DNA of 64,000 nt from contig JAHFGV010000005.1 in assembly GCA_023247255.1 (NCBI GenBank), forward strand, positions 6,067 to 70,066. Reading direction: 5' to 3'. Of this stretch, positions 1 to 64,000 are shown piece by piece (positions within the stretch are counted from its first letter, which is position 1; the number at the start of each line of letters is the position of its first letter). The position numbers and the translations under genes were made by a program. Below the pieces are notes generated by a model that saw nothing but the letters and a program-made list of their open reading frames with translations, made no database searches and was not told the DNA's origin. The DNA is from Candidatus Omnitrophota bacterium (GTDB lineage Bacteria > Omnitrophota > Gorgyraeia > Aquiviventales > Aquiviventaceae).

Positions 1-75
1 ATGAGACAGCACGGCAGATCGACCCAGCCACCGGCGACTTCATAAACACAGGGCACAGCTACCCTGATACAGAAA

Positions 76-1071
76 ATGCCTGATCTTCGTGTGAAGATTG
101 GTTCCCTGACGTTACCGAATCCGGTCTTGGTTGCGGCAGGGACCTTTGGTTACGGCCTTGAGTTTACCTCAGCCATCCGCTTGGATCATCTCGGTGCGTT
201 GATTACAAAAACCTTAACCGCAACGCCGCGATCGGGTCATTTGCCCCCCCGTCTTGCCGTTACTCCTTCAGGGATGCTTAACTCTGTTGGGCTGCAGAAC
301 ATTGGACTTGAGGCATTTCTTGAGACGAAGCTTCCACAACTGCGCCGGTATTCGGTGGCAGTGATCGTAAGCGTGTTGGGGGAATCGGCCAAGGAGCTGG
401 CAGAGATGGTCGGACGAATCGATCGTGCCGATGGCGTTTCCGGAGTCGAACTGAATATGTCGTGTCCCAACCTCGAAGAGGGACAGGGGACGGGGGGCGG
501 GGGGCAGGGGGGGGATTCCAGCATTCCCCTGCCCCCTGTCTCGCGCCCCTTGCCCCGTCTTATTGCGCAGGATGCTGAGGCGACGGCTGCGATGGTGCAG
601 GCGGCCCGGGCAAAAACCAGCAAACTTTTGATCGCGAAATTGAGTCCCGACGTCACCGATCTAAGGCCCATCGCGCGAGCGGCCGAGCGGGCAGGGGCCG
701 ATGCCTTGAGCGTGGGGAATACTTTCATCGGGATGAGCCTGGATCCAGAAACCCGTCGGTCCCGTCTGGGTTCCCTCACCGGCGGTTTAAGCGGACCCGC
801 GATTCGTCCGCTTTCACTTTATAGGGTGTGGTATACTGCCCCGGTTGTTCGCATTCCGGTAATCGGTGCAGGGGGTATCGTACAGGCCAAGGATGCCGTT
901 GAGTATTTCCTGGCCGGAGCCAAAGCCGTTGCAGTGGGTACCGCAAACTTTGTGCGACCGGATGCCGCCAGGCAAATCGTCCACGGTATCGAGCGCTACA
1001 TGATTCGACACAAACTAAGCGCCATACACGAACTTTATGGAGCCATCGATTTCCATTCCCCATGGCCGTAA
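76..1071 (+). CDS. pyrD: dihydroorotate dehydrogenase catalytic subunit (PyrD, class 1B-like) carrying a Gly/Pro-rich insertion
   Basis: 331 aa ORF with PyrD-like motifs (KTLTATPRSGHLPPRLA, MLNSVGLQNIGLEAF, NMSCPN, GAGGI). The low-complexity insert GQGTGGGGQGGDSSIPLPPVSRPL is encoded by a GC-rich palindromic element at 478-558. Confidence 0.85.
   Translation: MPDLRVKIGSLTLPNPVLVAAGTFGYGLEFTSAIRLDHLGALITKTLTATPRSGHLPPRLAVTPSGMLNSVGLQNIGLEAFLETKLPQLRRYSVAVIVSVLGESAKELAEMVGRIDRADGVSGVELNMSCPNLEEGQGTGGGGQGGDSSIPLPPVSRPLPRLIAQDAEATAAMVQAARAKTSKLLIAKLSPDVTDLRPIARAAERAGADALSVGNTFIGMSLDPETRRSRLGSLTGGLSGPAIRPLSLYRVWYTAPVVRIPVIGAGGIVQAKDAVEYFLAGAKAVAVGTANFVRPDAARQIVHGIERYMIRHKLSAIHELYGAIDFHSPWP
478..558. 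repeat. G-tract/C-tract palindromic element inserted in frame within pyrD
   Basis: gagggacaggggacggggggcggggggcaggggggg ... cccctgccccctgtctcgcgccccttgcccc. The G-rich arm is followed by a partly complementary C-rich arm. Similar elements occur at 3288-3550 and 15724-15803. Confidence 0.5.
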
Positions 1072-1832
1072 GGCAGCTCAAATCAGGCGTTCCTGTAGAT
1101 TATCGAGGCACGGTTGACCATCCCCGAGTTGCTTCCGACCGTTTGATCGTGGCGTTGGACTCCGCTGATTTGCCATCCGCGCTTGCCATGGCCAGGCGCC
1201 TTAAGGGTATCGTACGGATGGTTAAAATCGGAAGCGTCCTTTTCACCGCTTGTGGGCCTGTGGCGATTCGTAAAATAAAACAGTTGGGCTTCGACGTCAT
1301 GTTGGATTTGAAATTTTTCGATATCCCCTCCACCATCGAGATGAGTTGCCGCGCGGCCGCGCGTCATCGAGTGTCTTTGCTTACGGTGCATGCCACCGGC
1401 CAGCGTCCGATGTTAGAGGCGGCTGTGCGCGGAGCAACCGAGGAGGCTTGGCGTCTTGGCTTGCCTGTTCCAGATGTGCTTGCCGTTACCGTTCTGACCA
1501 GTGTGGGAGAAAACAACCGGCGTTCGATAAGCGCCCAGGTGCTGAGATTGGCTGAGCAAGCAAGACAAGCCCATTGCCCAGGGGTAGTGGCATCCGCACA
1601 GGAAGCGGCGAAGCTTCGCAAGCGTTTTGGCCAGCAGCTGAGGATTCTCTGCCCAGGCATCCGAGCATCCAGCGCTGGAGGGGACGATCAGCACCGGGTG
1701 GCAACACCCAGCCAGGCGCTCTTGGCCGGGGCCGATTGGTTGGTGGTGGGTCGACCCATCACTGCGTCTGTCGATCCGCGTCAGGCTACGAAGCGGATCC
1801 TCAAGGAGATGGAGGCGGCAACGGAATGTTGA
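1062..1832 (+). CDS. pyrF: orotidine 5'-phosphate decarboxylase
   Basis: 256 aa with RLIVALD, VKIGSVLF and DVMLDLKFFDIPST motifs typical of PyrF. Overlaps the pyrD stop. Confidence 0.8.
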   Translation: MAVRQLKSGVPVDYRGTVDHPRVASDRLIVALDSADLPSALAMARRLKGIVRMVKIGSVLFTACGPVAIRKIKQLGFDVMLDLKFFDIPSTIEMSCRAAARHRVSLLTVHATGQRPMLEAAVRGATEEAWRLGLPVPDVLAVTVLTSVGENNRRSISAQVLRLAEQARQAHCPGVVASAQEAAKLRKRFGQQLRILCPGIRASSAGGDDQHRVATPSQALLAGADWLVVGRPITASVDPRQATKRILKEMEAATEC

Positions 1833-2422
1833 CACGCGATCAGCTTCTTGCCATCTTTCGCCAGTGCAACGCCCTTCAGCGAGGGCATTTTGAACTCTCT
1901 TCAGGGCTGCATAGTGGGCACTACTTTCAATGCGCGCAGTTTTTGCAACACCCGAAACTAGCTGCTACCGTCTGCCGCGAGCTTGCCCGGCGATTTGTGT
2001 CGCGCAAGCCAACCGTCGTGATCGGTCCGGCGACGGGAGGCATCATCGTGGCGTATGAAGTTGCCCGAGCCCTGAGGGGCAGGGCCCTCTACGCCGAGCG
2101 GGTCGATGCCGAGATGCAATTGCGTCGCGGGTTCACCGTGACGAAGTTGGATCGGGTGCTTTTAGTGGAAGATGTGGTCACAACCGGAGAGTCTGCCCGG
2201 AAGGTGGCGGAGTTGGTAGAGGCTATGGGTGCGAAGGTAGTCGGCATCGGTGCCGTTGTGGATCGCTCCGGCGGCAAGGTTCGTTTCCGAGGCTGTCGTT
2301 ACGAAAAGCTGCTGGAACTGGACTTTGAGCACTTCGGACCGCACGACTGCCCCCTGTGTAACGAGCACATCCCTTTGACCCATCCGGGTCGGCCGAAAAA
2401 AGGCATGTTCCAAGAGAAATAA
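1826..2422 (+). CDS. pyrE: orotate phosphoribosyltransferase
   Basis: The internal ATG at 1826 overlaps the pyrF stop (ATGTTGA). Product MLTRDQLLAIFRQCNALQRGHFELSSGLHSGHYF ... LVEDVVTTGES (PRPP-binding) is PyrE-like, about 198 aa. Confidence 0.85.
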   Translation: MLTRDQLLAIFRQCNALQRGHFELSSGLHSGHYFQCAQFLQHPKLAATVCRELARRFVSRKPTVVIGPATGGIIVAYEVARALRGRALYAERVDAEMQLRRGFTVTKLDRVLLVEDVVTTGESARKVAELVEAMGAKVVGIGAVVDRSGGKVRFRGCRYEKLLELDFEHFGPHDCPLCNEHIPLTHPGRPKKGMFQEK

Positions 2423-2700
2423 TAATGAGGATTGTGTCCTATTCCAAGAGAAGTAATGAGGATTGTGTCATGTTTCATGAGTCATGTGTCATGAGAGACT
2501 GTTTCATGTGTTATGTGTCATGAAAAAAGCAGAAAATAAACAGGCATCTCAAGCACGGCCAAAGTACGCCTTTTGCTTTCCATGACTCATGACACATAAA
2601 ACATGAAACATGACACAGACGTGAGTACTGGAGCTTAGAACCGTGACTCATGAAACAGACGTGAGCACTGCCACTAACCGCGATGCATTTTGAAAACCCT
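2404..2700. repeat. complex repeat region: tandem duplication of the pyrE 3' end plus a long inverted repeat rich in CATGAAACA/CATGACACA motifs
   Basis: Direct repeat ttccaagagaa(a/g)taatgaggattgtgtc twice (2406-2468). The segment 2467-2530 is the inverted complement of 2581-2640. A 55-bp segment at 2645-2699 recurs at 40158-40214. Confidence 0.5.
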
Positions 2701-3247
2701 CAGATCTAAGAGGTTCACCATGCCTCACGAGTCGATCATCCGAGCCACGGTCGGCGTACTCTTAAGCGGCCTGATCCTCACGGCCGCCTTTTGGGTCGTG
2801 GCGTTACGGAATCTTTTTCGCGCCACCCTCAGCTTAGGGCTTGTCTTGGTCGGGGTGGCTTGTGTCTTTCTTTTGCTTGAAGCGGAGTTCTTGGCATTTG
2901 TTCAGATTTTGGTCTATGTGGGTGCGATTCTGACTTTGGTTGTGTTCGCCGTCATGTTAACGGCTCGTCTGCACATCAGCCCCGCCACACGGGTGACTCA
3001 CCGCCAAGATTCCTGGCTCGCGGGTGCGGCAGCCCTAGCCCTGTTTGGATTATTGGTCTGGGCCACGCAATCGTTGACATTTCCCCAGCGCTTGGCCGTG
3101 GAGTCGGTCCGGTTAACCGCTGTGGGCCAGCAATTCATTACGACTCTGATTTTACCCTTTGAGGCGATCTCCCTGATTTTTGTGGCGGCCATGGTAGGTG
3201 CCATTGCTTTGGTGACTCGTCAATTCCCGCCGTCGGCTGAGCCCTAA
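2690..3247 (+). CDS. nuoJ: NADH-quinone oxidoreductase subunit J
   Basis: 185 aa polytopic membrane protein, NuoJ-like (LVLVGVACVFLLLEAEFLAFVQILVYVGAILTLVVFAVML). An alternative start is at 2720. Confidence 0.85.
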   Translation: MKTLRSKRFTMPHESIIRATVGVLLSGLILTAAFWVVALRNLFRATLSLGLVLVGVACVFLLLEAEFLAFVQILVYVGAILTLVVFAVMLTARLHISPATRVTHRQDSWLAGAAALALFGLLVWATQSLTFPQRLAVESVRLTAVGQQFITTLILPFEAISLIFVAAMVGAIALVTRQFPPSAEP

Positions 3248-3287
3248 CAGGTTACAGGAAAATGCCCTGTTTGCTCAAAGCTAACAA

Positions 3288-3550
3288 TGGGGGGAACGGG
3301 GTGGGAGACGTGGGGCGTGGGAGAACAGATTACAAGAGATAAAAAGTCCTACAACCGGTTTTAAAAAAGGGTTCTTCTGGTTTTGCAGTGGGTAAAAGGA
3401 GCAACACTTCCCTCTCCCAAAGGGAGAGGGAGAAGGGCATGCCCATATATCCCGGAAGCGCCTAAAAAAGAACGGGCGATGTCTAGCTTTCAAGATTTAT
3501 GGAGTGCTATTCGCACTTCCCTCGCCCCCCGCCCCGTTCCCTTTACCCCG
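3288..3550. repeat. split G-rich/C-rich inverted repeat in the nuoJ-nuoK intergenic gap
   Basis: G arm ggggaacggggtgggagacgtggggcgtgggagaacag (3288-3328). Complementary C arm cttccctcgccccccgccccgttccc (3515-3550). The exact 10-mer gggaacgggg / ccccgttccc is shared. The 356-bp nuoJ-K gap is unusual. Confidence 0.4.
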
Positions 3551-3603
3551 GATGCGGGTTTTTCAGCAGTCTGCTGATAGCAAGGATATTGAAACGTAAA
3601 CTC

Positions 3604-3903
3604 ATGGAGCTGCGGATTCTACTTTGGTTGTCTTGCGGTTTGTTCTCGATTGGGGTCTACGGGATGCTGACTCGGCGACACGCGATCGGTCTTTTGCTTG
3701 CCCTGGAACTCATGCTCAACGCCGCGGCCTTGAACTTCGTGCTCTTTAGTCGATGGTTCGGCCATGTGCAGGCGCAAGCCTTCGCGCTTTTCATCATCGC
3801 CCTGGCTGCCTGTGAGGCGGTGGTTGGGCTTGCGATTATCATCAGCCTGGCCCGCAGCGCCCACACCGTACTCGTCGATGAAGCGAGCCTCTTAAAAGGA
3901 TGA
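3604..3903 (+). CDS. nuoK: NADH-quinone oxidoreductase subunit K
   Basis: Internal start MELRILLWLSCGLFSIGVYGMLTRRHAIGLLLALELMLNAAALNF gives a 100 aa NuoK-like protein. The annotated upstream extension is unlikely to be real. Confidence 0.85.
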   Translation: MELRILLWLSCGLFSIGVYGMLTRRHAIGLLLALELMLNAAALNFVLFSRWFGHVQAQAFALFIIALAACEAVVGLAIIISLARSAHTVLVDEASLLKG

Positions 3904-5816
3904 AGATGCTTTTGTGGATTCCAGGCCTGCCTTTGTTGGCCGCTGCGATATTGCTGCTCGTTGGCAGACGCTTGGGACGCTGGAGTTCTCATGTGGCGAT
4001 TGCCGCCATGAGTGGTTCGGCGGCGTTGGTCTTCTTGATAGGGAGCTGGATTCTCGATGGTCATCGGTTAGGGGTGCGCTGGATATGGTTGTCCGCGCAA
4101 AAGCCACAGTGGTCGCTGGGTCTGGCCGTCGACGGATTGAGCTGGATCATGCTCGTTGTCGTTACCCTGATCGGTACGATGATTATGGTCTACTCAGTGG
4201 GCTACATGCACGCAGACGCACGGTTCAGTCGGTTTTTCGCCTACCTGTGTCTTTTCTGTGCTTCCATGCTGGGGTTGGTGATGGCCGATCATTTTTTACT
4301 GCTCTATGGCTGCTGGGAGCTCGTCGGGCTGTGTTCCTATTTATTGATCAGCTTCTGGTTTGAAAAGCCGGCTGCAGCCGCCGCGGGCCGGAAGGCTTTT
4401 ATCACGACTCGCATTGGGGATACGGGGCTGTTGCTGGGCATCTTTCTCTTAGCCCTGACGGTTGGCGATCTTCGTCTTCAGAATCTGGAAGTTATCCGTG
4501 CGCAGTTGAGCGAACGTTCCTGGCTCTTGACTCTGATCAGTACATTGATTTTTGTGGGAGCCATGGGCAAGTCCGCGCAAATTCCTCTTCATGTCTGGCT
4601 GCCGGATGCGATGGAGGGTCCGACTGCCGTATCCGCCCTCATCCATGCAGCGACGATGGTAGCGGCCGGGGTGTATCTTGTGGCGCGCAGTTTTGTTTTG
4701 TTCACCCCGCAGAGCCTCCAGGGGGTGTTGATCGTCGGACTGCTTACCCATCTTTTGGCCGGGACCGTCGCCCTGACGATGACCGACATCAAAAAGGTCC
4801 TGGCCTACTCGACCATCAGCCAGTTGGGGTTGATGATGACGGCCCTGGGTCTTGGGGCGCAGGCGGCGGCGATGTTTCACCTGTTCACTCATGCGTTCTT
4901 CAAGGCACTTTTGTTTTTGGCGGCCGGCAGCGTCATCCATGCTACCCATCAACAGGATCTTTCCCAGCTCGGTGGACTCTTCCGAAAGATGCGCGCGACG
5001 GCGATTTTGTTTCTCATCGGCGTTCTGTCGATGAGCGGTTTTCCCTTTCTGAGCGGATTCTGGAGCAAGGATGCAATCTTGGCGGCTGCGTTACACGATG
5101 TGCCGGCGCTCTTCTGGACGTTACTGGCTGGGGCGGTTTTGACAGCGAGTTATACATTCCGGTTGTTTCTGCGGTGCTTTCACGGCGAGTCGGCAGACGC
5201 AAGAGGGCACACAGCACACAGCGTGCATGAATCGCCGGCTATCATGCTTATACCCATGGCGGTCTTGGCTCTTGGAGCGGTCTTCGCCGGTCTTTTAGGA
5301 TCGCCGTGGCTGCATCAGCCGATCTTTCATCTGCTCGGTTCAAAACGCCTGCATGAAGGGATCGATGTGCCGATTTTGCTTTTGTCGAGCGGCGCTGTGG
5401 CTGTCGGATTCGCTCTGGCGTGGCTTTCGGGTTTCAAACGCCAGCTGCACCTGCCTGAATCCTTGCGTCCGTTGGGTCAATTTTTCTATCGGCTTTCGGT
5501 GAACAAATACTATGTGGATGAGGCTTATGACCGCTGGATCGTTCAGCCGTTTCAAGCAGCGACCCGCCGATTGTCCCAGTTTGATCAGCGCGTCATTGAT
5601 GGCAGCGTCAATGGGGTCGCCGAGTTGGGCTGGAAGCTCGGTCAGGGGAAAGAGCGTTTTGACGCCAAGGTTATCGATCGGCTCGTCAACGGCATTGCCA
5701 GTTCCACGCGCCGGATGGCGATGGGGCTTCGGCTGATTCAAACCGGTGTGATTCAAAACTACCTGCTGGCTGTTGTGGTCTCAGTGGTTGTGTTCGCCTG
5801 GCTGTTGCGTCCATAA
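3900..5816 (+). CDS. nuoL: NADH-quinone oxidoreductase subunit L
   Basis: 638 aa with NuoL/Mrp antiporter-like motifs (WLPDAMEGPTAVSALIHAATMVAAGVYL). Overlaps the nuoK stop. Confidence 0.9.
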   Translation: MKMLLWIPGLPLLAAAILLLVGRRLGRWSSHVAIAAMSGSAALVFLIGSWILDGHRLGVRWIWLSAQKPQWSLGLAVDGLSWIMLVVVTLIGTMIMVYSVGYMHADARFSRFFAYLCLFCASMLGLVMADHFLLLYGCWELVGLCSYLLISFWFEKPAAAAAGRKAFITTRIGDTGLLLGIFLLALTVGDLRLQNLEVIRAQLSERSWLLTLISTLIFVGAMGKSAQIPLHVWLPDAMEGPTAVSALIHAATMVAAGVYLVARSFVLFTPQSLQGVLIVGLLTHLLAGTVALTMTDIKKVLAYSTISQLGLMMTALGLGAQAAAMFHLFTHAFFKALLFLAAGSVIHATHQQDLSQLGGLFRKMRATAILFLIGVLSMSGFPFLSGFWSKDAILAAALHDVPALFWTLLAGAVLTASYTFRLFLRCFHGESADARGHTAHSVHESPAIMLIPMAVLALGAVFAGLLGSPWLHQPIFHLLGSKRLHEGIDVPILLLSSGAVAVGFALAWLSGFKRQLHLPESLRPLGQFFYRLSVNKYYVDEAYDRWIVQPFQAATRRLSQFDQRVIDGSVNGVAELGWKLGQGKERFDAKVIDRLVNGIASSTRRMAMGLRLIQTGVIQNYLLAVVVSVVVFAWLLRP

Positions 5817-5857
5817 ATTCCGCAGTTTTTAGCAGGATGCTAAAAGACCCACGGGAT

Positions 5858-6300
5858 GCTAGAGTGCCTAACATAATGATCGCATGGTCGCGCTGGGCGT
5901 AATTGCTTCGATGCGCAAGACGCCAGGAGGAAGCCGTACTGATCCATAGAAGTACGGTGACGACGAGCAACGCAGCGCGGCGAAGCAATTCCGCCCAGCC
6001 CTTAGGGTTGCACTGAAAGATGGCCATCTGCTGCGTCGTTCCTCCTCGGCGTAGCGCTCCTTCGGCTACGCCTTCGTCGTCACTCCTTGCATCTGGGCCA
6101 TCTTTCAGTGCAACGCGGCCATGTGCTCATTATGTTAGGCACTCTTAGGCTGCTCAAAAAGGTGCGAGATGCAAGGCGCAGCTCGATTCGGCTGAGTCCT
6201 TTGACTATCGCTCAGGACTCAGCCCTGAGCAACGTCGAAGGGCTGAGGAGGCGCGTACTTTCAAGTACGCTGACGAAGCCGTCAGGCATACAACGCAGCA
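5858..6300. repeat. nested long inverted-repeat (MITE-like) element in the nuoL-nuoM gap
   Basis: 5858-5890 (agagtgcctaacataatgatcgcatggtcgcg) is the reverse complement of 6117-6148. 6005-6030 pairs with 6090-6118. The centre ggcgtagcgctccttcggctacgcc is palindromic. Further hairpins lie at 5893-6000 and 6190-6225. Confidence 0.5.
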
Positions 6301-6340
6301 GATGTGTCTTTTTCAGCAGCCTGCTTAGGGAGATGCGCAC

Positions 6341-7792
6341 ATGCTAAGTGTTTTGTTACTGTGTCCACTCATCGGGATGTTGGTGGTCTTGGCCTTGCCC
6401 AAGACAGCCGTGCGGGCCATTCGGTTTGTCGCTTTGCTCGCAAGCGGGCTGGCCTTGGCTTTTGCGATCCAGTTGTTCCAGTTCTTCCGGCCACAAGAGG
6501 CAATCCAGTTAGTCGAGCGGATAGTCTGGATCCCGCAGATGCGCATTTTCTATCACGTCGGTGTGGATGGGCTTAGCCTGCCTCTTGTGTTTTTAACCGT
6601 TCTGTTAGGGTTCATCGCCTGTCTGGCTTCCGCCTCCATCACCGAGCGTCAGAAAGAGTACTACGCCCTGTACCTGCTGTTGGAGATGGGGATGCTGGGC
6701 ACGTTCATGGCATTGGATTTTTTCTTGTTCTATGTCTTCTGGGAAGTGGTGTTGGTGCCGATGTATTTCTTGATCGGCATCTGGGGCGGCGGTCGTCGGG
6801 AATACTCGGCTTTTAAGTTTTTTGTCTACACCCTCGCCGGCAGCCTGGCGATATTGTTGGCCATCTTGATGCTTTATTTCCGCACGGGGACCTTTGATAT
6901 GGTTGCCCTTGCGCAGATGGGACCGTTGCTAGAGCCGGATCTCCAACGACTGCTTTTTGTGGCGTTCTTCTTGGGATTCGCCATCAAGGTTCCGGTTTTT
7001 CCATTCCACACCTGGCTTCCGGATGCGCACGTCGATGCCCCCACCCCGATCAGCGTCCTGTTGGCCGGGGTGTTGCTGAAAATGGGAGGCTACGGCTTTT
7101 TCCGTATCGCCTATCCTATCTGCCCTGAGGGGGCGCAATGGGCAGCAGGGGCGATGGCCGTTTTGGGGATGATCAACATTGTCTACGGCGCTTTCGTTGC
7201 GATGGCCCAGACCGATTTTAAGAAACTCGTCGCCTACTCTTCCGTTTCCCATATGGGATTTGTCCTGCTTGGGCTGGCGAGCCTTCAGACGGAAGGCGTC
7301 AACGGGGCATTGTTGCAGATGTTCAATCACGGCACGATCACCGGTGGCATGTTCTTGTTAGTCGGCGTGCTCTATGATCGGGCGCACACCCGAGACCTCA
7401 ATGCCTTCGGCGGGCTGGGCGCGCACATGCCTAAGTTTTCAGGATTGCTTATTTTTTTCGGGCTGGCTTCTTTAGGGCTTCCGGGTTTGAGTGGATTTGT
7501 GGGGGAATTTTTGTCTCTGCTGGGGGCCTTCGGGGTCTGGCGATGGCAGACGGTCGTCTCAGTGCTAGGAATCGTCGTCGCGGCGGCCTATATCCTCACG
7601 GCGATTCAGCGAGTCTTGCTGGGGCCGCCAAACGAACGCTGGAAAAATCTGCCGGATGTCAATCCGAGAGAGATGGCCAGCTTGATCCCGCTCGTTGTGC
7701 TTATCTTGGCGTTGGGGGTTTATCCTTTGTTATTGATCGATCTTCAGGATGGAGCGGTTCAGCAGTTTATCGCCCACGTCAAAGGACCGTAG
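6341..7792 (+). CDS. nuoM: NADH-quinone oxidoreductase subunit M
   Basis: 483 aa, NuoM-like (FPFHTWLPDAHVDAPTPISVLLAGVLLKMGGYGF). Confidence 0.9.
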   Translation: MLSVLLLCPLIGMLVVLALPKTAVRAIRFVALLASGLALAFAIQLFQFFRPQEAIQLVERIVWIPQMRIFYHVGVDGLSLPLVFLTVLLGFIACLASASITERQKEYYALYLLLEMGMLGTFMALDFFLFYVFWEVVLVPMYFLIGIWGGGRREYSAFKFFVYTLAGSLAILLAILMLYFRTGTFDMVALAQMGPLLEPDLQRLLFVAFFLGFAIKVPVFPFHTWLPDAHVDAPTPISVLLAGVLLKMGGYGFFRIAYPICPEGAQWAAGAMAVLGMINIVYGAFVAMAQTDFKKLVAYSSVSHMGFVLLGLASLQTEGVNGALLQMFNHGTITGGMFLLVGVLYDRAHTRDLNAFGGLGAHMPKFSGLLIFFGLASLGLPGLSGFVGEFLSLLGAFGVWRWQTVVSVLGIVVAAAYILTAIQRVLLGPPNERWKNLPDVNPREMASLIPLVVLILALGVYPLLLIDLQDGAVQQFIAHVKGP

Positions 7793-7880
7793 TTTGTCTT
7801 TCGTGAAACACCCCTCGATAAGGATAGACATAAACTATAGAGAGCTTCTCCTTCACGAGATACGCTACGAGCTACGAAAA

Positions 7881-9383
7881 ATGAGTGCTCTGTTACTTGA
7901 GAGTCTACGCGCTTGGTGGCCTGAAACTATCCTAAGCTTCGGGGCATTGGGGGTGTTGCTACTGGGAGCCTGGGTCCGTCCGGCTGGTCCCTCGAAGGCC
8001 ACAAGCAACGGCGGCCTCTTTGCCGCCGAGACGTCTACCACGAGTACCCGTCTATTTTGGATCGCAAGTGGGGTGATCCTCGTTGCCTCAGGGGTGGCGC
8101 TTTGGTTTTCTCCGACGAGCCCGGACAGCGAGACCTTCTTTGGTTTGATCATCTGCGATCCGCTCAGCCGGGTTCTTCGGTGGATTGCCTTGGCAACGAC
8201 GGCTTTGGTTATCCTGATGGTCGTAGATTCCCGTGAGGTTGTTTCCCATCGCAGGGGTGAGTACGTGGGGCTTTTGCTGCTGATCGGTCTGGGGCTCATG
8301 CTCATGGCGGAGGCGAATCATCTGCTGATGGCCTATGTGGCGATGGAGCTGGTCAGTTTGAGTTCTTATGTCTTGGTGGGGTTCTTGGACCAGCGGCGAT
8401 CCGCCGAGGCGGCGCTCAAGTATCTGTTCTTCGGAGCCTTGTCCTCAGCGGTGATGCTTTTCGGGATGTCTCTTCTGTTCGGGCTCACAGGGCAGTTGGG
8501 TTTCCCCGACATCCTTCAAGCGCTGATGCGTCCGGTAGCCGGTTCAGGGGCGCTGATGATGGTGGCCGTGACCTTTCTTCTGGCAGGGCTCGCCTTTAAG
8601 ATTTCCATGGTGCCTTTTCACATGTGGACGCCGGATGCCTACGAAGGGGCTCCGGTGCCTGTGGCTGCTTTTTTGTCCGTAGGTCCTAAAGCGGCGGGGC
8701 TTGCCCTGTTGCTTCGAGTAATGACTGCGCTGGGGCCGAGATGGCCGGATCTGGAGCCGCTTATCCTGAGCCTTACGATTGTGACGATGACTTTAGGCAA
8801 TCTGGTAGCCATTGTGCAGACGAATGTGAAGCGGCTGCTTGCCTATTCGACGATCGCTCAGGTGGGCTATCTTTTGATTGGATTCTCTGTCAATTCCAAC
8901 CTGGGATTGCAAGCCATCCTCGTTTACCTGGTGGCTTACATGTTCATGAATCTGGGGGTTTTTGCTTGTGCGGTGGCGGTCGTGAATGATTCGGGAAACG
9001 AATCCCTGGAGGCCTTTCGAGGGCTGGCGCAACGCTCGCCGGTCCTTGCGTTTTTATGCACGCTGTTTCTCCTTTCCTTGGCGGGCATTCCCCCGCTTCT
9101 GGGATTTTTCGGAAAGTTCCTTCTCTTCGGGGCCGCGGTCGAATCGGGACAGATCGTTCTTGCTATCGCGGGCGTCGTAAACAGCGCGGTGGCGCTCTAC
9201 TACTATATCAACCTGGTACGACTGATGTACCTATTGGATCCTCAACAGGCTCGCCCCCTGCATCTTAAGCTTCCCCTGCGGCTGGCTGTGGTTCTCTGCG
9301 GGGTCGGGACACTATGGCTTGGCTTATTCCCCAACGAGTTGGTGGCGTTGCTTCGAGGGTCTTCGTTCATCAGCTTGTTCTAA
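7881..9383 (+). CDS. nuoN: NADH-quinone oxidoreductase subunit N
   Basis: Start at MSALLLESL. NuoN-like (VPFHMWTPDAYEGAPVPVAAFLSVGPKAAG). Confidence 0.85.
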   Translation: MSALLLESLRAWWPETILSFGALGVLLLGAWVRPAGPSKATSNGGLFAAETSTTSTRLFWIASGVILVASGVALWFSPTSPDSETFFGLIICDPLSRVLRWIALATTALVILMVVDSREVVSHRRGEYVGLLLLIGLGLMLMAEANHLLMAYVAMELVSLSSYVLVGFLDQRRSAEAALKYLFFGALSSAVMLFGMSLLFGLTGQLGFPDILQALMRPVAGSGALMMVAVTFLLAGLAFKISMVPFHMWTPDAYEGAPVPVAAFLSVGPKAAGLALLLRVMTALGPRWPDLEPLILSLTIVTMTLGNLVAIVQTNVKRLLAYSTIAQVGYLLIGFSVNSNLGLQAILVYLVAYMFMNLGVFACAVAVVNDSGNESLEAFRGLAQRSPVLAFLCTLFLLSLAGIPPLLGFFGKFLLFGAAVESGQIVLAIAGVVNSAVALYYYINLVRLMYLLDPQQARPLHLKLPLRLAVVLCGVGTLWLGLFPNELVALLRGSSFISLF

Positions 9384-9395
9384 GCCGTGAAAATT

Positions 9396-9425
9396 TTCAC
9401 AAAGCGAAGGCTCTTGTGTTATAAT
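9396..9425 (+). promoter_or_regulatory. sigma70-like promoter with extended -10, upstream of the atp operon
   Basis: TTCACA, then an 18-nt spacer, then TGTTATAAT (TGn plus TATAAT). A ccccacctgtgggg palindrome follows, 20 nt before the atpZ-like start. Confidence 0.4.
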
Positions 9426-9445
9426 CCCCCCACCTGTGGGGGATC

Positions 9446-20940: not shown

Positions 20941-21106
20941 GGAGGCGCAGCTCAATGGGTTAGGCGTAGCCCCCGCAGCTTTGATCTGTCCCTAGAAATC
21001 GCGAAGCGATTTCAGGGATCAAATCCGAAATGCTTTGCATTCCATGGGACGAAGCAAATCAGTGGGAGGTGGCGGCCTATCGAGCCGTAGGTTGCGGGTT
21101 AGAGCC
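20941..21106 (+). pseudogene. disrupted tRNA-Asp-like pseudogene (5' and 3' fragments separated by about 100 bp)
   Basis: ttttcaggaggcgcagctcaatgggttag (20935-20964) matches the 5' end and upstream context of the intact tRNA-Asp at 23769. ggtggcggcctatcgagccgtaggttgcgggttagagcc (21068-21106) matches its anticodon and T arms. The acceptor 3' end is missing. Confidence 0.45.
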
Positions 21107-21134
21107 AAGCAGACGGTGGTAAGTATTAGATCTG

Positions 21135-22136
21135 TTGCACAATTGCCCAATTTGTAGCATCCTATCCTTAACGCAGAGGAGGAACAAAGGCATGCTACGA
21201 TTTGCCAAACTCGTGCACCACCCGAGGAAACTCTACAGAATGACGGGACTTACGCTTGACCAGTTCCAGACGCTGACGAATCGGCTCACCCCGCTGTGGG
21301 AGCAAGCGGAACGGATGTGCCTCTCGCAGCGCAAGCGAAAGCCACGCCATCGGGAAAGAGTACCAAGTACAAGCTCTCCACGATGGCGGACAAACTCCTG
21401 TGCGTGCTCAGCTTCTACCGCTTCTACCTCTACCTTTGAGCTGCTCGGCTATCTCGTCGGCCTGGATGCCAGCAATATCTGTCGGCTAAAGCCTCGGCTC
21501 GAACCGCTCATTGAGCAGGCAGCCGATCCAAGCCTGGGGCTGTCGCTCCGCCGTCGGCTCCCGCCCGGCGTCAAGAGAATCGGCACCTGGGAGGAACTCG
21601 TGGAGCGCTGTCCGGACTTCGCAGACGTGGTCACTGATGCGACCAAGCAGGCACGACTCCGTCCACCGCGACGCACCCAGCGGCGCTGGTACTCCGGCAA
21701 ACGTAAGCGCCACACACTCAAGACGCAGTTGAGCATCACTCGGCAGAGTGGCCGGATCCTCCATATCAGTTCAACCGTCCCGGGCCGTGTCCATGACTAC
21801 GCGCTCTTGAAGCGGACGCGACTGGACGAACGGCTGCCGCCGAAGACGCGCCTCACCCTGGATCGGGGGTATGATGGTGCCATGACGGACTATCCGACTC
21901 CCGCTATCGCGCTGCCCGTCAAGCGTCGAGGCAACCACCAGGTCCTGACGCGCTCGGAGCGGGCATTCAACCGCCTCCAGGCGCGGCAGCGGATCATCGT
22001 GGAGCATGTCCCAAGTTGCGTGAAGAAGTACCAGCTCCTCGCGCAGGTCTACCGCCACCGGATCGCGGACTACAACCACCGCTTTCGCAACATTGCGGCC
22101 TTGACGAACTTCCGCCTAACGCCGACGGTGACGTAA
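21135..22136 (+). mobile_element. IS5-family (HTH_Tnp_4 + DDE_Tnp_4 type) transposase gene, apparently frameshifted
   Basis: The N-terminal HTH and the C-terminal DDE region (LDRGYDG...) are in one frame. The expected GRPRKLSxEDQLL..L.YLR segment (GKSTKYKLSTMADKLLCVLSFYRFY) lies in the -1 frame between about 21340 and 21438. Candidate imperfect terminal inverted repeats: gcacaattgccc (21150) and gggcaactgcgc (22170). Confidence 0.6.
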
Positions 22137-22278
22137 CCGAACCCGGACGCGCGGAGCCTTCATCGTGTCAAGGGCAACTGCGCAATAGGTCTATTGAATT
22201 AGCTCATGTTGAAATGTAGTGGAACTTGTAGTGGCTGAGCTAACGTGAAAGTACAGTTTCGTAGATGAGGAGCTAACC

Positions 22279-22812
22279 GTGAAGAAGCTATCGCTGGCAA
22301 TTAGGCTCATAGCGGTCTTGCTAATTCTTAATGGAGCGGGAAGGGTAGCTGTTGTTGCTTTTGGCCTGGTAGTCTTTTCAAGAGCGATGGAACCAATCGA
22401 GCTATCGCCAGAGTGGGAAAAGGTCTTGAGCAGAACAGTCCAACGGGGCGCGATTTCACCCGAAGAAGCTGTGCAAAGGAGAGAGCAGGCTAAAAAGGTA
22501 CGTGAGCAGCAAGGGGCGTTCCCTGAGTTTAGGTCTTGGGGTGCAGTACAGGTGCTTGCGCTCATAACCAGTTTACTTGGCATGGGGAAGCTGATTGCTG
22601 GTATCGGTATCTTAATGCTGAGGGATTGGGCGCGGACGTTAGCCGTGTGGCAGTCTGGATTGTGGATTGCGTTTAGTTTTTCGTTCCAGTTATTGCTCAG
22701 GGTTTCTCAAAAGTTCCATAATGTTATCCTAGGCCATCAACAAGTAGGCCATACGGTTGGTCAATGGGTCATGTTCTTCTGCTGGGTTATCTTGAATGGC
22801 TACCTCATCTAG
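22279..22812 (+). CDS. hypothetical membrane protein
   Basis: 177 aa with several predicted TM helices. No recognisable family. Confidence 0.4.
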   Translation: MKKLSLAIRLIAVLLILNGAGRVAVVAFGLVVFSRAMEPIELSPEWEKVLSRTVQRGAISPEEAVQRREQAKKVREQQGAFPEFRSWGAVQVLALITSLLGMGKLIAGIGILMLRDWARTLAVWQSGLWIAFSFSFQLLLRVSQKFHNVILGHQQVGHTVGQWVMFFCWVILNGYLI

Positions 22813-22888
22813 CTTTTCCTTCAACCTTCGGTGAAAGCACAGTTTCAAAAGCAAACGTAGCTCGTTTCGTCAGCTTTCACACTTAAAA

Positions 22889-23078
22889 TCACATCCTGCT
22901 CGACACTCCTCCTGACACCGCCACAGGAAATCGGTTAACATCCTTGTCGTACTCAGGTGAGAGATGCGCGTAATGCTCCATCGTAATTCTGGGGTTTGAG
23001 TGTCCCATCCATTTCTGGATTTTGAAAATGCTGACTTCTGCCTGAGCGACTTGGTGGTGAAGCGAAAGAGCTTGACGA
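22889..23078 (-). pseudogene. 3'-terminal remnant of a tyrosine recombinase/phage integrase gene
   Basis: The minus-strand frame encodes SLHHQVAQAEVSIFKIQKWMGHSNPRITMEHYAHLSPEYDKDVNRF. This matches the integrase C-terminus (HxxR ... LGHS ... T..YAH with the catalytic Tyr). No upstream catalytic domain is present. Confidence 0.5.
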
Positions 23079-23123
23079 ATACAATAGAATATAATACATT
23101 ATAGATATATTCAGGAGGCTCCC

Positions 23124-23366
23124 ATGGCAAAAGTGGTCACGGTACGGCTTTCGGAGGAGGACTATCGAAAGATTGCAGCCGTCGCAAAACGTGAGCGGCG
23201 CCCGCTTTCGAACTTTATGACGCTGATGGTGATCAAGGGCATCGAGGAGGGCGATTACGTCGATGCCGTGGAGATGGATCAGATCCTCGCGGACAAGTCT
23301 CTGAGGGCTAAGTTACGGGCAGGGCACTACGACGCCAAGCGACGCAAAGGCAAGCTCGTTGGCTGA
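23124..23366 (+). CDS. CopG/RHH-family antitoxin
   Basis: 80 aa. MAKVVTVRLSEEDYRKIAAVAKRERRPLSNFMTLMVIKGIEEG is a ribbon-helix-helix fold signature. Overlaps the downstream toxin gene by 8 nt. Confidence 0.65.
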   Translation: MAKVVTVRLSEEDYRKIAAVAKRERRPLSNFMTLMVIKGIEEGDYVDAVEMDQILADKSLRAKLRAGHYDAKRRKGKLVG

Positions 23367-23637
23367 TTTTCGTATCTTCGAGACCTCACAGTTTCAGAAG
23401 GACCTTCAGCAGGACTTCCGAGGGCAACAGGCGCGCATTGAACGCAAGCTCGCCACGTATGTCTATCCCCAGCTGCGAGCGAATTCCTACATCGGGAAGA
23501 ATATCAAGAAACTTCGGGATGCCGTTCCTGAGACCTGGCGGTATCGCATCGGGGATTACCGATTTTTCTACAGGGTCGATGAGCGGCAACGACTCATCTT
23601 TATGCTGACTGCCGACCATCGTGGTCACGCGTATTGA
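23359..23637 (+). CDS. RelE/ParE-family toxin
   Basis: 92 aa. IGKNIKKLRDAVPETWRYRIGDYRFFYRVDERQRLIFMLTADHRGHAY is a canonical RelE/ParE C-terminus. Confidence 0.65.
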   Translation: MADFRIFETSQFQKDLQQDFRGQQARIERKLATYVYPQLRANSYIGKNIKKLRDAVPETWRYRIGDYRFFYRVDERQRLIFMLTADHRGHAY

Positions 23638-23768
23638 ACGATAACCCTGAAGTGATCAGCTTAACAGTTGACGGCAGGAAAAATCCACGATACCATCATC
23701 CCCTCGACGAGAAGCTGGAAGATTTTCTCTCATTACACACTCCACCTTAAACATTACACAGCTTTTCA

Positions 23769-23842
23769 GGGGGCGTAGCTCAATTGGTTAGAGTGGCGGC
23801 CTGTCGAGCCGTAGGTTGCGGGTTCGAGCCCCGTCGCCCCCG
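23769..23842 (+). tRNA. tRNA-Asp (anticodon GTC)
   Basis: Acceptor GGGGGCG/CGCCCCC, D arm GCTC-AATTGGTTA-GAGT, anticodon stem GCGGC/GCCGT with loop CTGTCGA, T arm GCGGG-TTCGAGC-CCCGT. Confidence 0.85.
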
Positions 23843-23844
23843 TT

Positions 23845-24068
23845 TTTGAACTGACGGAAGCCGTTATCTCGGAAGAGGTGACGGCTTCGTCGTCTTCTGG
23901 GATGAAAAAACGTAACCGGGTTGAAGCTGTTTTTATGATGATCCACAGCCAGCTCTTGTACGAAATTCTCAGCCGGTTGATCCATCGGACCGAGAAGTCG
24001 TGGAACGTGTAACCGCAGCGTTTACAGCGGTACCGTTTACCCACGATCCTTTGGTTTTTCAAGCACAC
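23845..24068 (-). pseudogene. possible N-terminal zinc-ribbon remnant of an IS1595-like transposase
   Basis: Minus-strand ORF begins MCLKNQRIVGKRYRCKRCGYTFHDFS (Zn_Tnp_IS1595-like CxxC ... CxxC) and runs into the antisense of tRNA-Asp. Weak. Confidence 0.3.
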
Positions 24069-24224
24069 CAGCCGACCGGAGTTTGAGCACAGAAAACTGA
24101 TTGCGCAATAGGTCTATTGAAGCCCGCGAGAGGGCTGCTCCATTGCGAGTCCTTCTCGTTCTCCTTGACGGTTGTGGCGCGTAGGCGTATTCTTCATGAG
24201 ATGGGTGACGAACCAAGAGCCTTC

Positions 24225-24875
24225 ATGGGCCAATTCCTCTCTCGTATGGAGCCTTTCAGACGACTCAGCCAGGCTGAACGGCTACGGCTTGCTGCTGTCG
24301 CCCGTGAGAAACGCTATGACAAAGGCGACACCATCTTCCGCGCAGGTCAGCCAGCCGATGCCGTCTGCGTCGTCAGAGAAGGCCGCGTCCACTTGATGAA
24401 ATTTCTCGAAGGCGGGCAGGCGTCCACGACGTGCGTCATGACGCCCGGGGAAACGTTCTGTTGTCTGCCGGCGCTTGACGGAAAACCGTACCCCGTGGAT
24501 GCCGTCGCTGCAGTGGACTCCACGGTCATTTGCATTCCTACCAGCGCCTTCCATGAGCTCCTGCGCAAGAACCCCGCGTTCCTCCAAGACTCACTCTGCC
24601 TCTTCTGCGATCGGCTGCGCCAGGTCGAGGACAAGAGTTGCATGACCTACGACTCCGTCGAGCGGCGGCTGGCCAAATCACTCCTCATGCTCTCAAAGAA
24701 GTTCGGCCCGACGATTCCGCTGACCAAACAGGAGCTGGCCGAGCTGGCCAATACCACCCAGGAGACCACGATCCGAATTTTAAGCCAACTGAGCAAGCAA
24801 GGGGTGATTCGTTCCGCCCGCGGGAAAACCACGATCCTGCGCCCAGAGAAGCTCTCCGCCTTCCTCGACCCGTAA
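24225..24875 (+). CDS. Crp/Fnr-family transcriptional regulator
   Basis: cNMP-binding domain (RYDKGDTIFRAGQPADAVCVVREGRVHLMK) plus a C-terminal HTH (LTKQELAELANTTQETTIRILSQLSKQGVI). Start could be as far upstream as 24117. Confidence 0.75.
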   Translation: MGQFLSRMEPFRRLSQAERLRLAAVAREKRYDKGDTIFRAGQPADAVCVVREGRVHLMKFLEGGQASTTCVMTPGETFCCLPALDGKPYPVDAVAAVDSTVICIPTSAFHELLRKNPAFLQDSLCLFCDRLRQVEDKSCMTYDSVERRLAKSLLMLSKKFGPTIPLTKQELAELANTTQETTIRILSQLSKQGVIRSARGKTTILRPEKLSAFLDP

Positions 24876-25044
24876 GCCCTTCCTGACGGACGTCATAGAA
24901 ATCCTCTAGACCGCAAGGTATCGTTGCGGGTAGCCACGTCACAGAGGAGGTGACTCCGTCGGTTTTGCAAGACTACACTCATTGGACGACGAGGAGTTGC
25001 GGAAGCCTCCAAGGGAGATCCCACGCAACTCCATCATAATGACA

Positions 25045-25056
25045 TGACGTACGTCA
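25045..25056. promoter_or_regulatory. perfect palindrome TGACGTACGTCA (candidate operator), 50 nt upstream of the hemerythrin-like gene
   Basis: TGACG-N2-CGTCA followed by TAGAAGG. Related copies at 24884-24895, 39822-39833 and 43308-43327. Confidence 0.35.
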
Positions 25057-25107
25057 TAGAAGGATTCCCTGTTGAGCGCTACAGTTAGATATGAAAGGAG
25101 GCGCAGG

Positions 25108-25761
25108 ATGAACGCGGTCGAGCGTCTGCGGCGGGATCACACGATCCTCAGAGCCAAGCTGAGCGTCTTGGAAGGGGCGCTGACCATGGGGTCGGAGACA
25201 TGGTTCGTGCTCCGGGAAATTTGCCACGCGCTCTCTCGCCAGCTCCAGGATCACATCAAACGTGAAGAGGAGCTGGTCACGGCGTGCAAAGAAGCACTGC
25301 CCGACGACGTGCTGGCCCATCTCACCGTCGGGCATAAGGACGAGCCTGCGTTGCTGCGGACGATCAACCGGCTGTTTATCGAGGAGCAGGGGCATTCTCT
25401 TGCGAGCATCAGGCCGTCGTTGACGAGGCTCATTCTCGGCCTGCGTGGTCACATGGACGAAGAGGAGGCCGAGTTGTTCCCGGCGATTGAAGGGGTCCTG
25501 AGCGACCATGAAGCAGCGGAGGTTCAAGAGCCGCTTCCGCCTGTCAGGCTGCGCGAGGAGATGACGGTCAACCATGTACTCCATACTTACCCGCAAACCA
25601 AACCACTCCTTGAACGGCTCTTCATCAACGTTCCGTATGAGGGCTACGACTGCCTAGATGAAGTCGCCTGGAGACGGGGAATGGACTGCTGCCAATTCAT
25701 CGGGCTGCTTGAGGAGGCGATCAGCGTGGCGTACCACTGTGATGAGATCGTAGCAGCATGA
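25108..25761 (+). CDS. hemerythrin-like domain protein with C-terminal DUF1858-like domain
   Basis: N-terminal LRRDHTILRAKLSVLE ... His/Glu-rich helices. C-terminal MTVNHVLHTYPQTKPLLERLF. Encoded next to a Crp/Fnr regulator. Confidence 0.5.
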   Translation: MNAVERLRRDHTILRAKLSVLEGALTMGSETWFVLREICHALSRQLQDHIKREEELVTACKEALPDDVLAHLTVGHKDEPALLRTINRLFIEEQGHSLASIRPSLTRLILGLRGHMDEEEAELFPAIEGVLSDHEAAEVQEPLPPVRLREEMTVNHVLHTYPQTKPLLERLFINVPYEGYDCLDEVAWRRGMDCCQFIGLLEEAISVAYHCDEIVAA

Positions 25762-25848
25762 GCTCGCTTTTGACTTGACGAACCACGAGCTTGTTAATAA
25801 GATGAAACACGCGATGGGTCGACAGGGTGTTGTGAGGAGCCGTCCAGC

Positions 25849-26925
25849 GTGAACCTCCTCGTTGTGGGACTCAGTCATCGCACCGCGCCGCTCGAATTGC
25901 GCGAGCTGCTGGCGATCCCGTCACGCGAGTTGCCCGACACACTCGGCGATCTTCATACCCAGTTCGGGATCGATGAAGCGGTGATCCTGTCGACCTGCAA
26001 TCGGGTTGAGATCTACGTCATCACACCAGACCCCTCCGCAACCTCCTACGGCCTCATCGACTTCTTGAGTCATCGAAGCCACGTGGCCCCCGAGGCGTTC
26101 CAATCCCGGATGTATTGCCTAACGGGACCTGACGCGGTGAGACAGCTCTTTGGCGTCACTGCAGGGCTGGATTCGATGGTCCTTGGGGAGTCAGAAATCA
26201 CGGCCCAAGTGAAACAAGCCTATCGGGTGGCACAAACCGAAGAGACAACCGGGCTTGTGCTCCATCGCCTCTTCCAGAAAGCCTTGCACACGGCAAAGGT
26301 CATTCGATCCAAGACACGCTTAGGCTTTGGCCAAGCCTCCATCGGATCAATCGTTGTCGCGCTTGCCAGGAAACTCTTCGAAGGGCAACTTCAAAATTGC
26401 GAAGTCTTGCTTTGGGGAGCCGGAAAGGCGGCGGAATCGACTGCACGGTATCTCATCAAGAACGGGGTGGGCCAGTTGTGGATTGTCAACCGCACACCGC
26501 TCAAAGCGCGGGATCTTGCGACGCTTTGCCAAAGCGGCTGGCTCTCGTGGGAGCAGGCGTTGAAGCACCTCGCCCACGTCGATATTGCCATCGTCTGCAC
26601 CCAAGCGCCGCACTACGTCATCGATCAAGGCGACCTCGATGCGGTTGCGGCTCAGCGCGGCAGCCGCCCCCTGTGTCTCGTTGACCTGGCGGTGCCTCGC
26701 AACGTCGAGCCGTCCCTCGCGCGGCATCCCGGTGTGCGCCTCTACAACATCGATGATCTCCAAACCATTACGCAGGCTGCACAATCGCAGCGTGAACAGG
26801 AACGCGAACGCTCTGACGCGCTCATTCAGGAGCAGGTCAACCATTTCTCTCGTTGGTGGATGGCAGTTTCCCACAAGAAGGAGGATGTTCCATGCCGATC
26901 CGTCGAGGCCTTCTCGTCGGTGTGA
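25849..26925 (+). CDS. hemA: glutamyl-tRNA reductase
   Basis: MNLLVVGLSHRTAPLELRE ... ILSTCNRVEIY ... NAD(P)-binding GAGKAAESTARYL. 358 aa, somewhat short. Confidence 0.85.
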   Translation: MNLLVVGLSHRTAPLELRELLAIPSRELPDTLGDLHTQFGIDEAVILSTCNRVEIYVITPDPSATSYGLIDFLSHRSHVAPEAFQSRMYCLTGPDAVRQLFGVTAGLDSMVLGESEITAQVKQAYRVAQTEETTGLVLHRLFQKALHTAKVIRSKTRLGFGQASIGSIVVALARKLFEGQLQNCEVLLWGAGKAAESTARYLIKNGVGQLWIVNRTPLKARDLATLCQSGWLSWEQALKHLAHVDIAIVCTQAPHYVIDQGDLDAVAAQRGSRPLCLVDLAVPRNVEPSLARHPGVRLYNIDDLQTITQAAQSQREQERERSDALIQEQVNHFSRWWMAVSHKKEDVPCRSVEAFSSV

Positions 26926-28118
26926 GTCTCGTCGCGGCGCTTACGCTCGGAGAATCAGCGTGGGCAACGATCGAGAACCTCAAAAGCTACAAGGCAGCCT
27001 ATCCCGATAAAGATCCCAAGGCCTATTCGTGCAAGGCCTGCCACGAGGGCCTCATCGGGAAGAAAGACAACCTCAACGCCTATGGTCTCACCTTGCAGAA
27101 GTTCAAAGTGGATGCCGGGGCGAAGAAATTGACCGAAGAAGATTTTCGGGCGTTCGAGGCTGCGGATGCTGATGGGGATGGCGCCTCCAATCTTGATGAG
27201 CTGGACGCGGGCACTGATCTGAATGATCCCACGTCCGTGCCGGAGGGCGCTGGGCAAACGCCAGAAAAAAAAGAAGAAAGCCCAGGCACTGAGCAGCAGA
27301 CAAGCCCTCCAGGCGGCGCGTCGCAACTGAATCCAGGGACACTGAAACAGTTGCAGGCCTACCTGGAGGAGCAGATCGTCCCAGACGTTCAAGCGGCGCC
27401 AGAGGAATCGTCAGTGTCTAGGCGGCATGACGACAAAACAGCGTCCAACGCCAAATCCTCCCAACCCGAACAGGCTGAGTACGTGGGGATGGAGACCTGC
27501 GCGATGTGTCATAACAAGCAGCACCAGGAATTTCTCCACTCAACCCATGCCAGGATCGCAATCCCCGGAGAGACCAAGGCGCAAGGTTGTGAGACCTGTC
27601 ATGGGCCCGGCAGTCTGCACGTTGCTGCCGGTGGCGGTCGTGGCGTCGGTGGGATTATCAATCCGAAGAAGGATCCCGGCGCCTGTTTTGCCTGTCACCT
27701 CGACAAGAAAGCGGAATTTCGTTTGCCCCATCACCATCCCGTGATGGAAGGCAAGATGAGTTGTGCGGATTGCCACAATCCCCACGGTGAGGATGTGCGG
27801 CCGTGGTCAGCGACGACGCTGAAGGATATCAATGAGGCCTGCTTTCGGTGCCACAAGGAACAGCGCGGCCCATTCGCCTGGGAACACGAGGCGCTGCGGG
27901 AAGGTTGCACGACCTGTCACAAGGTTCATGGCTCGATTCACGAGAAGATGCTGCTCGTCCGGGACAACAACTTGTGCCTGCGCTGCCATACGCAGACGAA
28001 CTTCCCGACCATTGGCAGGTCCAGCCATGCTGGCCGGCTTCCCCAAGGGACGTGCTTTAGCGCGGGATGCCATACGGCGGTTCACGGATCGAACTTCGAC
28101 GATCACCTCCGCTACTAA
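26892..28118 (+). CDS. periplasmic multiheme (8-9 heme) cytochrome c with acidic Ca-binding-like N-terminal linker
   Basis: Signal peptide MPIRRGLLVGVSLVAALTLGESAWA. Eight CxxCH motifs plus one CxxxCH (CFSAGCH). A DADGDGASNLDELDAGTDLNDP TSP3-like acidic repeat lies after heme 1. Confidence 0.75.
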   Translation: MPIRRGLLVGVSLVAALTLGESAWATIENLKSYKAAYPDKDPKAYSCKACHEGLIGKKDNLNAYGLTLQKFKVDAGAKKLTEEDFRAFEAADADGDGASNLDELDAGTDLNDPTSVPEGAGQTPEKKEESPGTEQQTSPPGGASQLNPGTLKQLQAYLEEQIVPDVQAAPEESSVSRRHDDKTASNAKSSQPEQAEYVGMETCAMCHNKQHQEFLHSTHARIAIPGETKAQGCETCHGPGSLHVAAGGGRGVGGIINPKKDPGACFACHLDKKAEFRLPHHHPVMEGKMSCADCHNPHGEDVRPWSATTLKDINEACFRCHKEQRGPFAWEHEALREGCTTCHKVHGSIHEKMLLVRDNNLCLRCHTQTNFPTIGRSSHAGRLPQGTCFSAGCHTAVHGSNFDDHLRY

Positions 28119-28130
28119 AGGAGACGCCTC

Positions 28131-30191
28131 ATGCGCGCGATGCTTTGTTGGACGTTGGGAGGAATTCTGGGTGTGAGTCTATGGTTACCCTCACGCCTTG
28201 CTGAGGCTGCGGACCCGGAGGTTTCCCTTTCCCTGGAGCCCATCCGTTATGCGTTCGTCAATGGCGACCGGGATAAGTTTAGCGCCCATCATTGGATGAA
28301 AGACAACTACGTCGGAGGCGTGAAGGAGTTTTCCTTCGACTACGCCCTTGCGGATGGAACGCAGCTCTCCGCAGAAAGCCACGCGCTCATTGATCAAAAC
28401 GATTTGGGCGCTGACGTCTCACTTAAGAAAGACTCACTGGGCTTTTTCAATCTCGGCTACTCCGAATTCCGCAAGTATTACGATAAAACCGGTGGTGTGT
28501 ACTATCCGTTTACCACCCTTCGCAGCAACGATACGTTTAAGGACCTTGCTCTGGACATCGGTCACCTCAGCCTTGAAAGCGGGTTGACCCTGGAAGGCTG
28601 GCCTGACCTGACCTTCGAGTACGAGCGCGAATTCAAGGATGGGGCGAAATCGCGCCTGAGCTGGGTCCCAACGAAGGAAGGGACCACCACCCGGAATATC
28701 GGTCCCTCGTGGCAAGATCTTGATGAGGTCGTCGACTCATTTGGCCTCAAAGCCGATCATGAGATCGCAGGATTCACTCTCAAGGGCGAGCAGCGATGGG
28801 AGTTCGTGCGGACCGAAACCTTTCGGGAGGAGAAATTTCTCGCGACAACAGGTGTCGCAGCAGACACCAAGATTCGACGGCAGGACCAAGCCCCGCAAGC
28901 CACCTTGATGACGACGACGTTAGGCGGGGAGCGTTCGTTCTTCGCTGACAAGATATTTACATCGATGGGCTACCATTTCGCCCACATGGATAATCGGGAA
29001 TTCGAGACAATCGTCGAGTCGAACGCGGCTGGAACCGTAACAAACTTTTCGAATCCGAAGCAGATCCGTAATGCGCGCGCCGATAACGACTACGATACCC
29101 ATACCTGGGTAGGGAACTTCATGATCAACCCCTGGAACTGGCTGAGCCTCGGGACCAAACTCAAGGCTGAAGCGATTCACCGGGAGAGCGACTCAAGCTA
29201 TCCGGCGGATGCCTCGCCGAACTCCACGGGCGGCAGCACCCCGAATGGGGCGATCGACTCTCTCGTGGCCAGTCTCAACAAGAACAAGGCCGTTCGCTGG
29301 GGGGAAGGAGTGTCCCTGCGGTTTTTTGGCATCCCACGCACCGCTCTCTACACTGATTTGGAGTTGGAGCAATCGCGAGTAATCTTGGCAGAGGATCGGA
29401 AAGATTTAGTGACGATCCCGAATGTCAACGAGGATTTCAGCCGCTACACTGTCACCAACGTCCGACGAGGGACGTGGACATTGGGCGGCCATGTCGCGCC
29501 GGGGTCGTTCCTCGATCTGACGACGCAGGTCCGGCGACGTGTCAACAACAACGACTACGATGACCAACGGGAAACCGTCGCCTCAGGGACGGCGCTGTCC
29601 GCATTCGTCGATATGCAGAACATCCATACGGATGAGTTCACCACGCGGGCCACGCTGCGGCCCTCTCGGTGGTTTCGCCCCTCGTTCCGGTACCAGTTCC
29701 GTAACGATAAATATGCGACTCGGACGGAAGCGCAGGATACCGTAAAGACGGGTATGCTCTCGAACATCTACACTTTTGACGTAACGGCACAACCGTTGCG
29801 AGACCTCACGACCACCGCCTCCTTCTCGCGTCAGACGGCCGTCACCACCACTCCCGCGGGTTCGGCGTCGTCAGCAAACGTTCCTGGGTTTCGCGCAAAT
29901 GTCAACACGTGGCTTTTCAGCACCGACTACAGCCCAAGGGCGAATGTGAGTATCACCAACGCGCTGCTCTATTCGCGCGCAAGAAACTTCAACGATTTTA
30001 CCGCCAGCGGGATGCCGTTCGGGACCTCGTTTGATCGGCTGGATGTGACCACAGGTCTGAAGTGGGCGCTGACCGAGGATACGTCTGTTGGCACCGAATA
30101 CGCATTCTACTCGTATCTGCCCAATTCGCTGACCGAAGTGGGCGACTACCATGCCCACGTCATCTGGCTCGAGTTGTCGAAGCAGTTTTGA
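28131..30191 (+). CDS. putative outer-membrane beta-barrel (porin partner of the preceding cytochrome, MtrB/PioB/MtoB-like)
   Basis: 686 aa with a signal peptide, alternating amphipathic beta-strand patterns and an aromatic C-terminus ...HVIWLELSKQF. Gene order cytochrome then barrel matches mtrAB/pioAB/mtoAB. No sequence comparison was possible. Confidence 0.45.
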   Translation: MRAMLCWTLGGILGVSLWLPSRLAEAADPEVSLSLEPIRYAFVNGDRDKFSAHHWMKDNYVGGVKEFSFDYALADGTQLSAESHALIDQNDLGADVSLKKDSLGFFNLGYSEFRKYYDKTGGVYYPFTTLRSNDTFKDLALDIGHLSLESGLTLEGWPDLTFEYEREFKDGAKSRLSWVPTKEGTTTRNIGPSWQDLDEVVDSFGLKADHEIAGFTLKGEQRWEFVRTETFREEKFLATTGVAADTKIRRQDQAPQATLMTTTLGGERSFFADKIFTSMGYHFAHMDNREFETIVESNAAGTVTNFSNPKQIRNARADNDYDTHTWVGNFMINPWNWLSLGTKLKAEAIHRESDSSYPADASPNSTGGSTPNGAIDSLVASLNKNKAVRWGEGVSLRFFGIPRTALYTDLELEQSRVILAEDRKDLVTIPNVNEDFSRYTVTNVRRGTWTLGGHVAPGSFLDLTTQVRRRVNNNDYDDQRETVASGTALSAFVDMQNIHTDEFTTRATLRPSRWFRPSFRYQFRNDKYATRTEAQDTVKTGMLSNIYTFDVTAQPLRDLTTTASFSRQTAVTTTPAGSASSANVPGFRANVNTWLFSTDYSPRANVSITNALLYSRARNFNDFTASGMPFGTSFDRLDVTTGLKWALTEDTSVGTEYAFYSYLPNSLTEVGDYHAHVIWLELSKQF

Positions 30192-30634
30192 TGTGTCCTC
30201 GTCAGCCCCTCAGTCGCCGGGTTTTCCTGGCGCTTTGCCTCAGGGGTGGTGGGCTTGCCCTGCTTGGGGCTGCGCTCTATCCCATCCTGCGGTATCTCTA
30301 TCCTCCCCGAGGCGTTGAATCCTCCGTCTCCAGCGTTGCGGCGGCGAAGGTGGGGGATCTGGCGACGAATACCGCGAAGATCTTCCGGTTCGGCAGTCGG
30401 CCCGGCCTCCTCATTCGTTCCCCCCAAGGCGAGCTCAAAGCCTTCTCGGCGGTGTGCACCCACCTCAACTGCACCGTTCAGTACGACAGCGACGCGAGCA
30501 TCATCTGGTGCGCCTGCCACAACGGCAAGTATGACTTAAACGGACAGGTCATCTCCGGCCCTCCCCCACGACCACTCGATGCCTACCAGGTGAACGTCCG
30601 CGGAGAAGACATCATCGTCTCCAAGACGTCCTAG
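30191..30634 (+). CDS. Rieske [2Fe-2S] protein
   Basis: TAT-like SRRVFLALCL. Rieske boxes CTHLNC and CACHNGKYD. About 147 aa. ATG overlaps the upstream stop. Confidence 0.8.
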   Translation: MCPRQPLSRRVFLALCLRGGGLALLGAALYPILRYLYPPRGVESSVSSVAAAKVGDLATNTAKIFRFGSRPGLLIRSPQGELKAFSAVCTHLNCTVQYDSDASIIWCACHNGKYDLNGQVISGPPPRPLDAYQVNVRGEDIIVSKTS

Positions 30635-30638
30635 CCTG

Positions 30639-31709
30639 ATGGGGTACTTCGAGCACCTACGCGCATTCTTGCATGAGCGCTACCGGCTGGGTGGCCTAGT
30701 GGATCTCGCCACGCATAAGACGGTCCCCATCCACCGCCACAGCGTCTGGTACTACTGGGGCGGCATGACGCTCGTGCTCATCGGCATCCAGATCATCAGC
30801 GGTGTGCTGCTGTTGCTGTACTACCGCCCATCAGCCCAGGAAGCCTTCGAGTCGGTTCGCTTCCTCATGACGCGGGTGCAATTCGGGTGGCTGGTGCGCT
30901 CCGTGCACGCGTGGGCGGCGAACCTGGCGATCTTCTGCGCGATGGTGCATCTGGCCAGCGTCTTTTTCCTGAAGGCGTATCGGCCACCCCGTGAACTGAC
31001 CTGGGTGACCGGGGTTGTGTTGTTGTTTCTGCTATTTGGTTTCGGATTTACCGGCTACCTCCTGCCGTGGAATACGCTGGCGTTTTTCGCCACCAAGGTC
31101 GGCACGGAAATCGCGGGGATTGTGCCCGTCGTCGGGCCTGTCGTTCAAATCTTTCTGCGCGGTGGAAGCGACGTTGGGGATGTGACGATCACGCGGTTCT
31201 TTTGGCTTCATGTCGCAATCCTGCCAATCGGCCTGATGACACTCTTAAGCCTTCATCTGCTCATGATCCAGCTCCAGGGCATGAGCAAACCGCCTTGGGT
31301 TAAGAGCAATCGGTCCATGCCGTTCTTTCCGAATTTTTTCCTGCGCGATCTGGTTGCCTGGTCACTCATACTGGGGATAGTGCTGTGTGTGAGCGTGCAC
31401 TGGCCCGCGACGCTCGGCGAAAAGGCCGATCCGTTCGCTCCGACACCCGTGGGCATCCAACCGGAATGGTATTTTCTCTGGATGTTTCAGACGCTCAAGA
31501 TTTTCCCTGGCCACCTGTTTGGTCTCGAGGGTGAGTTAGTCGCGGTGGGATTGACCGGACTGGCGGGTCTTGCGCTGCTACTCGTTCCATGGCTGGATCG
31601 CCCCGCCCGACGGGAGCAATCATCCTGGCTGGTATGGGCTGTTGGCGTGTTGGGCATTGCCTATGTCGTCGGGATGACCGGCTACGCGCTATGGGTGAAA
31701 CCTCACTGA
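30639..31709 (+). CDS. cytochrome b (fused b6 / subunit IV type)
   Basis: 356 aa. His ligands lie in TM helices (VHAWAANLAIFCAMVHL, WLHVAILPIGLMTLLSLHLLMIQ). PEWYFL motif present. Confidence 0.85.
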   Translation: MGYFEHLRAFLHERYRLGGLVDLATHKTVPIHRHSVWYYWGGMTLVLIGIQIISGVLLLLYYRPSAQEAFESVRFLMTRVQFGWLVRSVHAWAANLAIFCAMVHLASVFFLKAYRPPRELTWVTGVVLLFLLFGFGFTGYLLPWNTLAFFATKVGTEIAGIVPVVGPVVQIFLRGGSDVGDVTITRFFWLHVAILPIGLMTLLSLHLLMIQLQGMSKPPWVKSNRSMPFFPNFFLRDLVAWSLILGIVLCVSVHWPATLGEKADPFAPTPVGIQPEWYFLWMFQTLKIFPGHLFGLEGELVAVGLTGLAGLALLLVPWLDRPARREQSSWLVWAVGVLGIAYVVGMTGYALWVKPH

Positions 31710-32995
31710 TGACAGGGTATCGTCTACGGGTGGCACTCGGACTTCTGCTGTGCCCTGGCTTTGTGTGGTCGGCTGAGAAGCCGAATAGTTGTGTCGAGTG
31801 CCACAAGCAGGTGGAGGGCCAAACGCGAGGGCCGGCCACACTGGCTGCAGAGGACGTGCATTTCCAGCGAGGCTTGTCCTGCGTGGATTGCCATGGCGGC
31901 GATCCAACAGCGATGGATCCTCAAGCCGCGATGGACCCGGCTAAAGGGTTCCTCGGTCGCCCGAGGCGGGAGCAGATTCCCCAGTTTTGCGCCCGGTGCC
32001 ACGCGGATCCGGCCACCATGCGCAAGTACAATCCCAATCTTCCGACTGACCAATACGCGAAGTACCTGACCAGTCAGCACGGGAAGCGCTTCAGTGTTGG
32101 CGATGCCGATGTGCCGGTCTGCATCAGTTGCCACGAGGCGCACGGCATCCGCTCGAAAAAAGACCCAGCCTCGCCGGTCTACCCGACGAACATCCCCGGA
32201 ACCTGCGCGAGCTGCCACAGCGACGCGTCGATCATGGACAAACACGGCTTGCCGGTGAACCAGCACTGGGACTACTCGCAGAGCGTCCACGGCCAGGCGC
32301 TGTTGTTCCGTGGCGATCGTGCGGCTCCCCATTGCGCGAGCTGCCACGGATCGCACGAAGCGGCCAAACCTAGGACGGTCGCAATCGGCAACGTCTGCGC
32401 TCAGTGCCATAGCCTCACGCGCGATCTGTTTGCAAAGAGTCCCCACAAGGCCGCGCATGAAGCCTTAGGGCTTCCGGAGTGCGAGGTCTGCCACGGCAAT
32501 CACCTGATCCGCAAGCCAAGCGACGAGATGCTTGGGACGGGACAAGATGCGGTGTGTGTCAGTTGTCACGAGCCAGGGTCGACCGGCTACGTCACCGCGC
32601 AGCAGATGCGCAGCGCCATCGAGCAACTGAAAACCCACATGGCCAGCGCTGAGGCAGCCGTCAGGCACGCAGCGGAGTTGGGCATGGATGTCGGTGACGC
32701 GGAATTTGAGCTTCGCGAGGCGATGACCCAACTCACGCAAGAGCGCACCTACGTCCACTCTTTCTCCGCCGCAACCATGGAACCCATTGCCGAGGAGGGA
32801 ACTCACCACGCCCTGCGGGCCGAGGGGCAAGCCCGCCAGGCGATCCGTGAGTTTCATTTCCGCCGTCAGGGCTTGTGGGTCACCCTGATCATTCTCGCCC
32901 TCGTGGTTTCTGGACTCCTTCTGAAGATTCGAGACTTGGAGCGATCGGACTCGACAGACAAGATGGACGACACATCCCCTCGCGACTCCTCGTAA
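31709..32995 (+). CDS. multiheme (about 9 heme) cytochrome c with C-terminal membrane anchor
   Basis: Signal peptide, then nine CxxCH motifs and a C-terminal TM helix WVTLIILALVVSGLLLKI. Start overlaps the cytochrome b stop. Confidence 0.75.
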   Translation: MTGYRLRVALGLLLCPGFVWSAEKPNSCVECHKQVEGQTRGPATLAAEDVHFQRGLSCVDCHGGDPTAMDPQAAMDPAKGFLGRPRREQIPQFCARCHADPATMRKYNPNLPTDQYAKYLTSQHGKRFSVGDADVPVCISCHEAHGIRSKKDPASPVYPTNIPGTCASCHSDASIMDKHGLPVNQHWDYSQSVHGQALLFRGDRAAPHCASCHGSHEAAKPRTVAIGNVCAQCHSLTRDLFAKSPHKAAHEALGLPECEVCHGNHLIRKPSDEMLGTGQDAVCVSCHEPGSTGYVTAQQMRSAIEQLKTHMASAEAAVRHAAELGMDVGDAEFELREAMTQLTQERTYVHSFSAATMEPIAEEGTHHALRAEGQARQAIREFHFRRQGLWVTLIILALVVSGLLLKIRDLERSDSTDKMDDTSPRDSS

Positions 32996-33032
32996 AATCT
33001 GCCATTTCCGGCTATGATATCTGCGGAGCATC

Positions 33033-34550
33033 ATGAACCACACATCGATGCCAAAACCCCCCAGCCTCTTGCGCAACCCGCTGAGCTTTTTCGGCCTCGC
33101 CGTCGCCATCACGAGCACGGCGTTTGGCCTGCCCATGATGTTCGTCGACATGTTCAGTCGACGCACGCATCCGTATCTTGCTGTGCTCGTTTATCTCGTG
33201 CTGCCGTTCGTTGCAGCAGGCGGCGTCGGCTTAGTCCTGCTTGGAGCATTGTGGGAACGCCGTCGAAGACGCCGACGGCCTGGCATGGTAGTGCCACCCC
33301 TGCCATCCATCGATCTCAATCGAAGCGCCCACCAGATTGCTGTGGCTGGAGCACTCACAACGTTCATGACTATTGTGGCCATGCTCTCCGTGACCGGCTA
33401 CCGGGCGTACCACTTTACGGAGTCGGTCAAATTCTGCGGCCTGGTCTGTCACCAGGTGATGAAACCGGAGTATACGGCGTATCAGTATTCTCCGCATGCG
33501 CGCGTGGCCTGCACCCAGTGCCATGTCGGGCCTGGTGCAAGCTGGTTCGTGCGCTCAAAGATCACAGGAGCGTATCAGGTTTACGCGGTTACATTCAACA
33601 AGTACCCGCGCCCGATTCCCACACCCGTGAAGAGCCTGCGTCCGGCGCAAGAAACTTGCGAGCAATGCCACTGGCCGGCGAAGTTTTTTGGCGCGCAGCA
33701 GAAAACCTTCACGCACTACATGGCGGATGAGCACAACAGCCCGTGGCAGATTCAGATGCTGCTGAAAATCGGCGGCGGCGATCCGTCGGTTGGCGCTCCT
33801 GCGGGCATTCACTGGCACATGAACATCAAGAACGATATTTATTACATTGCCTCAGATGAGCAGCGGGAAACCATTCCGTGGGTGCGCGTGGTCGAGCCGC
33901 AGGGACGCATCGCCGAATATATGTCGATGGAAAGTCCGCTCTCGCCGGAGCAGATCGTAAAGAGCGAAGTGCGCCGCATGGACTGCGTGGATTGCCACAA
34001 CCGGCCCTCCCACATCTTTCGACCGCCGGATCGTGCGGTGGAGGAGGCCTTCGAGACCGGCCGGCTAGAGCGGTCCCTGCCGTATCTGAAGCGCGAAGCC
34101 ATAAGGTTGTTGGCGCAAGAGTACCCCTCGGAGGAGCAGGCGTTATCAGCCATCCTGAAAGGCTTGGCCGAGTTCTACCAGAAGGACTATCCAGAGGTGT
34201 ATCGCGAACAGGCAGTCGCTATTCAACAGGCCACAGCTGAGTTGCAACGCATCTATTCGAGGAATTTCTTTCCCGAGATGCGCGCCGATTGGCGCGCCCA
34301 TCCCAACCACATGGGCCATCTAAATGCCGAAGGCTGCTTCCGCTGCCACGATGGGCTGCACAAAAACCGCGAGGGCAAGGTGCTAACCAAAGACTGTACC
34401 GCCTGTCACACGATCTTGGCCCAGGGGCCACCTGAGGAGGTGGCGCAAGCCAAGCTTGAAGCGCAGCCGTTTCGCCACCCGGTCGACGTGGGGATGGACG
34501 TGACGGAATTTAAGTGCAGCCAGTGTCATACCGGCACGAGCGGTCTCTAG
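33033..34550 (+). CDS. inner-membrane heptaheme cytochrome c (NapC/NirT-superfamily, ImcH-like)
   Basis: Three N-terminal TM helices followed by seven CxxCH motifs. 505 aa. Confidence 0.6.
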   Translation: MNHTSMPKPPSLLRNPLSFFGLAVAITSTAFGLPMMFVDMFSRRTHPYLAVLVYLVLPFVAAGGVGLVLLGALWERRRRRRRPGMVVPPLPSIDLNRSAHQIAVAGALTTFMTIVAMLSVTGYRAYHFTESVKFCGLVCHQVMKPEYTAYQYSPHARVACTQCHVGPGASWFVRSKITGAYQVYAVTFNKYPRPIPTPVKSLRPAQETCEQCHWPAKFFGAQQKTFTHYMADEHNSPWQIQMLLKIGGGDPSVGAPAGIHWHMNIKNDIYYIASDEQRETIPWVRVVEPQGRIAEYMSMESPLSPEQIVKSEVRRMDCVDCHNRPSHIFRPPDRAVEEAFETGRLERSLPYLKREAIRLLAQEYPSEEQALSAILKGLAEFYQKDYPEVYREQAVAIQQATAELQRIYSRNFFPEMRADWRAHPNHMGHLNAEGCFRCHDGLHKNREGKVLTKDCTACHTILAQGPPEEVAQAKLEAQPFRHPVDVGMDVTEFKCSQCHTGTSGL

Positions 34551-34627
34551 GCCTGCCCGCCTGTCGTCCAAAAGTGTGATCTGGGTCATAGTTCGTCTCC
34601 CTGCGTTCTGAGAAGATTACTTAGGCG

Positions 34628-36183
34628 ATGGGGGAGGCTCTGACGAGAAACGGCGGACGGATACGGCGCGTAGCGCTCTGCGCGCTCTTCACGTGCTGGA
34701 CCTGGGCGCCGCGGGCCATGGGAGAGGGCAGCGTCTCTCCAGCCGCGCAAGAGATCGACAACGCTGCCTGTCTGGCTTGCCATGGTGATCCCTCGGCAAT
34801 CCGCTTTGTGGACCACGCGAAGTTCGAGGCTTCCGTCCATGGGAGTTTTTCCTGCACTACCTGCCACGCGGATGTCGTCACCATTCCCCATGACGTGCCG
34901 CTGGAGTCGATCAGTCAGTCGCAGATCCCCCTCACGTGCGGCCAGTGCCATGAAGACATCAAGGCTGCCTACCAGCGGAGTATCCACGCTCAGGCGGTCG
35001 CCGCCGGCAAGCGCCATGCGCCCGTCTGCACCGACTGCCATGGTGAGCACTATGTGGCCCCGGTGAAAACGGAGGCGTCGAAAGTGTTTCCCTCGCACAT
35101 CCCGCAGACGTGCGCACAGTGCCACGCGGCGGAGCGCATCGTTACGAAGTATCGGTTGCCGGCGTACGTGGTCGATACGTACATGAGCAGCTTCCACGGC
35201 CTCATACACCAACTGGGATCCGTGACGGCCGCGAACTGCGCCTCCTGCCACGGGGCGCATGACATTCTCCCCGCGAACGACGAGCGTTCCTCGGTCAATC
35301 CGAAGAACCTGCCGAAAACCTGTGGCTCCTGCCATCCGGGCGTCGGCGCGTTCGTCGCACAGGGAAAGATTCACTCCGGCACACAGCCCGGAGCGGAACA
35401 TCCTGCGGTGACATTCGTTCGCCGGTTCTACCTCATCCTCATCGGTTTGGTCATTGGGGGCATGCTGATTCACAACGGTCTCGATTTCCGCAAAAAACTC
35501 TCGATCCATTACCAACGGATGGCCGCCAGCAGCGCGGTACAACGGATGAGTCTTAATGAGCGCCTTCAACATGGCGTGCTCTTGATCGCCTTTGCGACGC
35601 TCGCCTATACCGGATTTGCGTTAAAGTTCCCGCATGTCTGGTGGGCACGCCCCTTCATGGGCCGCGTCGACTGGCGCCGCCTGGGGCATCGGGGAGCGGC
35701 GGTCGTCTTCTGCCTGCTCGCCGGCTACCACCTCTGGTTCATGACGTGCACGAAACGGGGGCGGAGCGAGTTGCGCGCCTTGCGACCCGAACGAGCCGAC
35801 TTCACGCACCTGAGACGGATGCTCGGCTTCTATCTGGGTAGGAGCCGGGAGCAGCCGCGCGCGGCGCGGTACAGCTACGTGGAGAAAGCGGAGTATTGGG
35901 CGCGGTCTGGGGTTCAGTCATCATGGTGCTCACCGGCGGTCTGATGACCTGGCAGAATTGGACATTGCGCTTCCTGCCCAAGTGGGCGTTCGATGTTTTT
36001 ATCACGGTGCATTTTTATGAAGCACTCCTCGCATGCTTGGCGATCCTTATTTGGCACCTCTACTTCGTCATGTACGATCCCGATGAATACCCGATGAAGT
36101 GGACGTGGATCAGCGGCAAGGCCTCACCCACCGACGAGGCACATCGGCATCCAGGCGACGCCGAGGAAGGCAATCCAGGCTGA
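34628..36183 (+). CDS. CbcL-like fusion of a heptaheme cytochrome c with a FdnI/HydC-type di-heme cytochrome b (interrupted by a frameshift near 35897)
   Basis: Seven CxxCH motifs, then TM helices with conserved His (RFYLILIGLVIGGMLIHNG, HGVLLIAF, HRGAAVVFCLLAGYHLW). The reading frame shifts -1 at the tattgggcgcgg G-run and continues as VWGSVIMVLTGGLMTW ... HFYEALLACLAILIWHLYF. Confidence 0.6.
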
Positions 36184-36269
36184 ATCCTCTAAGACTTAAC
36201 GCCGTGTTGGCGCAAAAACATACCTCGGAGGCGCAAACGTCCTCTGTATGATAAAATAGAAACCTTGCC

Positions 36270-38051
36270 ATGACACCCTTCGTCCGATTCCTTGGATCGC
36301 TGAGCATCGCGGTGCCGCTGCTGATCGTGATTGCCCTGGTGCTCGCATGGGGCACCATCTATGAAACCCGCTTTGGCACGGCGGCGGTTCAGCGCTTTGT
36401 CTACCACGCGTGGTGGTTTCAAGCGCTCCTCGGCTTTCTGGCGATCAACCTCGCCGTGGCTGCGCTCGAGCGCTATCCGTGGCAGCGTCGACACCTGCCG
36501 TTTGTCCTGGCCCACATCGGCATCATCCTCATCCTGATTGGGGGGATTATCGGAGCCCGATTCGGCATCGAGGGTCAGATGATCATTCCGGAAGCTCAGG
36601 CCGAGCGCGTCCTCGAGCAGCCAGGCAATGTCCTTGTAGTGCGCCAGCCAAACCCGGGTCTATCTATCATCATCCCCACGCAGTTTGAAACGCAGGCCTG
36701 GGTGCATGAGCCGAACGCGACCTTTCCCGTGACTCTCGATGGCCGGACGATTGCGCTCACCGTCGACCGCTACTATCCCGACGCGGTGACGGATGAAGAA
36801 ATCACAAGCGGTGGCGCTGAGGACAATCCGGCTCTCCACATGCTGCTTACGCACAACGAGCAGCAGGATGCGGTGTGGCTCATGAGCAGGGACTCTGAGC
36901 GTTTTGGTATGGGCTGGGGTGAGGCGCACGTGCTCTTCCTTGAACCAAGAACTGCTTCTGAAGTCGATCGGCTTACTGGGGCTGGGCGCTCACCTGGCGT
37001 CGCGTCTGCGCGAGGCGTGATCGTTATCCGCCTACCCGGGATGCATGCGCCACGCGAGATTCCGGTTCCCGATGAGCGCAACCGATCCGTCGACGTCACA
37101 GGCACGCCCTATCAGATCATCTTCAAGGATTACTTTCCCGATTTTGCGATTACCGAACAGGGGATCGTGAGCCGCTCGCTTGAGGCCAATAACCCTGCGG
37201 TTTCTTTCATCATCACCGGACCCGAGGGAACCGATGCGTATTTGCTGTTTGCGCTCCATCCCGATTTTCAAACGATCCATGGCTTCGAACATAAGATCGA
37301 CGCCCAGGTGAGTTATACCCACACCGCCAGCGCTGCGCTGCCTCCCAATTGTATCGGGCTCATCCGTGCACCATCAGGAACCTTAATCGGTATCTTGACC
37401 GGCAGCGGGACCGATCGATCCGTGATCAATCCGCTGGAACTTGGCAAACGGTACACCCACCCTTCGCTCGGCTATCAGTTTGAAGTCGCCACGTACTATC
37501 CCCGTGCGGTTCTCACGCAGCACGTCACCAACCGAGGAGATGAAATCAAAGCCGAAACGCTTCATCTCGTGGGACGTGAAGGTGATCAGAGCGCAGAGGC
37601 GTGGTTGGGTTTGCGCGGCTCGGCAGAATTCGCGTTGGGAAAGGAGCCGGTTACGATTGAGTACCGACCGGCCCGATGGGAGCTGCCGTTTACCATCAAG
37701 CTCTTGGACTTTCGCAAGATCGACTATCCAGGAACGCAGATGGCCTCGGCGTTTGAAAGCGACGTGGAGCTCACCGATTCTCAGCGGGGTGTCATCCTGA
37801 TGCGCAAGATTACGATGAACAACCCCCTGCGCTACCGCGGGTTTAGCGTGTACCAATCCAGCTACATCGAAGGCCCGACGGAAACCACAGTGCTCTCGGT
37901 GCGCAATGATCCAGGAACCCCATTTGTTTATGCGGGGTTCATCATTGTGATCGCCGGCGTCGTCAGTATGTTTGTGCTCGGCACCCCCTCCACGACCGCA
38001 ACCCCTCCGCCTTCGATCCGGCGAGTACGCAGAAGGAGCCGCTCTTCATGA
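36270..38051 (+). CDS. ccsB: cytochrome c biogenesis protein ResB/CcsB
   Basis: 593 aa with N-terminal TM helices, a large soluble domain and a C-terminal TM. ResB-like. Confidence 0.8.
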   Translation: MTPFVRFLGSLSIAVPLLIVIALVLAWGTIYETRFGTAAVQRFVYHAWWFQALLGFLAINLAVAALERYPWQRRHLPFVLAHIGIILILIGGIIGARFGIEGQMIIPEAQAERVLEQPGNVLVVRQPNPGLSIIIPTQFETQAWVHEPNATFPVTLDGRTIALTVDRYYPDAVTDEEITSGGAEDNPALHMLLTHNEQQDAVWLMSRDSERFGMGWGEAHVLFLEPRTASEVDRLTGAGRSPGVASARGVIVIRLPGMHAPREIPVPDERNRSVDVTGTPYQIIFKDYFPDFAITEQGIVSRSLEANNPAVSFIITGPEGTDAYLLFALHPDFQTIHGFEHKIDAQVSYTHTASAALPPNCIGLIRAPSGTLIGILTGSGTDRSVINPLELGKRYTHPSLGYQFEVATYYPRAVLTQHVTNRGDEIKAETLHLVGREGDQSAEAWLGLRGSAEFALGKEPVTIEYRPARWELPFTIKLLDFRKIDYPGTQMASAFESDVELTDSQRGVILMRKITMNNPLRYRGFSVYQSSYIEGPTETTVLSVRNDPGTPFVYAGFIIVIAGVVSMFVLGTPSTTATPPPSIRRVRRRSRSS

Positions 38052-39709
38052 AACGCGCCTTTATGACGATTATGACGATGGCGTTATTGTTCGGAGCCTT
38101 GGCGAGATTTATGAGCGTATTCGCAGATCAGCCCGTTGCCCTGCCGCGCGAGGCGCTCGAGACCATACGTCGCATGGCCATCCAACACAATGGACGCAAC
38201 AAACCCTTCGACAGCTTTGCGCGAGAAACCCTCCGACTCATCACCGGCTCAGCGCGCGTGGGAAATGAAGATCCTGTCGAAACCATCTTGACCCTCATGG
38301 CCAGTCCCGACCATGGGCAGCAGTTGCTGCTTGTGTCGGTTCCATTTATCCCTCTGCGAAAGGCTCTGGGCATGGATCCCAAGGCGACGCAGGTGTCCTA
38401 CAACGATTTGGTTGCGACACGCAAGCTCATGCGGCTGCTGCCCCCGATTGTCCAAAAGCAGCAGCGCGAAGAGAAACTTTCGATGCTGGAAGAAGAGACG
38501 ATGGATGTCTTCCAGCGATTTGCCACCCTGAGCACTCTGCTCGAGCAAAAGCTCAACCTCGTGCCTCCACCTGTTGGATCTGCAGAGCGTGTGTGGCAGC
38601 TTGTTGAGGAGCCGTCGGGCTATGCGCCAGCGCAGCAAGAGACCATTCGTACCGCATGGTCCGGGCTGATCGGTGCGGTGCAAGCTGGGCGGGGCGATGC
38701 GGTGATTACCTCAGCGCGTCATGCGGCAGATGCGCTGCGAGATCTGAGCCCTTCTCGCTATCCTCCTCGGTGGCGATTAGCGTTCGAGGTGTTCTACAAC
38801 CACGTCGCGCCATTTCGAATCGCCCAAGGGTTCTATCTGCTCTCAGCGATCCTGTTGTTTCTGAGCCTTGGCGCATTGAAGAAATTCCGGCCAGCGCTTT
38901 TGGGATTTGTCGCTTGCTGCTTCGCGTTTCTCGCGCATGGATCAGGTATCCTGATGCGCGTTGTTCTGGGTGAGCGTCCGCCGGTCTCGAATTTTTTTGA
39001 GACCACGCTGTGGCTGCCGTTCGTCGCAGTCGCCATTGCGCTCATCCTGGAACGTGTGTACCGGACTCGTTACATCGCCCTGGCTGCGGCGATCCTTGCG
39101 ACAATCACCCTGGTTCTCGCGGATCATCTGCCGCTGGACTCGAGCATCTCTCCGGTGGTCGCCGTGCTCCACAGCAATCTCTGGTTGACGATTCACGTGT
39201 TGACCATCGTGGCGAGCTACGGCGCGCTGACCCTGGCGATTGTGCTGGCGCACATGTATGGGGGGATGTACCTGAGTCGCCGCACGAGCGGCTCAACGTT
39301 AGATGCGTTGGGGACATTTCTCTATCGCGTCATCCAAGTCGGCGTCGTGTTATTGGCGGCGGGGATCATGCTGGGCGCCGTGTGGGCCAACGCCTCTTGG
39401 GGCCGTTACTGGGGCTGGGATCCGAAAGAGACCTGGGCGTTGATTACCCTCATCTGGTTCCTGGCGCTGCTGCACGGACGCTTCGCCGGATGGATCAGCG
39501 GTGTTGGCGTAGCCCTGTGCACCGTCGGCGGATTTTTTCTGCTGCTGATGACCTACTACGGTGTCAGCTTCTATCTCGTCGGTCTGCACAGCTATGCCGG
39601 TGCTCATGCCAAGCCCTTGCCCCCAGTTCTCATCGCCTACCTCATCGCTGAACTGGCGTTCATCATCGTGGTGAGCGTCTCAGCCATACTCCGCAGGCGG
39701 CCAGCGTAG
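38048..39709 (+). CDS. ccsA: cytochrome c biogenesis protein CcsA/ResC
   Basis: WWD motif WANASWGRYWGWDPKETWAL. 553 aa with a long N-terminal extension. Confidence 0.85.
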   Translation: MKRAFMTIMTMALLFGALARFMSVFADQPVALPREALETIRRMAIQHNGRNKPFDSFARETLRLITGSARVGNEDPVETILTLMASPDHGQQLLLVSVPFIPLRKALGMDPKATQVSYNDLVATRKLMRLLPPIVQKQQREEKLSMLEEETMDVFQRFATLSTLLEQKLNLVPPPVGSAERVWQLVEEPSGYAPAQQETIRTAWSGLIGAVQAGRGDAVITSARHAADALRDLSPSRYPPRWRLAFEVFYNHVAPFRIAQGFYLLSAILLFLSLGALKKFRPALLGFVACCFAFLAHGSGILMRVVLGERPPVSNFFETTLWLPFVAVAIALILERVYRTRYIALAAAILATITLVLADHLPLDSSISPVVAVLHSNLWLTIHVLTIVASYGALTLAIVLAHMYGGMYLSRRTSGSTLDALGTFLYRVIQVGVVLLAAGIMLGAVWANASWGRYWGWDPKETWALITLIWFLALLHGRFAGWISGVGVALCTVGGFFLLLMTYYGVSFYLVGLHSYAGAHAKPLPPVLIAYLIAELAFIIVVSVSAILRRRPA

Positions 39710-40157
39710 CGTTCTCGCCTTCTTCCCTAAGGGATCATGCGCCCAAGGAATTCTCATCTCCTCTTTATCCTTGACCTCCTCTACGGCACATCTTAGTTGT
39801 CCAGCCGACAAAAGGTCTCCATGACGTTCGTCATGGAAGACTCTTATCCGGAGCCGCTATCCTCTTTTTCATGACACATCCGTGAATCACGGCTACAAAT
39901 GGCCGACTTGCTGACGATAAGGTCGTTTCTCACAAAGTTCACACCCTGTGAACATTGTGAGAGGTACGTTACCGTCGACGAAGCGTGAAATTCCCGCCAG
40001 GTTTGCAACGGAGCTGTCCGGGAAGCGAGGCCGCTCCGACGAGACAGCGGTTGCCTTCGAACTCAATGTTCCCGGTTCCGTACGGTTTTGCAACACTTCT
40101 CGCTCCGCCATCGACGAGGAGCAGCGTAACTCAGACGCGATTCAGGACATAACACAG

Positions 40158-40214
40158 GACTCATGAAACAGACGTGAGCACTGCCACTAACCTCGATGCA
40201 TTTTGTAAAACCCC
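40158..40214. repeat. 57-bp element shared with the nuoJ upstream region (2645-2699)
   Basis: gactcatgaaacagacgtgagcactgccactaacc(t/g)cgatgcattttg(t/a)aaaaccc. Two mismatches over 55 bp. Confidence 0.5.
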
Positions 40215-40291
40215 AGTTACGACTGACGCCTTCCAAGTCTTCTTGCACCTGCTGTAGTGAATCCATCTGCTGCAGCGAATCTCGCGAAAGG

Positions 40292-42250
40292 TTGACAGGC
40301 TTGTCTGGCCAGCGTCACACGCCGAGCCTCATCGTAACCGGCAACCCCAACGTCGGGAAAAGCGTCATCTTCCAGCTCCTCACCGGCCGCTACGCCACCG
40401 TGTCGAACTATCCGGGCACCACGGTTGCAGTTACCCGAGGATCGGCTTCGTTAGACGGCCGGGTGGTTCGCGTCTACGACACGCCAGGAATCAATAGCTT
40501 GTTCGCCGCCTCAGAAGATGAGCTGGTCGCACGCGATCTGCTGCTGGGTGAACGAACCACCGTGGTGCAGGTTAGCGATGCCAAGAACCTGCTACGTGCC
40601 CTCACACTGACCTTGGAACTGGCTGAAGCTGGACTTCCATCCGTCCTGGATCTGAACATGATGGACGAAGCCAGGGAACGTCGAATCAGCATTGATACGA
40701 AGAAGCTCTCAGGGTTACTTGGGATCTCGGTTGTGCCGACCATTGCAACGCAGCGGTGGGGTATCGAGCGGTTGCGTCGAGTGATCCTGCAGGCACAGCA
40801 GGCTCGGGTTGGCGTTTGCTACCCCAAAGTGATTGAAGATGCCATTGCCAAGATGGTGGAGGTCCTACCAAAGACGCTGGGCGTACGGAAAGCCCTGGCG
40901 TTGTTCTGGCTTGCTGGGGATCGGAACATCATCGAGCAGCTCAAGAAGCAATTCGACCCATCAATCATCGAGGCGCTGACGGCAATCGCTGCGCAGGCTC
41001 AAGAACAGACCTCTGGCCCATTAGGGTTGCTGATCAGTCAAGCCCGACTCCGCGAGGCCGAGCGACTCGTCAAGCAGGTGATGACGACTGCACCTCTGGA
41101 GCGCCAGCGGTGGTTTTACCGCCTGGGTGATTGGGCGATGCACCCGGTTTGGGGGGTGCCCATCCTCGTTGGCGTCCTGGTCATGATGTACTTCCTCGTC
41201 GGAAATCTCGCAGCTCAGCGTGGCGTAGATTTCCTAGAAGACGTGGTCTTTGGGCGCTACCTCACCCCAGTCTTTCAGTGGGTTGTTCAAGGGGCGATCC
41301 CTTGGGGGTGGCTCAAGGCGCTCTTCATCGGTGAGTACGGCCTGCTGACGATGGCTCTGCCCTACGCTTTTGCGATCATCCTGCCCATCGTGGGGATGTT
41401 CTTTCTCTGCTTCGGATTGCTTGAGGATGTGGGCTACCTTCCTCGACTAGCCGTGATGGCCAATCGCTTTTGTCGGCTCCTGGGTCTCAACGGCAAGGCG
41501 GTGCTCCCACTCGTGCTGGGGTTGGGATGCGACACAATGGCCACGATGACCGCCCGCATCCTCGACTCGGATCGGGATCGGATCATCACAACGCTCTTGT
41601 TGGCACTCGGCATCCCTTGTTCCGCTCAACTGGGCGTCATCCTAGCGATGCTGGCGGGCCGCCCGCCGTTGGCCCTGGGGATTTGGCTTGGCGTGTTACT
41701 CATGGTGATCATTGTGGTTGGTCAAGCCGCGTCAAGAATCCTGCCGGGCGAGGAGAGCCCGTTTCTCTACGAGATCCCACCGCTTCGCACGCCGAAGCTG
41801 TCGAATGTGCTGATCAAGACGCTGGGTCGCATCGAGTGGTATGTGAAAGAAGCCGTCCCGCTGTTCTTCCTGGGAACCCTGGTGTTATTCCTCCTCGATG
41901 TGACAGGAGCCCTGGCGGTCTTCGAGCGAATCGGGACCCCGCTCATTGTCTCGTGGCTCGGGCTGCCAGCCAAAGCGACCAGTGCATTTCTGGTGGGATT
42001 TCTCCGACGGGATTTTGGTGCGGCCGGGCTCTTCGCGCTTCAGCGAAACGGAATGTTATCTGGAGTCCAGACCGTCGTCAGCCTCGTTACCATCACGCTG
42101 TTTGTCCCCTGCATCGCCCAGTACTTCATGATGGTCAAAGAGCGCGGCTGGAAACTCGCAAATCTGATGGCGGGGTTTGTCTTCGGGATGGCGCTGCTTG
42201 TTGGAGGTCTCCTCTTGCGCGTTCTCACCCTGTTGCGAGTTACCCTATGA
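40292..42250 (+). CDS. feoB: ferrous iron transporter FeoB
   Basis: G-domain LIVTGNPNVGKSVIF, DTPG, then a polytopic permease domain. Likely TTG start at 40292. The annotated ATG at 40196 lies inside the repeat. Confidence 0.85.
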   Translation: MTGLSGQRHTPSLIVTGNPNVGKSVIFQLLTGRYATVSNYPGTTVAVTRGSASLDGRVVRVYDTPGINSLFAASEDELVARDLLLGERTTVVQVSDAKNLLRALTLTLELAEAGLPSVLDLNMMDEARERRISIDTKKLSGLLGISVVPTIATQRWGIERLRRVILQAQQARVGVCYPKVIEDAIAKMVEVLPKTLGVRKALALFWLAGDRNIIEQLKKQFDPSIIEALTAIAAQAQEQTSGPLGLLISQARLREAERLVKQVMTTAPLERQRWFYRLGDWAMHPVWGVPILVGVLVMMYFLVGNLAAQRGVDFLEDVVFGRYLTPVFQWVVQGAIPWGWLKALFIGEYGLLTMALPYAFAIILPIVGMFFLCFGLLEDVGYLPRLAVMANRFCRLLGLNGKAVLPLVLGLGCDTMATMTARILDSDRDRIITTLLLALGIPCSAQLGVILAMLAGRPPLALGIWLGVLLMVIIVVGQAASRILPGEESPFLYEIPPLRTPKLSNVLIKTLGRIEWYVKEAVPLFFLGTLVLFLLDVTGALAVFERIGTPLIVSWLGLPAKATSAFLVGFLRRDFGAAGLFALQRNGMLSGVQTVVSLVTITLFVPCIAQYFMMVKERGWKLANLMAGFVFGMALLVGGLLLRVLTLLRVTL

Positions 42251-42359
42251 TTCCACCACCTGTGTGTTGGCCGCAGGCCGGGCGCTGGCGTGGCACGCGG
42301 CCCCCTCGATGGAGCCAGCGACCGGTTTCGCCTTCGGCGAAACCATATAGTGTGGTAGG

Positions 42360-42563
42360 ATGACCTGTCCGCTCTGCGGCTTTGCCTTCGGAGAGAGGGA
42401 GCAAACCTGGGCTTGTCAGCGTTGCCCCTTGGCGTCCGGCTGTCGACTTACCCGCTGCCCACGATGCGGCTATGAGTGGGCAGAGGAATCACGGTTGGTG
42501 AACTGGCTCAAAGAGCGCTGGCGTATCCTCGAACGCCCCAACGGTCATGACGATCCATCGTGA
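42360..42563 (+). CDS. small zinc-ribbon protein
   Basis: 67 aa with two CxxC pairs (CPLCG ... CQRCP ... CPRCG). Confidence 0.35.
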   Translation: MTCPLCGFAFGEREQTWACQRCPLASGCRLTRCPRCGYEWAEESRLVNWLKERWRILERPNGHDDPS

Positions 42564-43254
42564 GCAGATTGAAGAGTTGCTGGAGCTGTGCTGGACAGCG
42601 GCAGAGGACGGCCTGGCGCCGCTTGATCGCCACCAGTTGCCGACGCAGCTTCTGTGTTTTCTTCCGCACCCCATTGAGCCAAACGGCGATGTCCAACAGG
42701 AAACTATCGATGTGATGGTTCAGGAAGGACTCCTGTTGAGTGACGGTCGGCGCATCCGATTAAGTGCGACGGGAACGCCCCAGGCCAAAGAGGTGGTCCG
42801 TCGGCATCGCCTTACCGAGGTGCTCCTCCATACCCTCCTTGACATCTCCGAAGAATCTATGGAGTCGACCGCTTGCCAAGTGGAGCATATCCTCAATGCC
42901 GAGGTGACCGAAGCGGTGTGCACATTCCTGGGTCATCCCCCGATCTGCCCGCATGGCCGTGCCATCCCACAGGGCCATTGCTGTGAAACTTCGCGCGCGA
43001 GGCTAGAGCCACTCATTGTTCCTTTAGCTCGCTTAACGATTGGCGAGACAGCGAGCGTCGCGTTTGTACACACCACGCGACACGCCTATCTTCAGCGTCT
43101 GAGCACGTTGGGGCTTGCACCCGGACGGCCCATTCGATTGCGTCAAACGCAACCTGCGCTTGTTGTGCAAGTGGGAGAAACCGAGCTCGCCTTAGATAAC
43201 GAGGCTGGCCAAGAAATCTTCGTGAGGCGAAACCCACACAACACCCCTGCGTAG
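42547..43254 (+). CDS. DtxR/MntR-family metal-dependent regulator fused to a C-terminal FeoA domain
   Basis: RRHRLTEVLLHTLLDISEESMESTACQVEHILNAEVTEAVCTFLGHPPICPHG is the DtxR metal-binding/dimerisation region. The C-terminal LARLTIGETASV ... is FeoA-like. Confidence 0.6.
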   Translation: MTIHREQIEELLELCWTAAEDGLAPLDRHQLPTQLLCFLPHPIEPNGDVQQETIDVMVQEGLLLSDGRRIRLSATGTPQAKEVVRRHRLTEVLLHTLLDISEESMESTACQVEHILNAEVTEAVCTFLGHPPICPHGRAIPQGHCCETSRARLEPLIVPLARLTIGETASVAFVHTTRHAYLQRLSTLGLAPGRPIRLRQTQPALVVQVGETELALDNEAGQEIFVRRNPHNTPA

Positions 43255-43308
43255 CCTTCCACACGACCCAAGTCCCCTGGACGCCGTGTAATCAGAATCT
43301 ATCCATCC

Positions 43309-43581
43309 ATGACTCCCGTCATGGAAGAGCCTAGAGCAGATGCTGTAGGCTTTGATGTGCAGATGGACACAGTGACGGTCCGTGAGAAAATTAAGCGGCT
43401 GAAGACTACTCGACAGGCGCTGAGCTGGTCCGAGGAGGTCTGTGCCTATCACCTGGGCGTGACGTACTCGACCTTGAACCGTTGGGAGCGCGGCGAGTCC
43501 TTGCCGAAGAGCCGCGCGGTGCTCAAAGCGATTGACCAGTTCATTGCCCGGCACAGCAAGGAACAAGTCGGAAGGAGGTAA
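43309..43581 (+). CDS. XRE-family HTH protein
   Basis: [29 protein letters not shown] is HTH_3-like. Its start lies within a palindromic motif. Confidence 0.4.
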
Positions 43582-43586
43582 CAGGC

Positions 43587-43760
43587 ATGTTTGGGAATAT
43601 TGGGTTTCCAGAGCTGTTGGTGATTTTGTCGATCGTGCTCCTCCTCTTTGGGGCCAAGCGGCTGCCGGAGATTGCGCGTGGCTTGGGGAAGTCGCTCTCT
43701 GAATTCAAGAAGGGACTGAAGGAGATCGAGCACGACGTCAACGATGTCAAGAAGGTCTGA
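43587..43760 (+). CDS. tatA: twin-arginine translocase subunit TatA/E
   Basis: 57 aa [49 protein letters not shown] ggaaggagg. Not in the supplied ORF track because it is under 60 aa. Confidence 0.7.
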
Positions 43761-43766
43761 GCGAAG

Positions 43767-45365
43767 GTGGCGGCTCCGGTCAACCGGCCGATGACGGAAG
43801 CGTTGAGGATGCGTCTCGGTATGCTGATTGCGGTGGTTGCGCTAGGCTCAGGGTGCGCCAAGGAGCCATCCGCAACACTCTCGAGCGCGAAACCGTCTGT
43901 GACCCCGCAGATCGTTGAAATGGGCCGGCGGCTTTACAACAAGCAGTGCGCGGTCTGTCATGGCCCGAAGGGCGCGGGCGACGGCCAGGCAGCTTACCTC
44001 CTCTATCCTAAGCCGCGCGATTTCACACAAAACGAATTCCGACTTGTCTCGACCAGCACGATGCAGGCCACCGATGAAGATCTGTTTCTCACCATTACCC
44101 GTGGGACGCCCGGCTCCGCGATGCCCTCCTGGGAGACGCTGACGTCGGAGCAGCGCTGGGCGTTGGTGTATTACGTTCGCCACCTCACGGGTGCGAGCGA
44201 ATCCATTGATCCAGCCTCAATCATCCACGTCCCTCCAGAGACGCCGAAGACCCCCGAGAGCATCGCGCGTGGCCGCCAAATTTTTGTCCAGGCGTGCGCG
44301 TCCTGCCATGGGCCACAAGGCCGCGGTGATGGGCAGCAGGTCATGGCGGACAACGCCGGATATCCTATCAAGCCACGCGATCTCACCGCAGGCGTCTTTA
44401 AGGGGTCGTCTGAGAGCAACGATTTGTATTACCGAATTGTCGCTGGATTGCCGGGCAGCCCGATGCCAAGTTACGCTGACGTCTACACCGACGAGCAGTT
44501 GTGGGATCTCATCCACTACGTTCAATCGCTCGTACCGTCGGGAGTCGAGGATCGCGTCCGCATGCATGCACGGAGCATCCGCGCCCATCGGGTCAGAGGC
44601 GACATCCCATTAGAACCGACAGCGAAAATCTGGAGCACGAGACAACCGGTCTCTATCGCCCTCACACCATTGTGGTGGCGCGATCACCGAGTCGAAGGGG
44701 TCGAGGTCAAAGCGTTGCACAACGGCAAAGAGCTCGCGCTTCAATTGTCATGGAACGACCAGACGCGTGACAACTCGACCCTCACCCCGCAGGCGTTTTC
44801 CGATGGTGTCGCGGTAGAATTCTCCTTAGAACAGGACCCGCCGTTCTTTGGGATGGGTGACGCAAACGGAGTCGTGCAGATATGGCACTGGAAAGCCTCC
44901 TGGCAGGAGGACCTCAAGGGCTGGCAGGACGTGGAGACCGCCTACCCCAATGCTGCCGTGGATTGGTATCCCGCACAGCGTGACTATCAGCACGGTGAAC
45001 CCTCCGAGGTGAGCCAGTCGAGGACGGCCTCGCAGGACCCACGGTTCATGGGCGGATGGGGAGCGGGCAATCCCCTCTCCGATCCGAATCGAACGTCAGC
45101 GGCTGAGGAAGCGATGGCCAAGGGATTGGGGACGCTGACCTCACGCGCACCTTCGATGCAACGGATCCAAGCGGATGGTCTCTGGCAAGACGGTCGGTGG
45201 CAGGTCGTGCTGCATCGACCGCTTGCGCCCAACGAGGAGGGGGATCTGAGGCTGAAGCCTGGGCAGCAAGTCAGCGCGGCGTTTGCGATCTGGGATGGCC
45301 ATGCCGGGGATCGCAACGGCCAAAAGAGCGTGTCGATTTGGAACATCTTGGAGCTGGAGCGATAG
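43767..45365 (+). CDS. dihaem cytochrome c fused to an NxrC/EbdC-like (DMSO-reductase type II gamma subunit) domain
   Basis: Two CxxCH motifs (CAVCHGPKGAGDGQ, CASCHGPQGRGDGQ) in tandem cytochrome c domains. The C-terminal roughly 250 aa (WWRDHRVEGVEVKALHNGKELALQLSWND ... VQIWHWKASWQ) resembles the ethylbenzene dehydrogenase / NxrC gamma family. Confidence 0.6.
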   Translation: MAAPVNRPMTEALRMRLGMLIAVVALGSGCAKEPSATLSSAKPSVTPQIVEMGRRLYNKQCAVCHGPKGAGDGQAAYLLYPKPRDFTQNEFRLVSTSTMQATDEDLFLTITRGTPGSAMPSWETLTSEQRWALVYYVRHLTGASESIDPASIIHVPPETPKTPESIARGRQIFVQACASCHGPQGRGDGQQVMADNAGYPIKPRDLTAGVFKGSSESNDLYYRIVAGLPGSPMPSYADVYTDEQLWDLIHYVQSLVPSGVEDRVRMHARSIRAHRVRGDIPLEPTAKIWSTRQPVSIALTPLWWRDHRVEGVEVKALHNGKELALQLSWNDQTRDNSTLTPQAFSDGVAVEFSLEQDPPFFGMGDANGVVQIWHWKASWQEDLKGWQDVETAYPNAAVDWYPAQRDYQHGEPSEVSQSRTASQDPRFMGGWGAGNPLSDPNRTSAAEEAMAKGLGTLTSRAPSMQRIQADGLWQDGRWQVVLHRPLAPNEEGDLRLKPGQQVSAAFAIWDGHAGDRNGQKSVSIWNILELER

Positions 45366-45367
45366 CC

Positions 45368-48300
45368 ATGTATCTGACGCGTCGTCAGTTTTTAAAACTC
45401 TCAGGAGCTACTGGAATCGGGTTGTATCTCGCCTCACGCGAGGTCTCGCTCTGGGCGCTGGAGCCGGTGAGCGAGATAGAGAATCCGCTCGCCTACTATC
45501 CTTCGCGAGACTGGGAGAAGCTCTACCGCGACCAGTACCGGTATGACAGCACCTTCTCCTGGGTCTGCTCGCCCAACGACACGCACGCCTGCCGGGTCCT
45601 GGCGTACGTGAGAAACGGCGTCGTGGTGCGTCTTGGCTCAGAGTACAACTATGAAACCTACGCCGACCTGTACGGAAACAAGGCCACTCCCAACTGGAAC
45701 CCGCGCCAGTGCGCCAAAGGTTTCACCTTTCATCGGCTCATCTACGGTCCTTACCGCTTGAAACATCCCATCATCCGTAACGGTTGGAAGCGCTGGGCCG
45801 ACGACGGATTCCCAACGCTGACCCCTGAGAAAAAGACACAATACAAGTTTGACTCGCGCGGCACAGACACTTTTGAAAAAATCAGTTGGGAGGATATCTA
45901 CGGCTACATTGCCCGCGGCCTCATCGCTATCGCTACGCGCTACAGCGGCGAGCCGGGCATAACACTCCTGCGCGCACAGGGCTATCCCGAGGAAATGATC
46001 CAAGCGATGGGTGGGGCCGGGACACGGACCTTGAAGTTCCGCGGCGGGATGGGCCTGCTTGGGGTGTTTGGCAAGTACGGCATGTACCGACTGGCGAACA
46101 CGATGGCGCTTCTCGATGTCCACCTGCGCGGTGTCAAGCCTGAGGAGGCGAAGGCCGGACGGACGTGGTCCAACTACACGTGGCACGGCGATCAGGCGCC
46201 GGGGCATCCCTGGGTGCATGGATTGCAGAACGCCGACTGCGATTTCAACGACCTTCGTTTTTCCAAGCTGATCATCCAGGACGGCAAGAACCTCTGCGAG
46301 AACAAGATGACCGACTCGCACTGGTTCATTGAATGTATGGAGCGTGGGGCAAAGCTGGTGACGATCGCGCCCGAATACAGCCCGCCGGCGTCGAAGTCGG
46401 ACTATTGGATTCCGATTCGCCCGCAGACCGATGCCGCGCTCTTCTTGGGTATCACGCGCCTCATGATCGACCGAGGCTGGTACGACCGGGAGTTTATCCT
46501 GAACTTCACCGACTTTCCGCTCTTGGTGCGAACCGACACCCTGCGGCGCCTTCGAGCGAATGAGATCCTGCCGGGCTACCAAGGGCAGTTGTCCAAGGAC
46601 GGCCCAAGCTACAAGCTCCAGGGATTGAAGGACGAGCAGTATGCCAAGTTGGGGGACTTCGTCGTCTGGGATGAATCCTCCGGAGCGCCCGCCGCAATCA
46701 CACGCGACGACGTCGGCAAGCGTCTCGTACAGAAAGGCGTCCACCCCGCGCTTGAAGGGACGTTTACACTCAACACGGTGGATGGGAAGCGTATTGAGGT
46801 GATGACGCTCTTTTCGCTCTATCAACTCCACCTCAAGGACTACGACCTTGATACCGTGCATGAGATCACTCGCGCGCCGAGAGAGCAGATCGAACAACTC
46901 GCGAAGGACATCGCCACTATCTCGCCAGTCGCGATCCACCAAGGCGAGGGCATCAACCACTACTTCCACGCCACCGAGGCCAATCGCGCCGCCTATCTGC
47001 CGCTGATGCTGACCGGCAACATCGGCCAACGCGGTGCTGGCTGCTACGGATGGGCCGGCAACTACAAGGCTGCGCTTTTCCAAGGCTCTCCATGGACCGG
47101 TCCGGGATTCAAAGGCTGGGTGGCCGAGGATCCGTTTGAGCCTAACCTTGACCCCAACGCGCACGGGAAAGACATCCACGCGCACGCCTACTTCAAGGAC
47201 GAAGAGCCGGCTTATTGGAACCACGGGGATAAGCCGCTGATCGTCGAGACGCCCAAGGGCGGCCGCAAGGTCTTCACCGGCAACACTCACATGCCCACAC
47301 CCACAAAGGCGATGCTTTTCACCAACGTGAACCTCATCAACAATGCCAAGTGGGTCTATGAGATGCTCAAGAACGTCAACCCGAATGTCGAGATGATCCT
47401 TTCTATCGACATCCAAATGACCGCTTCGATCGAATACGCGGACTTAGCACTGCCGGCGAATAGCTGGCTTGAGTTCGAGGGGCTGGAGGTTACGGCGTCA
47501 TGCTCCAACCCTTTCCTCCAGATCTGGAAGGGCGGGATTCCGCCTGTGTTCGACAGCCGGGATGATCTGGTGATTCTCGCCCAGATCGCCGAAGCGCTCG
47601 GCAAGGAAATCGGCGATACGCGCTGCAGCGACTACTGGAAGTTTGCGCTCGAGGGCAAGCGCGAAGTCTACATCCAGCGGCTGCTGGATTCCTGCACGAC
47701 GACGGTTGGCTATCGTCTGGAGGACATCATGGCGGGCAAGTACGGGCCGCCGGGGGCGGCACTCATGCTCTTTCGCACCTATCCCCGGATCCCCTTCTGG
47801 GAGCAGGTGCACGAGGACTTACCTTTCTACACCGACCACGGGAGGCTTTCGGCCTACACCGATGTGCCCGAGGCGATCGAGTACGGCGAGAATTTCATCG
47901 TCCACCGTGAAGGTGCGGAGGCGACACCCTACCTGCCGAACGTCATCGTCAGCAGCAACCCGTACATCCGCCCCAACGATTACGGTATTCCCTTATCGGC
48001 GGAGCACTGGGATGACCGCACGGTGCGCAACGTGAAGATGCCGTGGGATCAGGTCAAAGGCACAAAGAATTTCCTCTGGGAAAAGGGCTTTCAGTTTTAC
48101 TGTCTAACTCCCAAGAGCCGCCATCGCGTCCACTCGCTTTGGAGCAACGTGGACTGGCACCAAATCTGGGACTCCAACTTCGGCGATCCCTACCGGATGG
48201 ACAAACGCAGCCCTGGTGTTGGCGAACACCAGGTTCACATGAATCCCCAGGCGGCAAAGGATTTAGGGATCAATGACGGCGATTACGCCTATGTCGATGC

Positions 48301-48820
48301 GAATCCAGCAGATCGTCCCTACATTGGGGCGAAACCTGACGATCCGTTCTATCGGGTGGCGCGGCTGATGCTGCGTGTCAAGTACAACGCAGCCTACCCG
48401 TACAACGTCGTCATGATGAAGCACGGGACCTATATTGCCACCGAGAAATCTGTGAAGGCCCACGAGACGCGCAAGGATGGACGGGCCCTCTCCGCTGACA
48501 CCGGCTACCAGGCGAACTTCCGCTACGGGTCGCAGCAGAGTGTCACGCGCAACTGGCACATGCCGATGCACCAGACCGACTCACTCTTCCACAAGGCGAA
48601 GGTCTTCATGGGCTTTCTCTTCGGCGGCGAGGCGGACAATCACGCGGTCAACACGGTTCCGAAAGAGACGCTGGTGCGCGTGACGAAAGCGGAAGACGGC
48701 GGGTTGGGTGGCCAGGGCGTGTGGGCTCCGGCGACGACCGGCTATACCCCGGCCAACGAGAACGACACGATGAAGAAGTACCTCGAAGGCCGGTTCGTTG
48801 AGGAGAGCAAGAAATGGTAA
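45368..48820 (+). CDS. nxrA: periplasmic molybdopterin oxidoreductase alpha subunit, nitrite oxidoreductase/NarG-like (type II DMSO reductase family)
   Basis: 1150 aa with a twin-arginine signal MYLTRRQFLKLSGATGIGL. N-terminal Fe-S motif region (CSPNDTHAC). Large Mo-bisMGD domain. Size and neighbourhood (nxrB, narJ-like, nxrC-like) match a periplasmic NXR. Confidence 0.8.
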   Translation: MYLTRRQFLKLSGATGIGLYLASREVSLWALEPVSEIENPLAYYPSRDWEKLYRDQYRYDSTFSWVCSPNDTHACRVLAYVRNGVVVRLGSEYNYETYADLYGNKATPNWNPRQCAKGFTFHRLIYGPYRLKHPIIRNGWKRWADDGFPTLTPEKKTQYKFDSRGTDTFEKISWEDIYGYIARGLIAIATRYSGEPGITLLRAQGYPEEMIQAMGGAGTRTLKFRGGMGLLGVFGKYGMYRLANTMALLDVHLRGVKPEEAKAGRTWSNYTWHGDQAPGHPWVHGLQNADCDFNDLRFSKLIIQDGKNLCENKMTDSHWFIECMERGAKLVTIAPEYSPPASKSDYWIPIRPQTDAALFLGITRLMIDRGWYDREFILNFTDFPLLVRTDTLRRLRANEILPGYQGQLSKDGPSYKLQGLKDEQYAKLGDFVVWDESSGAPAAITRDDVGKRLVQKGVHPALEGTFTLNTVDGKRIEVMTLFSLYQLHLKDYDLDTVHEITRAPREQIEQLAKDIATISPVAIHQGEGINHYFHATEANRAAYLPLMLTGNIGQRGAGCYGWAGNYKAALFQGSPWTGPGFKGWVAEDPFEPNLDPNAHGKDIHAHAYFKDEEPAYWNHGDKPLIVETPKGGRKVFTGNTHMPTPTKAMLFTNVNLINNAKWVYEMLKNVNPNVEMILSIDIQMTASIEYADLALPANSWLEFEGLEVTASCSNPFLQIWKGGIPPVFDSRDDLVILAQIAEALGKEIGDTRCSDYWKFALEGKREVYIQRLLDSCTTTVGYRLEDIMAGKYGPPGAALMLFRTYPRIPFWEQVHEDLPFYTDHGRLSAYTDVPEAIEYGENFIVHREGAEATPYLPNVIVSSNPYIRPNDYGIPLSAEHWDDRTVRNVKMPWDQVKGTKNFLWEKGFQFYCLTPKSRHRVHSLWSNVDWHQIWDSNFGDPYRMDKRSPGVGEHQVHMNPQAAKDLGINDGDYAYVDANPADRPYIGAKPDDPFYRVARLMLRVKYNAAYPYNVVMMKHGTYIATEKSVKAHETRKDGRALSADTGYQANFRYGSQQSVTRNWHMPMHQTDSLFHKAKVFMGFLFGGEADNHAVNTVPKETLVRVTKAEDGGLGGQGVWAPATTGYTPANENDTMKKYLEGRFVEESKKW

Positions 48821-49521
48821 ACGAGAGCCGCGCTTACCGCAATCGATGGAAATATCTATGTGCAGGGCTTACGAGCGTCATGCTCGTTCTAGGACTCACT
48901 CCAATGAGCTGGGCGAGGGATGATCTCCAGGTGTGGAATACCATCGAGCTCAGCAAGCGGCTCGGTCCACATTGGGAGGTGTTTTTCCTTCCGGAGATAC
49001 GGATACGCGATGATGCGGGCGAGTTCTTTTACCACGAGTACCGCCAGGGTGTGCGCTACAAGCCCTCCAAACACTGGCAACTCGGGCTCAATTACCTATT
49101 CGTTCGCAACGAGTCCTCCGGCAAACCGCTCGAGGAGCATACCGGCGAGCTCGACCTCACGCCTAAAACGACGCTAGGCCCCCTCGAGGTCTCTCTGCGA
49201 GGGCGGCTGGCGCTGCGGACCATTCAAGGCAGCACCGGCGAGCAGGAATGGCAGTTTCGAGTGATGCCGAAGGTCGCGTATCCGACCCAGTTCGTCGGTC
49301 ACAAGCTCATCCCCTACGCCGCCGATGATCTGTACTACGACTACACCCGCGACGCGTGGAACCAGAACCGGGTGTTCCTTGGTCTTGCCATCCCCATGGG
49401 CAAGGCGCTTGGCGCCGAGACGACGGTGGATGTCTACTACATGCTCCAGAGTCAACTCGGCAAACGGCACGACTGGAGCAGCAGCCACGTCCTGGGGACG
49501 AAACTGAGTGTCAGATTTTGA
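48814..49521 (+). CDS. hypothetical secreted beta-rich protein (possible small outer-membrane barrel, DUF2490-like)
   Basis: Signal peptide, alternating hydrophobic pattern and a C-terminal ...LSVRF. Start overlaps the nxrA stop (ATGGTAA). Confidence 0.4.
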   Translation: MVNESRAYRNRWKYLCAGLTSVMLVLGLTPMSWARDDLQVWNTIELSKRLGPHWEVFFLPEIRIRDDAGEFFYHEYRQGVRYKPSKHWQLGLNYLFVRNESSGKPLEEHTGELDLTPKTTLGPLEVSLRGRLALRTIQGSTGEQEWQFRVMPKVAYPTQFVGHKLIPYAADDLYYDYTRDAWNQNRVFLGLAIPMGKALGAETTVDVYYMLQSQLGKRHDWSSSHVLGTKLSVRF

Positions 49522-49541
49522 CGAGATGAGGCGTGTGAGCG

Positions 49542-49818
49542 ATGCCGTATAAGGAACCCGAACCGGATGATCCTTTGGAGCTGACGGGAGTCGTCCTACC
49601 TGCTTCGGACGAGACGTCACTGAAGGAAATGGCCGTGTGTTTCGTCGAAGAGTTCCTGCGCGACGGCTGGTCGGATGAGCAGCTTCGTGCGATGTTCCGC
49701 AATCCCTACTACCGAGGTCCCTACCTCGTGTGGCGGCAGAAGGGCGATGCATACGTGGAGGCTGTGATCCAGGAAGTCCGTCACATCTGGCGCCCCAACG
49801 CAGCCGGAGGAGCGACTC

Positions 49819-49826
<8 letters not shown>
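49542..49826 (+). CDS. small hypothetical protein translationally coupled to nxrB
   Basis: 94 aa. Stop overlaps the nxrB start by 8 nt. No recognisable family. Confidence 0.35.
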
Positions 49827-51057
<1,231 letters not shown>

Positions 51058-51087
51058 ATTTTGCTGCGCAACATTTATTAACCGGAT

Positions 51088-51867
51088 ATGAATCCTACGA
51101 TAAATCTTCCTTCGGAAAATTTAATTGAGGACCTGCTGGCGAGAAGCGCCGTCTATCATGCGCTGTCGCTGCTGCTGCGCCATCCAGACGCGGCCGCCAT
51201 GAAGTGGCTGTCGATGCGGGAATATCAGCGGCTGGCTGAGGTCGTGGAGATGCTGACGAAGGAACGAAAGGGATCATTGCACGAGGCTGTGCGGTATATG
51301 ATGACGGCGTTCGAGGGGGTGTCGATTGCGGAGTGGACCCGCGACTATGAACGGATCTTCGGACACTCGGTCCAGAGCGCGGCGCCACCCTATGAACTGG
51401 AGTACGGCGAGGAGCACAGCCATCGGCAGCCGCAGGAGCTGGGCGATATCGCGGCATTCTATCGAGCGTTCGGCCTTCGCGTGGCCTTTGCCTCGCATGA
51501 GCGGATCGATCATATCGTCACGGAGTGCGACTTCATGCAGTACCTGCTCTATAAGCAAGCCTGTGCACTTGATGAGGGGAGCGAGGAGCGGGCGGATGTG
51601 TGCGAAACGGCAGCCCAGCAGTTCCTCGCTGATCACCTCGGTCGCTGGGGTCCGGCCTTTGCCCTAAGACTCTCGCGAGCGGCTGAGCAGAGAGTCTTGG
51701 GAGCGCTTGCCGATACGACCCTGGCATGGCTGGTGCAGGATTGCGAGCGTATGCAGGTGCCTACCGGATCACGCGACCTCCCGCTGCGACTGCCCAAGGA
51801 ACGGGATGAGGTGGGATGCGCAGCGTGCGCACCTCAGCAGCTAGGAAATACTGATGGCAAGCGTTGA
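51088..51867 (+). CDS. NarJ/TorD-family redox enzyme maturation chaperone
   Basis: 259 aa. LARSAVYHALSLLLRHPD ... AAFYRAFGL ... is the TorD/NarJ helical fold signature. Confidence 0.6.
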   Translation: MNPTINLPSENLIEDLLARSAVYHALSLLLRHPDAAAMKWLSMREYQRLAEVVEMLTKERKGSLHEAVRYMMTAFEGVSIAEWTRDYERIFGHSVQSAAPPYELEYGEEHSHRQPQELGDIAAFYRAFGLRVAFASHERIDHIVTECDFMQYLLYKQACALDEGSEERADVCETAAQQFLADHLGRWGPAFALRLSRAAEQRVLGALADTTLAWLVQDCERMQVPTGSRDLPLRLPKERDEVGCAACAPQQLGNTDGKR

Positions 51868-52801
51868 TGTCCAGTTTGATCCAGCATTTGTGGAAGAGAC
51901 GGTTTTCCTTGAATTGAGGAACCGGGAAGCCCTCGGCAATTGCGCGATGGCGCAGGCGTTTCATGTACAGCGCAGCGCCCTCTATGACACCACGACCGCA
52001 ACAGGCGAGCGCGAGGCGCGATTTCAGCAGCTGGCAGCCCGCTATTTCCAGGAGCTTGGATTCTCCGAGCTCTTTGCGAAACGGTTCGAAGAGTTTCCGC
52101 TGATCGGAGCGCATGTTCCTGTTGCGCTGGTGCGACGCGCCTGGAGCCGCAAGGAAGAGCGCGTTGAGTTATACGTTCCCCCTACGCCCGGTGGGGGCTC
52201 AAGCCTCAAAGCTTTTCCGACGCTGTGGATCGGTTTTCAGGTCGCCCGGTGCTTAAATCGCGAGCAGCTCGTGGCGTTCCTGCGGCATGAGCTCATGCAC
52301 ATCTCTGATATGTTTGACCCGGCGTTCGGGTACCAACCGCATCCAGACTTCGGCGCGGAGTGTGAAACAGAAGAGGACCTAATCCGTAAGCGCTTCCGAT
52401 TGCTGTGGAACCTCGTTGTGGATGGGCGGATGCGCCGGAAGGGCTGGCCGGCCGTTGACCATGGAACGACACGTCTTCGGGAGTTTGAGCGGGCGTTTGC
52501 CTCCTGGGACCCGCAGCGCCGCGAGGCGGTGTGGCCGGATCTTGGCAACCGAGCATCCTGCACGCAACGTGAGCTCCTGGAACTGGCGAAGGACGAACGT
52601 CTCACCCGGATGCTGGGGCAAGGCGGCGTTCGCTGCCCCTTGTGCCATTTTCCGACGCGGGAGGGCGTGTGCGATTGGCGTGGCGAACGCGCGGCTGTTG
52701 CTGAAGCGATCCAAACGGATTACGCCTGGTGGGATCCGGTTCAGGGAGCATGCCGGCAGTGCTTCGAGTTGTATCGCGCAAGGCTACCGGTGATGGGATG
52801 A
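51854..52801 (+). CDS. hypothetical HExxH-motif protein with C-terminal Cys-rich zinc ribbon
   Basis: FLRHELMHISDMF (HExxH) and C-terminal CPLCHFPTREGVCDW ... CRQC. SprT-like metalloprotein is a possibility. Confidence 0.4.
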   Translation: MASVDVQFDPAFVEETVFLELRNREALGNCAMAQAFHVQRSALYDTTTATGEREARFQQLAARYFQELGFSELFAKRFEEFPLIGAHVPVALVRRAWSRKEERVELYVPPTPGGGSSLKAFPTLWIGFQVARCLNREQLVAFLRHELMHISDMFDPAFGYQPHPDFGAECETEEDLIRKRFRLLWNLVVDGRMRRKGWPAVDHGTTRLREFERAFASWDPQRREAVWPDLGNRASCTQRELLELAKDERLTRMLGQGGVRCPLCHFPTREGVCDWRGERAAVAEAIQTDYAWWDPVQGACRQCFELYRARLPVMG

Positions 52802-53172
52802 CGCGCGAAGACGCAAATGCGACGAACGGCGAAATCAATCGGCGCACGTTTCTCGCCTCGGCGCCTCGGCACCTGCTGGACGGGCTGAGAGCGCTGATGA
52901 GCGATCTCAGAGGGCTCTCGCCGCCTGTCTTGGATGACCAGGCATGGCCGCTTCCTCGAAAGGTGGCGATGCTGGATGTCTCGCGGTGTCTCGCGTGGGG
53001 AGGAGGGGGCTGTCAGGTGTGTTATCTCCGGTGTCCCCTGCGTGAGCGTGCGATGGTGTTTGAGGATGGCAAACCAACGGTGGTGGCTTCCATGTGCGAC
53101 GGCTGTGGTGTCTGTGTCGAGGCGTGCGAAGCCGTCAATGACCTTGGAGCGATGACGCGTGTGAGTGTATGA
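52798..53172 (+). CDS. TAT-signal ferredoxin-like protein
   Basis: RRTFLASAP twin-arginine motif. Cys clusters CQVCYLRCP and CDGCGVCVEACE. Confidence 0.5.
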   Translation: MTREDANATNGEINRRTFLASAPRHLLDGLRALMSDLRGLSPPVLDDQAWPLPRKVAMLDVSRCLAWGGGGCQVCYLRCPLRERAMVFEDGKPTVVASMCDGCGVCVEACEAVNDLGAMTRVSV

Positions 53173-53888
53173 CGCGCGTCAGGGTTCTTTGGGGTGTGAT
53201 CGCGTAGGGTACGTGGTGGGATGACAATTCGAAACGACGCTCCGAGTTCAGCGACCTAAGCTCGCGTGATGGCGGGGATGGTCCCTGAACCCCTGTCCCA
53301 CACGCAACGCCGCGTGTAGGACCGGGCCGGGAAGGAAACGACTCGGCCTCCTCGTGTTCGGAAAGGAGACGGCAGGCTGGAGTATCGTCAAGCCAGCTTC
53401 TCTTTCCACACGAGGAGCTGGCTTGTTTCGTCACTGAGGGACGGTACCCGATGCAGGAACAACGTGTGACGCTCTGGTGCAAGGTGTTGGGTCGGCTGGT
53501 TGAGGTGGTCATCGCCAGGAATCACCATGCCCAGCCACCAGTCCCAGGGGTCCCTGAAGGCTGGAAGGTAACGGAGTGTCTGGAGAAAGACACGCCGTGT
53601 TTTGGCAAGGGCTGTCCGTTCACTACGGATGGTGGAGAGTCCCCCTTTGGGGAGGCGGGCGAGCTGCCCGATCTCTCCTCTGAGTCGTTCGATCCGCTCG
53701 CTGAACCAGGGTCTGAGGGAAAGGGTAGTTGACCCCACCACCTGTCTGTCAAGGCAGCTCCGTTGTTCCACGCTGACAGGATGCCTTGATGGACGTGACA
53801 GGGAATCGGACACGATGTTTCGGTATACAGTAAAAAGATTAGTAGGCACGTCCAAGACCGCCGTCTGCGGTTCCAGCCAGGTGGTGCG

Positions 53889-54875
53889 GTGATGGGCGCA
53901 CTCTGCGATCGGTTTGGCCGTCGCATCGAGTACCTGCGCATCTCGGTGACGGATCGGTGTAACCTCCGCTGCATCTATTGCCTGCCGGCGTGCGGAATCA
54001 AGTGGCTGCCGCGCGAGGAGATCCTGCGGTTTGAGGAGATCCGGGAAATCGTTCGCGTTGGGATAGCCCTGGGACTCACCCATGTGCGGCTGACCGGCGG
54101 CGAGCCACTCATCCGCGAAGGCCTTGCCGAGCTCGTCCAGATGCTCGCGGCGATCCCACACCTCGAAGACCTCTCCTTGAGTACGAACGGGGTGTTGCTC
54201 TCGCGAGACGCGAGGACGCTTGCGCGCGCCGGCCTTCGGCGCGTCAACATCAGCCTCGACACGCTAAAGGCTGAGCGGTTTCATGCCATCACGCGCTTCG
54301 GCGCGGTGTCCGATGTCCAGGCGGGGATTGAAGCTGCCTTGGAAGTGGGGCTTGATCCGGTCAAGCTCAATGTCGTGGTCATGCGCGGAATCAACGACGA
54401 TGAACTCGTTGAACTGGGTCGCCTCACAATCGATCGACCACTCCATGTGCGCTTTATCGAGCTGATGCCCATCGGGGATTTCTTCTCACGGGAGCGCCTG
54501 GTGCCGTCCGAGGAAATCCTCGCGTGTCTGGGCGCGTTGGGTGAGCTGTGGCCGAGTAGTGGCCCAGGTGGTTGCGGCCCGGCGAGAACGTTTGCGTTGG
54601 ACAAAGCGCAGGGAACCATCGGCATCATCGGGGCGGTAACGCAGGCCTTCTGTGCGCAGTGCAATCGGCTTCGGCTGACGGCAACCGGCCAGTTGCGGCC
54701 GTGTCTTGATGATACCGCAGCGGTTGATCTCAAACCCGCGCTGCGCCCCGCGATTGATCCCGGGCGGCTCGCTGAGTTGGTGCAACAGGCCGTAGAAGCA
54801 AAACCAGAGCAGCACAGCATGGCGCAACGGGATGCGGGGACCCCCCGCTTCTGCATGGCGGGAGTCGGCGGATGA
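53889..54875 (+). CDS. moaA: GTP 3',8-cyclase (molybdenum cofactor biosynthesis protein A)
   Basis: Radical-SAM CNLRCIYC and C-terminal Cys cluster CAQCNRLRLT. 328 aa. Confidence 0.85.
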   Translation: MMGALCDRFGRRIEYLRISVTDRCNLRCIYCLPACGIKWLPREEILRFEEIREIVRVGIALGLTHVRLTGGEPLIREGLAELVQMLAAIPHLEDLSLSTNGVLLSRDARTLARAGLRRVNISLDTLKAERFHAITRFGAVSDVQAGIEAALEVGLDPVKLNVVVMRGINDDELVELGRLTIDRPLHVRFIELMPIGDFFSRERLVPSEEILACLGALGELWPSSGPGGCGPARTFALDKAQGTIGIIGAVTQAFCAQCNRLRLTATGQLRPCLDDTAAVDLKPALRPAIDPGRLAELVQQAVEAKPEQHSMAQRDAGTPRFCMAGVGG

Positions 54876-55348
54876 AGATGGTTTCGACGCAGCGTCGACA
54901 CAACGCGCAGGTGCGCATGGCGGATGTAAGCGCGAAGTCCCCAATCCTCCGGACGGCGGTGGCGCGGTGTGAACTGGTGATGAAGCCAAGGACGCTGGCG
55001 ACCATTAAGGCGGGCAAACTGCCAAAGGGCGATGTATGGCCGGTCGCCCAGGTCGCGGGGATTCTGGCGACGAAGCGAACGGCCGAGCTCATCCCCCTGT
55101 GCCATCCAATTTCAATCAACCATGTCACCTTGCGTCAGGAATTGAATGGGCGATGTGTGACAATTGAAGCTGAGGTCACCACGACGGCGCCCACAGGCCC
55201 GGAAATGGAAGCCCTGACGGCGGCGGCCGTCGCGGCGCTTACGGTCTACGACATGTGCAAAGTCATCGAACGGGGCATCGTGATTCGACAGCTGTATCTG
55301 GTGAGCAAGTCAGGTGGTAAGAGCGGCACGTGGAGGCGACATCAGTAA
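54872..55348 (+). CDS. moaC: cyclic pyranopterin monophosphate synthase MoaC
   Basis: 158 aa with MoaC-like conservation (RMADVSAK ... LIPLCHPI ... ALTVYDMCK). Confidence 0.85.
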   Translation: MKMVSTQRRHNAQVRMADVSAKSPILRTAVARCELVMKPRTLATIKAGKLPKGDVWPVAQVAGILATKRTAELIPLCHPISINHVTLRQELNGRCVTIEAEVTTTAPTGPEMEALTAAAVAALTVYDMCKVIERGIVIRQLYLVSKSGGKSGTWRRHQ

Positions 55349-55584
55349 TGTGGTCACGCTGTTGGTGGGCGACCTGGGTGTCAGGGTTCTTCGGGATCGC
55401 CGGTGTCTTGCATGTGGCGAGGTTCTTCTTCCGCGTTCCCGTGCGGGTCGGGACGTATGATGTCCCGCTCAGGGTCAGCGTGCTGGTTGGCGTGGTGTTC
55501 GTCAGCATCTCAGCGGGGTTGCTCTGGATCGAGGTCCAGCGTGAGCGAACCAAGCGTCGCTCAGTGGGAGAACAGAAGGCGTAA
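55330..55584 (+). CDS. small hypothetical membrane protein
   Basis: Two predicted TM helices between moaC and mogA. Weak. Confidence 0.3.
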   Translation: MEATSVMWSRCWWATWVSGFFGIAGVLHVARFFFRVPVRVGTYDVPLRVSVLVGVVFVSISAGLLWIEVQRERTKRRSVGEQKA

Positions 55585-55585
55585 G

Positions 55586-56068
55586 ATGACGTGGGAGGTG
55601 GGGATTCTGACCGTCAGCGACACGCGCTCTCAAGGCATCCGGGCAGACACGGCGACAGCGCTCATCCGCCAACTCTTGGAGAAGGCCGGGTTTGCGGTGT
55701 GCGAGACCCTCCTGGTTCCAGATGATGTCCGGCAGATTCAAGAGCTGCTCATCGACTTCGCCGATCGGCGGAAGCTTCCACTCGTTATCACAACCGGGGG
55801 GACAGGCTTTGGGCCACGCGACGTGACCCCGGAGGCGACGTGTCGTGTGATCGAACGCGAGGTGCCGGGTTTGCCTGAAGCGATGCGAGTGGCCACGGCA
55901 GAACGAAATCCTCTAGCTTGGTTATCACGTGGCGTGGCGGGACTGCGAGGCCGCACCCTGATCGTCAATCTCCCAGGTAATCCCGATGGCGCAATGGAGT
56001 GCTTAGAGGCGCTCCTGCCGCTATTGCCGCATGCACTTGAGATGGTCAACGGATGCGCTCATGGGTGA
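55586..56068 (+). CDS. mogA: molybdopterin adenylyltransferase MogA/MoaB-like
   Basis: Start MTWEVGILTVSDTRS ... ITTGGTGFGPRDVTPEA ... NLPGNP. Confidence 0.7.
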   Translation: MTWEVGILTVSDTRSQGIRADTATALIRQLLEKAGFAVCETLLVPDDVRQIQELLIDFADRRKLPLVITTGGTGFGPRDVTPEATCRVIEREVPGLPEAMRVATAERNPLAWLSRGVAGLRGRTLIVNLPGNPDGAMECLEALLPLLPHALEMVNGCAHG

Positions 56069-56705
56069 CCATCAGCACCACGCGCAGACCATTCGGCACT
56101 TTGGGCACCTGGCCGCCCACTACGACCATCGGCATCGGCACTATAACCAGGTGACCTTGAGCCGGGCGGTGGAAGCGCTAAAGCTCTCTCCGGCGGGATG
56201 TGTGCTCGACGTGGGGTGTGGGACCGGGGAGCTGATGCGGCTCGTGCAGAGTCACCATCCGCAGGCAACCCTCGTCGGGATCGGTGTGACGCCTGAGATG
56301 ATTGCGGTCACACGGGAGAAATTTCAGCACGTGCCTCGGGTGAGGTTGTGCCTCGCGGAAGCCGAGGCGCTGCCGTTTGCTGCGGAAAGTTTCGAGGCGG
56401 TCGTCTCCTGTAACATGTTGCATCATGTGCACGCGATCGACCAGTTGTTTCGCGAATGTGCGCGGGTCCTGCGACCCCAGGGTCAATTGGTCGTTGTCGA
56501 CTGGTCCCGGGACTTCTGGCACTGCCAGCTGGCCCACTACTGTCTCCGTCTTGTCAAGCGTAGCTACGTGAAGATGTACCGCGCGTCCGAACTCGTCAAG
56601 CTCGCTGCGCCGCTTGGCCTAGCCGTGGAGGATGTCAGCCGGTTCTTCGTGCCACCCTATTTCGGGATGATGCGGGTGGTGGCCACAAGGCAGGAGACGC
56701 CTTGA
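56061..56705 (+). CDS. class I SAM-dependent methyltransferase
   Basis: VLDVGCGTGELMRLV (motif I), LPFAAESFEAVVS, RVLRPQGQLVVVD. Start MGDHQ overlaps the mogA stop. Confidence 0.6.
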   Translation: MGDHQHHAQTIRHFGHLAAHYDHRHRHYNQVTLSRAVEALKLSPAGCVLDVGCGTGELMRLVQSHHPQATLVGIGVTPEMIAVTREKFQHVPRVRLCLAEAEALPFAAESFEAVVSCNMLHHVHAIDQLFRECARVLRPQGQLVVVDWSRDFWHCQLAHYCLRLVKRSYVKMYRASELVKLAAPLGLAVEDVSRFFVPPYFGMMRVVATRQETP

Positions 56706-56706
56706 G

Positions 56707-57440
56707 ATGGACGGCCTGTGGTGGCTTGTCCCTGTGTTTTTTGTGATTGCCCTGGCATACGCTTCGGTGGGGCACGGGGGCGCATCGGGGTATCTGGCGG
56801 CGCTGTCGTTTTTCGCCTTCTGTCCGGATGAAATGGCCACGACGGCGCTCACGTTGAATCTCTTCGTAGCTGGCATAGCCCTGATGAGCTTTGCGCGGGC
56901 AGGCCATTTTGTCGGCCGACTCACGTGGCCGTTTGTCGTCGCGTCGGTCCCAGCCGCTTTTCTGGGAGGGCTCATCCCTGTGTCGGTTCGCTTCTATCAG
57001 GTGCTGCTCGCGATCGCCTTGGGCGTGGCGGCGGTCCGTCTTTCCCTGGATCTCCGTGGCCGAGAAGAGGGTCGTGTCGTGAGGCCCAGCTTGGCGCTCG
57101 CGTTGCCGACCGGCGGCGGAATCGGGTGGCTCTCGGGAGTAGTCGGCGTAGGAGGAGGGATTTTCCTGAGCCCCTTTCTGCTGTTATTGCGCTGGGCTAC
57201 CCCAAAGCAGACAGCCGCCGCTTCAGCCGCGTTCATCCTCATCAATTCAGCCGCCGGTCTTTGCGGGCGGTCAGATCCGGCCTTGAGTATGGAACCCTGT
57301 GGCCGTTGCTCGCAGCCGCCCTGATCGGTGGATGGGTTGGCGCACACCTGGGCGCGAACCATTTCTCTGGACAGATACTAAAACGGCTCCTGGCGGTCAT
57401 ACTTCTCATCGCAGCTGCCAAGTTGCTTATCAGCCAATGA
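56707..57440 (+). CDS. TauE/SafE-family anion exporter (interrupted by a frameshift near 57268)
   Basis: Frame 1 matches TauE through NSAAGLCG. The -1 frame continues with the conserved C-terminus SGLEYGTLWPLLAAALIGGWVGAHLG ... LLIAAAKLL. The shift lies in a GGG run. Confidence 0.55.
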
Positions 57441-58690
57441 GCGCACACAGGACACAGGTTCACGTTTCGGCACCCCGCCTCACCCGTGTTGACGAAGCCA
57501 GACGCATCGTGCTGGCGCAGGCCACGACGCTTGGCCCAGAACGGGTGCGGTTGGAGGATGGCATCGGCCGGGTCCTTGCGCAAGACGTCATCGCCGAGGC
57601 GAGCTTACCTCCCTTTGACAACTCGGCGATGGATGGCTATACCGTTCGATCCGCCGATACGGCTGGTGCGTCACGAGAACAACCCGTGAGGCTGAAGCTT
57701 GTCGGTAAGGTGGCTGCTGGTCAGACGCTGGAACGTGAGGTCAACCGAGGCGAGGCGGCCAAGATCATGACCGGGGCGCCGCTTCCGATCGGGGCCGATA
57801 GCGTCGTGATGTTAGAAGAAGCGCGGTTCCGTGATGGGATCGTCGAGATCCGAAGTCCCGTGGCGCCTGGGAGCCACATCCGCAAAGTAGGTGAGGATAT
57901 CCCGGCGGGCAACAGCGTCCTCACGGCGGGGTCCCGGATTCGCCTCCAGCATCTCGGTCTGCTCGCTGGGTTGGGATATGCGACGCTTCCGGTCTATCGC
58001 TCGCCCACCGTCGTGGTCCTGGCGACCGGCAGCGAACTCGTGAACATCGACGAGCCACTGGCGCCAGGAAAGATCCGCAACTCCAACGGCTTGGTGCTGG
58101 CTGCCCTCCTGCGCCAGCTTGGGATCCAGCCCCTTGATCTGGGCACGGCGGTTGATGAACGAGTGCGCATCCAGCGAAAGCTCCAGGAAGCTGCCGCGTC
58201 TGACGTCATCCTGATTTCTGGAGGCGTGTCAGTTGGCGAACACGATCTCGTGAAGCGCATTCTGCGGGATCTGGGGATGGAGATATTCTTCTGGCGGGTC
58301 AACATGAAACCCGGAAAGCCGCTGCTCTTCGGGCGCTGGCGAGGCAAAGTGATATTTGGGTTGCCAGGCAATCCCATTTCCTGTGTGGTGTGTTTTCTGG
58401 AATTCATCAGTCCGTTTCTGAGAAAAGTGATGGGGGAACGGGACGTGGATCAGGGACGGGTTCACGCACGGCTCACTCAGTCGATCAGGAAGAAAGAGCC
58501 ACGTAGGCAACTCTTCACGGCGAAGCTCGAAGAGGATCAGGGCGGGCTTTCGGTGACGCCGACACCGCAGCAGGGCTCAGGGATGCTCAACAGCCTTGCG
58601 CAGGCGAATGCCTTCATCGTCGTTCCTGAGGAAACGATGCGACTTGAGGCCAGTGATCTCGTCGAAGTCCTACCACTGTGGGGTGACTGA
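57437..58690 (+). CDS. moeA: molybdopterin molybdotransferase MoeA
   Basis: About 417 aa from MSAHRTQ. MoeA-like (GKIRNSNG, ISGGVSVGEHD). Confidence 0.8.
   Translation: MSAHRTQVHVSAPRLTRVDEARRIVLAQATTLGPERVRLEDGIGRVLAQDVIAEASLPPFDNSAMDGYTVRSADTAGASREQPVRLKLVGKVAAGQTLEREVNRGEAAKIMTGAPLPIGADSVVMLEEARFRDGIVEIRSPVAPGSHIRKVGEDIPAGNSVLTAGSRIRLQHLGLLAGLGYATLPVYRSPTVVVLATGSELVNIDEPLAPGKIRNSNGLVLAALLRQLGIQPLDLGTAVDERVRIQRKLQEAAASDVILISGGVSVGEHDLVKRILRDLGMEIFFWRVNMKPGKPLLFGRWRGKVIFGLPGNPISCVVCFLEFISPFLRKVMGERDVDQGRVHARLTQSIRKKEPRRQLFTAKLEEDQGGLSVTPTPQQGSGMLNSLAQANAFIVVPEETMRLEASDLVEVLPLWGD

Positions 58691-64000: not shown

Follow-up and report, generated by a model that had tools for sequence, protein, structure and literature searches.

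Genes at the locus

The window analysed here (the whole stretch of DNA, 64,000 nucleotides) contains an apparent operon that runs from hemA to ccsA, with gene spacings of -34 to +86 nt and the following features.

25849–26925, + strand: hemA (358 aa), coding for glutamyl-tRNA reductase and opening the apparent operon (Pfam GlutR_N 8e-49, Shikimate_DH 3.9e-33)
26892–26966, + strand: Sec signal peptide of the multihaem cytochrome, MPIRRGLLVGVSLVAALTLGESAWA with T following, the sole hydrophobic segment of the protein
26967–27236, + strand: N-terminal monohaem module of the cytochrome, with CKACH at aa 47, DLNAYG, an EF-hand/TSP3-like loop and GTxxxDP (alignments, AF2)
27237–27467, + strand: disordered P/E/Q/S-rich linker, with a helix as its sole secondary structure (composition, low pLDDT)
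27468–28118, + strand: predicted MtrA-like octahaem core (seven CXXCH and a terminal CX4CH), ending HGSNFDDHLRY (phmmer against the PDB)
28131–30191, + strand: predicted outer-membrane 26-strand beta-barrel, 686 aa, signal peptide ending RLAEA/AD, C-terminus ...WLELSKQF, predicted sheath of the core
30191–30634, + strand: Rieske [2Fe-2S] subunit with N-terminal TM anchor (Pfam Rieske 1.5e-13; NCBIfam b6f iron-sulfur subunit 1.9e-21)
30639–31709, + strand: cytochrome b, 356 aa, in which b6 and subunit IV are fused (Pfam Cytochrome_B 2.7e-48, Cytochrom_B_C)
31709–32995, + strand: nine-haem c-type cytochrome (9 CXXCH) with C-terminal TM anchor at aa 389–407 (Pfam Paired_CXXCH_1, Cytochrome_C7)
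33033–34550, + strand: ImcH homologue, 505 aa, with three N-terminal TM helices, CX3CH at aa 135 and six CXXCH (motifs; NapC/NirT and NrfH matches)
34628–36183, + strand: CbcL/MtrH/MtoC-type gene, seven CXXCH and a HydC/FdnI-like b-type membrane domain (Pfam Ni_hydr_CYTB 3.6e-6; NCBIfam formate-DH gamma)
36270–39709, + strand: ccsB (resB) and ccsA, for cytochrome c maturation by system II, the last genes of the apparent operon (Pfam ResB 9.5e-31, Cytochrom_C_asm 1e-30)

The cytochrome ORF (26892–28118, 408 aa) is preceded by a Shine-Dalgarno-like GGAGGA, and its start is overlapped by hemA over 34 nt. hemA lies immediately upstream of the conduit genes (cytochrome and barrel) in at least 11 related loci, and ccsBA adjoins them in many. 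As noted earlier from the sequence, the stop codon of the barrel gene (TGA, 30189–30191) and the start codon of the Rieske gene (ATG, 30191) share one base in TGATG. The accompanying claim, that the conduit is tied to a bc-type complex, is borne out, and the closest clade keeps this arrangement; in more distant relatives an ImcH homologue takes the position. The alternation of Rieske/cytochrome b and ImcH beside the barrel fits a common conduit with interchangeable quinol oxidases.

The cytochrome b scores 222 bits against NCBIfam cytochrome b6 and 210 bits against ExtP, both under the cut-offs, and the anchored nine-haem cytochrome is presumed to serve the Rieske/cytochrome b complex as its c-type subunit. 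The ImcH homologue agrees exactly with the published family signature of three TM helices, CX3CH and six CXXCH (PMC6295460); together with the CbcL-type fusion it recalls the ImcH and CbcL of Geobacter sulfurreducens. Comparison with three related loci (L005, L008 and L010) shows that the CbcL-type gene is broken by a 1-nt frameshift near 35900. Clusters that combine a porin with a bc complex are already known from Geobacter, where extHIJKLMNOPQS groups a porin-like gene with a Rieske protein (ExtO), a cytochrome b (ExtP) and multihaem cytochromes, as in the window (PMC5877670). The Geobacter systems belong to the Desulfuromonadia, whereas the organism of the window is probably a member of the Omnitrophota.

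The cytochrome and its N-terminal module

The signal peptide of the cytochrome is of the Sec type and ends AWA/T, with A25 and T26 invariant in the module alignment. The protein has eight canonical CXXCH motifs and an invariant CX4CH (CFSAGCH, aa 388–394). Because the latter lines up with the motif for haem 10, the last in MtrA, we predict a nonahaem protein, with one haem in the N-terminal module and eight in the core, and not the octahaem cytochrome of the earlier note. All haem motifs of the core are invariant across 42 aligned sequences. A phmmer search of the PDB matched the core to MtrA (6r2q_A, E 4.2e-32), and the homology includes the C-terminal ...CH...HGSN haem. The core differs from the MtrA/DmsE decahaem family (TIGR03508) in having eight haems instead of ten and CX4CH as its last motif, and the cytochrome scores 161.9 bits against this model, under the cut-off of 192.2. 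Its top NCBIfam match is the DmsE family.

The acidic sequence and the Pro/Glu/Gln-rich spacer that had been described after the first haem are both present: DADGDGASNLDELDAGTDLNDP occupies aa 92–113 and is followed by a 77-aa spacer, 47% of which is P, E, Q or S. The acidic part had been taken for a thrombospondin-type-3-like Ca-binding motif. The loop DxDxDGxxNxxE (aa 92–103) occurs in a single copy, so that there is no repeat, and its profile matches are below threshold (TSP3_bac, E 0.13 and 12.6 bits with a cut-off of 25; EF-hand_5, E 0.078), as well as being accompanied by a weak 'GEGP dihaem' match to the module. Several homologues have precomputed PF18884 matches. Since D92, D94, D96, G97, N100, E103 and T108 are conserved at 90% or more in 15 module sequences, the motif is more than chance. 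In the AF2 model of the module (pLDDT 80–94), aa 82–106 form a helix-loop-helix with the loop between the helices in EF-hand style. As a description of the motif, an EF-hand loop is no worse than a TSP type-3 repeat.

Homologues of the module also exist as free-standing proteins of 108–155 aa, the named matches being from Omnitrophica/Omnitrophota, and two related loci (L010 and L014) have such a free copy as well, placed between hemA and the gene for the fused cytochrome. The linker contains a conserved amphipathic helix (aa ~148–161, LKQLQAYLEEQIV) and a vestigial signal-peptidase-like site, which reads AWA in homologues and VQA/A in the cytochrome of the window. In alignments, this internal AWA element falls opposite the signal peptides of the short homologues, but it is not hydrophobic: its maximum hydropathy is 0.1–1.8, versus 2.0–3.0 for real signal peptides. 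Judged from these alignments, the module and the core are fused via a disordered linker with a vestigial signal-peptide-like element.

An extension of this kind had been called unusual. A long N-terminal extension is found in PioA too, with an internal signal-peptide-like region before the first core haem, where the protein is cleaved after secretion (PMC6831781). The two extensions differ in content: that of PioA is reported to contain no clear protein domain (PMC6831781), and it has neither haem nor Ca-binding loop, whereas that of the window is a monohaem cytochrome with a putative Ca-binding loop, also found as a separate gene. The internal signal-like element of the window, in contrast to that of PioA, is not hydrophobic.

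The barrel protein and its pairing with the cytochrome

The barrel protein (28131–30191) matched no Pfam or NCBIfam family, and sequence searches retrieved neither the MtrB/PioB family (PF11854) nor any PDB chain; similarity to MtrB is not detectable in its sequence. A soluble beta-sandwich had been named beforehand as the outcome that would speak against a barrel. The model is a large, MtrB-like barrel with 26 long strands (pLDDT 90.9) in which a plug domain and a TonB box are absent. In a Foldseek comparison with the PDB, the model came closest to MtrB as found in the Mtr complex (6r2q_B, E 2.6e-12, TM 0.64/0.68); 22-strand TonB-dependent receptors came next, with TM about 0.41.

MtrB of metal-reducing Gammaproteobacteria typically has an N-terminal CXXC motif; none of the 58 family members, including the barrel of the window, has one. 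The aromatic C-terminal residue pointed out in the earlier note is found here (...LSKQF) and in part of the family: 34 of the 58 members end in Phe and three others in Trp, and most of the remainder have a penultimate Trp. In a distant branch of the family, 24 of 48 members carry a PSCyt1 monohaem domain fused at the N-terminus of the barrel, so that monohaem modules have been joined to this family more than once; three of the 48 match PF11854. These fusions recall Cyc2, in which a monohaem domain is fused to a porin of about 16 strands. The barrel of the window differs from Cyc2 in being much larger, with no fused haem domain and a separate multihaem insert.

Cytochrome core and barrel are encoded side by side in each of the 36 related genome loci, the majority labelled Omnitrophota, over barrel identities of 32% to 70%, and their order is that of Shewanella MtrAB (PDB 6R2Q). 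The pair is a divergent, previously unannotated relative of that conduit. The locus differs from MtrAB in the extra monohaem/Ca-loop module of its cytochrome and in having no MtrC-type surface cytochrome nearby.

Proposed electron transfer and its direction

We propose, with moderate confidence, that cytochrome and barrel together form an electron conduit across the outer membrane, with two components as in MtrAB, MtoAB and PioAB, in which electrons most likely flow outward from quinol. The octahaem core would be threaded through the 26-strand barrel, with the last haem (the atypical CX4CH) at the cell-surface end and the N-terminus of the cytochrome toward the periplasm. Because the core was modelled poorly (pLDDT about 45), we infer this threading only from the homology to MtrA. 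The conduit genes would be co-transcribed with hemA, ccsBA and three quinol:cytochrome c oxidoreductase modules of the inner membrane, namely Rieske/cytochrome b with the nine-haem anchored cytochrome, ImcH, and CbcL. Electrons would pass from quinol through these modules and the periplasmic haems to the conduit and on to an extracellular acceptor; Fe(III)/Mn(IV) oxides, humic substances and a partner cell are candidates. The monohaem/Ca-loop module was once a free-standing periplasmic cytochrome, later fused to the core. It is probably the periplasmic entry point for electrons, and may be tethered by the flexible linker of ~80 residues or freed by PioA-like cleavage at the vestigial AWA site.

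No MtrC/OmcB-type extracellular lipoprotein cytochrome lies beside the conduit in the nine loci checked. The same two-component composition is found in MtoAB of Sideroxydans and has been described for PioAB of Rhodopseudomonas palustris TIE-1 (PMC6831781), systems of Fe(II) oxidation or electron uptake, which makes inward flow through the same conduit a live, although less probable, alternative. The electron source would then be extracellular Fe(II)/Mn(II), minerals or a partner cell, and the electrons would reach periplasmic acceptors (for example a nearby NXR/NAR-like enzyme, a cytochrome-c-fused member of the type II DMSO-reductase family) or run uphill via Rieske/cytochrome b to quinone. 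Inward flow is also consistent with the missing CXXC of the barrel, with the N-terminal extension and internal signal-like element that recall PioA, with feoB and a DtxR-FeoA gene downstream of the operon, and with the position of this DMSO-reductase-family enzyme (dihaem-c-fused gamma subunit) ~4 kb beyond it; CbcL/MtoC-type proteins are known from reducers and oxidisers alike (PMC6295460). However, the molybdoenzyme cluster is not conserved beside the conduit in other loci, and the conduit shares its operon with Rieske/cytochrome b, ImcH and CbcL instead of the PioC or CymA/MtoD of the PioAB and MtoAB systems, with no PioC/HiPIP, Cyc2 or cbb3-type partner seen in the operon. Furthermore, a 2018 survey found ImcH in Fe(III) reducers only, and never adjoining mtrAB or mtoAB (PMC6295460), whereas here imcH belongs to the operon of the conduit, and many relatives have it directly behind the barrel gene. 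Since known conduits are bidirectional in vitro, direction is not decidable from sequence alone.

Other features of the locus also count against the proposed conduit: the sequence of the barrel, with its lack of a match to PF11854 or a PDB chain, the frameshift in the CbcL-type gene, and a core that at eight haems is shorter than the ten-haem chain of MtrA.

It is improbable that the conduit feeds a terminal reductase, whether soluble or bound at the surface, or a membrane-impermeant oxyanion, in place of minerals, in a DmsEF- or ExtI-type role with substrates such as DMSO, selenite or tellurite. The DmsE match of the cytochrome and the likeness of the cytochrome b to ExtP, from a Geobacter selenite/tellurite cluster that also combines a porin with Rieske/cytochrome b, point in this direction, but these NCBIfam matches are all under their curated cut-offs, and ExtI, with a reported 45.2 kDa, is far smaller than the 686-aa barrel. 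The window also encodes the DMSO-reductase-family enzyme and a DUF2490 outer-membrane-type protein; the molybdoenzyme, however, does not adjoin the conduit here, nor consistently in relatives, and its gamma subunit (haem b and dihaem c) indicates a location in the periplasm, where no conduit would be needed. A role of the barrel as a common substrate porin or a TonB-independent transporter, next to the cytochrome without functional meaning, is very improbable given the constant adjacency over divergent barrels, the 26 strands instead of 22 with neither plug nor TonB box, the far closer structural match to MtrB than to receptors, and the PF11854 matches in the distant branch.

Omnitrophota conduits of the type we propose had been noticed earlier only as automated FeGenie hits. 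Of 23 Omnitrophia species, 10 are listed with such hits in the class 'metal-reducing cytochrome' (Seymour et al. 2023, PMC10066038), in keeping with our proposal.

The cytochrome and its N-terminal module

The conduit is encoded by two tightly spaced genes on the forward strand of 26892-30191:

26892-28118, forward strand: cytochrome gene, 408 aa; GGAGGA precedes the start
28131-30191, forward strand: barrel gene, 686 aa; signal peptide ends RLAEA, followed by AD; protein ends VIWLELSKQF

At the N terminus of the cytochrome is a Sec-type signal peptide (MPIRRGLLVGVSLVAALTLGESAWA, followed by T). Behind it lie a CKACH motif at residue 47, an acidic string (DADGDGASNLDELDAGTDLNDP) at residues 92-113, a 77-residue spacer in which P, E, Q and S occur nine times each, and seven more CXXCH motifs. 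The earlier note described an octahaem protein, which overlooks CFSAGCH, an invariant CX4CH motif at residue 388. In a phmmer alignment this motif coincides with the final haem motif of MtrA, just before an HGSN common to both proteins. Given this position of the CX4CH, nine haems are predicted from eight CXXCH and one CX4CH, one of them N-terminal and eight (seven CXXCH and the CX4CH) in the C-terminal part, the core.

By sequence, the core is homologous to MtrA of Shewanella. MtrA (chain A of 6R2Q) is the sole strong match of the cytochrome among PDB sequences (phmmer, E 4.2e-32), with residues 197-402 aligned to MtrA residues 61-325. Pfam domains in the protein are Paired_CXXCH_1, Cytochrome_C7 and NrfB-like, and its best NCBIfam match is TIGR03508 (DmsE/MtrA decahaem; 161.9 bits, E 1.9e-47, under the cut-off of 192.2), while the GSU2203 family gives 159 bits, under its cut-off of 325. 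Whereas MtrA of the TIGR03508 type has ten CXXCH, the cytochrome has fewer, and its core combines seven with the CX4CH. All core haem motifs, CX4CH included, and the C-terminal HGSNF..HLRY are invariant in a 42-sequence alignment. The AlphaFold model of the core (pLDDT ~45), with which Foldseek returned no matches, was set aside for fold claims.

Among the closest 120 of the 4,401 cytochrome homologues in the database, long forms (~320-425 aa) span the whole protein and short forms (~233-295 aa) match its C-terminal 52-64% only, at 66-87% identity. The long forms in the 42-sequence alignment share a signal peptide ending in AWA before T, the module pattern CxxCH ... DLNAYG ... AKKLTxED ... DxDxDGxxNxxE ... 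GTxPxDP, a linker of low complexity whose length varies and, ~25-45 residues ahead of the first core haem, a conserved amphipathic segment that runs into (P)xAWA and then acidic residues. In the alignment, the short homologues have their signal peptides opposite this internal 'helix + AWA' element, yet its hydropathy over 12 residues peaks at 0.1 in the cytochrome and at 0.1-1.8 in homologues, versus 2.0-3.0 in real signal peptides. We therefore read the long form as a gene fusion, in which the gene of a periplasmic monohaem cytochrome was probably joined to that of the conduit cytochrome, whose own signal peptide then degenerated into a vestige. The low hydropathy also rules out a transmembrane segment at this position. 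In PioA from Rhodopseudomonas palustris a long N-terminal region likewise precedes the first core haem; it contains an internal hydrophobic region, within which the protein is cut after secretion (PMC6831781).

A search with the N-terminal module alone returned 23 small proteins (108-155 aa) of the same architecture, and those that carry a name are all labelled Candidatus Omnitrophica. Two related loci (L010 and L014) have, besides the fused copy, a free-standing one located between hemA and the fusion gene, and in a third (L036) a free copy follows the barrel gene. Among 36 related loci, the fused module is limited to the clade with barrel identity of ~49% or more. The mature N terminus of the module, between A25 and T26, is invariant (26967-27236; module alignment A3).

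In the AlphaFold model the module reaches pLDDT 80-94, and helices 82-90 and 100-106 flank the DxDxDG loop; a helix at 148-161 accompanies an otherwise disordered linker. An acidic, thrombospondin-type-3-like Ca-binding linker had been proposed for this region. A single, conserved DxDxDG-type Ca-loop is what we find, and no repeat array: TSP3_bac (PF18884; E 0.13, 12.6 bits, gathering score 25) and EF-hand_5 (E 0.078, 12.9 bits, gathering score 25.9) both stay below threshold on the cytochrome, and precomputed PF18884 matches are present in several homologues. Searched against the PDB, the module profile retrieved EF-hand proteins only, none significantly (E>=0.1). The module alignment shows no conserved Met and no further conserved His, and we speculate that the distal haem ligand could be a Lys, a Tyr or, as in cytochrome f, the N-terminal amino group.

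The barrel

No Pfam or NCBIfam model, PF11854 (MtrB/PioB) included, matches the barrel even at E<=10, and a profile of its 58-member family has no match among PDB sequences at E<=10. With the 58-member alignment as input, AlphaFold modelled 26 long beta-strands (pLDDT 90.9, pTM 0.80), in a barrel predicted to be wide enough for a multihaem insert. MtrB ranks first in a Foldseek search of the PDB (6r2q_B; E 2.6e-12, TM 0.64/0.68), and 22-strand TonB-dependent receptors come next, at ~0.41. The modelled protein is thus an MtrB-like 26-strand barrel and not the soluble beta-sandwich that would have refuted the earlier note's reading. A transporter or TonB-dependent receptor is ruled out by the strand count, the absent plug and the synteny.

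The aromatic C-terminal residue emphasized before is present here (LSKQF) and applies to the family in part: Phe is terminal in 34 of the 58 members, and most of the others have Trp in the last or penultimate position. The only Cys of the barrel is in the signal peptide. An N-terminal CXXC is typical of MtrB in metal-reducing Gammaproteobacteria; no CXXC occurs in residues 26-120 of any of the 58 members.

Clustered at 50% identity, the barrel family comprises 887 clusters at E<=1e-3; at E<=1e-30 the number is 376. Having no Pfam or NCBIfam model, it is invisible to current annotation and is therefore missed by surveys that use MtrB/PioB models. Among 48 distant relatives, PF11854 matches three (best E 4.3e-6), and in 24 an N-terminal PSCyt1 (Planctomycete cytochrome C) monohaem domain is fused to the barrel. 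This branch is collected in alignment A4. In the one locus inspected (L038, 6001-8487), no multihaem cytochrome lies beside the fused barrel, which may represent a cytochrome-porin fusion in the manner of Cyc2 but with a far larger barrel.

The operon and its relatives

The conduit genes stand in a row of ten, in the order hemA, cytochrome, barrel, Rieske, cytochrome b (a fusion of b6 and subunit IV), 9-haem cytochrome anchored by a TM helix at its C terminus, ImcH-type protein, putative CbcL-type protein, ccsB and ccsA. Three of the flanking genes are:

25849-26925, forward strand: hemA, short (358 aa), with no match to the GluTR dimerisation domain; 34-nt overlap with the cytochrome start
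33033-34550, forward strand: ImcH homologue, 505 aa; TM helices 20-38, 51-69 and 102-120; CGLVCH at 135; six CXXCH
34628-36183, forward strand: putative CbcL/MtrH/MtoC-type gene, seven CXXCH and a b561/FdnI-like membrane domain

From hemA to ccsA the intergenic spacings are -34, 12, -1, 4, -1, 37, 77, 86 and -4 nt. The barrel gene stops with TGA at 30189-30191, and the A at 30191 also begins the ATG of the next gene (TGATG), identified by Pfam as Rieske; this bears out the overlap reported before. Promoter and terminator scans of the window did not rise above shuffled controls, and the operon call consequently rests on gene spacing and synteny. A scan for FNR/Crp boxes gave 26 matches (20 expected), with none upstream of hemA. 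A Crp/FNR regulator and a hemerythrin are encoded upstream of hemA.

We compared 36 related loci in the genome collection, with labels that include Omnitrophota/Omnitrophica, uncultured Planctomycetales or Planctomycetia and several unclassified bacteria, as well as one Eisenbacteria and one Actinomycetota MAG. Cytochrome and barrel genes are strictly adjacent: the core cytochrome gene is directly upstream of the barrel gene in all 36. Rieske/cytochrome b follows the barrel directly in six (L002, L004, L005, L006, L008 and L010), which upholds the link to a bc complex operon. Three loci have the 9-haem cytochrome and then Rieske/cytochrome b after the barrel, and in at least nine more distant ones ImcH comes directly after it. 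The pair is also accompanied by hemA and ccsBA in related loci; hemA lies directly upstream in at least 11, which suggests that haem supply is co-regulated with the conduit. The conduit is thus linked, in operon-like fashion, with three quinol:cytochrome c modules and with genes for haem supply and maturation. Overall, the feature first noted is real and was correctly interpreted in outline; its haem count and its repeat needed revision.

The product of 33033-34550 was assigned to ImcH by description, and agrees on every point with that of Zhong and Shi (PMC6295460): three N-terminal TM helices, an atypical CX3CH beside them, six CXXCH and a length of ~495-519 aa. The product of 34628-36183 is tentatively assigned to the CbcL/MtrH/MtoC type of the same survey, in which one protein combines an N-terminal multihaem c domain with a dihaem b membrane domain of the HydC/FdnI kind; Ni_hydr_CYTB scores 27.3 bits on it (cut-off 30.1). 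A 1-nt frameshift, apparently a single-base deletion near 35900 (between EKAEYWA and VWGSVIM), splits this gene into two ORFs. Homologues in L005, L008 and L010 are uninterrupted at the equivalent position, and the frameshift reflects either a pseudogene or an assembly error.

Two loci (L003, 3845-7756; L014, 11244-14867) have an extra module between barrel and Rieske/cytochrome b, a membrane-anchored 5-haem cytochrome with a Tat-signal Fe-S protein, forming an ACIII/Qrc-like set that would be another interchangeable quinol-side partner. Directly after ccsBA in the window, 40196-43254 encodes FeoB and a repressor of the DtxR type that also carries a FeoA domain, so that iron uptake and regulation genes adjoin the haem-rich operon.

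Electron flow and known conduits

To judge from homology in sequence (core) and in modelled fold (barrel), the conduit probably works like MtrAB, MtoAB (Sideroxydans) and PioAB; it reaches the threshold of neither TIGR03508 nor PF11854. If the Mtr complex is a guide, the core would thread the barrel with its N terminus in the periplasm, placing the C-terminal CX4CH haem, the counterpart of MtrA haem 10, at the cell surface. The inner-membrane modules would supply electrons to the conduit. The N-terminal module may serve as their periplasmic entry station, kept attached through the ~80-residue linker or else set free by cleavage at the vestigial AWA site. Geobacter Pcc (OmaB-OmbB-OmcB) differs in having a third, extracellular lipoprotein multihaem cytochrome; no such MtrC/OmcB-type ORF adjoins the conduit in the window or in nine related loci inspected.

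The operon is probably used for outward electron flow, because the ImcH family has to date been associated with Fe(III) reducers and the gene set consists largely of modules that oxidise quinol. The two-component make-up, which resembles PioAB and MtoAB, and a cytochrome-c-linked molybdoenzyme nearby would suit electrons entering the cell, a direction that we consider less likely. The enzyme belongs to the type II DMSO-reductase family (NXR/NAR/Ebd-like), and its cluster occupies 43767-51867:

43767-45365: gamma subunit, haem-b domain fused to a dihaem cytochrome c
45197-48820: alpha subunit
48814-49521: DUF2490 gene, between alpha and beta subunits
49819-51057: beta subunit
51088-51867: chaperone

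We also speculate that the N-terminal module is a Ca2+-dependent periplasmic relay, tethered or released, that physically wires Rieske/cytochrome b to the conduit, an idea that we hold to be improbable. If true, it would amount to a hard-wired, proton-motive respiratory chain from quinol to the outside. Run inward, such a chain could pass electrons from extracellular Fe(II) to the putative nitrate/nitrite molybdoenzyme nearby, with its fused cytochrome c, and would then be a candidate enzyme pathway by which iron is oxidised with nitrate.

For the Omnitrophota, a widespread phylum without cultured members, most of what is said about energy metabolism is inferred. Metal respiration in the group has so far been based on automated FeGenie matches, with 'metal-reducing cytochromes' in 10 of 23 Omnitrophia species (PMC10066038; a FeGenie-level mention also in PMC8478452), and on counts of three ImcH and three CbcL homologues in Omnitrophica (PMC6295460). 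The latter survey has no mtrAB or mtoAB beside imcH. PMC12057145 reports EET that relies on flavins and bears no relation to the conduit. Searching the Omnitrophota literature, we found no description of the cytochrome-barrel pair, the barrel, the fusion module or the linkage of ImcH with Rieske. In Geobacter, the extHIJKLMNOPQS cluster already combines a porin with a bc-type complex (PMC5877670). Here a single operon offers a concrete and complete candidate pathway, comprising haem synthesis, three quinol oxidases, a periplasmic module, the conduit and cytochrome maturation. It differs from MtrA in testable ways: the fused monohaem module, the invariant CX4CH terminal haem and, right beside the conduit, a Rieske/cytochrome b complex that can perhaps conserve energy.

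Elsewhere the window encodes complex I subunits and ATP synthase besides the type II DMSO-reductase-family enzyme. A DDE_Tnp_1/DDE_Tnp_4-family transposase ORF lies at 21135-22136 (Pfam, precomputed for the identical gene in L001). Two small overlapping genes (23124-23366 and 23359-23637), between metabolic genes and the Crp/hemerythrin/hemA block, look like a candidate antitoxin/toxin pair.

Follow-up and report, generated by a model that had tools for sequence, protein, structure and literature searches.

Adjacent ImcH-Family and CbcL-Type Cytochrome Genes in a Probable Respiratory Cluster of Omnitrophota, with a Missing T Private to One Assembly

Two neighboring genes at positions 33033–36183 of a 64,000-nucleotide stretch of DNA from a Candidatus Omnitrophota bacterium (contig JAHFGV010000005.1; the whole stretch is herein referred to as the window) raise the question of whether this organism carries, side by side, relatives of the two quinone-pool gateways that Geobacter encodes separately, and whether the second gene, which changes frame before its end, is broken in the organism or only in the assembly. 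We find that the locus as a whole is best explained as an Omnitrophota respiratory or extracellular-electron-transfer cluster that includes an ImcH and CbcL-type pair and in which a missing T is private to the assembly, and we put the probability of this reading at roughly 0.8. The phylum is also borne out by AtpD: of the 120 matches listed, those that carry names come almost entirely from Candidatus Omnitrophica or Omnitrophica WOR_2 (81–88% identity). The pair and its neighbors from 26853 to 39709 lie on the plus strand.

The first gene (33033–34550) encodes a protein of 505 aa that had been described, from the sequence alone, as a NapC/NirT-like cytochrome with three transmembrane (TM) helices and seven haems, and reading frame, hydropathy, motifs, and profile match all agree with this description. 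Hydrophobic segments occupy residues 20–38, 51–69, and 102–120; the first haem motif is a CX3CH (C135GLVCH) and is followed by CX2CH motifs at 160, 209, 318, 435, 455, and 495; and the NapC/NirT N-terminal region of Pfam (PF03264) matches residues 105–191 with 35.4 bits (cut-off 24.1). Three TM helices with a CX3CH beside TM3 and six CX2CH motifs constitute the published layout of ImcH (Levar 2014, PMC4251993, fig. 1; Zhong and Shi 2018, PMC6295460), and the protein has every published sequence feature of that family, namely a length within ~495–519 aa, three N-terminal TM helices, the CX3CH beside TM3 plus six CX2CH, NapC/NirT/NrfH homology over TM3 and the first haems, and, by positional mapping, the residues of the haem-1 pocket. 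The likeness to ImcH of Geobacter sulfurreducens (GSU3259), drawn through published coordinates and residues, extends to length (507 aa, vs. 505 aa here), to three N-terminal TM helices (13–35, 45–67, and 100–122 in GSU3259; table S3, PMC6295460), to a CX3CH directly after TM3 with six CX2CH behind it, and to the NapC/NirT/NrfH-like region; the motif offset between the two proteins is +3 for haems 1–3 and grows to +9 at the last haem. The pocket residues singled out in GSU3259 by Pimenta et al. (E127, H137, K173, Q179, and Y188) all have counterparts in the window protein at a constant offset of +3 (E130, H140, K176, Q182, and Y191), of which H140, K176, and Q182 do not vary in alignment A2.

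By these sequence criteria gene 1 is an ImcH-family cytochrome, as the sequence-only reading had supposed, and the presence of such homologs in Omnitrophota is already known: 505-aa proteins of Omnitrophica WOR_2 were catalogued as ImcH homologs in 2018 (PMC6295460). Locus A3I71_03655 (OGX46065.1) is likewise listed as an ImcH homolog, and the window protein shares 77% identity with P0140, a protein with a source name beginning A3I71_03. Homologs outside Geobacter share 31.5–49% identity with the Geobacter clade (PMC6295460). The two systems differ in genomic context: in Geobacter, a monocistronic imcH lies at a distance from cbcL, whereas the window gene stands in a long same-strand cluster directly 5' of the CbcL-like gene. 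NrfH of Desulfovibrio vulgaris (2j7a chain C) is likewise a membrane-anchored, quinol-interacting multihaem cytochrome and aligns to residues 112–236 (PDB sequence search, E 1.4e-4); however, it has one TM helix, four haems, and NrfA as a partner, in contrast to the three TM helices, seven haems, and initial CX3CH of the window protein, which has no nrfA beside it.

The second gene (34628–36183) is deposited as an upstream frame of 438 aa (34628–35944; P0001 in NCBI/ENA) that ends in 20 out-of-frame codons and a stop, and it continues in the -1 frame as a 95-aa ORF (35896–36183) that encodes TM helices 4–5 of a b-type domain, the histidines H462 and H477, and a tail with the conserved sequence DPDEYPMKWTW. 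In its intact form (518 aa; P0121), the product consists of seven c-haems (CX2CH at 48, 76, 104, 134, 162, 204, and 232), a linker TM helix, and a four-helix dihaem b domain of the FdnI/HydC type. Several results show that the two frames carry the halves of one such domain, as had been proposed from the letters alone. The Ni_hydr_CYTB profile (PF01292) is split between them (profile positions 2–106 in the 438-aa ORF and 111–164 in the 95-aa ORF) and becomes contiguous over residues 307–483 of the intact protein, with 51.1 bits (cut-off 30.1). An alignment to FdnI (1kqf_C) also spans the frame junction and brings H18, H57, H155, and H169 of FdnI onto the invariant H315, H354, H462, and H477, so that the downstream frame supplies two of the four haem-b ligands. 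The AlphaFold2 model of an 80% homolog retrieves FdnI as its best PDB fold (Foldseek, 1kqf_C, probability 1.00) and HyaC thereafter; its helices fall at 245–284, 295–319, 335–360, 403–427, and 438–469, and hydropathy likewise gives five TM helices, with a hydrophilic stretch of 37 residues at the C-terminus. Sequence searches of the PDB with the proteins of the locus had NrfH, FdnI, and a 278-aa "Cytochrome c" (28pb_A) as their sole matches.

CbcL of G. sulfurreducens (GSU0274), like the window protein, joins a periplasmic multihaem c domain at its N-terminus to a dihaem b membrane domain of the HydC/FdnI type at its C-terminus, and the intervals between the last four haem motifs nearly agree (28, 42, 28 in the window vs. 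28, 43, 28 in GSU0274). The seven periplasmic CX2CH motifs lie within the range of the CbcL/MtrH/MtoC family (3–23), and the ligand histidines that the family conserves in its TM helices are present as well. The window protein departs from GSU0274 in being 518 rather than 619 aa long, with seven rather than nine c-haems and five rather than six TM helices, the C-terminal sixth helix being absent; six helices are found in GSU0274 and in most listed members of the family, and the published list includes a few members with four or five. Its gene further departs from Geobacter cbcL in adjoining imcH and in carrying a 1-nt deletion. The nearest relatives are Omnitrophota proteins with 11 haems, and the clade of the window protein has lost a four-haem block. 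Compared with FdnI, the gamma subunit of formate dehydrogenase-N in Escherichia coli, and with HyaC, the shared element is the four-helix dihaem bundle, in which all four FdnI ligands align; FdnI, however, is a stand-alone subunit that accepts electrons from a Mo/FeS enzyme and passes them to menaquinone, whereas in the window an extra TM helix links the bundle to the multihaem c domain. Gene 2 thus has the CbcL/MtrH/MtoC architecture, in line with the earlier proposal; because it has seven haems and five TM helices instead of nine and six, orthology to Geobacter CbcL is unproven, and the gene may represent a separate subfamily.

What interrupts this gene can be located to a single base. A T is missing between C35903 and G35904 (codons GCG C[T]G GTC, Ala-Leu-Val), within the Leu codon of the conserved segment E-Y-W-A-L-V-W-G-S, so that the site reads GCGCTGGTC with the T and GCGCGGTC without it. 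The intact 518-aa protein is a cluster sibling of the 438-aa product of the window and was used to reach the contigs that encode it; a search for contigs encoding the 438-aa product itself gave no matches. The T is present, and the encoded protein intact, in three independent assemblies with >99.9% identity to the window (L002, L003, and L004). The alignment to L002 runs over 13.8 kb at 99.95% identity with the missing T as its only indel, alongside six true SNPs, and L004 is the same as the window over 2.4 kb, including the window allele at 35997, save for the T. A relative with 80% identity (L001), in which the frame is also uninterrupted, reads GCG TTG GTA at the site, and A425 and L426 show almost no variation in alignment A1. 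The lesion is private to the window assembly, and the gene of the population is intact at 518 aa. The sequence-only reading had put the frame change at 35897 in a run of G and had seen in it either a recent pseudogene or a homopolymer assembly error. It was right that the frame changes near 35900, that the string it quoted (35894–35905) contains the site, and that the choice lies between pseudogene and assembly error, but the GGG at 35898–35900 is not the site; since what is lost is a T flanked by C and G, in a nonrepetitive context, we rejected a homopolymer error in the G-run.

Between the two remaining origins of the lesion, an error of assembly or consensus is somewhat the likelier. A real and very recent loss-of-function allele, which would leave ImcH and the bc complex as the gateways of the quinone pool, has slightly less than an even chance in our estimate: the missing base lies outside any homopolymer and is therefore not in a classic sequencing-error context, single-base deletions of this kind being untypical of short-read errors; the six SNPs that separate the window from L002 indicate strain-level variation in the population; and the 438-aa product is the one given in the deposited annotation. 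Against such an allele stand the intact gene in three independent assemblies, including L004, which has the window allele at 35997 and over 2.4 kb differs only by the T, as well as a downstream fragment free of further decay and the lack of a second broken gene among the ~40 window ORFs checked. Further frameshifts, which would have pointed to an assembly prone to indels, were also sought, and the overlapping same-strand ORF pairs checked proved to be separate genes. That the split is itself functional, through a programmed -1 ribosomal frameshift or through two polypeptides assembling into one bc cytochrome, is highly improbable. The frames do overlap by 49 nt (35896–35944) and a GGAG lies just 5' of the TTG at 35896, but the GGAG is only 2 nt from that TTG, the break would interrupt TM helix 4, which is helix 3 of the FdnI-like bundle, and every aligned homolog, like the same population elsewhere, has one ORF through E-Y-W-A-L-V-W-G-S. 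We rejected programmed frameshifting because these relatives are continuous and the overlap holds no slippery site (no X XXY YYZ heptamer in 35842–35944).

The pair is one part of a larger cluster. Upstream lies an MtrA/DmsE-family multihaem cytochrome (26853–28118, likely start near 26892) that contains eight CXXCH motifs and one CX4CH and resembles the NCBIfam DmsE-family decahaem model TIGR03508 (E 2.2e-47, with 161.7 bits falling short of the 192.2 cut-off) as well as the GSU2203 family (1.8e-46). It is followed by a 686-aa secreted protein (28131–30191) with a signal-peptide-like N-terminus and a C-terminal SKQF, without a match in Pfam or NCBIfam, which may form an outer-membrane barrel that partners the MtrA-like cytochrome; a related locus (L006) has a 63%-identical gene in this position. 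Profile matches and motifs then mark a Rieske protein, a fusion of cytochrome b6 with a subunit IV-like domain, and a membrane-anchored cytochrome c with nine haems (30062–32995 together; likely Rieske start near 30191, fusion at 30639–31709, cytochrome c to 32995), and the pair is thus directly downstream of a bc complex, as the sequence-only reading had it. ResB/CcsB and CcsA genes of system II cytochrome c maturation follow (36270–39709; Pfam ResB 9.5e-31, Cytochrom_C_asm 1e-30, TIGR03144 1.5e-46). The order cytochrome b, multihaem cytochrome, imcH, cbcL is common to L001, L005, and L006. A scan of 25500–40500 for promoters and terminators returned sites no commoner than in shuffled sequence and is hence uninformative on operon boundaries.

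The adjacency of the two genes had been taken as remarkable, but a scan of GTDB suggests that it is widespread. Of 80 species-representative genomes with an imcH-like gene, spanning several phyla, 52 have a CbcL-like gene on the same strand no more than 1.5 kb away; these 80 loci are the best-scoring matches listed, mostly from Acidobacteriota and with neither a Geobacter locus nor the genome of the window among them, so the resulting 65% is not an unbiased frequency. Gene order among these matches follows lineage, with cbcL before imcH in Acidobacteriota, Ignavibacteriota, Bacteroidota, Zixibacteria, and "Binatia" and imcH before cbcL in Omnitrophota and Kiritimatiellales, and the paired genes are often linked to a Rieske/cytochrome b/multihaem complex and to MtrA-like cytochromes. 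Among the best-scoring matches listed, then, a CbcL-type gene usually adjoins imcH outside Desulfuromonadia, which makes the separate arrangement in Geobacter the exception. Nothing specific on this adjacency, or on extracellular electron transfer in Omnitrophota, was found in the literature searched, and the 2018 survey reported no mtrAB adjoining imcH (PMC6295460), whereas an MtrA-like cytochrome and putative barrel lie ~5 kb upstream of imcH in the window.

By analogy with Geobacter ImcH, the ImcH-like protein would oxidize menaquinol beside haem 1 on the periplasmic face, releasing protons to the periplasm and passing electrons along its seven c-haems to periplasmic carriers. The CbcL-type protein, with two b-haems predicted on H315/H477 and H354/H462 of the FdnI/HydC-like bundle within its five-helix membrane domain, would wire the quinone pool to its periplasmic seven-haem domain. 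The pair stands between the Rieske/cytochrome b/multihaem complex and the CcsBA haem-attachment genes; we infer the direction of electron flow, the partners, and the physiological substrate from homology. An alternative function, which we regard as unlikely, would make the two proteins quinol dehydrogenases for a periplasmic reductase (NrfH/NapC-like, for nitrite or nitrate, or Nxr/Nar-like) rather than gateways to extracellular electron transfer. Residues 105–236 of the ImcH-like protein resemble NapC/NirT and NrfH, a periplasmic type II DMSO-reductase cluster with an Nxr/Nar-like enzyme lies 8 kb downstream of the pair (43767–52801), and CymA of Shewanella serves several periplasmic reductases (PMC6295460). 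However, the NrfH model TIGR03153 gives 55.7 bits (cut-off 134.2) and reaches no farther than the first three haems, the cluster ORFs scanned contained no match to an NrfA or NapA family, the Nxr-like cluster has a cytochrome c/EB_dh subunit of its own, and the immediate neighbors of the pair are the MtrA/DmsE-like cytochrome, the putative barrel, and multihaem cytochromes. The assignment to NrfH/NapC that the sequence-only reading had allowed for as a challenge to the electron-transfer interpretation was accordingly not what we obtained.

Because three other assemblies of this population have the T, the frame change is a largely ordinary finding, and the 438-aa and 95-aa ORFs should be annotated as one gene, broken by the loss of a single T that the rest of the population retains. 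For metabolic reconstructions, this organism should not be scored as lacking a CbcL-type quinone gateway unless the reads have been checked. More tentatively, the pairing across genomes raises the possibility that ImcH-like and CbcL-like proteins form a conserved two-gene module, perhaps cooperating as a physical complex or as a coregulated high- and low-potential pair on one transcript; if so, the two independent, separately encoded gateways of Geobacter would be a derived special case.

Genes 1 and 2 are a real and correctly recognized pair of known cytochrome families: motif, profile, alignment and fold evidence confirm the adjacent ImcH-like and CbcL-like cytochromes of the sequence-only reading, and ImcH homologues had already been catalogued in the host phylum. 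The imcH-like gene (33033–34550, + strand; ORF table and sequence) encodes a 505-aa protein with three hydrophobic segments (residues 20–38, 51–69 and 102–120), one CX3CH motif (C135GLVCH) and six CX2CH motifs. Published ImcH proteins have 495–519 aa, three N-terminal transmembrane (TM) helices and, around TM3 and the first haems, homology to NapC/NirT (PMC4251993; PMC6295460), and gene 1 agrees with every one of these features (length, TM helices and NapC/NirT homology), in keeping with its earlier description as a NapC/NirT-like protein with three TM helices and seven haems. The type protein GSU3259 of Geobacter sulfurreducens has 507 aa, as against 505 in gene 1, with motifs at positions 132, 156, 205, 311, 428, 448 and 486, whereas three 505-aa proteins of Omnitrophica WOR_2 have them at 135, 159, 208, 317, 434, 454 and 494 (PMC6295460 Table S3); on that table's numbering, gene 1 shows the Omnitrophica pattern. 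In GSU3259, H137 and Q179 have been highlighted as ligands of haem 1, and three protonatable residues, E127, K173 and Y188, as conserved (Pimenta et al., bioRxiv 10.1101/2023.05.03.539133); mapped from these coordinates at a +3 offset, gene 1 has H140, Q182, E130, K176 and Y191, and H140, K176 and Q182 are invariant in an alignment of 15 diverse homologues. Judged by this comparison of published coordinates and residues with GSU3259, gene 1 is a member of the ImcH family. The NrfH/NapC assignment that the sequence-only reading named as weakening its electron-transfer interpretation is not borne out, and gene 1 is not an NrfH because the NrfH equivalog model gives only 55.7 bits, far below its cut-off of 134.2. 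Homology searches place proteins labelled Candidatus Omnitrophica or Omnitrophica WOR_2 nearest to both the ImcH-like and the CbcL-like protein, and among the 120 matches listed for the ATP synthase beta subunit of the window, named relatives almost all carry the same labels (81–88% identity).

The CbcL-like gene follows after a 77-nt gap and is divided between a 438-aa ORF (34628–35944, +), which contains seven CX2CH motifs, and a 95-aa ORF in the -1 frame (35896–36183, +), which overlaps its end. Positions 2–106 of the Pfam Ni_hydr_CYTB profile match the tail of the 438-aa protein and positions 111–164 the 95-aa ORF, so one domain is split over two frames; indeed, the separate fragments score 27.3 and 17.4 bits, each under the gathering cut-off of 30.1, and the intact 518-aa form (P0121) scores 51.1 bits contiguously over residues 307–483. 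Residues 299–484 of the intact protein align with Escherichia coli FdnI (1kqf_C), in which H18, H57, H155 and H169 are the four haem-b ligands of the Fdn-N structure; these align with H315, H354, H462 and H477, each invariant among the aligned CbcL-like proteins. An AlphaFold2 model of an intact homologue, 80% identical (P0002; mean pLDDT 76.6, and 86–96 over most of the membrane helices), has FdnI as its best PDB fold match (probability 1.00, TM-score 0.53 on the target) and hydrogenase-1 cytochrome b HyaC among the best. The claimed fusion of seven c-haems to an FdnI/HydC-type dihaem b domain is thus upheld by profile, alignment and fold; with a linker TM helix joining the multihaem c domain to the FdnI/HydC-type dihaem b bundle, gene 2 has the architecture of the CbcL/MtrH/MtoC family, whose members have 3–23 haems, 416–1034 aa and, in most cases, six TM helices (Zhong & Shi, PMC6295460).

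The CbcL label itself holds for architecture only. The type protein GSU0274 has 619 aa, nine haems and six TM helices (PMC6295460 Table S3), whereas gene 2 is shorter, has seven haems and lacks the C-terminal helix, the P0002 model showing five long helices and no sixth; the two are alike in how their membrane helices and last four haem motifs are spaced. Most close relatives have 620–650 aa and eleven haems, and gene 2 lacks, at residues about 95–97, a block of ~124 alignment columns (about 115–238) that holds four CXXCH motifs and is retained by the majority of the family. The block is also absent from a small clade (P0002-4, P0024, P0032 and P0054), and on this alignment its loss is what took 11 haems to 7 in the clade of gene 2. 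From its fused layout, gene 2 is therefore predicted to work like a CbcL-type protein; it is a candidate orthologue of Geobacter CbcL that departs from two of the strict CbcL features.

The lesion in gene 2 falls between 35842, from which the downstream frame is open, and 35944, where the upstream frame reaches its stop. A search with the repaired gene 2 sequence returned the truncated 438-aa product (P0001) and many full-length relatives, in which a conserved E-Y-W-A-L-V-W-G-S motif runs uninterrupted across the junction. The 90% cluster of P0001 has P0121 as a second member, which is identical to the two window fragments joined at ...EYWALVWGS...; three contigs, each from a separate sample or assembly, carry the P0121 gene (ENA ERZ27280021, SRR14366787 and SRR14366783). 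By BLASTN, the near-identical contig L002 matches the window over 13,801 nt at 99.95% identity, with six substitutions and one gap; L003 has one substitution and L004 none, each with the same gap. The gap is a T after 35903, present in all three (GCG CTG GTC) and missing from the window; the 80%-identical relative L001 reads GCG TTG GTA here. The missing base is therefore a T within a Leu codon. The proposed change of frame stands but its placement in a G-run, at 35897, does not, neither GGG (35898–35900) nor GGGG (35909–35912) being affected. The statement that the downstream frame encodes the conserved b-type helices also holds, as Ni_hydr_CYTB positions 111–164 and both H462 and H477 fall there.

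The missing T is a single-base, non-homopolymer deletion private to this assembly. We consider an assembly or consensus error its most probable origin, at a probability of roughly 0.55. Three other assemblies encode an intact gene 2; L004, which has the same allele as the window at the sole nearby SNP (35997), differs from it solely by the T; the downstream fragment shows no further decay; and no other broken gene was found among the window ORFs scanned. All four points speak for an artefact or a minor variant. A real variant is a somewhat weaker but serious contender, given that the site is not a homopolymer and that SNPs exist in the population, although the four points above count against it. 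Of the six substitutions that separate L002 from the window, four are non-synonymous; they lie at 36487, 36840, 36894 and 44149, three of them affecting ResB and one the cytochrome c/EB_dh protein. A programmed frameshift or functional split is most improbable, as the overlap of the two frames contains no slippery heptamer. If the deletion is real, the 438-aa product would lack two helices and, because H462 and H477 lie past the frameshift, half of its b-haem ligands, and would be unable to hold two b-haems.

From hemA (25849) to ccsA (39709), every gene lies on the + strand with gaps of at most 86 nt; a promoter and terminator scan of the cluster was uninformative. As previously proposed, the pair lies downstream of a bc complex, and the order cyt b, multihaem, imcH, cbcL, resB, ccsA is common to L001 and another imcH-like locus (L005). 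In the 356-aa cytochrome b (30639–31709), a b6-like domain at the N-terminus is followed by a C-terminal part resembling subunit IV; ExtP and ExtQ, from the selenite/tellurite ext cluster of Geobacter, are among its best NCBIfam matches, and the nine-haem protein after it has a weak ExtM match. Some 5 kb upstream of imcH (26853–30191, +) lie an MtrA/DmsE-family multihaem cytochrome, with eight CXXCH and one CX4CH motifs, and a 686-aa protein without a Pfam match, which may be an outer-membrane barrel given its signal-peptide-like N-terminus and C-terminal ...SKQF. Whereas a 2018 survey reported no mtrAB adjacent to imcH (PMC6295460), the window and Omnitrophica WOR_2 GWA2_63_20 (L006) both have this pair, the latter in the same order (hemA, mtrA-like, barrel, cyt b, multihaem, imcH) up to its contig end. 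FeoB and a DtxR-type iron-dependent repressor fused to FeoA (40196–43254) lie directly downstream of the cytochrome/CcsBA cluster and hemA directly upstream of the cytochromes, so that genes for iron uptake, haem synthesis and cytochrome maturation flank them. Farther out are a periplasmic Nxr/Nar-like type II DMSO-reductase cluster (43767–52801) that encodes a fusion of a dihaem cytochrome c with an EB_dh haem-b domain, the molybdopterin (1207 aa) and 4Fe-4S subunits, a NarJ-like chaperone and a DUF2490 protein, and a DDE_Tnp_4 transposase gene (21135–22136) between the ATP synthase/CitMHS transporter region and the regulator/hemerythrin/hemA/cytochrome cluster.

The adjacency that the sequence-only reading found noteworthy is ordinary outside Geobacter. 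One ImcH-alignment scan of species-representative genomes gave 80 loci, the best-scoring part of its matches and so a biased sample, labelled Omnitrophota, Acidobacteriota, Verrucomicrobiota, Kiritimatiellales, Ignavibacteriota, Bacteroidota, Zixibacteria, KSB1, Dadabacteria and 'Binatia'. TBLASTN with the b domain located a same-strand CbcL-like gene within 1.5 kb of imcH in 52 of these 80 (upstream in 49, downstream in 3) and one within 10 kb in 61; 11 is the usual haem number of the partner, and at many loci an MtrA-like gene or a Rieske/cyt b/multihaem set is present as well. Pairing is clearly common despite the bias. Most Acidobacteriota loci have an 11-haem cbcL-like gene followed at 120–340 nt by imcH, Omnitrophota and Kiritimatiellales have the reverse order, and partners with 19 haems occur at some loci of Zixibacteria, KSB1 and unclassified ('bacterium') genomes. 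Geobacter is the exception, since imcH is monocistronic in G. sulfurreducens (PMC4251993) and its locus tag, GSU3259, is widely separated from that of cbcL, GSU0274.

By analogy with work on Geobacter, the ImcH-like protein would oxidize menaquinol close to haem 1 at the periplasmic face, release protons to the periplasm in an electroneutral reaction and pass electrons through seven haems to periplasmic carriers, and the CbcL-type protein would link the quinone pool through two b-haems to seven c-haems; in Geobacter, the CbcL route has a lower potential and a lower energy yield. The MtrA-like cytochrome and putative barrel may offer electrons a path across the outer membrane, with an external substrate reduced or oxidized. 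Literature searches returned no description of imcH–cbcL pairing, and the wider interest is limited to one point: together with the bc-complex and MtrA-like genes near it, the pair seems to form a conserved module undescribed as such.

Follow-up and report, generated by a model that had tools for sequence, protein, structure and literature searches.

The locus described here raises the question of how a periplasmic nitrite oxidoreductase (NXR) hands its electrons over to the respiratory chain. The Kuenenia structure ends at the NxrC haem with no known partner, electrons going no further within the enzyme, so that a separate partner is needed at a surface cleft (Chicano et al., 2021). For Nitrospira, the true NXR gamma subunit and its membrane anchor are still debated (PMC6606698). 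In the window, i.e. the whole stretch of 64,000 nucleotides of Candidatus Omnitrophota DNA that was analysed, one gene of an nxr operon combines domains that resemble two stand-alone proteins of Kuenenia. It is probably the gamma subunit of a periplasmic nitrite oxidoreductase/nitrate reductase of the Nitrospira/anammox type, in which a dihaem cytochrome c is fused N-terminally to the haem b subunit.

The open reading frame at 43767-45365 (+) translates into 532 aa with no internal stop (Table 1); the start is either the GTG at 43767 or the ATG at 43791 (M9), with the same signal peptide in both cases. All four protein strings quoted in the sequence-only reading of this DNA are present in the translation, namely CAVCHGPKGAGDGQ (aa 61-74), CASCHGPQGRGDGQ (aa 177-190), WWRDHRVEGVEVKALHNGKELALQLSWND (aa 303-331) and VQIWHWKASWQ (aa 370-380), and the gene does end 2 nt ahead of nxrA, as was claimed (TAG at 45363-45365, ATG at 45368), a GGAG being located within the 3' end of the gamma gene ahead of nxrA. 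With a window that is metagenome-derived and that shows one frameshift-like difference elsewhere, at 35903, an artefact of assembly or gene calling, in which a cytochrome c gene and a distinct nxrC gene would have been merged, has to be considered; its probability is close to nil. A separately assembled ENA contig (L001), 99.95% identical to the window over 21.6 kb, carries the same uninterrupted gamma gene with E128G as the sole difference and, because of this second assembly, the frameshift or internal stop on which the fusion could have foundered is dismissed. Besides, the fusion recurs in 123 species-representative genomes and, across many sources, in over 1000 sequence clusters, and its AF2 model is confident (pLDDT 85, pTM 0.82).

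Table 1. Features of the nxr operon and its surroundings in the window.
Feature	Position	Strand	Evidence or remark
Rieske protein, cytochrome b, multihaem c-type cytochromes	30062..35944	+	candidate membrane redox partner
ResB and CcsA, system II cytochrome c maturation	36270..39709	+	PF05140, PF01578 matches
tatA	43587..43760	+	TIGR01411 E 2e-20; ends 6 nt upstream of gamma gene
Fused gamma subunit gene	43767..45365	+	signal peptide, dihaem cytochrome c module, EB_dh haem b domain
Signal peptide ending ...VALGSG-C30	43767..43856	+	lipobox-like; Cys30 = putative lipidation site
Cytochrome c domain 1 (aa 47-141)	43905..44189	+	Pfam matches
Domain 1 haem motif C61-x-x-C64-H65	43947-43961; distal Met119 44121-44123	+	
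Cytochrome c domain 2 (aa 158-257)	44238..44537	+	Pfam matches
Domain 2 haem motif C177-x-x-C180-H181	44295-44309; distal Met233 44463-44465	+	
EB_dh / NxrC-type haem b domain (aa 268-532)	44568..45362	+	PF09459, 7b04_C, 2ivf_C matches
Predicted haem b axial ligands	Met363 44853-44855; Lys520 45324-45326	+	alignment to Kuenenia NxrC, EbdC
nxrA, molybdopterin catalytic subunit	45368..48820	+	twin-arginine signal MYLTRRQFLK; Kuenenia NxrA 7b04_B match
p94, small conserved ORF between nxrA and nxrB	49542..49826	+	synteny
nxrB, Fe-S subunit	49819..51057	+	7b04_A 625 bits, E 8e-187; Fer4_11 match
TorD/NarJ-like chaperone (NxrD)	51088..51867	+	PF02613 E 1e-19; TIGR03482 E 2e-22
p315, conserved Cys-rich protein after chaperone gene	51854..52801	+	synteny across phyla

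The domain architecture first proposed, two class I cytochrome c domains followed by an EbdC/NxrC-like haem b domain, was borne out by family searches as well as by the fold. In Pfam, Cytochrom_C (PF00034; 94.6 bits for a cutoff of 21.3, E 9e-27) and Cytochrome_CBB3 (PF13442; 84.1 bits for a cutoff of 27, E 9e-24) each match in two stretches, and EB_dh (PF09459) matches aa 306-521 with 97.2 bits for a cutoff of 33.3 (E 2e-27); these scores are far above chance. The NCBIfam model TIGR03477 scores 137.5 bits (E 4e-40), below its curated cutoff of 169.85, which fits a divergent, fused member. Submitted to Foldseek, the AF2 model matches 7b04_C, 6h5l_B and 2ivf_C, that is the NxrC and EbdC fold together with a dihaem cytochrome c partner protein.

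Ten haem ligands are predicted (C61/C64/H65/M119 and C177/C180/H181/M233 for the c haems, M363/K520 for the b haem), all invariant in 103 relatives. Among 151 sequences, comprising the window protein and 150 representatives of 50%-identity clusters, the full set is found in 127, most of the others being truncated, and both haem b ligands in 139; the c-haem ligands are kept in every sequence covering them. Regarding the Met/Lys pair, the conservation of which had been singled out for scrutiny, M363 and K520 align with Met108/Lys201 of EbdC and with Met155/Lys305 of Kuenenia NxrC, the latter being the haem b ligands in NXR-C (Chicano et al., 2021). The EB_dh domain might nonetheless be a structural or docking module devoid of haem, leaving the two c haems as the only redox-active centres: this fold is common to CBM9/DOMON-type binding domains, Foldseek also returns CBM9 carbohydrate-binding modules (E about 1e-5), and the relatives known as alt_NxrC have lost the haem b ligands, so the fold can persist without them. 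We attach very little probability to this, given that Met363, Lys520 and their flanking motifs FFGMG and DRNGQKS are invariant and that both positions are identical to those of the ligands in the Kuenenia and EbdC structures.

At the other end of the protein, inspection of the close clade (at least 65% identity) shows an [A/G]-C pair closing the hydrophobic stretch of almost every full-length N-terminus, a PROSITE PS51257-like rule fitting 13 of 31 close-clade sequences and the strict lipobox L-[AS]-[GA]-C none of the 31. The cysteine is missing from the end of the signal peptide in more distant relatives. In this clade, the signal of the gamma subunit is probably that of a lipoprotein, with Cys30 as the putative lipidated residue.

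The neighbouring genes identify the enzyme to which this subunit would belong. The nxrA product matches Kuenenia NxrA (7b04_B) over its full length with 1848 bits, with 63% identity over the first 700 aa, and the match of the nxrB product to Kuenenia 7b04_A also covers the full length. With a Tat-signal NxrA of full-length similarity to that of Kuenenia, an NxrB and a TorD-like chaperone, the window enzyme is, as far as sequence can tell, a periplasmic NXR. An unusual closeness of this clade to anammox NXR was also considered and rejected, because NxrA is only 63% identical to the Kuenenia protein over these 700 residues. No family match was obtained in Pfam or NCBIfam for p94, syntenic in most related loci, nor for p315. 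The position of tatA upstream of the gamma gene is kept in the closest Omnitrophota loci; tatC and molybdenum cofactor genes are also found around the operon. In scans of the operon for promoters and terminators, the counts matched chance expectation. A ResB/CcsA system, such as that encoded in the window, is needed for attaching the two c haems. The Rieske/cytochrome b cluster lies about 10 kb upstream of the operon and may be the redox partner of the gamma subunit; such a complex adjoins the operon in only three loci, including L020 and L057.

A survey of other genomes showed the fusion to be common rather than rare, with 1135 clusters at 50% identity (E<1e-30). Among 80 species-representative genomes, nxrA is directly downstream of the fusion in 75 (median gap 45 nt), another 4 being truncated, which strongly supports the role of NXR gamma subunit put forward in the sequence-only reading. 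The whole five-gene set is present in 33 of these 80 genomes with the fusion, and the order gamma-nxrA-p94-nxrB-torD-p315 recurs where the contig is long enough. The 80 genomes span about ten phyla of uncultured bacteria, with carriers in the Omnitrophota, Acidobacteriota, Planctomycetota outside the anammox group, Latescibacterota, Gemmatimonadota, Hydrogenedentota, Binatia and others. Every carrier is a metagenome-assembled genome, and no cultured one appears among the named matches. The genomes stem from groundwater and sediment, and those of some Latescibacterota and Vicinamibacterales are closed chromosomes.

Compared with Kuenenia stuttgartiensis NxrC (NXR-C, Kustd1704, PDB 7B04 chain C), the fused protein has the same EB_dh fold (Foldseek E 3e-21, TM 0.76, target-normalised; E 4e-30 by sequence), aligned Met/Lys haem b ligands and, in common, the C-terminal motif DRNGQK..S.W..L.LER. 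However, the anammox NxrC is, at about 320 aa, an unfused protein, with a c haem in none of the 120 relatives listed, and is only 34-37% identical across the common domain; its gene comes after nxrB in Kuenenia, whereas the window gene is ahead of nxrA. Kuenenia NxrC needs a separate redox partner whereas the window protein has a cytochrome c module of its own, which would fill the electron-transfer gap beyond the NXR-C haem. The likeness extends to EbdC (PDB 2IVF chain C), a soluble periplasmic protein of the same fold (TM 0.82, target-normalised; E 3e-13 by sequence) that serves ethylbenzene dehydrogenase as its haem b gamma subunit, and by extension to the soluble SerC/ClrC/DdhC-type haem b subunits of type II DMSO reductase enzymes; unlike the window protein, EbdC is without cytochrome c domains, is only 21% identical and operates in enzymes with other substrates.

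The sequence-only reading was mistaken on one point, namely that the described NxrC candidates are all stand-alone proteins, since fusions of haem c and EB_dh domains were reported in 2013 and 2019. In Nitrospina, an 'alt_NxrC' with one to three haem c sites and a DMSO-reductase-like haem b domain was described (Lucker et al., 2013, PMC3578206); Mundinger et al. (2019, PMC6606698) later listed a dihaem alt_NxrC_2 in Nitrospira moscoviensis and associated alt_NxrC with two membrane cytochromes c and a bd-like oxidase. The window protein could then be such an 'alternative NxrC', serving a bd-like oxidase complex as an accessory membrane protein instead of being a core gamma subunit. The resemblance is real: the alt_NxrC proteins of Nitrospina, Nitrospira and anammox bacteria combine a signal peptide, a dihaem cytochrome c and EB_dh in one polypeptide with the same domain order, homologous throughout, with about 40% identity in the dihaem module and about 32% in EB_dh. 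Yet four differences make this identification highly improbable. A C-terminal membrane helix occurs in 98 of 120 alt_NxrC-type proteins, whereas the window protein ends in ...SIWNILELER, without a hydrophobic tail. At the haem b positions, alt_NxrC has L/R in place of Met and M in place of Lys, where the window protein keeps Met/Lys. With the family recognised by gene neighbourhood in a Scalinduaceae genome (locus L082) and by its Nitrospinae-labelled members, the alt_NxrC gene of L082 lies apart from nxrAB, beside a bd-like oxidase and two cytochromes c, unlike the window gene, which sits inside the nxr operon. No match to a bd-like oxidase family was found among the window ORFs scanned, and none in the related operon loci L084 and L085. 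Finally, a neighbour-joining distance tree, computed with no bootstrap, separates three EB_dh clades, i.e. the operon type, the alt type and anammox NxrC, in which the window protein is placed in a distinct third clade of gamma types. A literature search for an earlier description of an operon-encoded fused gamma subunit returned only the alt_NxrC reports. What is new is therefore the subtype, operon-encoded, with the haem b ligands kept and no membrane helix, the fusion itself having been described before and being common.

The N-terminal half has its own known counterpart in Kustc0457 (6H5L chain B), the dihaem partner of the nitrite-reducing HAO-like Kustc0458, to the haem chain of which it gives two extra 6-coordinate haems. 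By sequence, aa 47-257 match its residues 5-220/226 (E 5e-49), and Foldseek gives 39% identity, TM 0.88 and rmsd 2.2; unlike the window module, Kustc0457 is unfused and binds to an octahaem enzyme. That the window dihaem module should have a specific Rosetta-stone link to Kustc0457 is made less likely by the greater similarity of the latter to the alt_NxrC modules (46.5% identity) than to the window clade (39.4%). More tentatively, the double fusion of this dihaem family to NxrC-like domains would allow the Rosetta-stone argument that the stand-alone anammox Kustc0457 may dock on NxrC itself; if true, this would link NXR to the NO-forming nitrite reductase.

Taking the window protein as the operon-encoded gamma subunit, it most likely acts as a three-haem module for electron entry or exit. 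It would be exported by the Sec pathway, probably lipid-anchored through Cys30 in this clade, and would acquire two c haems from the ResB/CcsA system of the window and one b haem on Met363/Lys520. NxrA, through its Tat signal, and NxrB would be exported with the help of tatA/tatC, the TorD-like chaperone and the molybdenum cofactor genes. The EB_dh domain would then dock on NxrB as Kuenenia NxrC does, with haem b beside the last Fe-S cluster, and the two His/Met c haems would lengthen the chain outward, giving the enzyme its own cytochrome c link to either a Rieske/cytochrome b complex or the pool of c-type cytochromes. The intramolecular electron wire suggested in the sequence-only reading, haem spacing included, is a plausible inference. 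By analogy only, it may be compared with the haloarchaeal NarGH, a periplasmic nitrate/nitrite molybdoenzyme reported to have a Rieske/cytochrome b module and an EbdC-like haem subunit, the latter proposed to draw its electrons from a bc-type complex (Martinez-Espinosa et al., 2007); the window likewise has a Rieske/cytochrome b cluster. NarGH is not known to carry a fused cytochrome c and belongs to a different NarG lineage.

Regarding the direction of electron flow, we favour, at roughly even odds, a mostly inward course, from quinol to the Rieske/cytochrome b complex, the c haems, haem b, Fe-S and finally Mo, in nitrate respiration at low oxygen. This course is favoured by Crp/Fnr and hemerythrin genes just upstream of the operon in L085, a hemerythrin gene likewise just upstream and an anaerobic ribonucleotide reductase nearby in L084, the Rieske/cytochrome b/multihaem cluster, and the fact that the window ORFs scanned yielded no terminal oxidase; in the flanks retrieved, a Crp homologue turns up in 11 of the related loci searched. 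Anammox NXR, the nearest enzyme to have been characterised, speaks against this course, as it oxidises nitrite in vivo (Chicano et al., 2021). The three-haem subunit may instead serve mainly outward, in nitrite oxidation, with electrons passing from Mo through Fe-S, haem b and the c haems either into reverse electron transport or to a cytochrome c oxidase, a possible but rather doubtful reading; it would make nitrite oxidisers, so far unrecognised, of the host lineages, which is doubtful to the same degree. Besides NxrA and NxrB being most similar to those of anammox NXR, it draws on the description of the Met/Lys haem b as high-potential (Chicano et al., 2021) and on the argument that NxrC-like c haems suit high-potential electrons from nitrite (Lucker et al., PMC3578206). 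The same Crp/Fnr, hemerythrin and anaerobic ribonucleotide reductase genes beside the operon in related loci speak against it, as does the null result for a terminal oxidase among the window ORFs scanned. Moreover, the carrier phyla (Omnitrophota, Acidobacteriota, Latescibacterota, Hydrogenedentota and others) are not known for nitrite oxidation. NXR is also reversible in vitro (Chicano et al., 2021), which weakens the outward case; a reversible use depending on conditions seems unlikely.

On the scale of the family, it is a speculative proposal, to which we lend little confidence, that these proteins mark a large undescribed branch of periplasmic NXR-type enzymes across about ten phyla, in which a lipid-anchored three-haem gamma subunit replaces the stand-alone NxrC and a soluble cytochrome c shuttle. 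If that branch runs oxidatively, many lineages outside the counted nitrifiers would be nitrite oxidisers; if it runs reductively, it would represent a bacterial, energy-conserving periplasmic nitrate respiration coupled to cytochrome bc. In this clade, the gamma subunit itself incorporates the cytochrome c adaptor, and anchoring may be through a lipid; for this one large group of enzymes, the question of electron hand-over would then have an answer written in the genes. In practical terms, three types can be told apart by sequence markers, namely the stand-alone NxrC with Met/Lys kept, the operon three-haem type with Met/Lys kept and no membrane helix, and alt_NxrC with Met/Lys lost and a membrane helix present; these markers should allow better annotation of metagenome 'nxr' genes, such proteins being now labelled only 'c-type cytochrome'. 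The three-haem gamma family is also a tractable target for finding the natural direction of these widespread enzymes.

The gamma fusion is real rather than artefactual and is strongly conserved. The open reading frame upstream of nxrA, which the sequence-only reading had taken for two cytochrome c domains joined to an EB_dh (NxrC/EbdC-type haem b) domain, is intact and encodes a 532-aa protein, hereafter gamma, whose translation contains all the strings quoted from it. In L001, a near-identical, separately assembled ENA contig (99.95% identity across 21.6 kb), the gene is likewise free of frameshifts and internal stops, the sole change being E128G. Pfam returned all three domains, namely cytochrome c in two stretches (PF00034, E 9e-27; PF13442, E 9e-24) and EB_dh at aa 306-521 (PF09459, 97 bits vs a cutoff of 33); the TIGR03477 score falls under its curated cutoff. 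Kustc0457, a Kuenenia dihaem cytochrome c (6h5l_B), aligns over its whole length with residues 47-257 (E 5e-49); residues 309-532 match Kuenenia NxrC (7b04_C, E 4e-30) and, less strongly, EbdC (2ivf_C, E 3e-13). These chains are also the best PDB fold matches (target-normalised TM 0.88, 0.76 and 0.82, respectively) of a confident AlphaFold2 model based on 103 relatives (pLDDT 85, pTM 0.82).

Both cytochrome c domains carry CxxCH and a distal Met within a PGSxMP motif. Counted along the alignments, M363 (FFGMGD) and K520 (DRNGQKS) correspond to Met108/Lys201 of EbdC and to Met155/Lys305 of Kuenenia NXR-C, the latter pair being its haem b ligands (Chicano et al., 2021). The Met and Lys are conserved: these two, and indeed all ten ligand residues, are invariant among the 103 relatives. 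In a set of 151 sequences (the window protein and 150 representatives of 50%-identity clusters), 139 have both haem b ligands and 127 the complete ten, the shortfall being mostly due to truncated sequences.

The gene downstream of gamma matches Kuenenia NxrA over its full length (1848 bits; 63% identity in the first 700 residues), and its product bears a twin-arginine signal; the window NxrB scores 625 bits against its Kuenenia counterpart. As had been read from the sequence, the gamma stop (TAG, 45363-45365) lies 2 nt before the nxrA ATG; together with a GGAG motif inside the 3' end of the gamma gene, this spacing makes translational coupling of the two genes likely. The codons for the nxrA Tat signal include a perfect hairpin, CTGACGCGTCGTCAG, with a T-run after it; terminator-like sites around the operon were not commoner than chance. 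The small ORF p94, the Cys-rich p315 and a 124-aa Fe-S protein seem to be NXR accessory factors that are still uncharacterised: the positions of the first two are kept in many related genomes from several phyla, and that of the third in L084, L085 and 16 of the related loci searched. The DUF2490 gene was seen only in the window and L001, being absent from 80 related loci of species-representative genomes.

Features of the nxr locus and its surroundings (window coordinates)
Feature	Coordinates	Remarks
Complex I and ATP synthase genes		upstream of nxr operon
DDE transposase (DDE_Tnp_4)	21135-22136	between ATP synthase genes and respiratory island
Crp/Fnr-type regulator, hemerythrin-domain gene	24117-25761	~18 kb upstream of gamma
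Rieske/cytochrome b cluster	26853-35944	upstream of nxr operon; Rieske protein, cytochrome b, NapC/NirT-like cytochrome, several multihaem cytochromes, 686-aa ORF without assignment
Multihaem cytochrome c/cytochrome b561 fusion	34628-35944	1-nt deletion vs L001 at 35903
hemA, ResB/CcsA cytochrome c maturation genes, FeoB		upstream of nxr operon
tatA		ends 6 nt upstream of gamma gene
gamma	43767-45365 (+)	dihaem cytochrome c + EB_dh
Hairpin and T-run	45374-45388	within nxrA
DUF2490 gene	48814-49521	between nxrA and p94; overlaps nxrA stop; signal-peptide-like N-terminus
p94	49542-49826	no Pfam or NCBIfam match
TorD-like chaperone gene (torD)		after nxrB
p315	51854-52801	Cys-rich C-terminus; no Pfam or NCBIfam match
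124-aa Fe-S protein	52798-53172	twin-arginine-like NRRTFLAS signal; weak Fer4_10 match in L001 annotation
moaA, moaC, moaB, moeA, mobB, tatC, mobA		downstream of nxr operon
CarboxypepD_reg/fn3_3 gene	62500-63255	

The fusion recurs well beyond this contig. A word-indexed search with gamma gave more than 2265 matches, the best 120 all with the same three Pfam domains, and phmmer, run exhaustively against 1.84 billion cluster representatives, found 1135 clusters with E<1e-30, of which the best 150 are almost all 500-560 aa long with two CxxCH motifs. Within one-genome-per-species GTDB data, relatives occur in 123 genomes; the best 80, which were examined, are all metagenome-assembled and, as labelled, include 23 Omnitrophota, 20 Planctomycetota, 18 Acidobacteriota, 4 Latescibacterota, 2 Gemmatimonadota, 2 Hydrogenedentota, 2 Binatia and single Handelsmanbacteria, Krumholzibacteriia, Desulfobacterales and others. 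The nearest relatives (66-82% identity) are groundwater Omnitrophota. nxrA directly follows gamma in 75 of these 80 genomes (median gap 45 nt), the contig ending too early to show the next gene in 4 loci, and the complete order nxrA-p94-nxrB-torD-p315 is found in 33; the Pfam-annotated L084 and L085 repeat it, along with the small Tat-signal Fe-S protein, tatA, moaA and tatC.

That described NxrC candidates are stand-alone holds for anammox NxrC (120 of the 120 relatives listed are ~320 aa with EB_dh only) but not in general, as alternative NxrC (alt_NxrC) fusions have been published. In Nitrospina, alt_NxrC has one to three haem c sites and a haem b domain (Lucker et al., 2013, PMC3578206); alt_NxrC_2 of Nitrospira moscoviensis is dihaem, with a membrane helix, and clusters with two cytochromes c and a bd-like oxidase (Mundinger et al., 2019, PMC6606698), the same cluster being conserved in Nitrospinae, Nitrospirae and anammox genomes (Mueller et al.). 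The family, identified here by gene context rather than via named Nitrospira sequences, appeared among the more distant matches as P0253-like proteins of Methylomirabilis, Rokubacteria, Nitrospinae and Scalinduaceae; one Scalinduaceae genome has the gene flanked by two cytochrome c genes and a bd-like oxidase, in a duplicated arrangement matching the published cluster. Unlike the window clade, alt_NxrC mostly ends in a membrane helix (98 of 120 members), and its haem b Met is replaced by Leu/Arg and the Lys mostly by Met (P0253, P0491, P0490, P0410 and others), whereas the window clade keeps Met/Lys; from these substitutions, alt_NxrC may not bind haem b in the NxrC/EbdC manner. In a neighbour-joining EB_dh distance tree, without support values, alt_NxrC forms a clade apart from the window clade, and operon-type, alt-type and anammox domains are roughly equidistant (32-37% identity). 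Since gamma combines the domain order of alt_NxrC with the haem b site and operon linkage of true NxrC, it is a third gamma type beside these two. Kustc0457 shares more identity with alt-type dihaem modules (46.5%) than with the window clade (39.4%), so that a specific Rosetta-stone argument on anammox loses weight. With haem c-EB_dh fusions already on record, gamma does not found a new protein class; it is a distinct variant, apparently undescribed so far, which is encoded within the nxr operon and serves as gamma subunit to a branch of periplasmic NXR-type enzymes that is uncultured and very widespread.

The gene content around gamma and nxrAB makes the locus a self-contained respiratory island centred on a periplasmic NXR-type enzyme. 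Its bc-type cluster is reminiscent of the multihaem-rich Rieske/cytochrome b complexes of anammox bacteria, and homologues adjoin the nxr operon in the related loci L020 and L057. The deletion at 35903, be it a real frameshift or a fault in the assembly, shortens the cytochrome c/b561 fusion to 438 aa vs 518 aa in L001. The CarboxypepD_reg/fn3_3 gene recurs directly upstream of fused gamma in Gemmatimonadota, Handelsmanbacteria and Latescibacterota loci (L057, L062, L070) and adjoins alt_NxrC in Scalinduaceae and Nitrospinae loci (L082, 4907-5701; L083, 12246-12992), suggesting an unrecognised NXR-associated component.

NXR is reversible in vitro (Chicano et al., 2021). Kinship with anammox NXR speaks for a nitrite oxidiser. 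Crp/Fnr and hemerythrin genes adjoin the operon in several genomes (both directly upstream of gamma in L085, 6788-9999; hemerythrin only in L084, 8875-9354), which also hints at O2- or NO-responsive control, and an anaerobic ribonucleotide reductase lies near it in one genome. These lean towards a respiratory nitrate reductase fed by a bc-type complex, as does the result that no terminal oxidase was identified among the window ORFs scanned; the carrier taxa are not known to nitrify, which leans the same way. We give nitrate reduction about an even chance, nitrite oxidation a lower one, and condition-dependent use in either direction a small one.

Architecture, ligand conservation, structural homology and genetic coupling to nxrAB form the basis of the proposed mechanism, in which the EB_dh domain would dock on NxrB as in 7B04, placing haem b beside the terminal Fe-S cluster, and the two c haems would form an electron relay linking haem b with a c-type partner outside the enzyme. 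Among the close relatives that make up the window protein's clade, nearly every full-length sequence has a signal peptide terminating in [A/G]-Cys (GSGC in the window protein), and a PROSITE-like lipoprotein rule fits 13 of 31 sequences, a strict lipobox 0 of 31. On these endings and rule matches, gamma would probably be lipid-anchored in this clade; such an anchor, if true, would account for membrane association of gamma without a membrane helix.

Follow-up and report, generated by a model that had tools for sequence, protein, structure and literature searches.

What lies between the genes for the α and β subunits of the nitrite oxidoreductase (NXR) encoded on this Omnitrophota contig, and does it belong to the enzyme? 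NXR is the source of almost all nitrate on Earth, and to our knowledge the assembly of the periplasmic form is poorly understood. In the 64,000-nucleotide stretch analyzed here (the window), two open reading frames, ORF1 (235 amino acids) and ORF2 (94 amino acids), separate nxrA from nxrB. An earlier note on this DNA had called both unexpected and had read their coupling to the flanking genes as a sign of expression with the enzyme.

The two ORFs lie on the plus strand in a tightly packed run opened by tatA (43587..43760), assigned by Pfam TatA_B_E matches on the same-position homologues in related loci; its tblastn identity is 75-94% across most of these loci and 51% in L020. Next come a γ subunit of 532 residues (43767..45365), in which a dihaem cytochrome c is joined to a haem-b domain of the EB_dh type (Pfam EB_dh, 2.1e-27; Cytochrom_C, 9.4e-27; NCBIfam DMSO_red_II_gam, 3.6e-40), and an α subunit of 1151 residues (45365..48820), an NxrA-type molybdopterin enzyme with a Pfam Molybdopterin domain. 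The α subunit matches Kuenenia NXR-A (PDB 7b04_B) over its full length with 1847.8 bits, the next family reaching 185 bits. It carries a Tat signal, MYLTRRQFLKLS, with the twin-arginine motif RRQFLK and a weak, sub-threshold Pfam TAT_signal match (16.5 bits; cut-off, 22.7). Its CSPNDTHAC motif includes the Asn and Asp of C-x2-N-D, with CSPND corresponding to Cys67, Asn70, and Asp71 of KsNXR-A (residues from PMC8387239).

Downstream of the ORFs lie the 412-residue β subunit (49819..51057), an NxrB-type iron-sulfur protein (NCBIfam DMSO_red_II_bet, 1.5e-77; Pfam Fer4_11) whose 90% cluster has members named “nitrate oxidoreductase subunit beta,” and the 259-residue δ protein (51088..51867), a NarJ/TorD-type chaperone (Pfam Nitrate_red_del, 1.4e-19; NCBIfam DMSO_red_II_cha, 1.8e-22). 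These are followed by a conserved accessory protein of 315 residues (51854..52801), which most related loci also have downstream of the chaperone gene and which has no Pfam or NCBIfam family above threshold, and by a small 4Fe-4S ferredoxin-like accessory protein (52729..53172; Pfam Fer4_10, 3.6e-06), the position of which is conserved in related loci. All of these genes, with ORF1, ORF2, and the molybdenum cofactor synthesis genes that come next, would form one operon. An NXR-A-clade α subunit with a Tat signal and C-x2-N-D, a β subunit, a haem-b γ subunit, and a TorD-type δ protein are the marks of the periplasmic (Nitrospira/Nitrospina/anammox-type) enzyme, and by these sequence features the product is predicted to be a periplasmic, Tat-exported nitrite/nitrate oxidoreductase. 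KsNXR catalyzes both directions (PMC8387239), and similar enzymes in groundwater genomes have been interpreted in terms of nitrate respiration (10.1101/765248).

The junctions around the two ORFs are exactly as first described. The α gene ends in AAG AAA TGG TAA at 48820, and the ATG of ORF1 (48814..49521) lies within this stop (ATGGTAA). ORF2 (49542..49826) starts 20 nt beyond the end of ORF1, and its own end overlaps the β start at 49819 by 8 nt. Shine-Dalgarno-like motifs can be read from the sequence ahead of all three starts: GAGGAG 8 nt upstream of ORF1, GAGG 10 nt upstream of ORF2, and GGAGGA 7 nt upstream of β. A search of the α-β interval for internal promoters and terminators gave no excess over shuffled sequences, with no plus-strand terminator in 48800-49830.

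The length of the two frames is weak evidence that they are genes, because the minus strand of this region, at 59% GC, also holds a 235-residue ORF (49174-49881). The case is one of conservation and selection. The first homology searches returned 95 homologues for ORF1 and 63 close homologues for ORF2. Across four orthologous loci, the ORF1 frame alone is stop-free among the six, and none has an ω below its 0.31, one stop-filled antisense frame giving 0.33; this six-frame test revealed no second coding frame over ORF1. For ORF2, ω is 0.055-0.11, similar to that of β (0.045-0.09) and indicative of strong purifying selection. Long spurious ORFs do occur here, as the minus-strand example demonstrates, but the homologues, the Pfam score of ORF1, the confident structure models for both proteins, and the low ω in the annotated frames, set against stops in the others, refute the idea that either is a chance frame in GC-rich DNA and leave it a negligible probability. 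Both ORFs are real genes, as had been proposed, and the operon around them is tightly packed, with stops that overlap starts.

ORF2 is the more important of the two. It matches about 1,325 proteins at E ≤ 1e-5 and 469 clusters (50% identity) at E ≤ 1e-3. Its distant relatives are all named “hypothetical protein,” no Pfam or NCBIfam family matches it, a scan of 32 diverse family members gave scattered chance matches only, and comparison by sequence with solved structures gave no match below E = 1. The gene lies directly upstream of nxrB in 18 of 18 distinct loci examined, whose taxon labels include Omnitrophota, Nitrospinota, Chloroflexi CSP1-4, Armatimonadota, and Planctomycetes, and between α and β in all 11 scan loci, each from the genome of a different GTDB species. 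Members at 40-49% identity hold this α-β position in L042, L044, L045, L049 (44% GC), L050 (Armatimonadota), and L051 (Chloroflexi CSP1-4). The ORF2 stop overlaps the β start or is at most 37 nt from it in all loci but L018. ORF2 is both conserved and ancestral in operons of this type. One family member, P0250, has a fused C-terminal extension that appears hemerythrin-like by eye from its sequence.

These data contradict the assumption that nxrA normally adjoins nxrB. Since the small ORF intervenes in every locus examined in the clade of the window, ORF2 is not unexpected there but the conserved element. The comparison with other nxr loci that the earlier note called for therefore finds a conserved intervening gene in ORF2 and not in ORF1. 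Nor are the two genes adjacent in other well-known systems. In Kuenenia stuttgartiensis, whose enzyme has been studied more than any other in this NXR clade, two uncharacterized ORFs, kustd1701 and kustd1702, likewise lie between nxrA (kustd1700) and nxrB (kustd1703); both are transcribed along with the rest of the cluster, but neither was detected in the proteome (PMC6423088). The likeness to ORF1 and ORF2 is one of position, and the Kuenenia papers give no function or domain for either protein (PMC6423088, PMC8387239). In Nitrobacter, nxrX (norX) lies between nxrA and nxrB and is thought to aid NXR folding (PMC4786786). NxrX is similarly an accessory gene between the α and β genes, but it is described as a peptidyl-prolyl isomerase homologue serving a cytoplasmic-type NXR, whereas ORF2 belongs to a periplasmic-type operon and has no Pfam match; Pfam and NCBIfam place no rotamase domain in ORF2 or in the 32 diverse members. 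We regard this as an analogy of position, not homology. For Nitrospina and “Omnitrophica,” our literature search found no description of a small ORF between nxrA and nxrB.

ORF2 has no signal peptide, is acidic (pI 4.8), and is predicted to be cytoplasmic. Its AlphaFold2 model comprises three helices, with a core pLDDT >90, preceded by a disordered N terminus bearing a D-D-P-x-E-L-x-G motif. Maturation proteins dedicated to Tat-exported molybdoenzymes, such as NapD and the NarJ/TorD-type chaperones, are likewise small cytoplasmic proteins without signal peptides, encoded in the operon beside the subunit that they serve. ORF2 differs from NarJ/TorD/DmsD in being a predicted three-helix bundle without a match to Nitrate_red_del (PF02613), a domain found here in the separate gene at 51088-51867. 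Its gene position, its missing signal peptide, and the analogy with other molybdoenzyme operons point to ORF2 as a putative cytoplasmic factor in the assembly or escort of NxrB. ORF2 would be translated just ahead of the iron-sulfur subunit and usually coupled to it. NxrB, itself without a signal peptide, requires Fe-S cluster loading and docking on NxrA ahead of Tat export of the pair, and ORF2 may act in the cytoplasm during this assembly and escort.

Two other roles for ORF2 need to be weighed. It might be a small structural subunit that hitchhikes through export with the α-β pair and stays in the periplasmic enzyme, as its strict co-location with α and β, its usual translational coupling to β, and a sequence constraint equal to that of β would allow. 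We consider this distinctly unlikely, because NXR as purified and crystallized from Kuenenia contains A, B, and C subunits only, with kustd1705 (NXR-T) additionally in purified tubules (PMC8387239), evidence that is relevant only if Kuenenia has a homologue, and because kustd1701 and kustd1702, though transcribed, escaped detection in the proteome. The purification itself shows just that the products of these two genes are not enzyme subunits in Kuenenia. Alternatively, ORF2 might act not as a chaperone but in regulation, or as a device that fixes the α:β ratio through translational coupling. The protein is small and helical, its weak matches in fold comparison include nucleic-acid-binding helical domains, the β ribosome-binding site lies within its 3′ end, its stop overlaps the β start, and P0250 has its fused extension. 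A pure coupling device, however, needs no cross-phylum conservation of amino acids with ω below 0.1, and the acidity of the protein is unfavorable for binding nucleic acid; we consider this role very improbable. As a putative assembly factor, ORF2 offers something concrete: an unnamed gene directly upstream of nxrB across several phyla, with more than 1,000 homologues. It further hints at what at least one of the intervening ORFs of Kuenenia might be.

ORF1 is of a different nature. It passes the Pfam threshold for DUF2490 (PF10677), one of two families suggested for it beforehand, with 86.9 bits against a cut-off of 29.8 and over profile positions 2-182 of 186, and PF10677 is found on all of its listed homologues except the weakest, P0095. 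The signal peptide, β periodicity, and C-terminal Phe noted previously are all present. The Sec signal peptide, read from the sequence, spans about residues 1-34 (MVNESRAYRNRWKYLCAGLTSVMLVLGLTPMSWA, followed by RDD) and comprises a basic region, a hydrophobic region, and the cleavage site SWA/RDD. The C terminus reads SVRF, and the AlphaFold2 model is all-β, with 12 strands and a pLDDT of 89. ORF1 shares the Sec signal peptide, the barrel, the C-terminal aromatic residue, and conserved internal charged residues with DUF2490 (TC 1.B.81), and is an outer-membrane 12-stranded β-barrel of this family. The second suggestion, an OmpW-like protein, is rejected: Pfam gives no OmpW match, and the 12 strands of the model exceed the 8 of an OmpW barrel. 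In fold, the model is closest to NanC/KdgM and has the 12-stranded monomeric barrel of that family. ORF1 is not a member by sequence, with 8-10% identity and no Pfam match to the KdgM/NanC family, and where KdgM/NanC have basic tracks, ORF1 has a mixed set of conserved Arg, Glu, and Tyr on lumen-facing strand parity, as judged from the alignment and the strand positions in the model. Our literature search found no DUF2490 member with a known function and no link between DUF2490 and NXR, in keeping with the view that a β protein in an NXR operon is undescribed.

Of 21 distinct nxr loci examined, only four have ORF1 between α and ORF2, and all four are close relatives. In L001 and L032, a 64% orthologue follows ResB and CcsA on the upstream side of the nxr cluster. 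An 81% relative follows an MFS transporter gene, and a 69% relative lies between the genes for endonuclease III and a NUDIX protein. Eleven more loci with relatives at 55-72% identity have no nxr gene within up to 10 kb on each side, five of them on contigs under 4 kb. In other lineages the α-ORF2 junction holds other genes, a PIN/VapBC pair in L042 and L044 and a 117-residue ORF without a family in L008-type loci. The latter is not a DUF2490 remnant, since tblastn with ORF1 finds nothing there.

The ORF1 segment is also younger than its surroundings, with a dS of 0.14-0.27 compared with 0.3-1.5 for α and β in the same pairs. Dual coding is ruled out as the source of this low dS by the lack of a second coding frame, and codon bias by an ordinary ENC of 47.8. 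Divergence of α and β inflated by conversion from paralogous nxr copies could instead account for it. We saw no insertion scars or target duplications at the ORF1 boundaries. The narrow distribution and younger age suggest that ORF1 was recently inserted into the α-ORF2 junction in one narrow lineage.

The ORF1 start is unstable among orthologues, which is a caveat on its coupling to α. The window has ATG, L024 and L025 have a GTG that overlaps TGA, and in L007 no canonical start precedes the signal peptide, ATC standing in its place. Four members of the 90% cluster of ORF1, including the L007 copy, are called solely from an internal Met (205 residues). Because its ribosome-binding site in this genome is good and its start is ATG, ORF1 is probably made here whenever NXR is made, and it would be co-transcribed with NXR and translationally coupled to α. 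Such coupling is no proof of membership of the enzyme: ORF1 holds this position in just four close loci, its close relatives occur in unrelated contexts, and the start is eroded in some orthologues. We regard ORF1 as most likely a passenger gene, not a component of the enzyme.

Against this, ORF1 evolves under purifying selection (ω of about 0.3), and it lies beside nxr in two arrangements, within the operon and just upstream, for which a functional link, and not chance, could be the reason. The substrate site of periplasmic-type NXR is on the periplasmic side, so that substrate must cross the outer membrane, and ORF1 might be a dedicated nitrite/nitrate channel recruited into the operon for joint production with the enzyme. 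The overlap with the α stop, the ribosome-binding site, the second lineage with the gene just upstream, and the conserved residues of lumen-facing parity are consistent with such a channel. However, general porins normally let nitrite through, the gene is in the operon in only 4 of 21 nxr loci, most close relatives are found in unrelated contexts, several orthologues have no start codon or a non-canonical one, and the positive and negative charges of the lumen are balanced. DUF2490 has an entry among putative porin families (TC 1.B.81; PMC4827864), but in a 2026 preprint DUF2490 models are described with a buried network of salt bridges, as would fit a closed barrel better than an open anion pore (10.64898/2026.07.29.741452). 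We therefore consider a dedicated channel unlikely.

Taking both genes together, we think it reasonably probable that ORF2 is a conserved operon component acting as a cytoplasmic assembly or escort factor and that ORF1 is a recently inserted, lineage-limited passenger. A bolder combination, in which ORF2 founds an undescribed, phylum-spanning maturation family required for assembly and export of periplasmic-type NXR and ORF1 is a DUF2490 channel recruited to feed substrate, is doubtful, though worth keeping in view. If true, ORF2 could supply what heterologous production of periplasmic-type NXR has lacked, and the channel would give DUF2490 its first function. As a passenger, the DUF2490 insertion is less important for NXR; it shows that the junction between α and the small gene repeatedly takes in foreign genes, and the locus is a natural setting for probing the function of DUF2490 barrels. 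A test of the MFS transporters that adjoin DUF2490 relatives in L046 and L004 for NarK-like identity gave weak results and thus no link to nitrate or nitrite. Several related nxr clusters are adjoined by Crp/Fnr-type regulators.

The nxr genes of the window form a tightly packed forward-strand run that opens with tatA (43587-43760) and the gamma subunit, a fusion of a dihaem cytochrome c with an EB_dh haem-b domain (43767-45365). These are followed by the alpha subunit, a molybdopterin enzyme with a Tat signal (45365-48820), by ORF1 (235 aa, 48814-49521) and ORF2 (94 aa, 49542-49826), and by the iron-sulfur beta subunit (49819-51057). A NarJ/TorD-type chaperone (51088-51867), a conserved unknown protein (51854-52801), a small ferredoxin-like 4Fe-4S protein (52729-53172) and, from 53889, molybdenum cofactor genes complete the run. 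The junctions are exactly those described in the earlier note, with alpha and ORF1 sharing ATGGTAA and ORF2 overlapping beta by 8 nt; the ORF1-ORF2 spacer is 20 nt. A Shine-Dalgarno-like motif precedes all three starts of ORF1, ORF2 and beta, the base composition of the region is uniform, and neither promoter-like nor terminator-like sites were in excess in a scan of 43000-53500.

Along its whole length, the alpha subunit aligns with Kuenenia stuttgartiensis NXR-A (PDB 7b04), scoring 1847.8 bits; the runner-up, the perchlorate reductase type, reaches 185 bits. It also carries the CSPND motif, whose counterpart in the Kuenenia protein provides the substrate ligand Asn70 and Asp71, a ligand of the FS0 cluster (PMC8387239). 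Because of this match and motif, the host operon is assigned to the periplasmic-type NXR. The Kuenenia enzyme is active in both directions (PMC8387239), and similar enzymes in groundwater genomes have been interpreted as serving nitrate respiration (10.1101/765248). Several related clusters are flanked by Crp/Fnr-type regulators.

The earlier note takes nxrA and nxrB to be normally adjacent, a premise that fails because intervening genes occur in both Kuenenia (kustd1701 and kustd1702) and Nitrobacter (nxrX). The Kuenenia pair is transcribed but was undetected in the proteome (PMC6423088), and its products are absent from the purified enzyme (PMC8387239); its position corresponds to that of ORF1 and ORF2. 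Nitrobacter NxrX is PPIase-like (PMC4786786), whereas ORF2 is neither a PPIase nor a NarJ/TorD protein and belongs to no Pfam family. Our literature search found no account of the ORF2 family, nor of a DUF2490 gene, the class to which ORF1 belongs, within an nxr operon. The observation of two coupled intervening ORFs stands and its interpretation is partly supported. Comparison with other nxr loci shows ORF2 to be conserved in all loci mapped and ORF1 to occupy this position in only four. The focus of interest moves from the β-barrel to the small gene.

An initial search with ORF2 returned 63 homologues (55-96% identity), all lacking a Pfam family; their alignment has a mean column identity of 60%. 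Searched against 1.84 billion cluster representatives, the ORF2 profile matched 469 clusters at E<=1e-3 and 209 at E<=1e-10. A broader profile collected 1,325 proteins at E<=1e-5, every named one of which is hypothetical, and no Pfam family was detected in 32 diverse members scanned. One member, P0250 (310 aa, from a 1,260-bp Logan contig), bears a C-terminal extension of ∼200 aa that looks hemerythrin-like by eye, hinting at a possible link to metal or oxygen sensing.

In every locus mapped, ORF2 lies between alpha and beta, directly 5′ of beta. The mapped set comprises 11 loci from a genome scan, each from another GTDB species genome (labeled Omnitrophota or Omnitrophica WOR_2, Planctomycetes, Nitrospinota and one “Thermoplasmata,” probably misbinned), three loci with ORF2 members at 41-49% identity (L042, L044 and L045), and one each from a 44% GC contig (L049), an Armatimonadota genome (L050) and Chloroflexi CSP1-4 (L051). 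Except in L018, the stop codon of ORF2 and the start of beta overlap or are no more than 37 nt apart. The selection ratio of ORF2 (omega 0.055-0.11) is as low as that of beta. As an accessory gene, ORF2 is ancestral to this type of operon.

NxrB lacks a signal peptide and is believed to leave the cytoplasm via Tat while bound to NxrA (PMC3578206). Since ORF2 is predicted to be cytoplasmic, would be produced just ahead of NxrB and is distinct from the TorD-type chaperone encoded in the same operon, we infer that it may act in the assembly or escort of NxrB or of the alpha-beta complex. Under rival readings, it would be a regulator or else a structural subunit.

By its Pfam score of 86.9 bits, ORF1 belongs to DUF2490. 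The earlier note's signal-peptide β-barrel with a C-terminal Phe is borne out by a Sec-type signal peptide, a confident 12-stranded model (pLDDT 89) and the terminal Phe itself. DUF2490 is catalogued as a putative porin family with no assigned function (TC 1.B.81; PMC4827864), many models of which are reported to contain a buried Arg/Glu/Tyr charge network (2026 preprint, 10.64898/2026.07.29.741452); in ORF1, the alignment and model strands place invariant Arg, Glu and Tyr residues on the predicted lumen-facing parity. Its start is variable: ATG in the window, an ATG shifted downstream by one codon elsewhere in its cluster, and a GTG overlapping TGA in L024 and L025. In L007, the window's closest relative, no ATG, GTG or TTG precedes the signal peptide (6961-7066; ATC replaces ATG), yet the signal-peptide codons remain conserved and in frame. 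Three more members of the 90% identity cluster are called from an internal Met only (205 aa).

Of the nxr loci examined, only the window, L007, L024 and L025 have ORF1 between alpha and ORF2; its identity there is 85-89% and that of alpha 91-94%. Elsewhere, a 64% orthologue sits upstream of the cluster, behind ResB and CcsA (L001, L032 and L033); an 81% relative comes after an MFS transporter gene, a 69% relative is flanked by endonuclease III and NUDIX genes, and a 55% relative adjoins a TonB-dependent receptor gene. No nxr genes were found in the available sequence, up to 10 kb on each side, around relatives at 55-72% in 11 further loci, five on contigs shorter than 4 kb. P0434 and P0437, from the 90% cluster, share the mature barrel sequence but differ in the signal peptide, so that their upstream junction may differ as well. 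ORF1 might serve as a nitrite or nitrate channel, but the distribution data give no support to that role.

Across all six pairs among the four loci, ORF1 has a dS of 0.14-0.27 and an omega of 0.25-0.40, compared with 0.3-1.5 and 0.05-0.09 for alpha and beta. Synonymous divergence is therefore roughly 2-6 times lower in ORF1, yet its protein is less constrained. Codon bias and dual coding can be discounted as causes, because codon usage is ordinary (ENC 47.8) and the other frames are not coding. On the simplest reading, the ORF1 segment postdates its flanks and would have spread by recombination through these homologous stretches; alternatively, the divergence of alpha and beta may have been raised by conversion from paralogous nxr copies. 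The alpha-ORF2 junction is an insertion hot spot, occupied in L008-type (Omnitrophica WOR_2-type) loci by a 117-aa ORF with long hydrophobic stretches (L008, 9661-10014) and in two distant loci by an opposite-strand PIN/VapBC-like pair (L042, 6253-6922; L044, 6295-6946). We read ORF1 as a recent insertion and most likely a passenger, co-expressed with NXR, within a single narrow lineage.

The gamma protein (532 aa) has two cytochrome c domains besides EB_dh, a fusion seen in nearly all related loci containing gamma; L051 has an EB_dh protein only. The genes at 51854-52801 and 52729-53172 stand behind the chaperone in most related nxr loci and look like further uncharacterized accessory genes of the operon type; the product of the former (315 aa) has no family and only a weak metallopeptidase-like match. 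After the nxr genes, 53889-60644 encodes MoaA, MoaC, MoaB, a TauE-like protein and MoeA, a full molybdenum cofactor set, plus a TatC homologue, and related loci run on into MobB, MoaD and MoaE. Together with tatA at the head, these genes make the nxr cluster a self-contained enzyme, cofactor and export island, conserved in related loci.

Between feoB and a DtxR/FeoA-type gene lies a 67-aa, zinc-ribbon-like ORF with four CxxC pairs (42360-42563), for which no NCBIfam family was found. An upstream respiratory block (24117-39709) encodes a Crp/Fnr regulator, HemA, several multihaem cytochromes c, cytochrome b, a NapC/NirT-like protein, a multihaem-cytochrome b561 fusion and ResB/CcsB cytochrome c maturation proteins; a 686-aa protein without a Pfam family is encoded at 28131-30191. 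A DDE transposase (DDE_Tnp_4, 21135-22136) separates this block from the ATP synthase and citrate transporter region.
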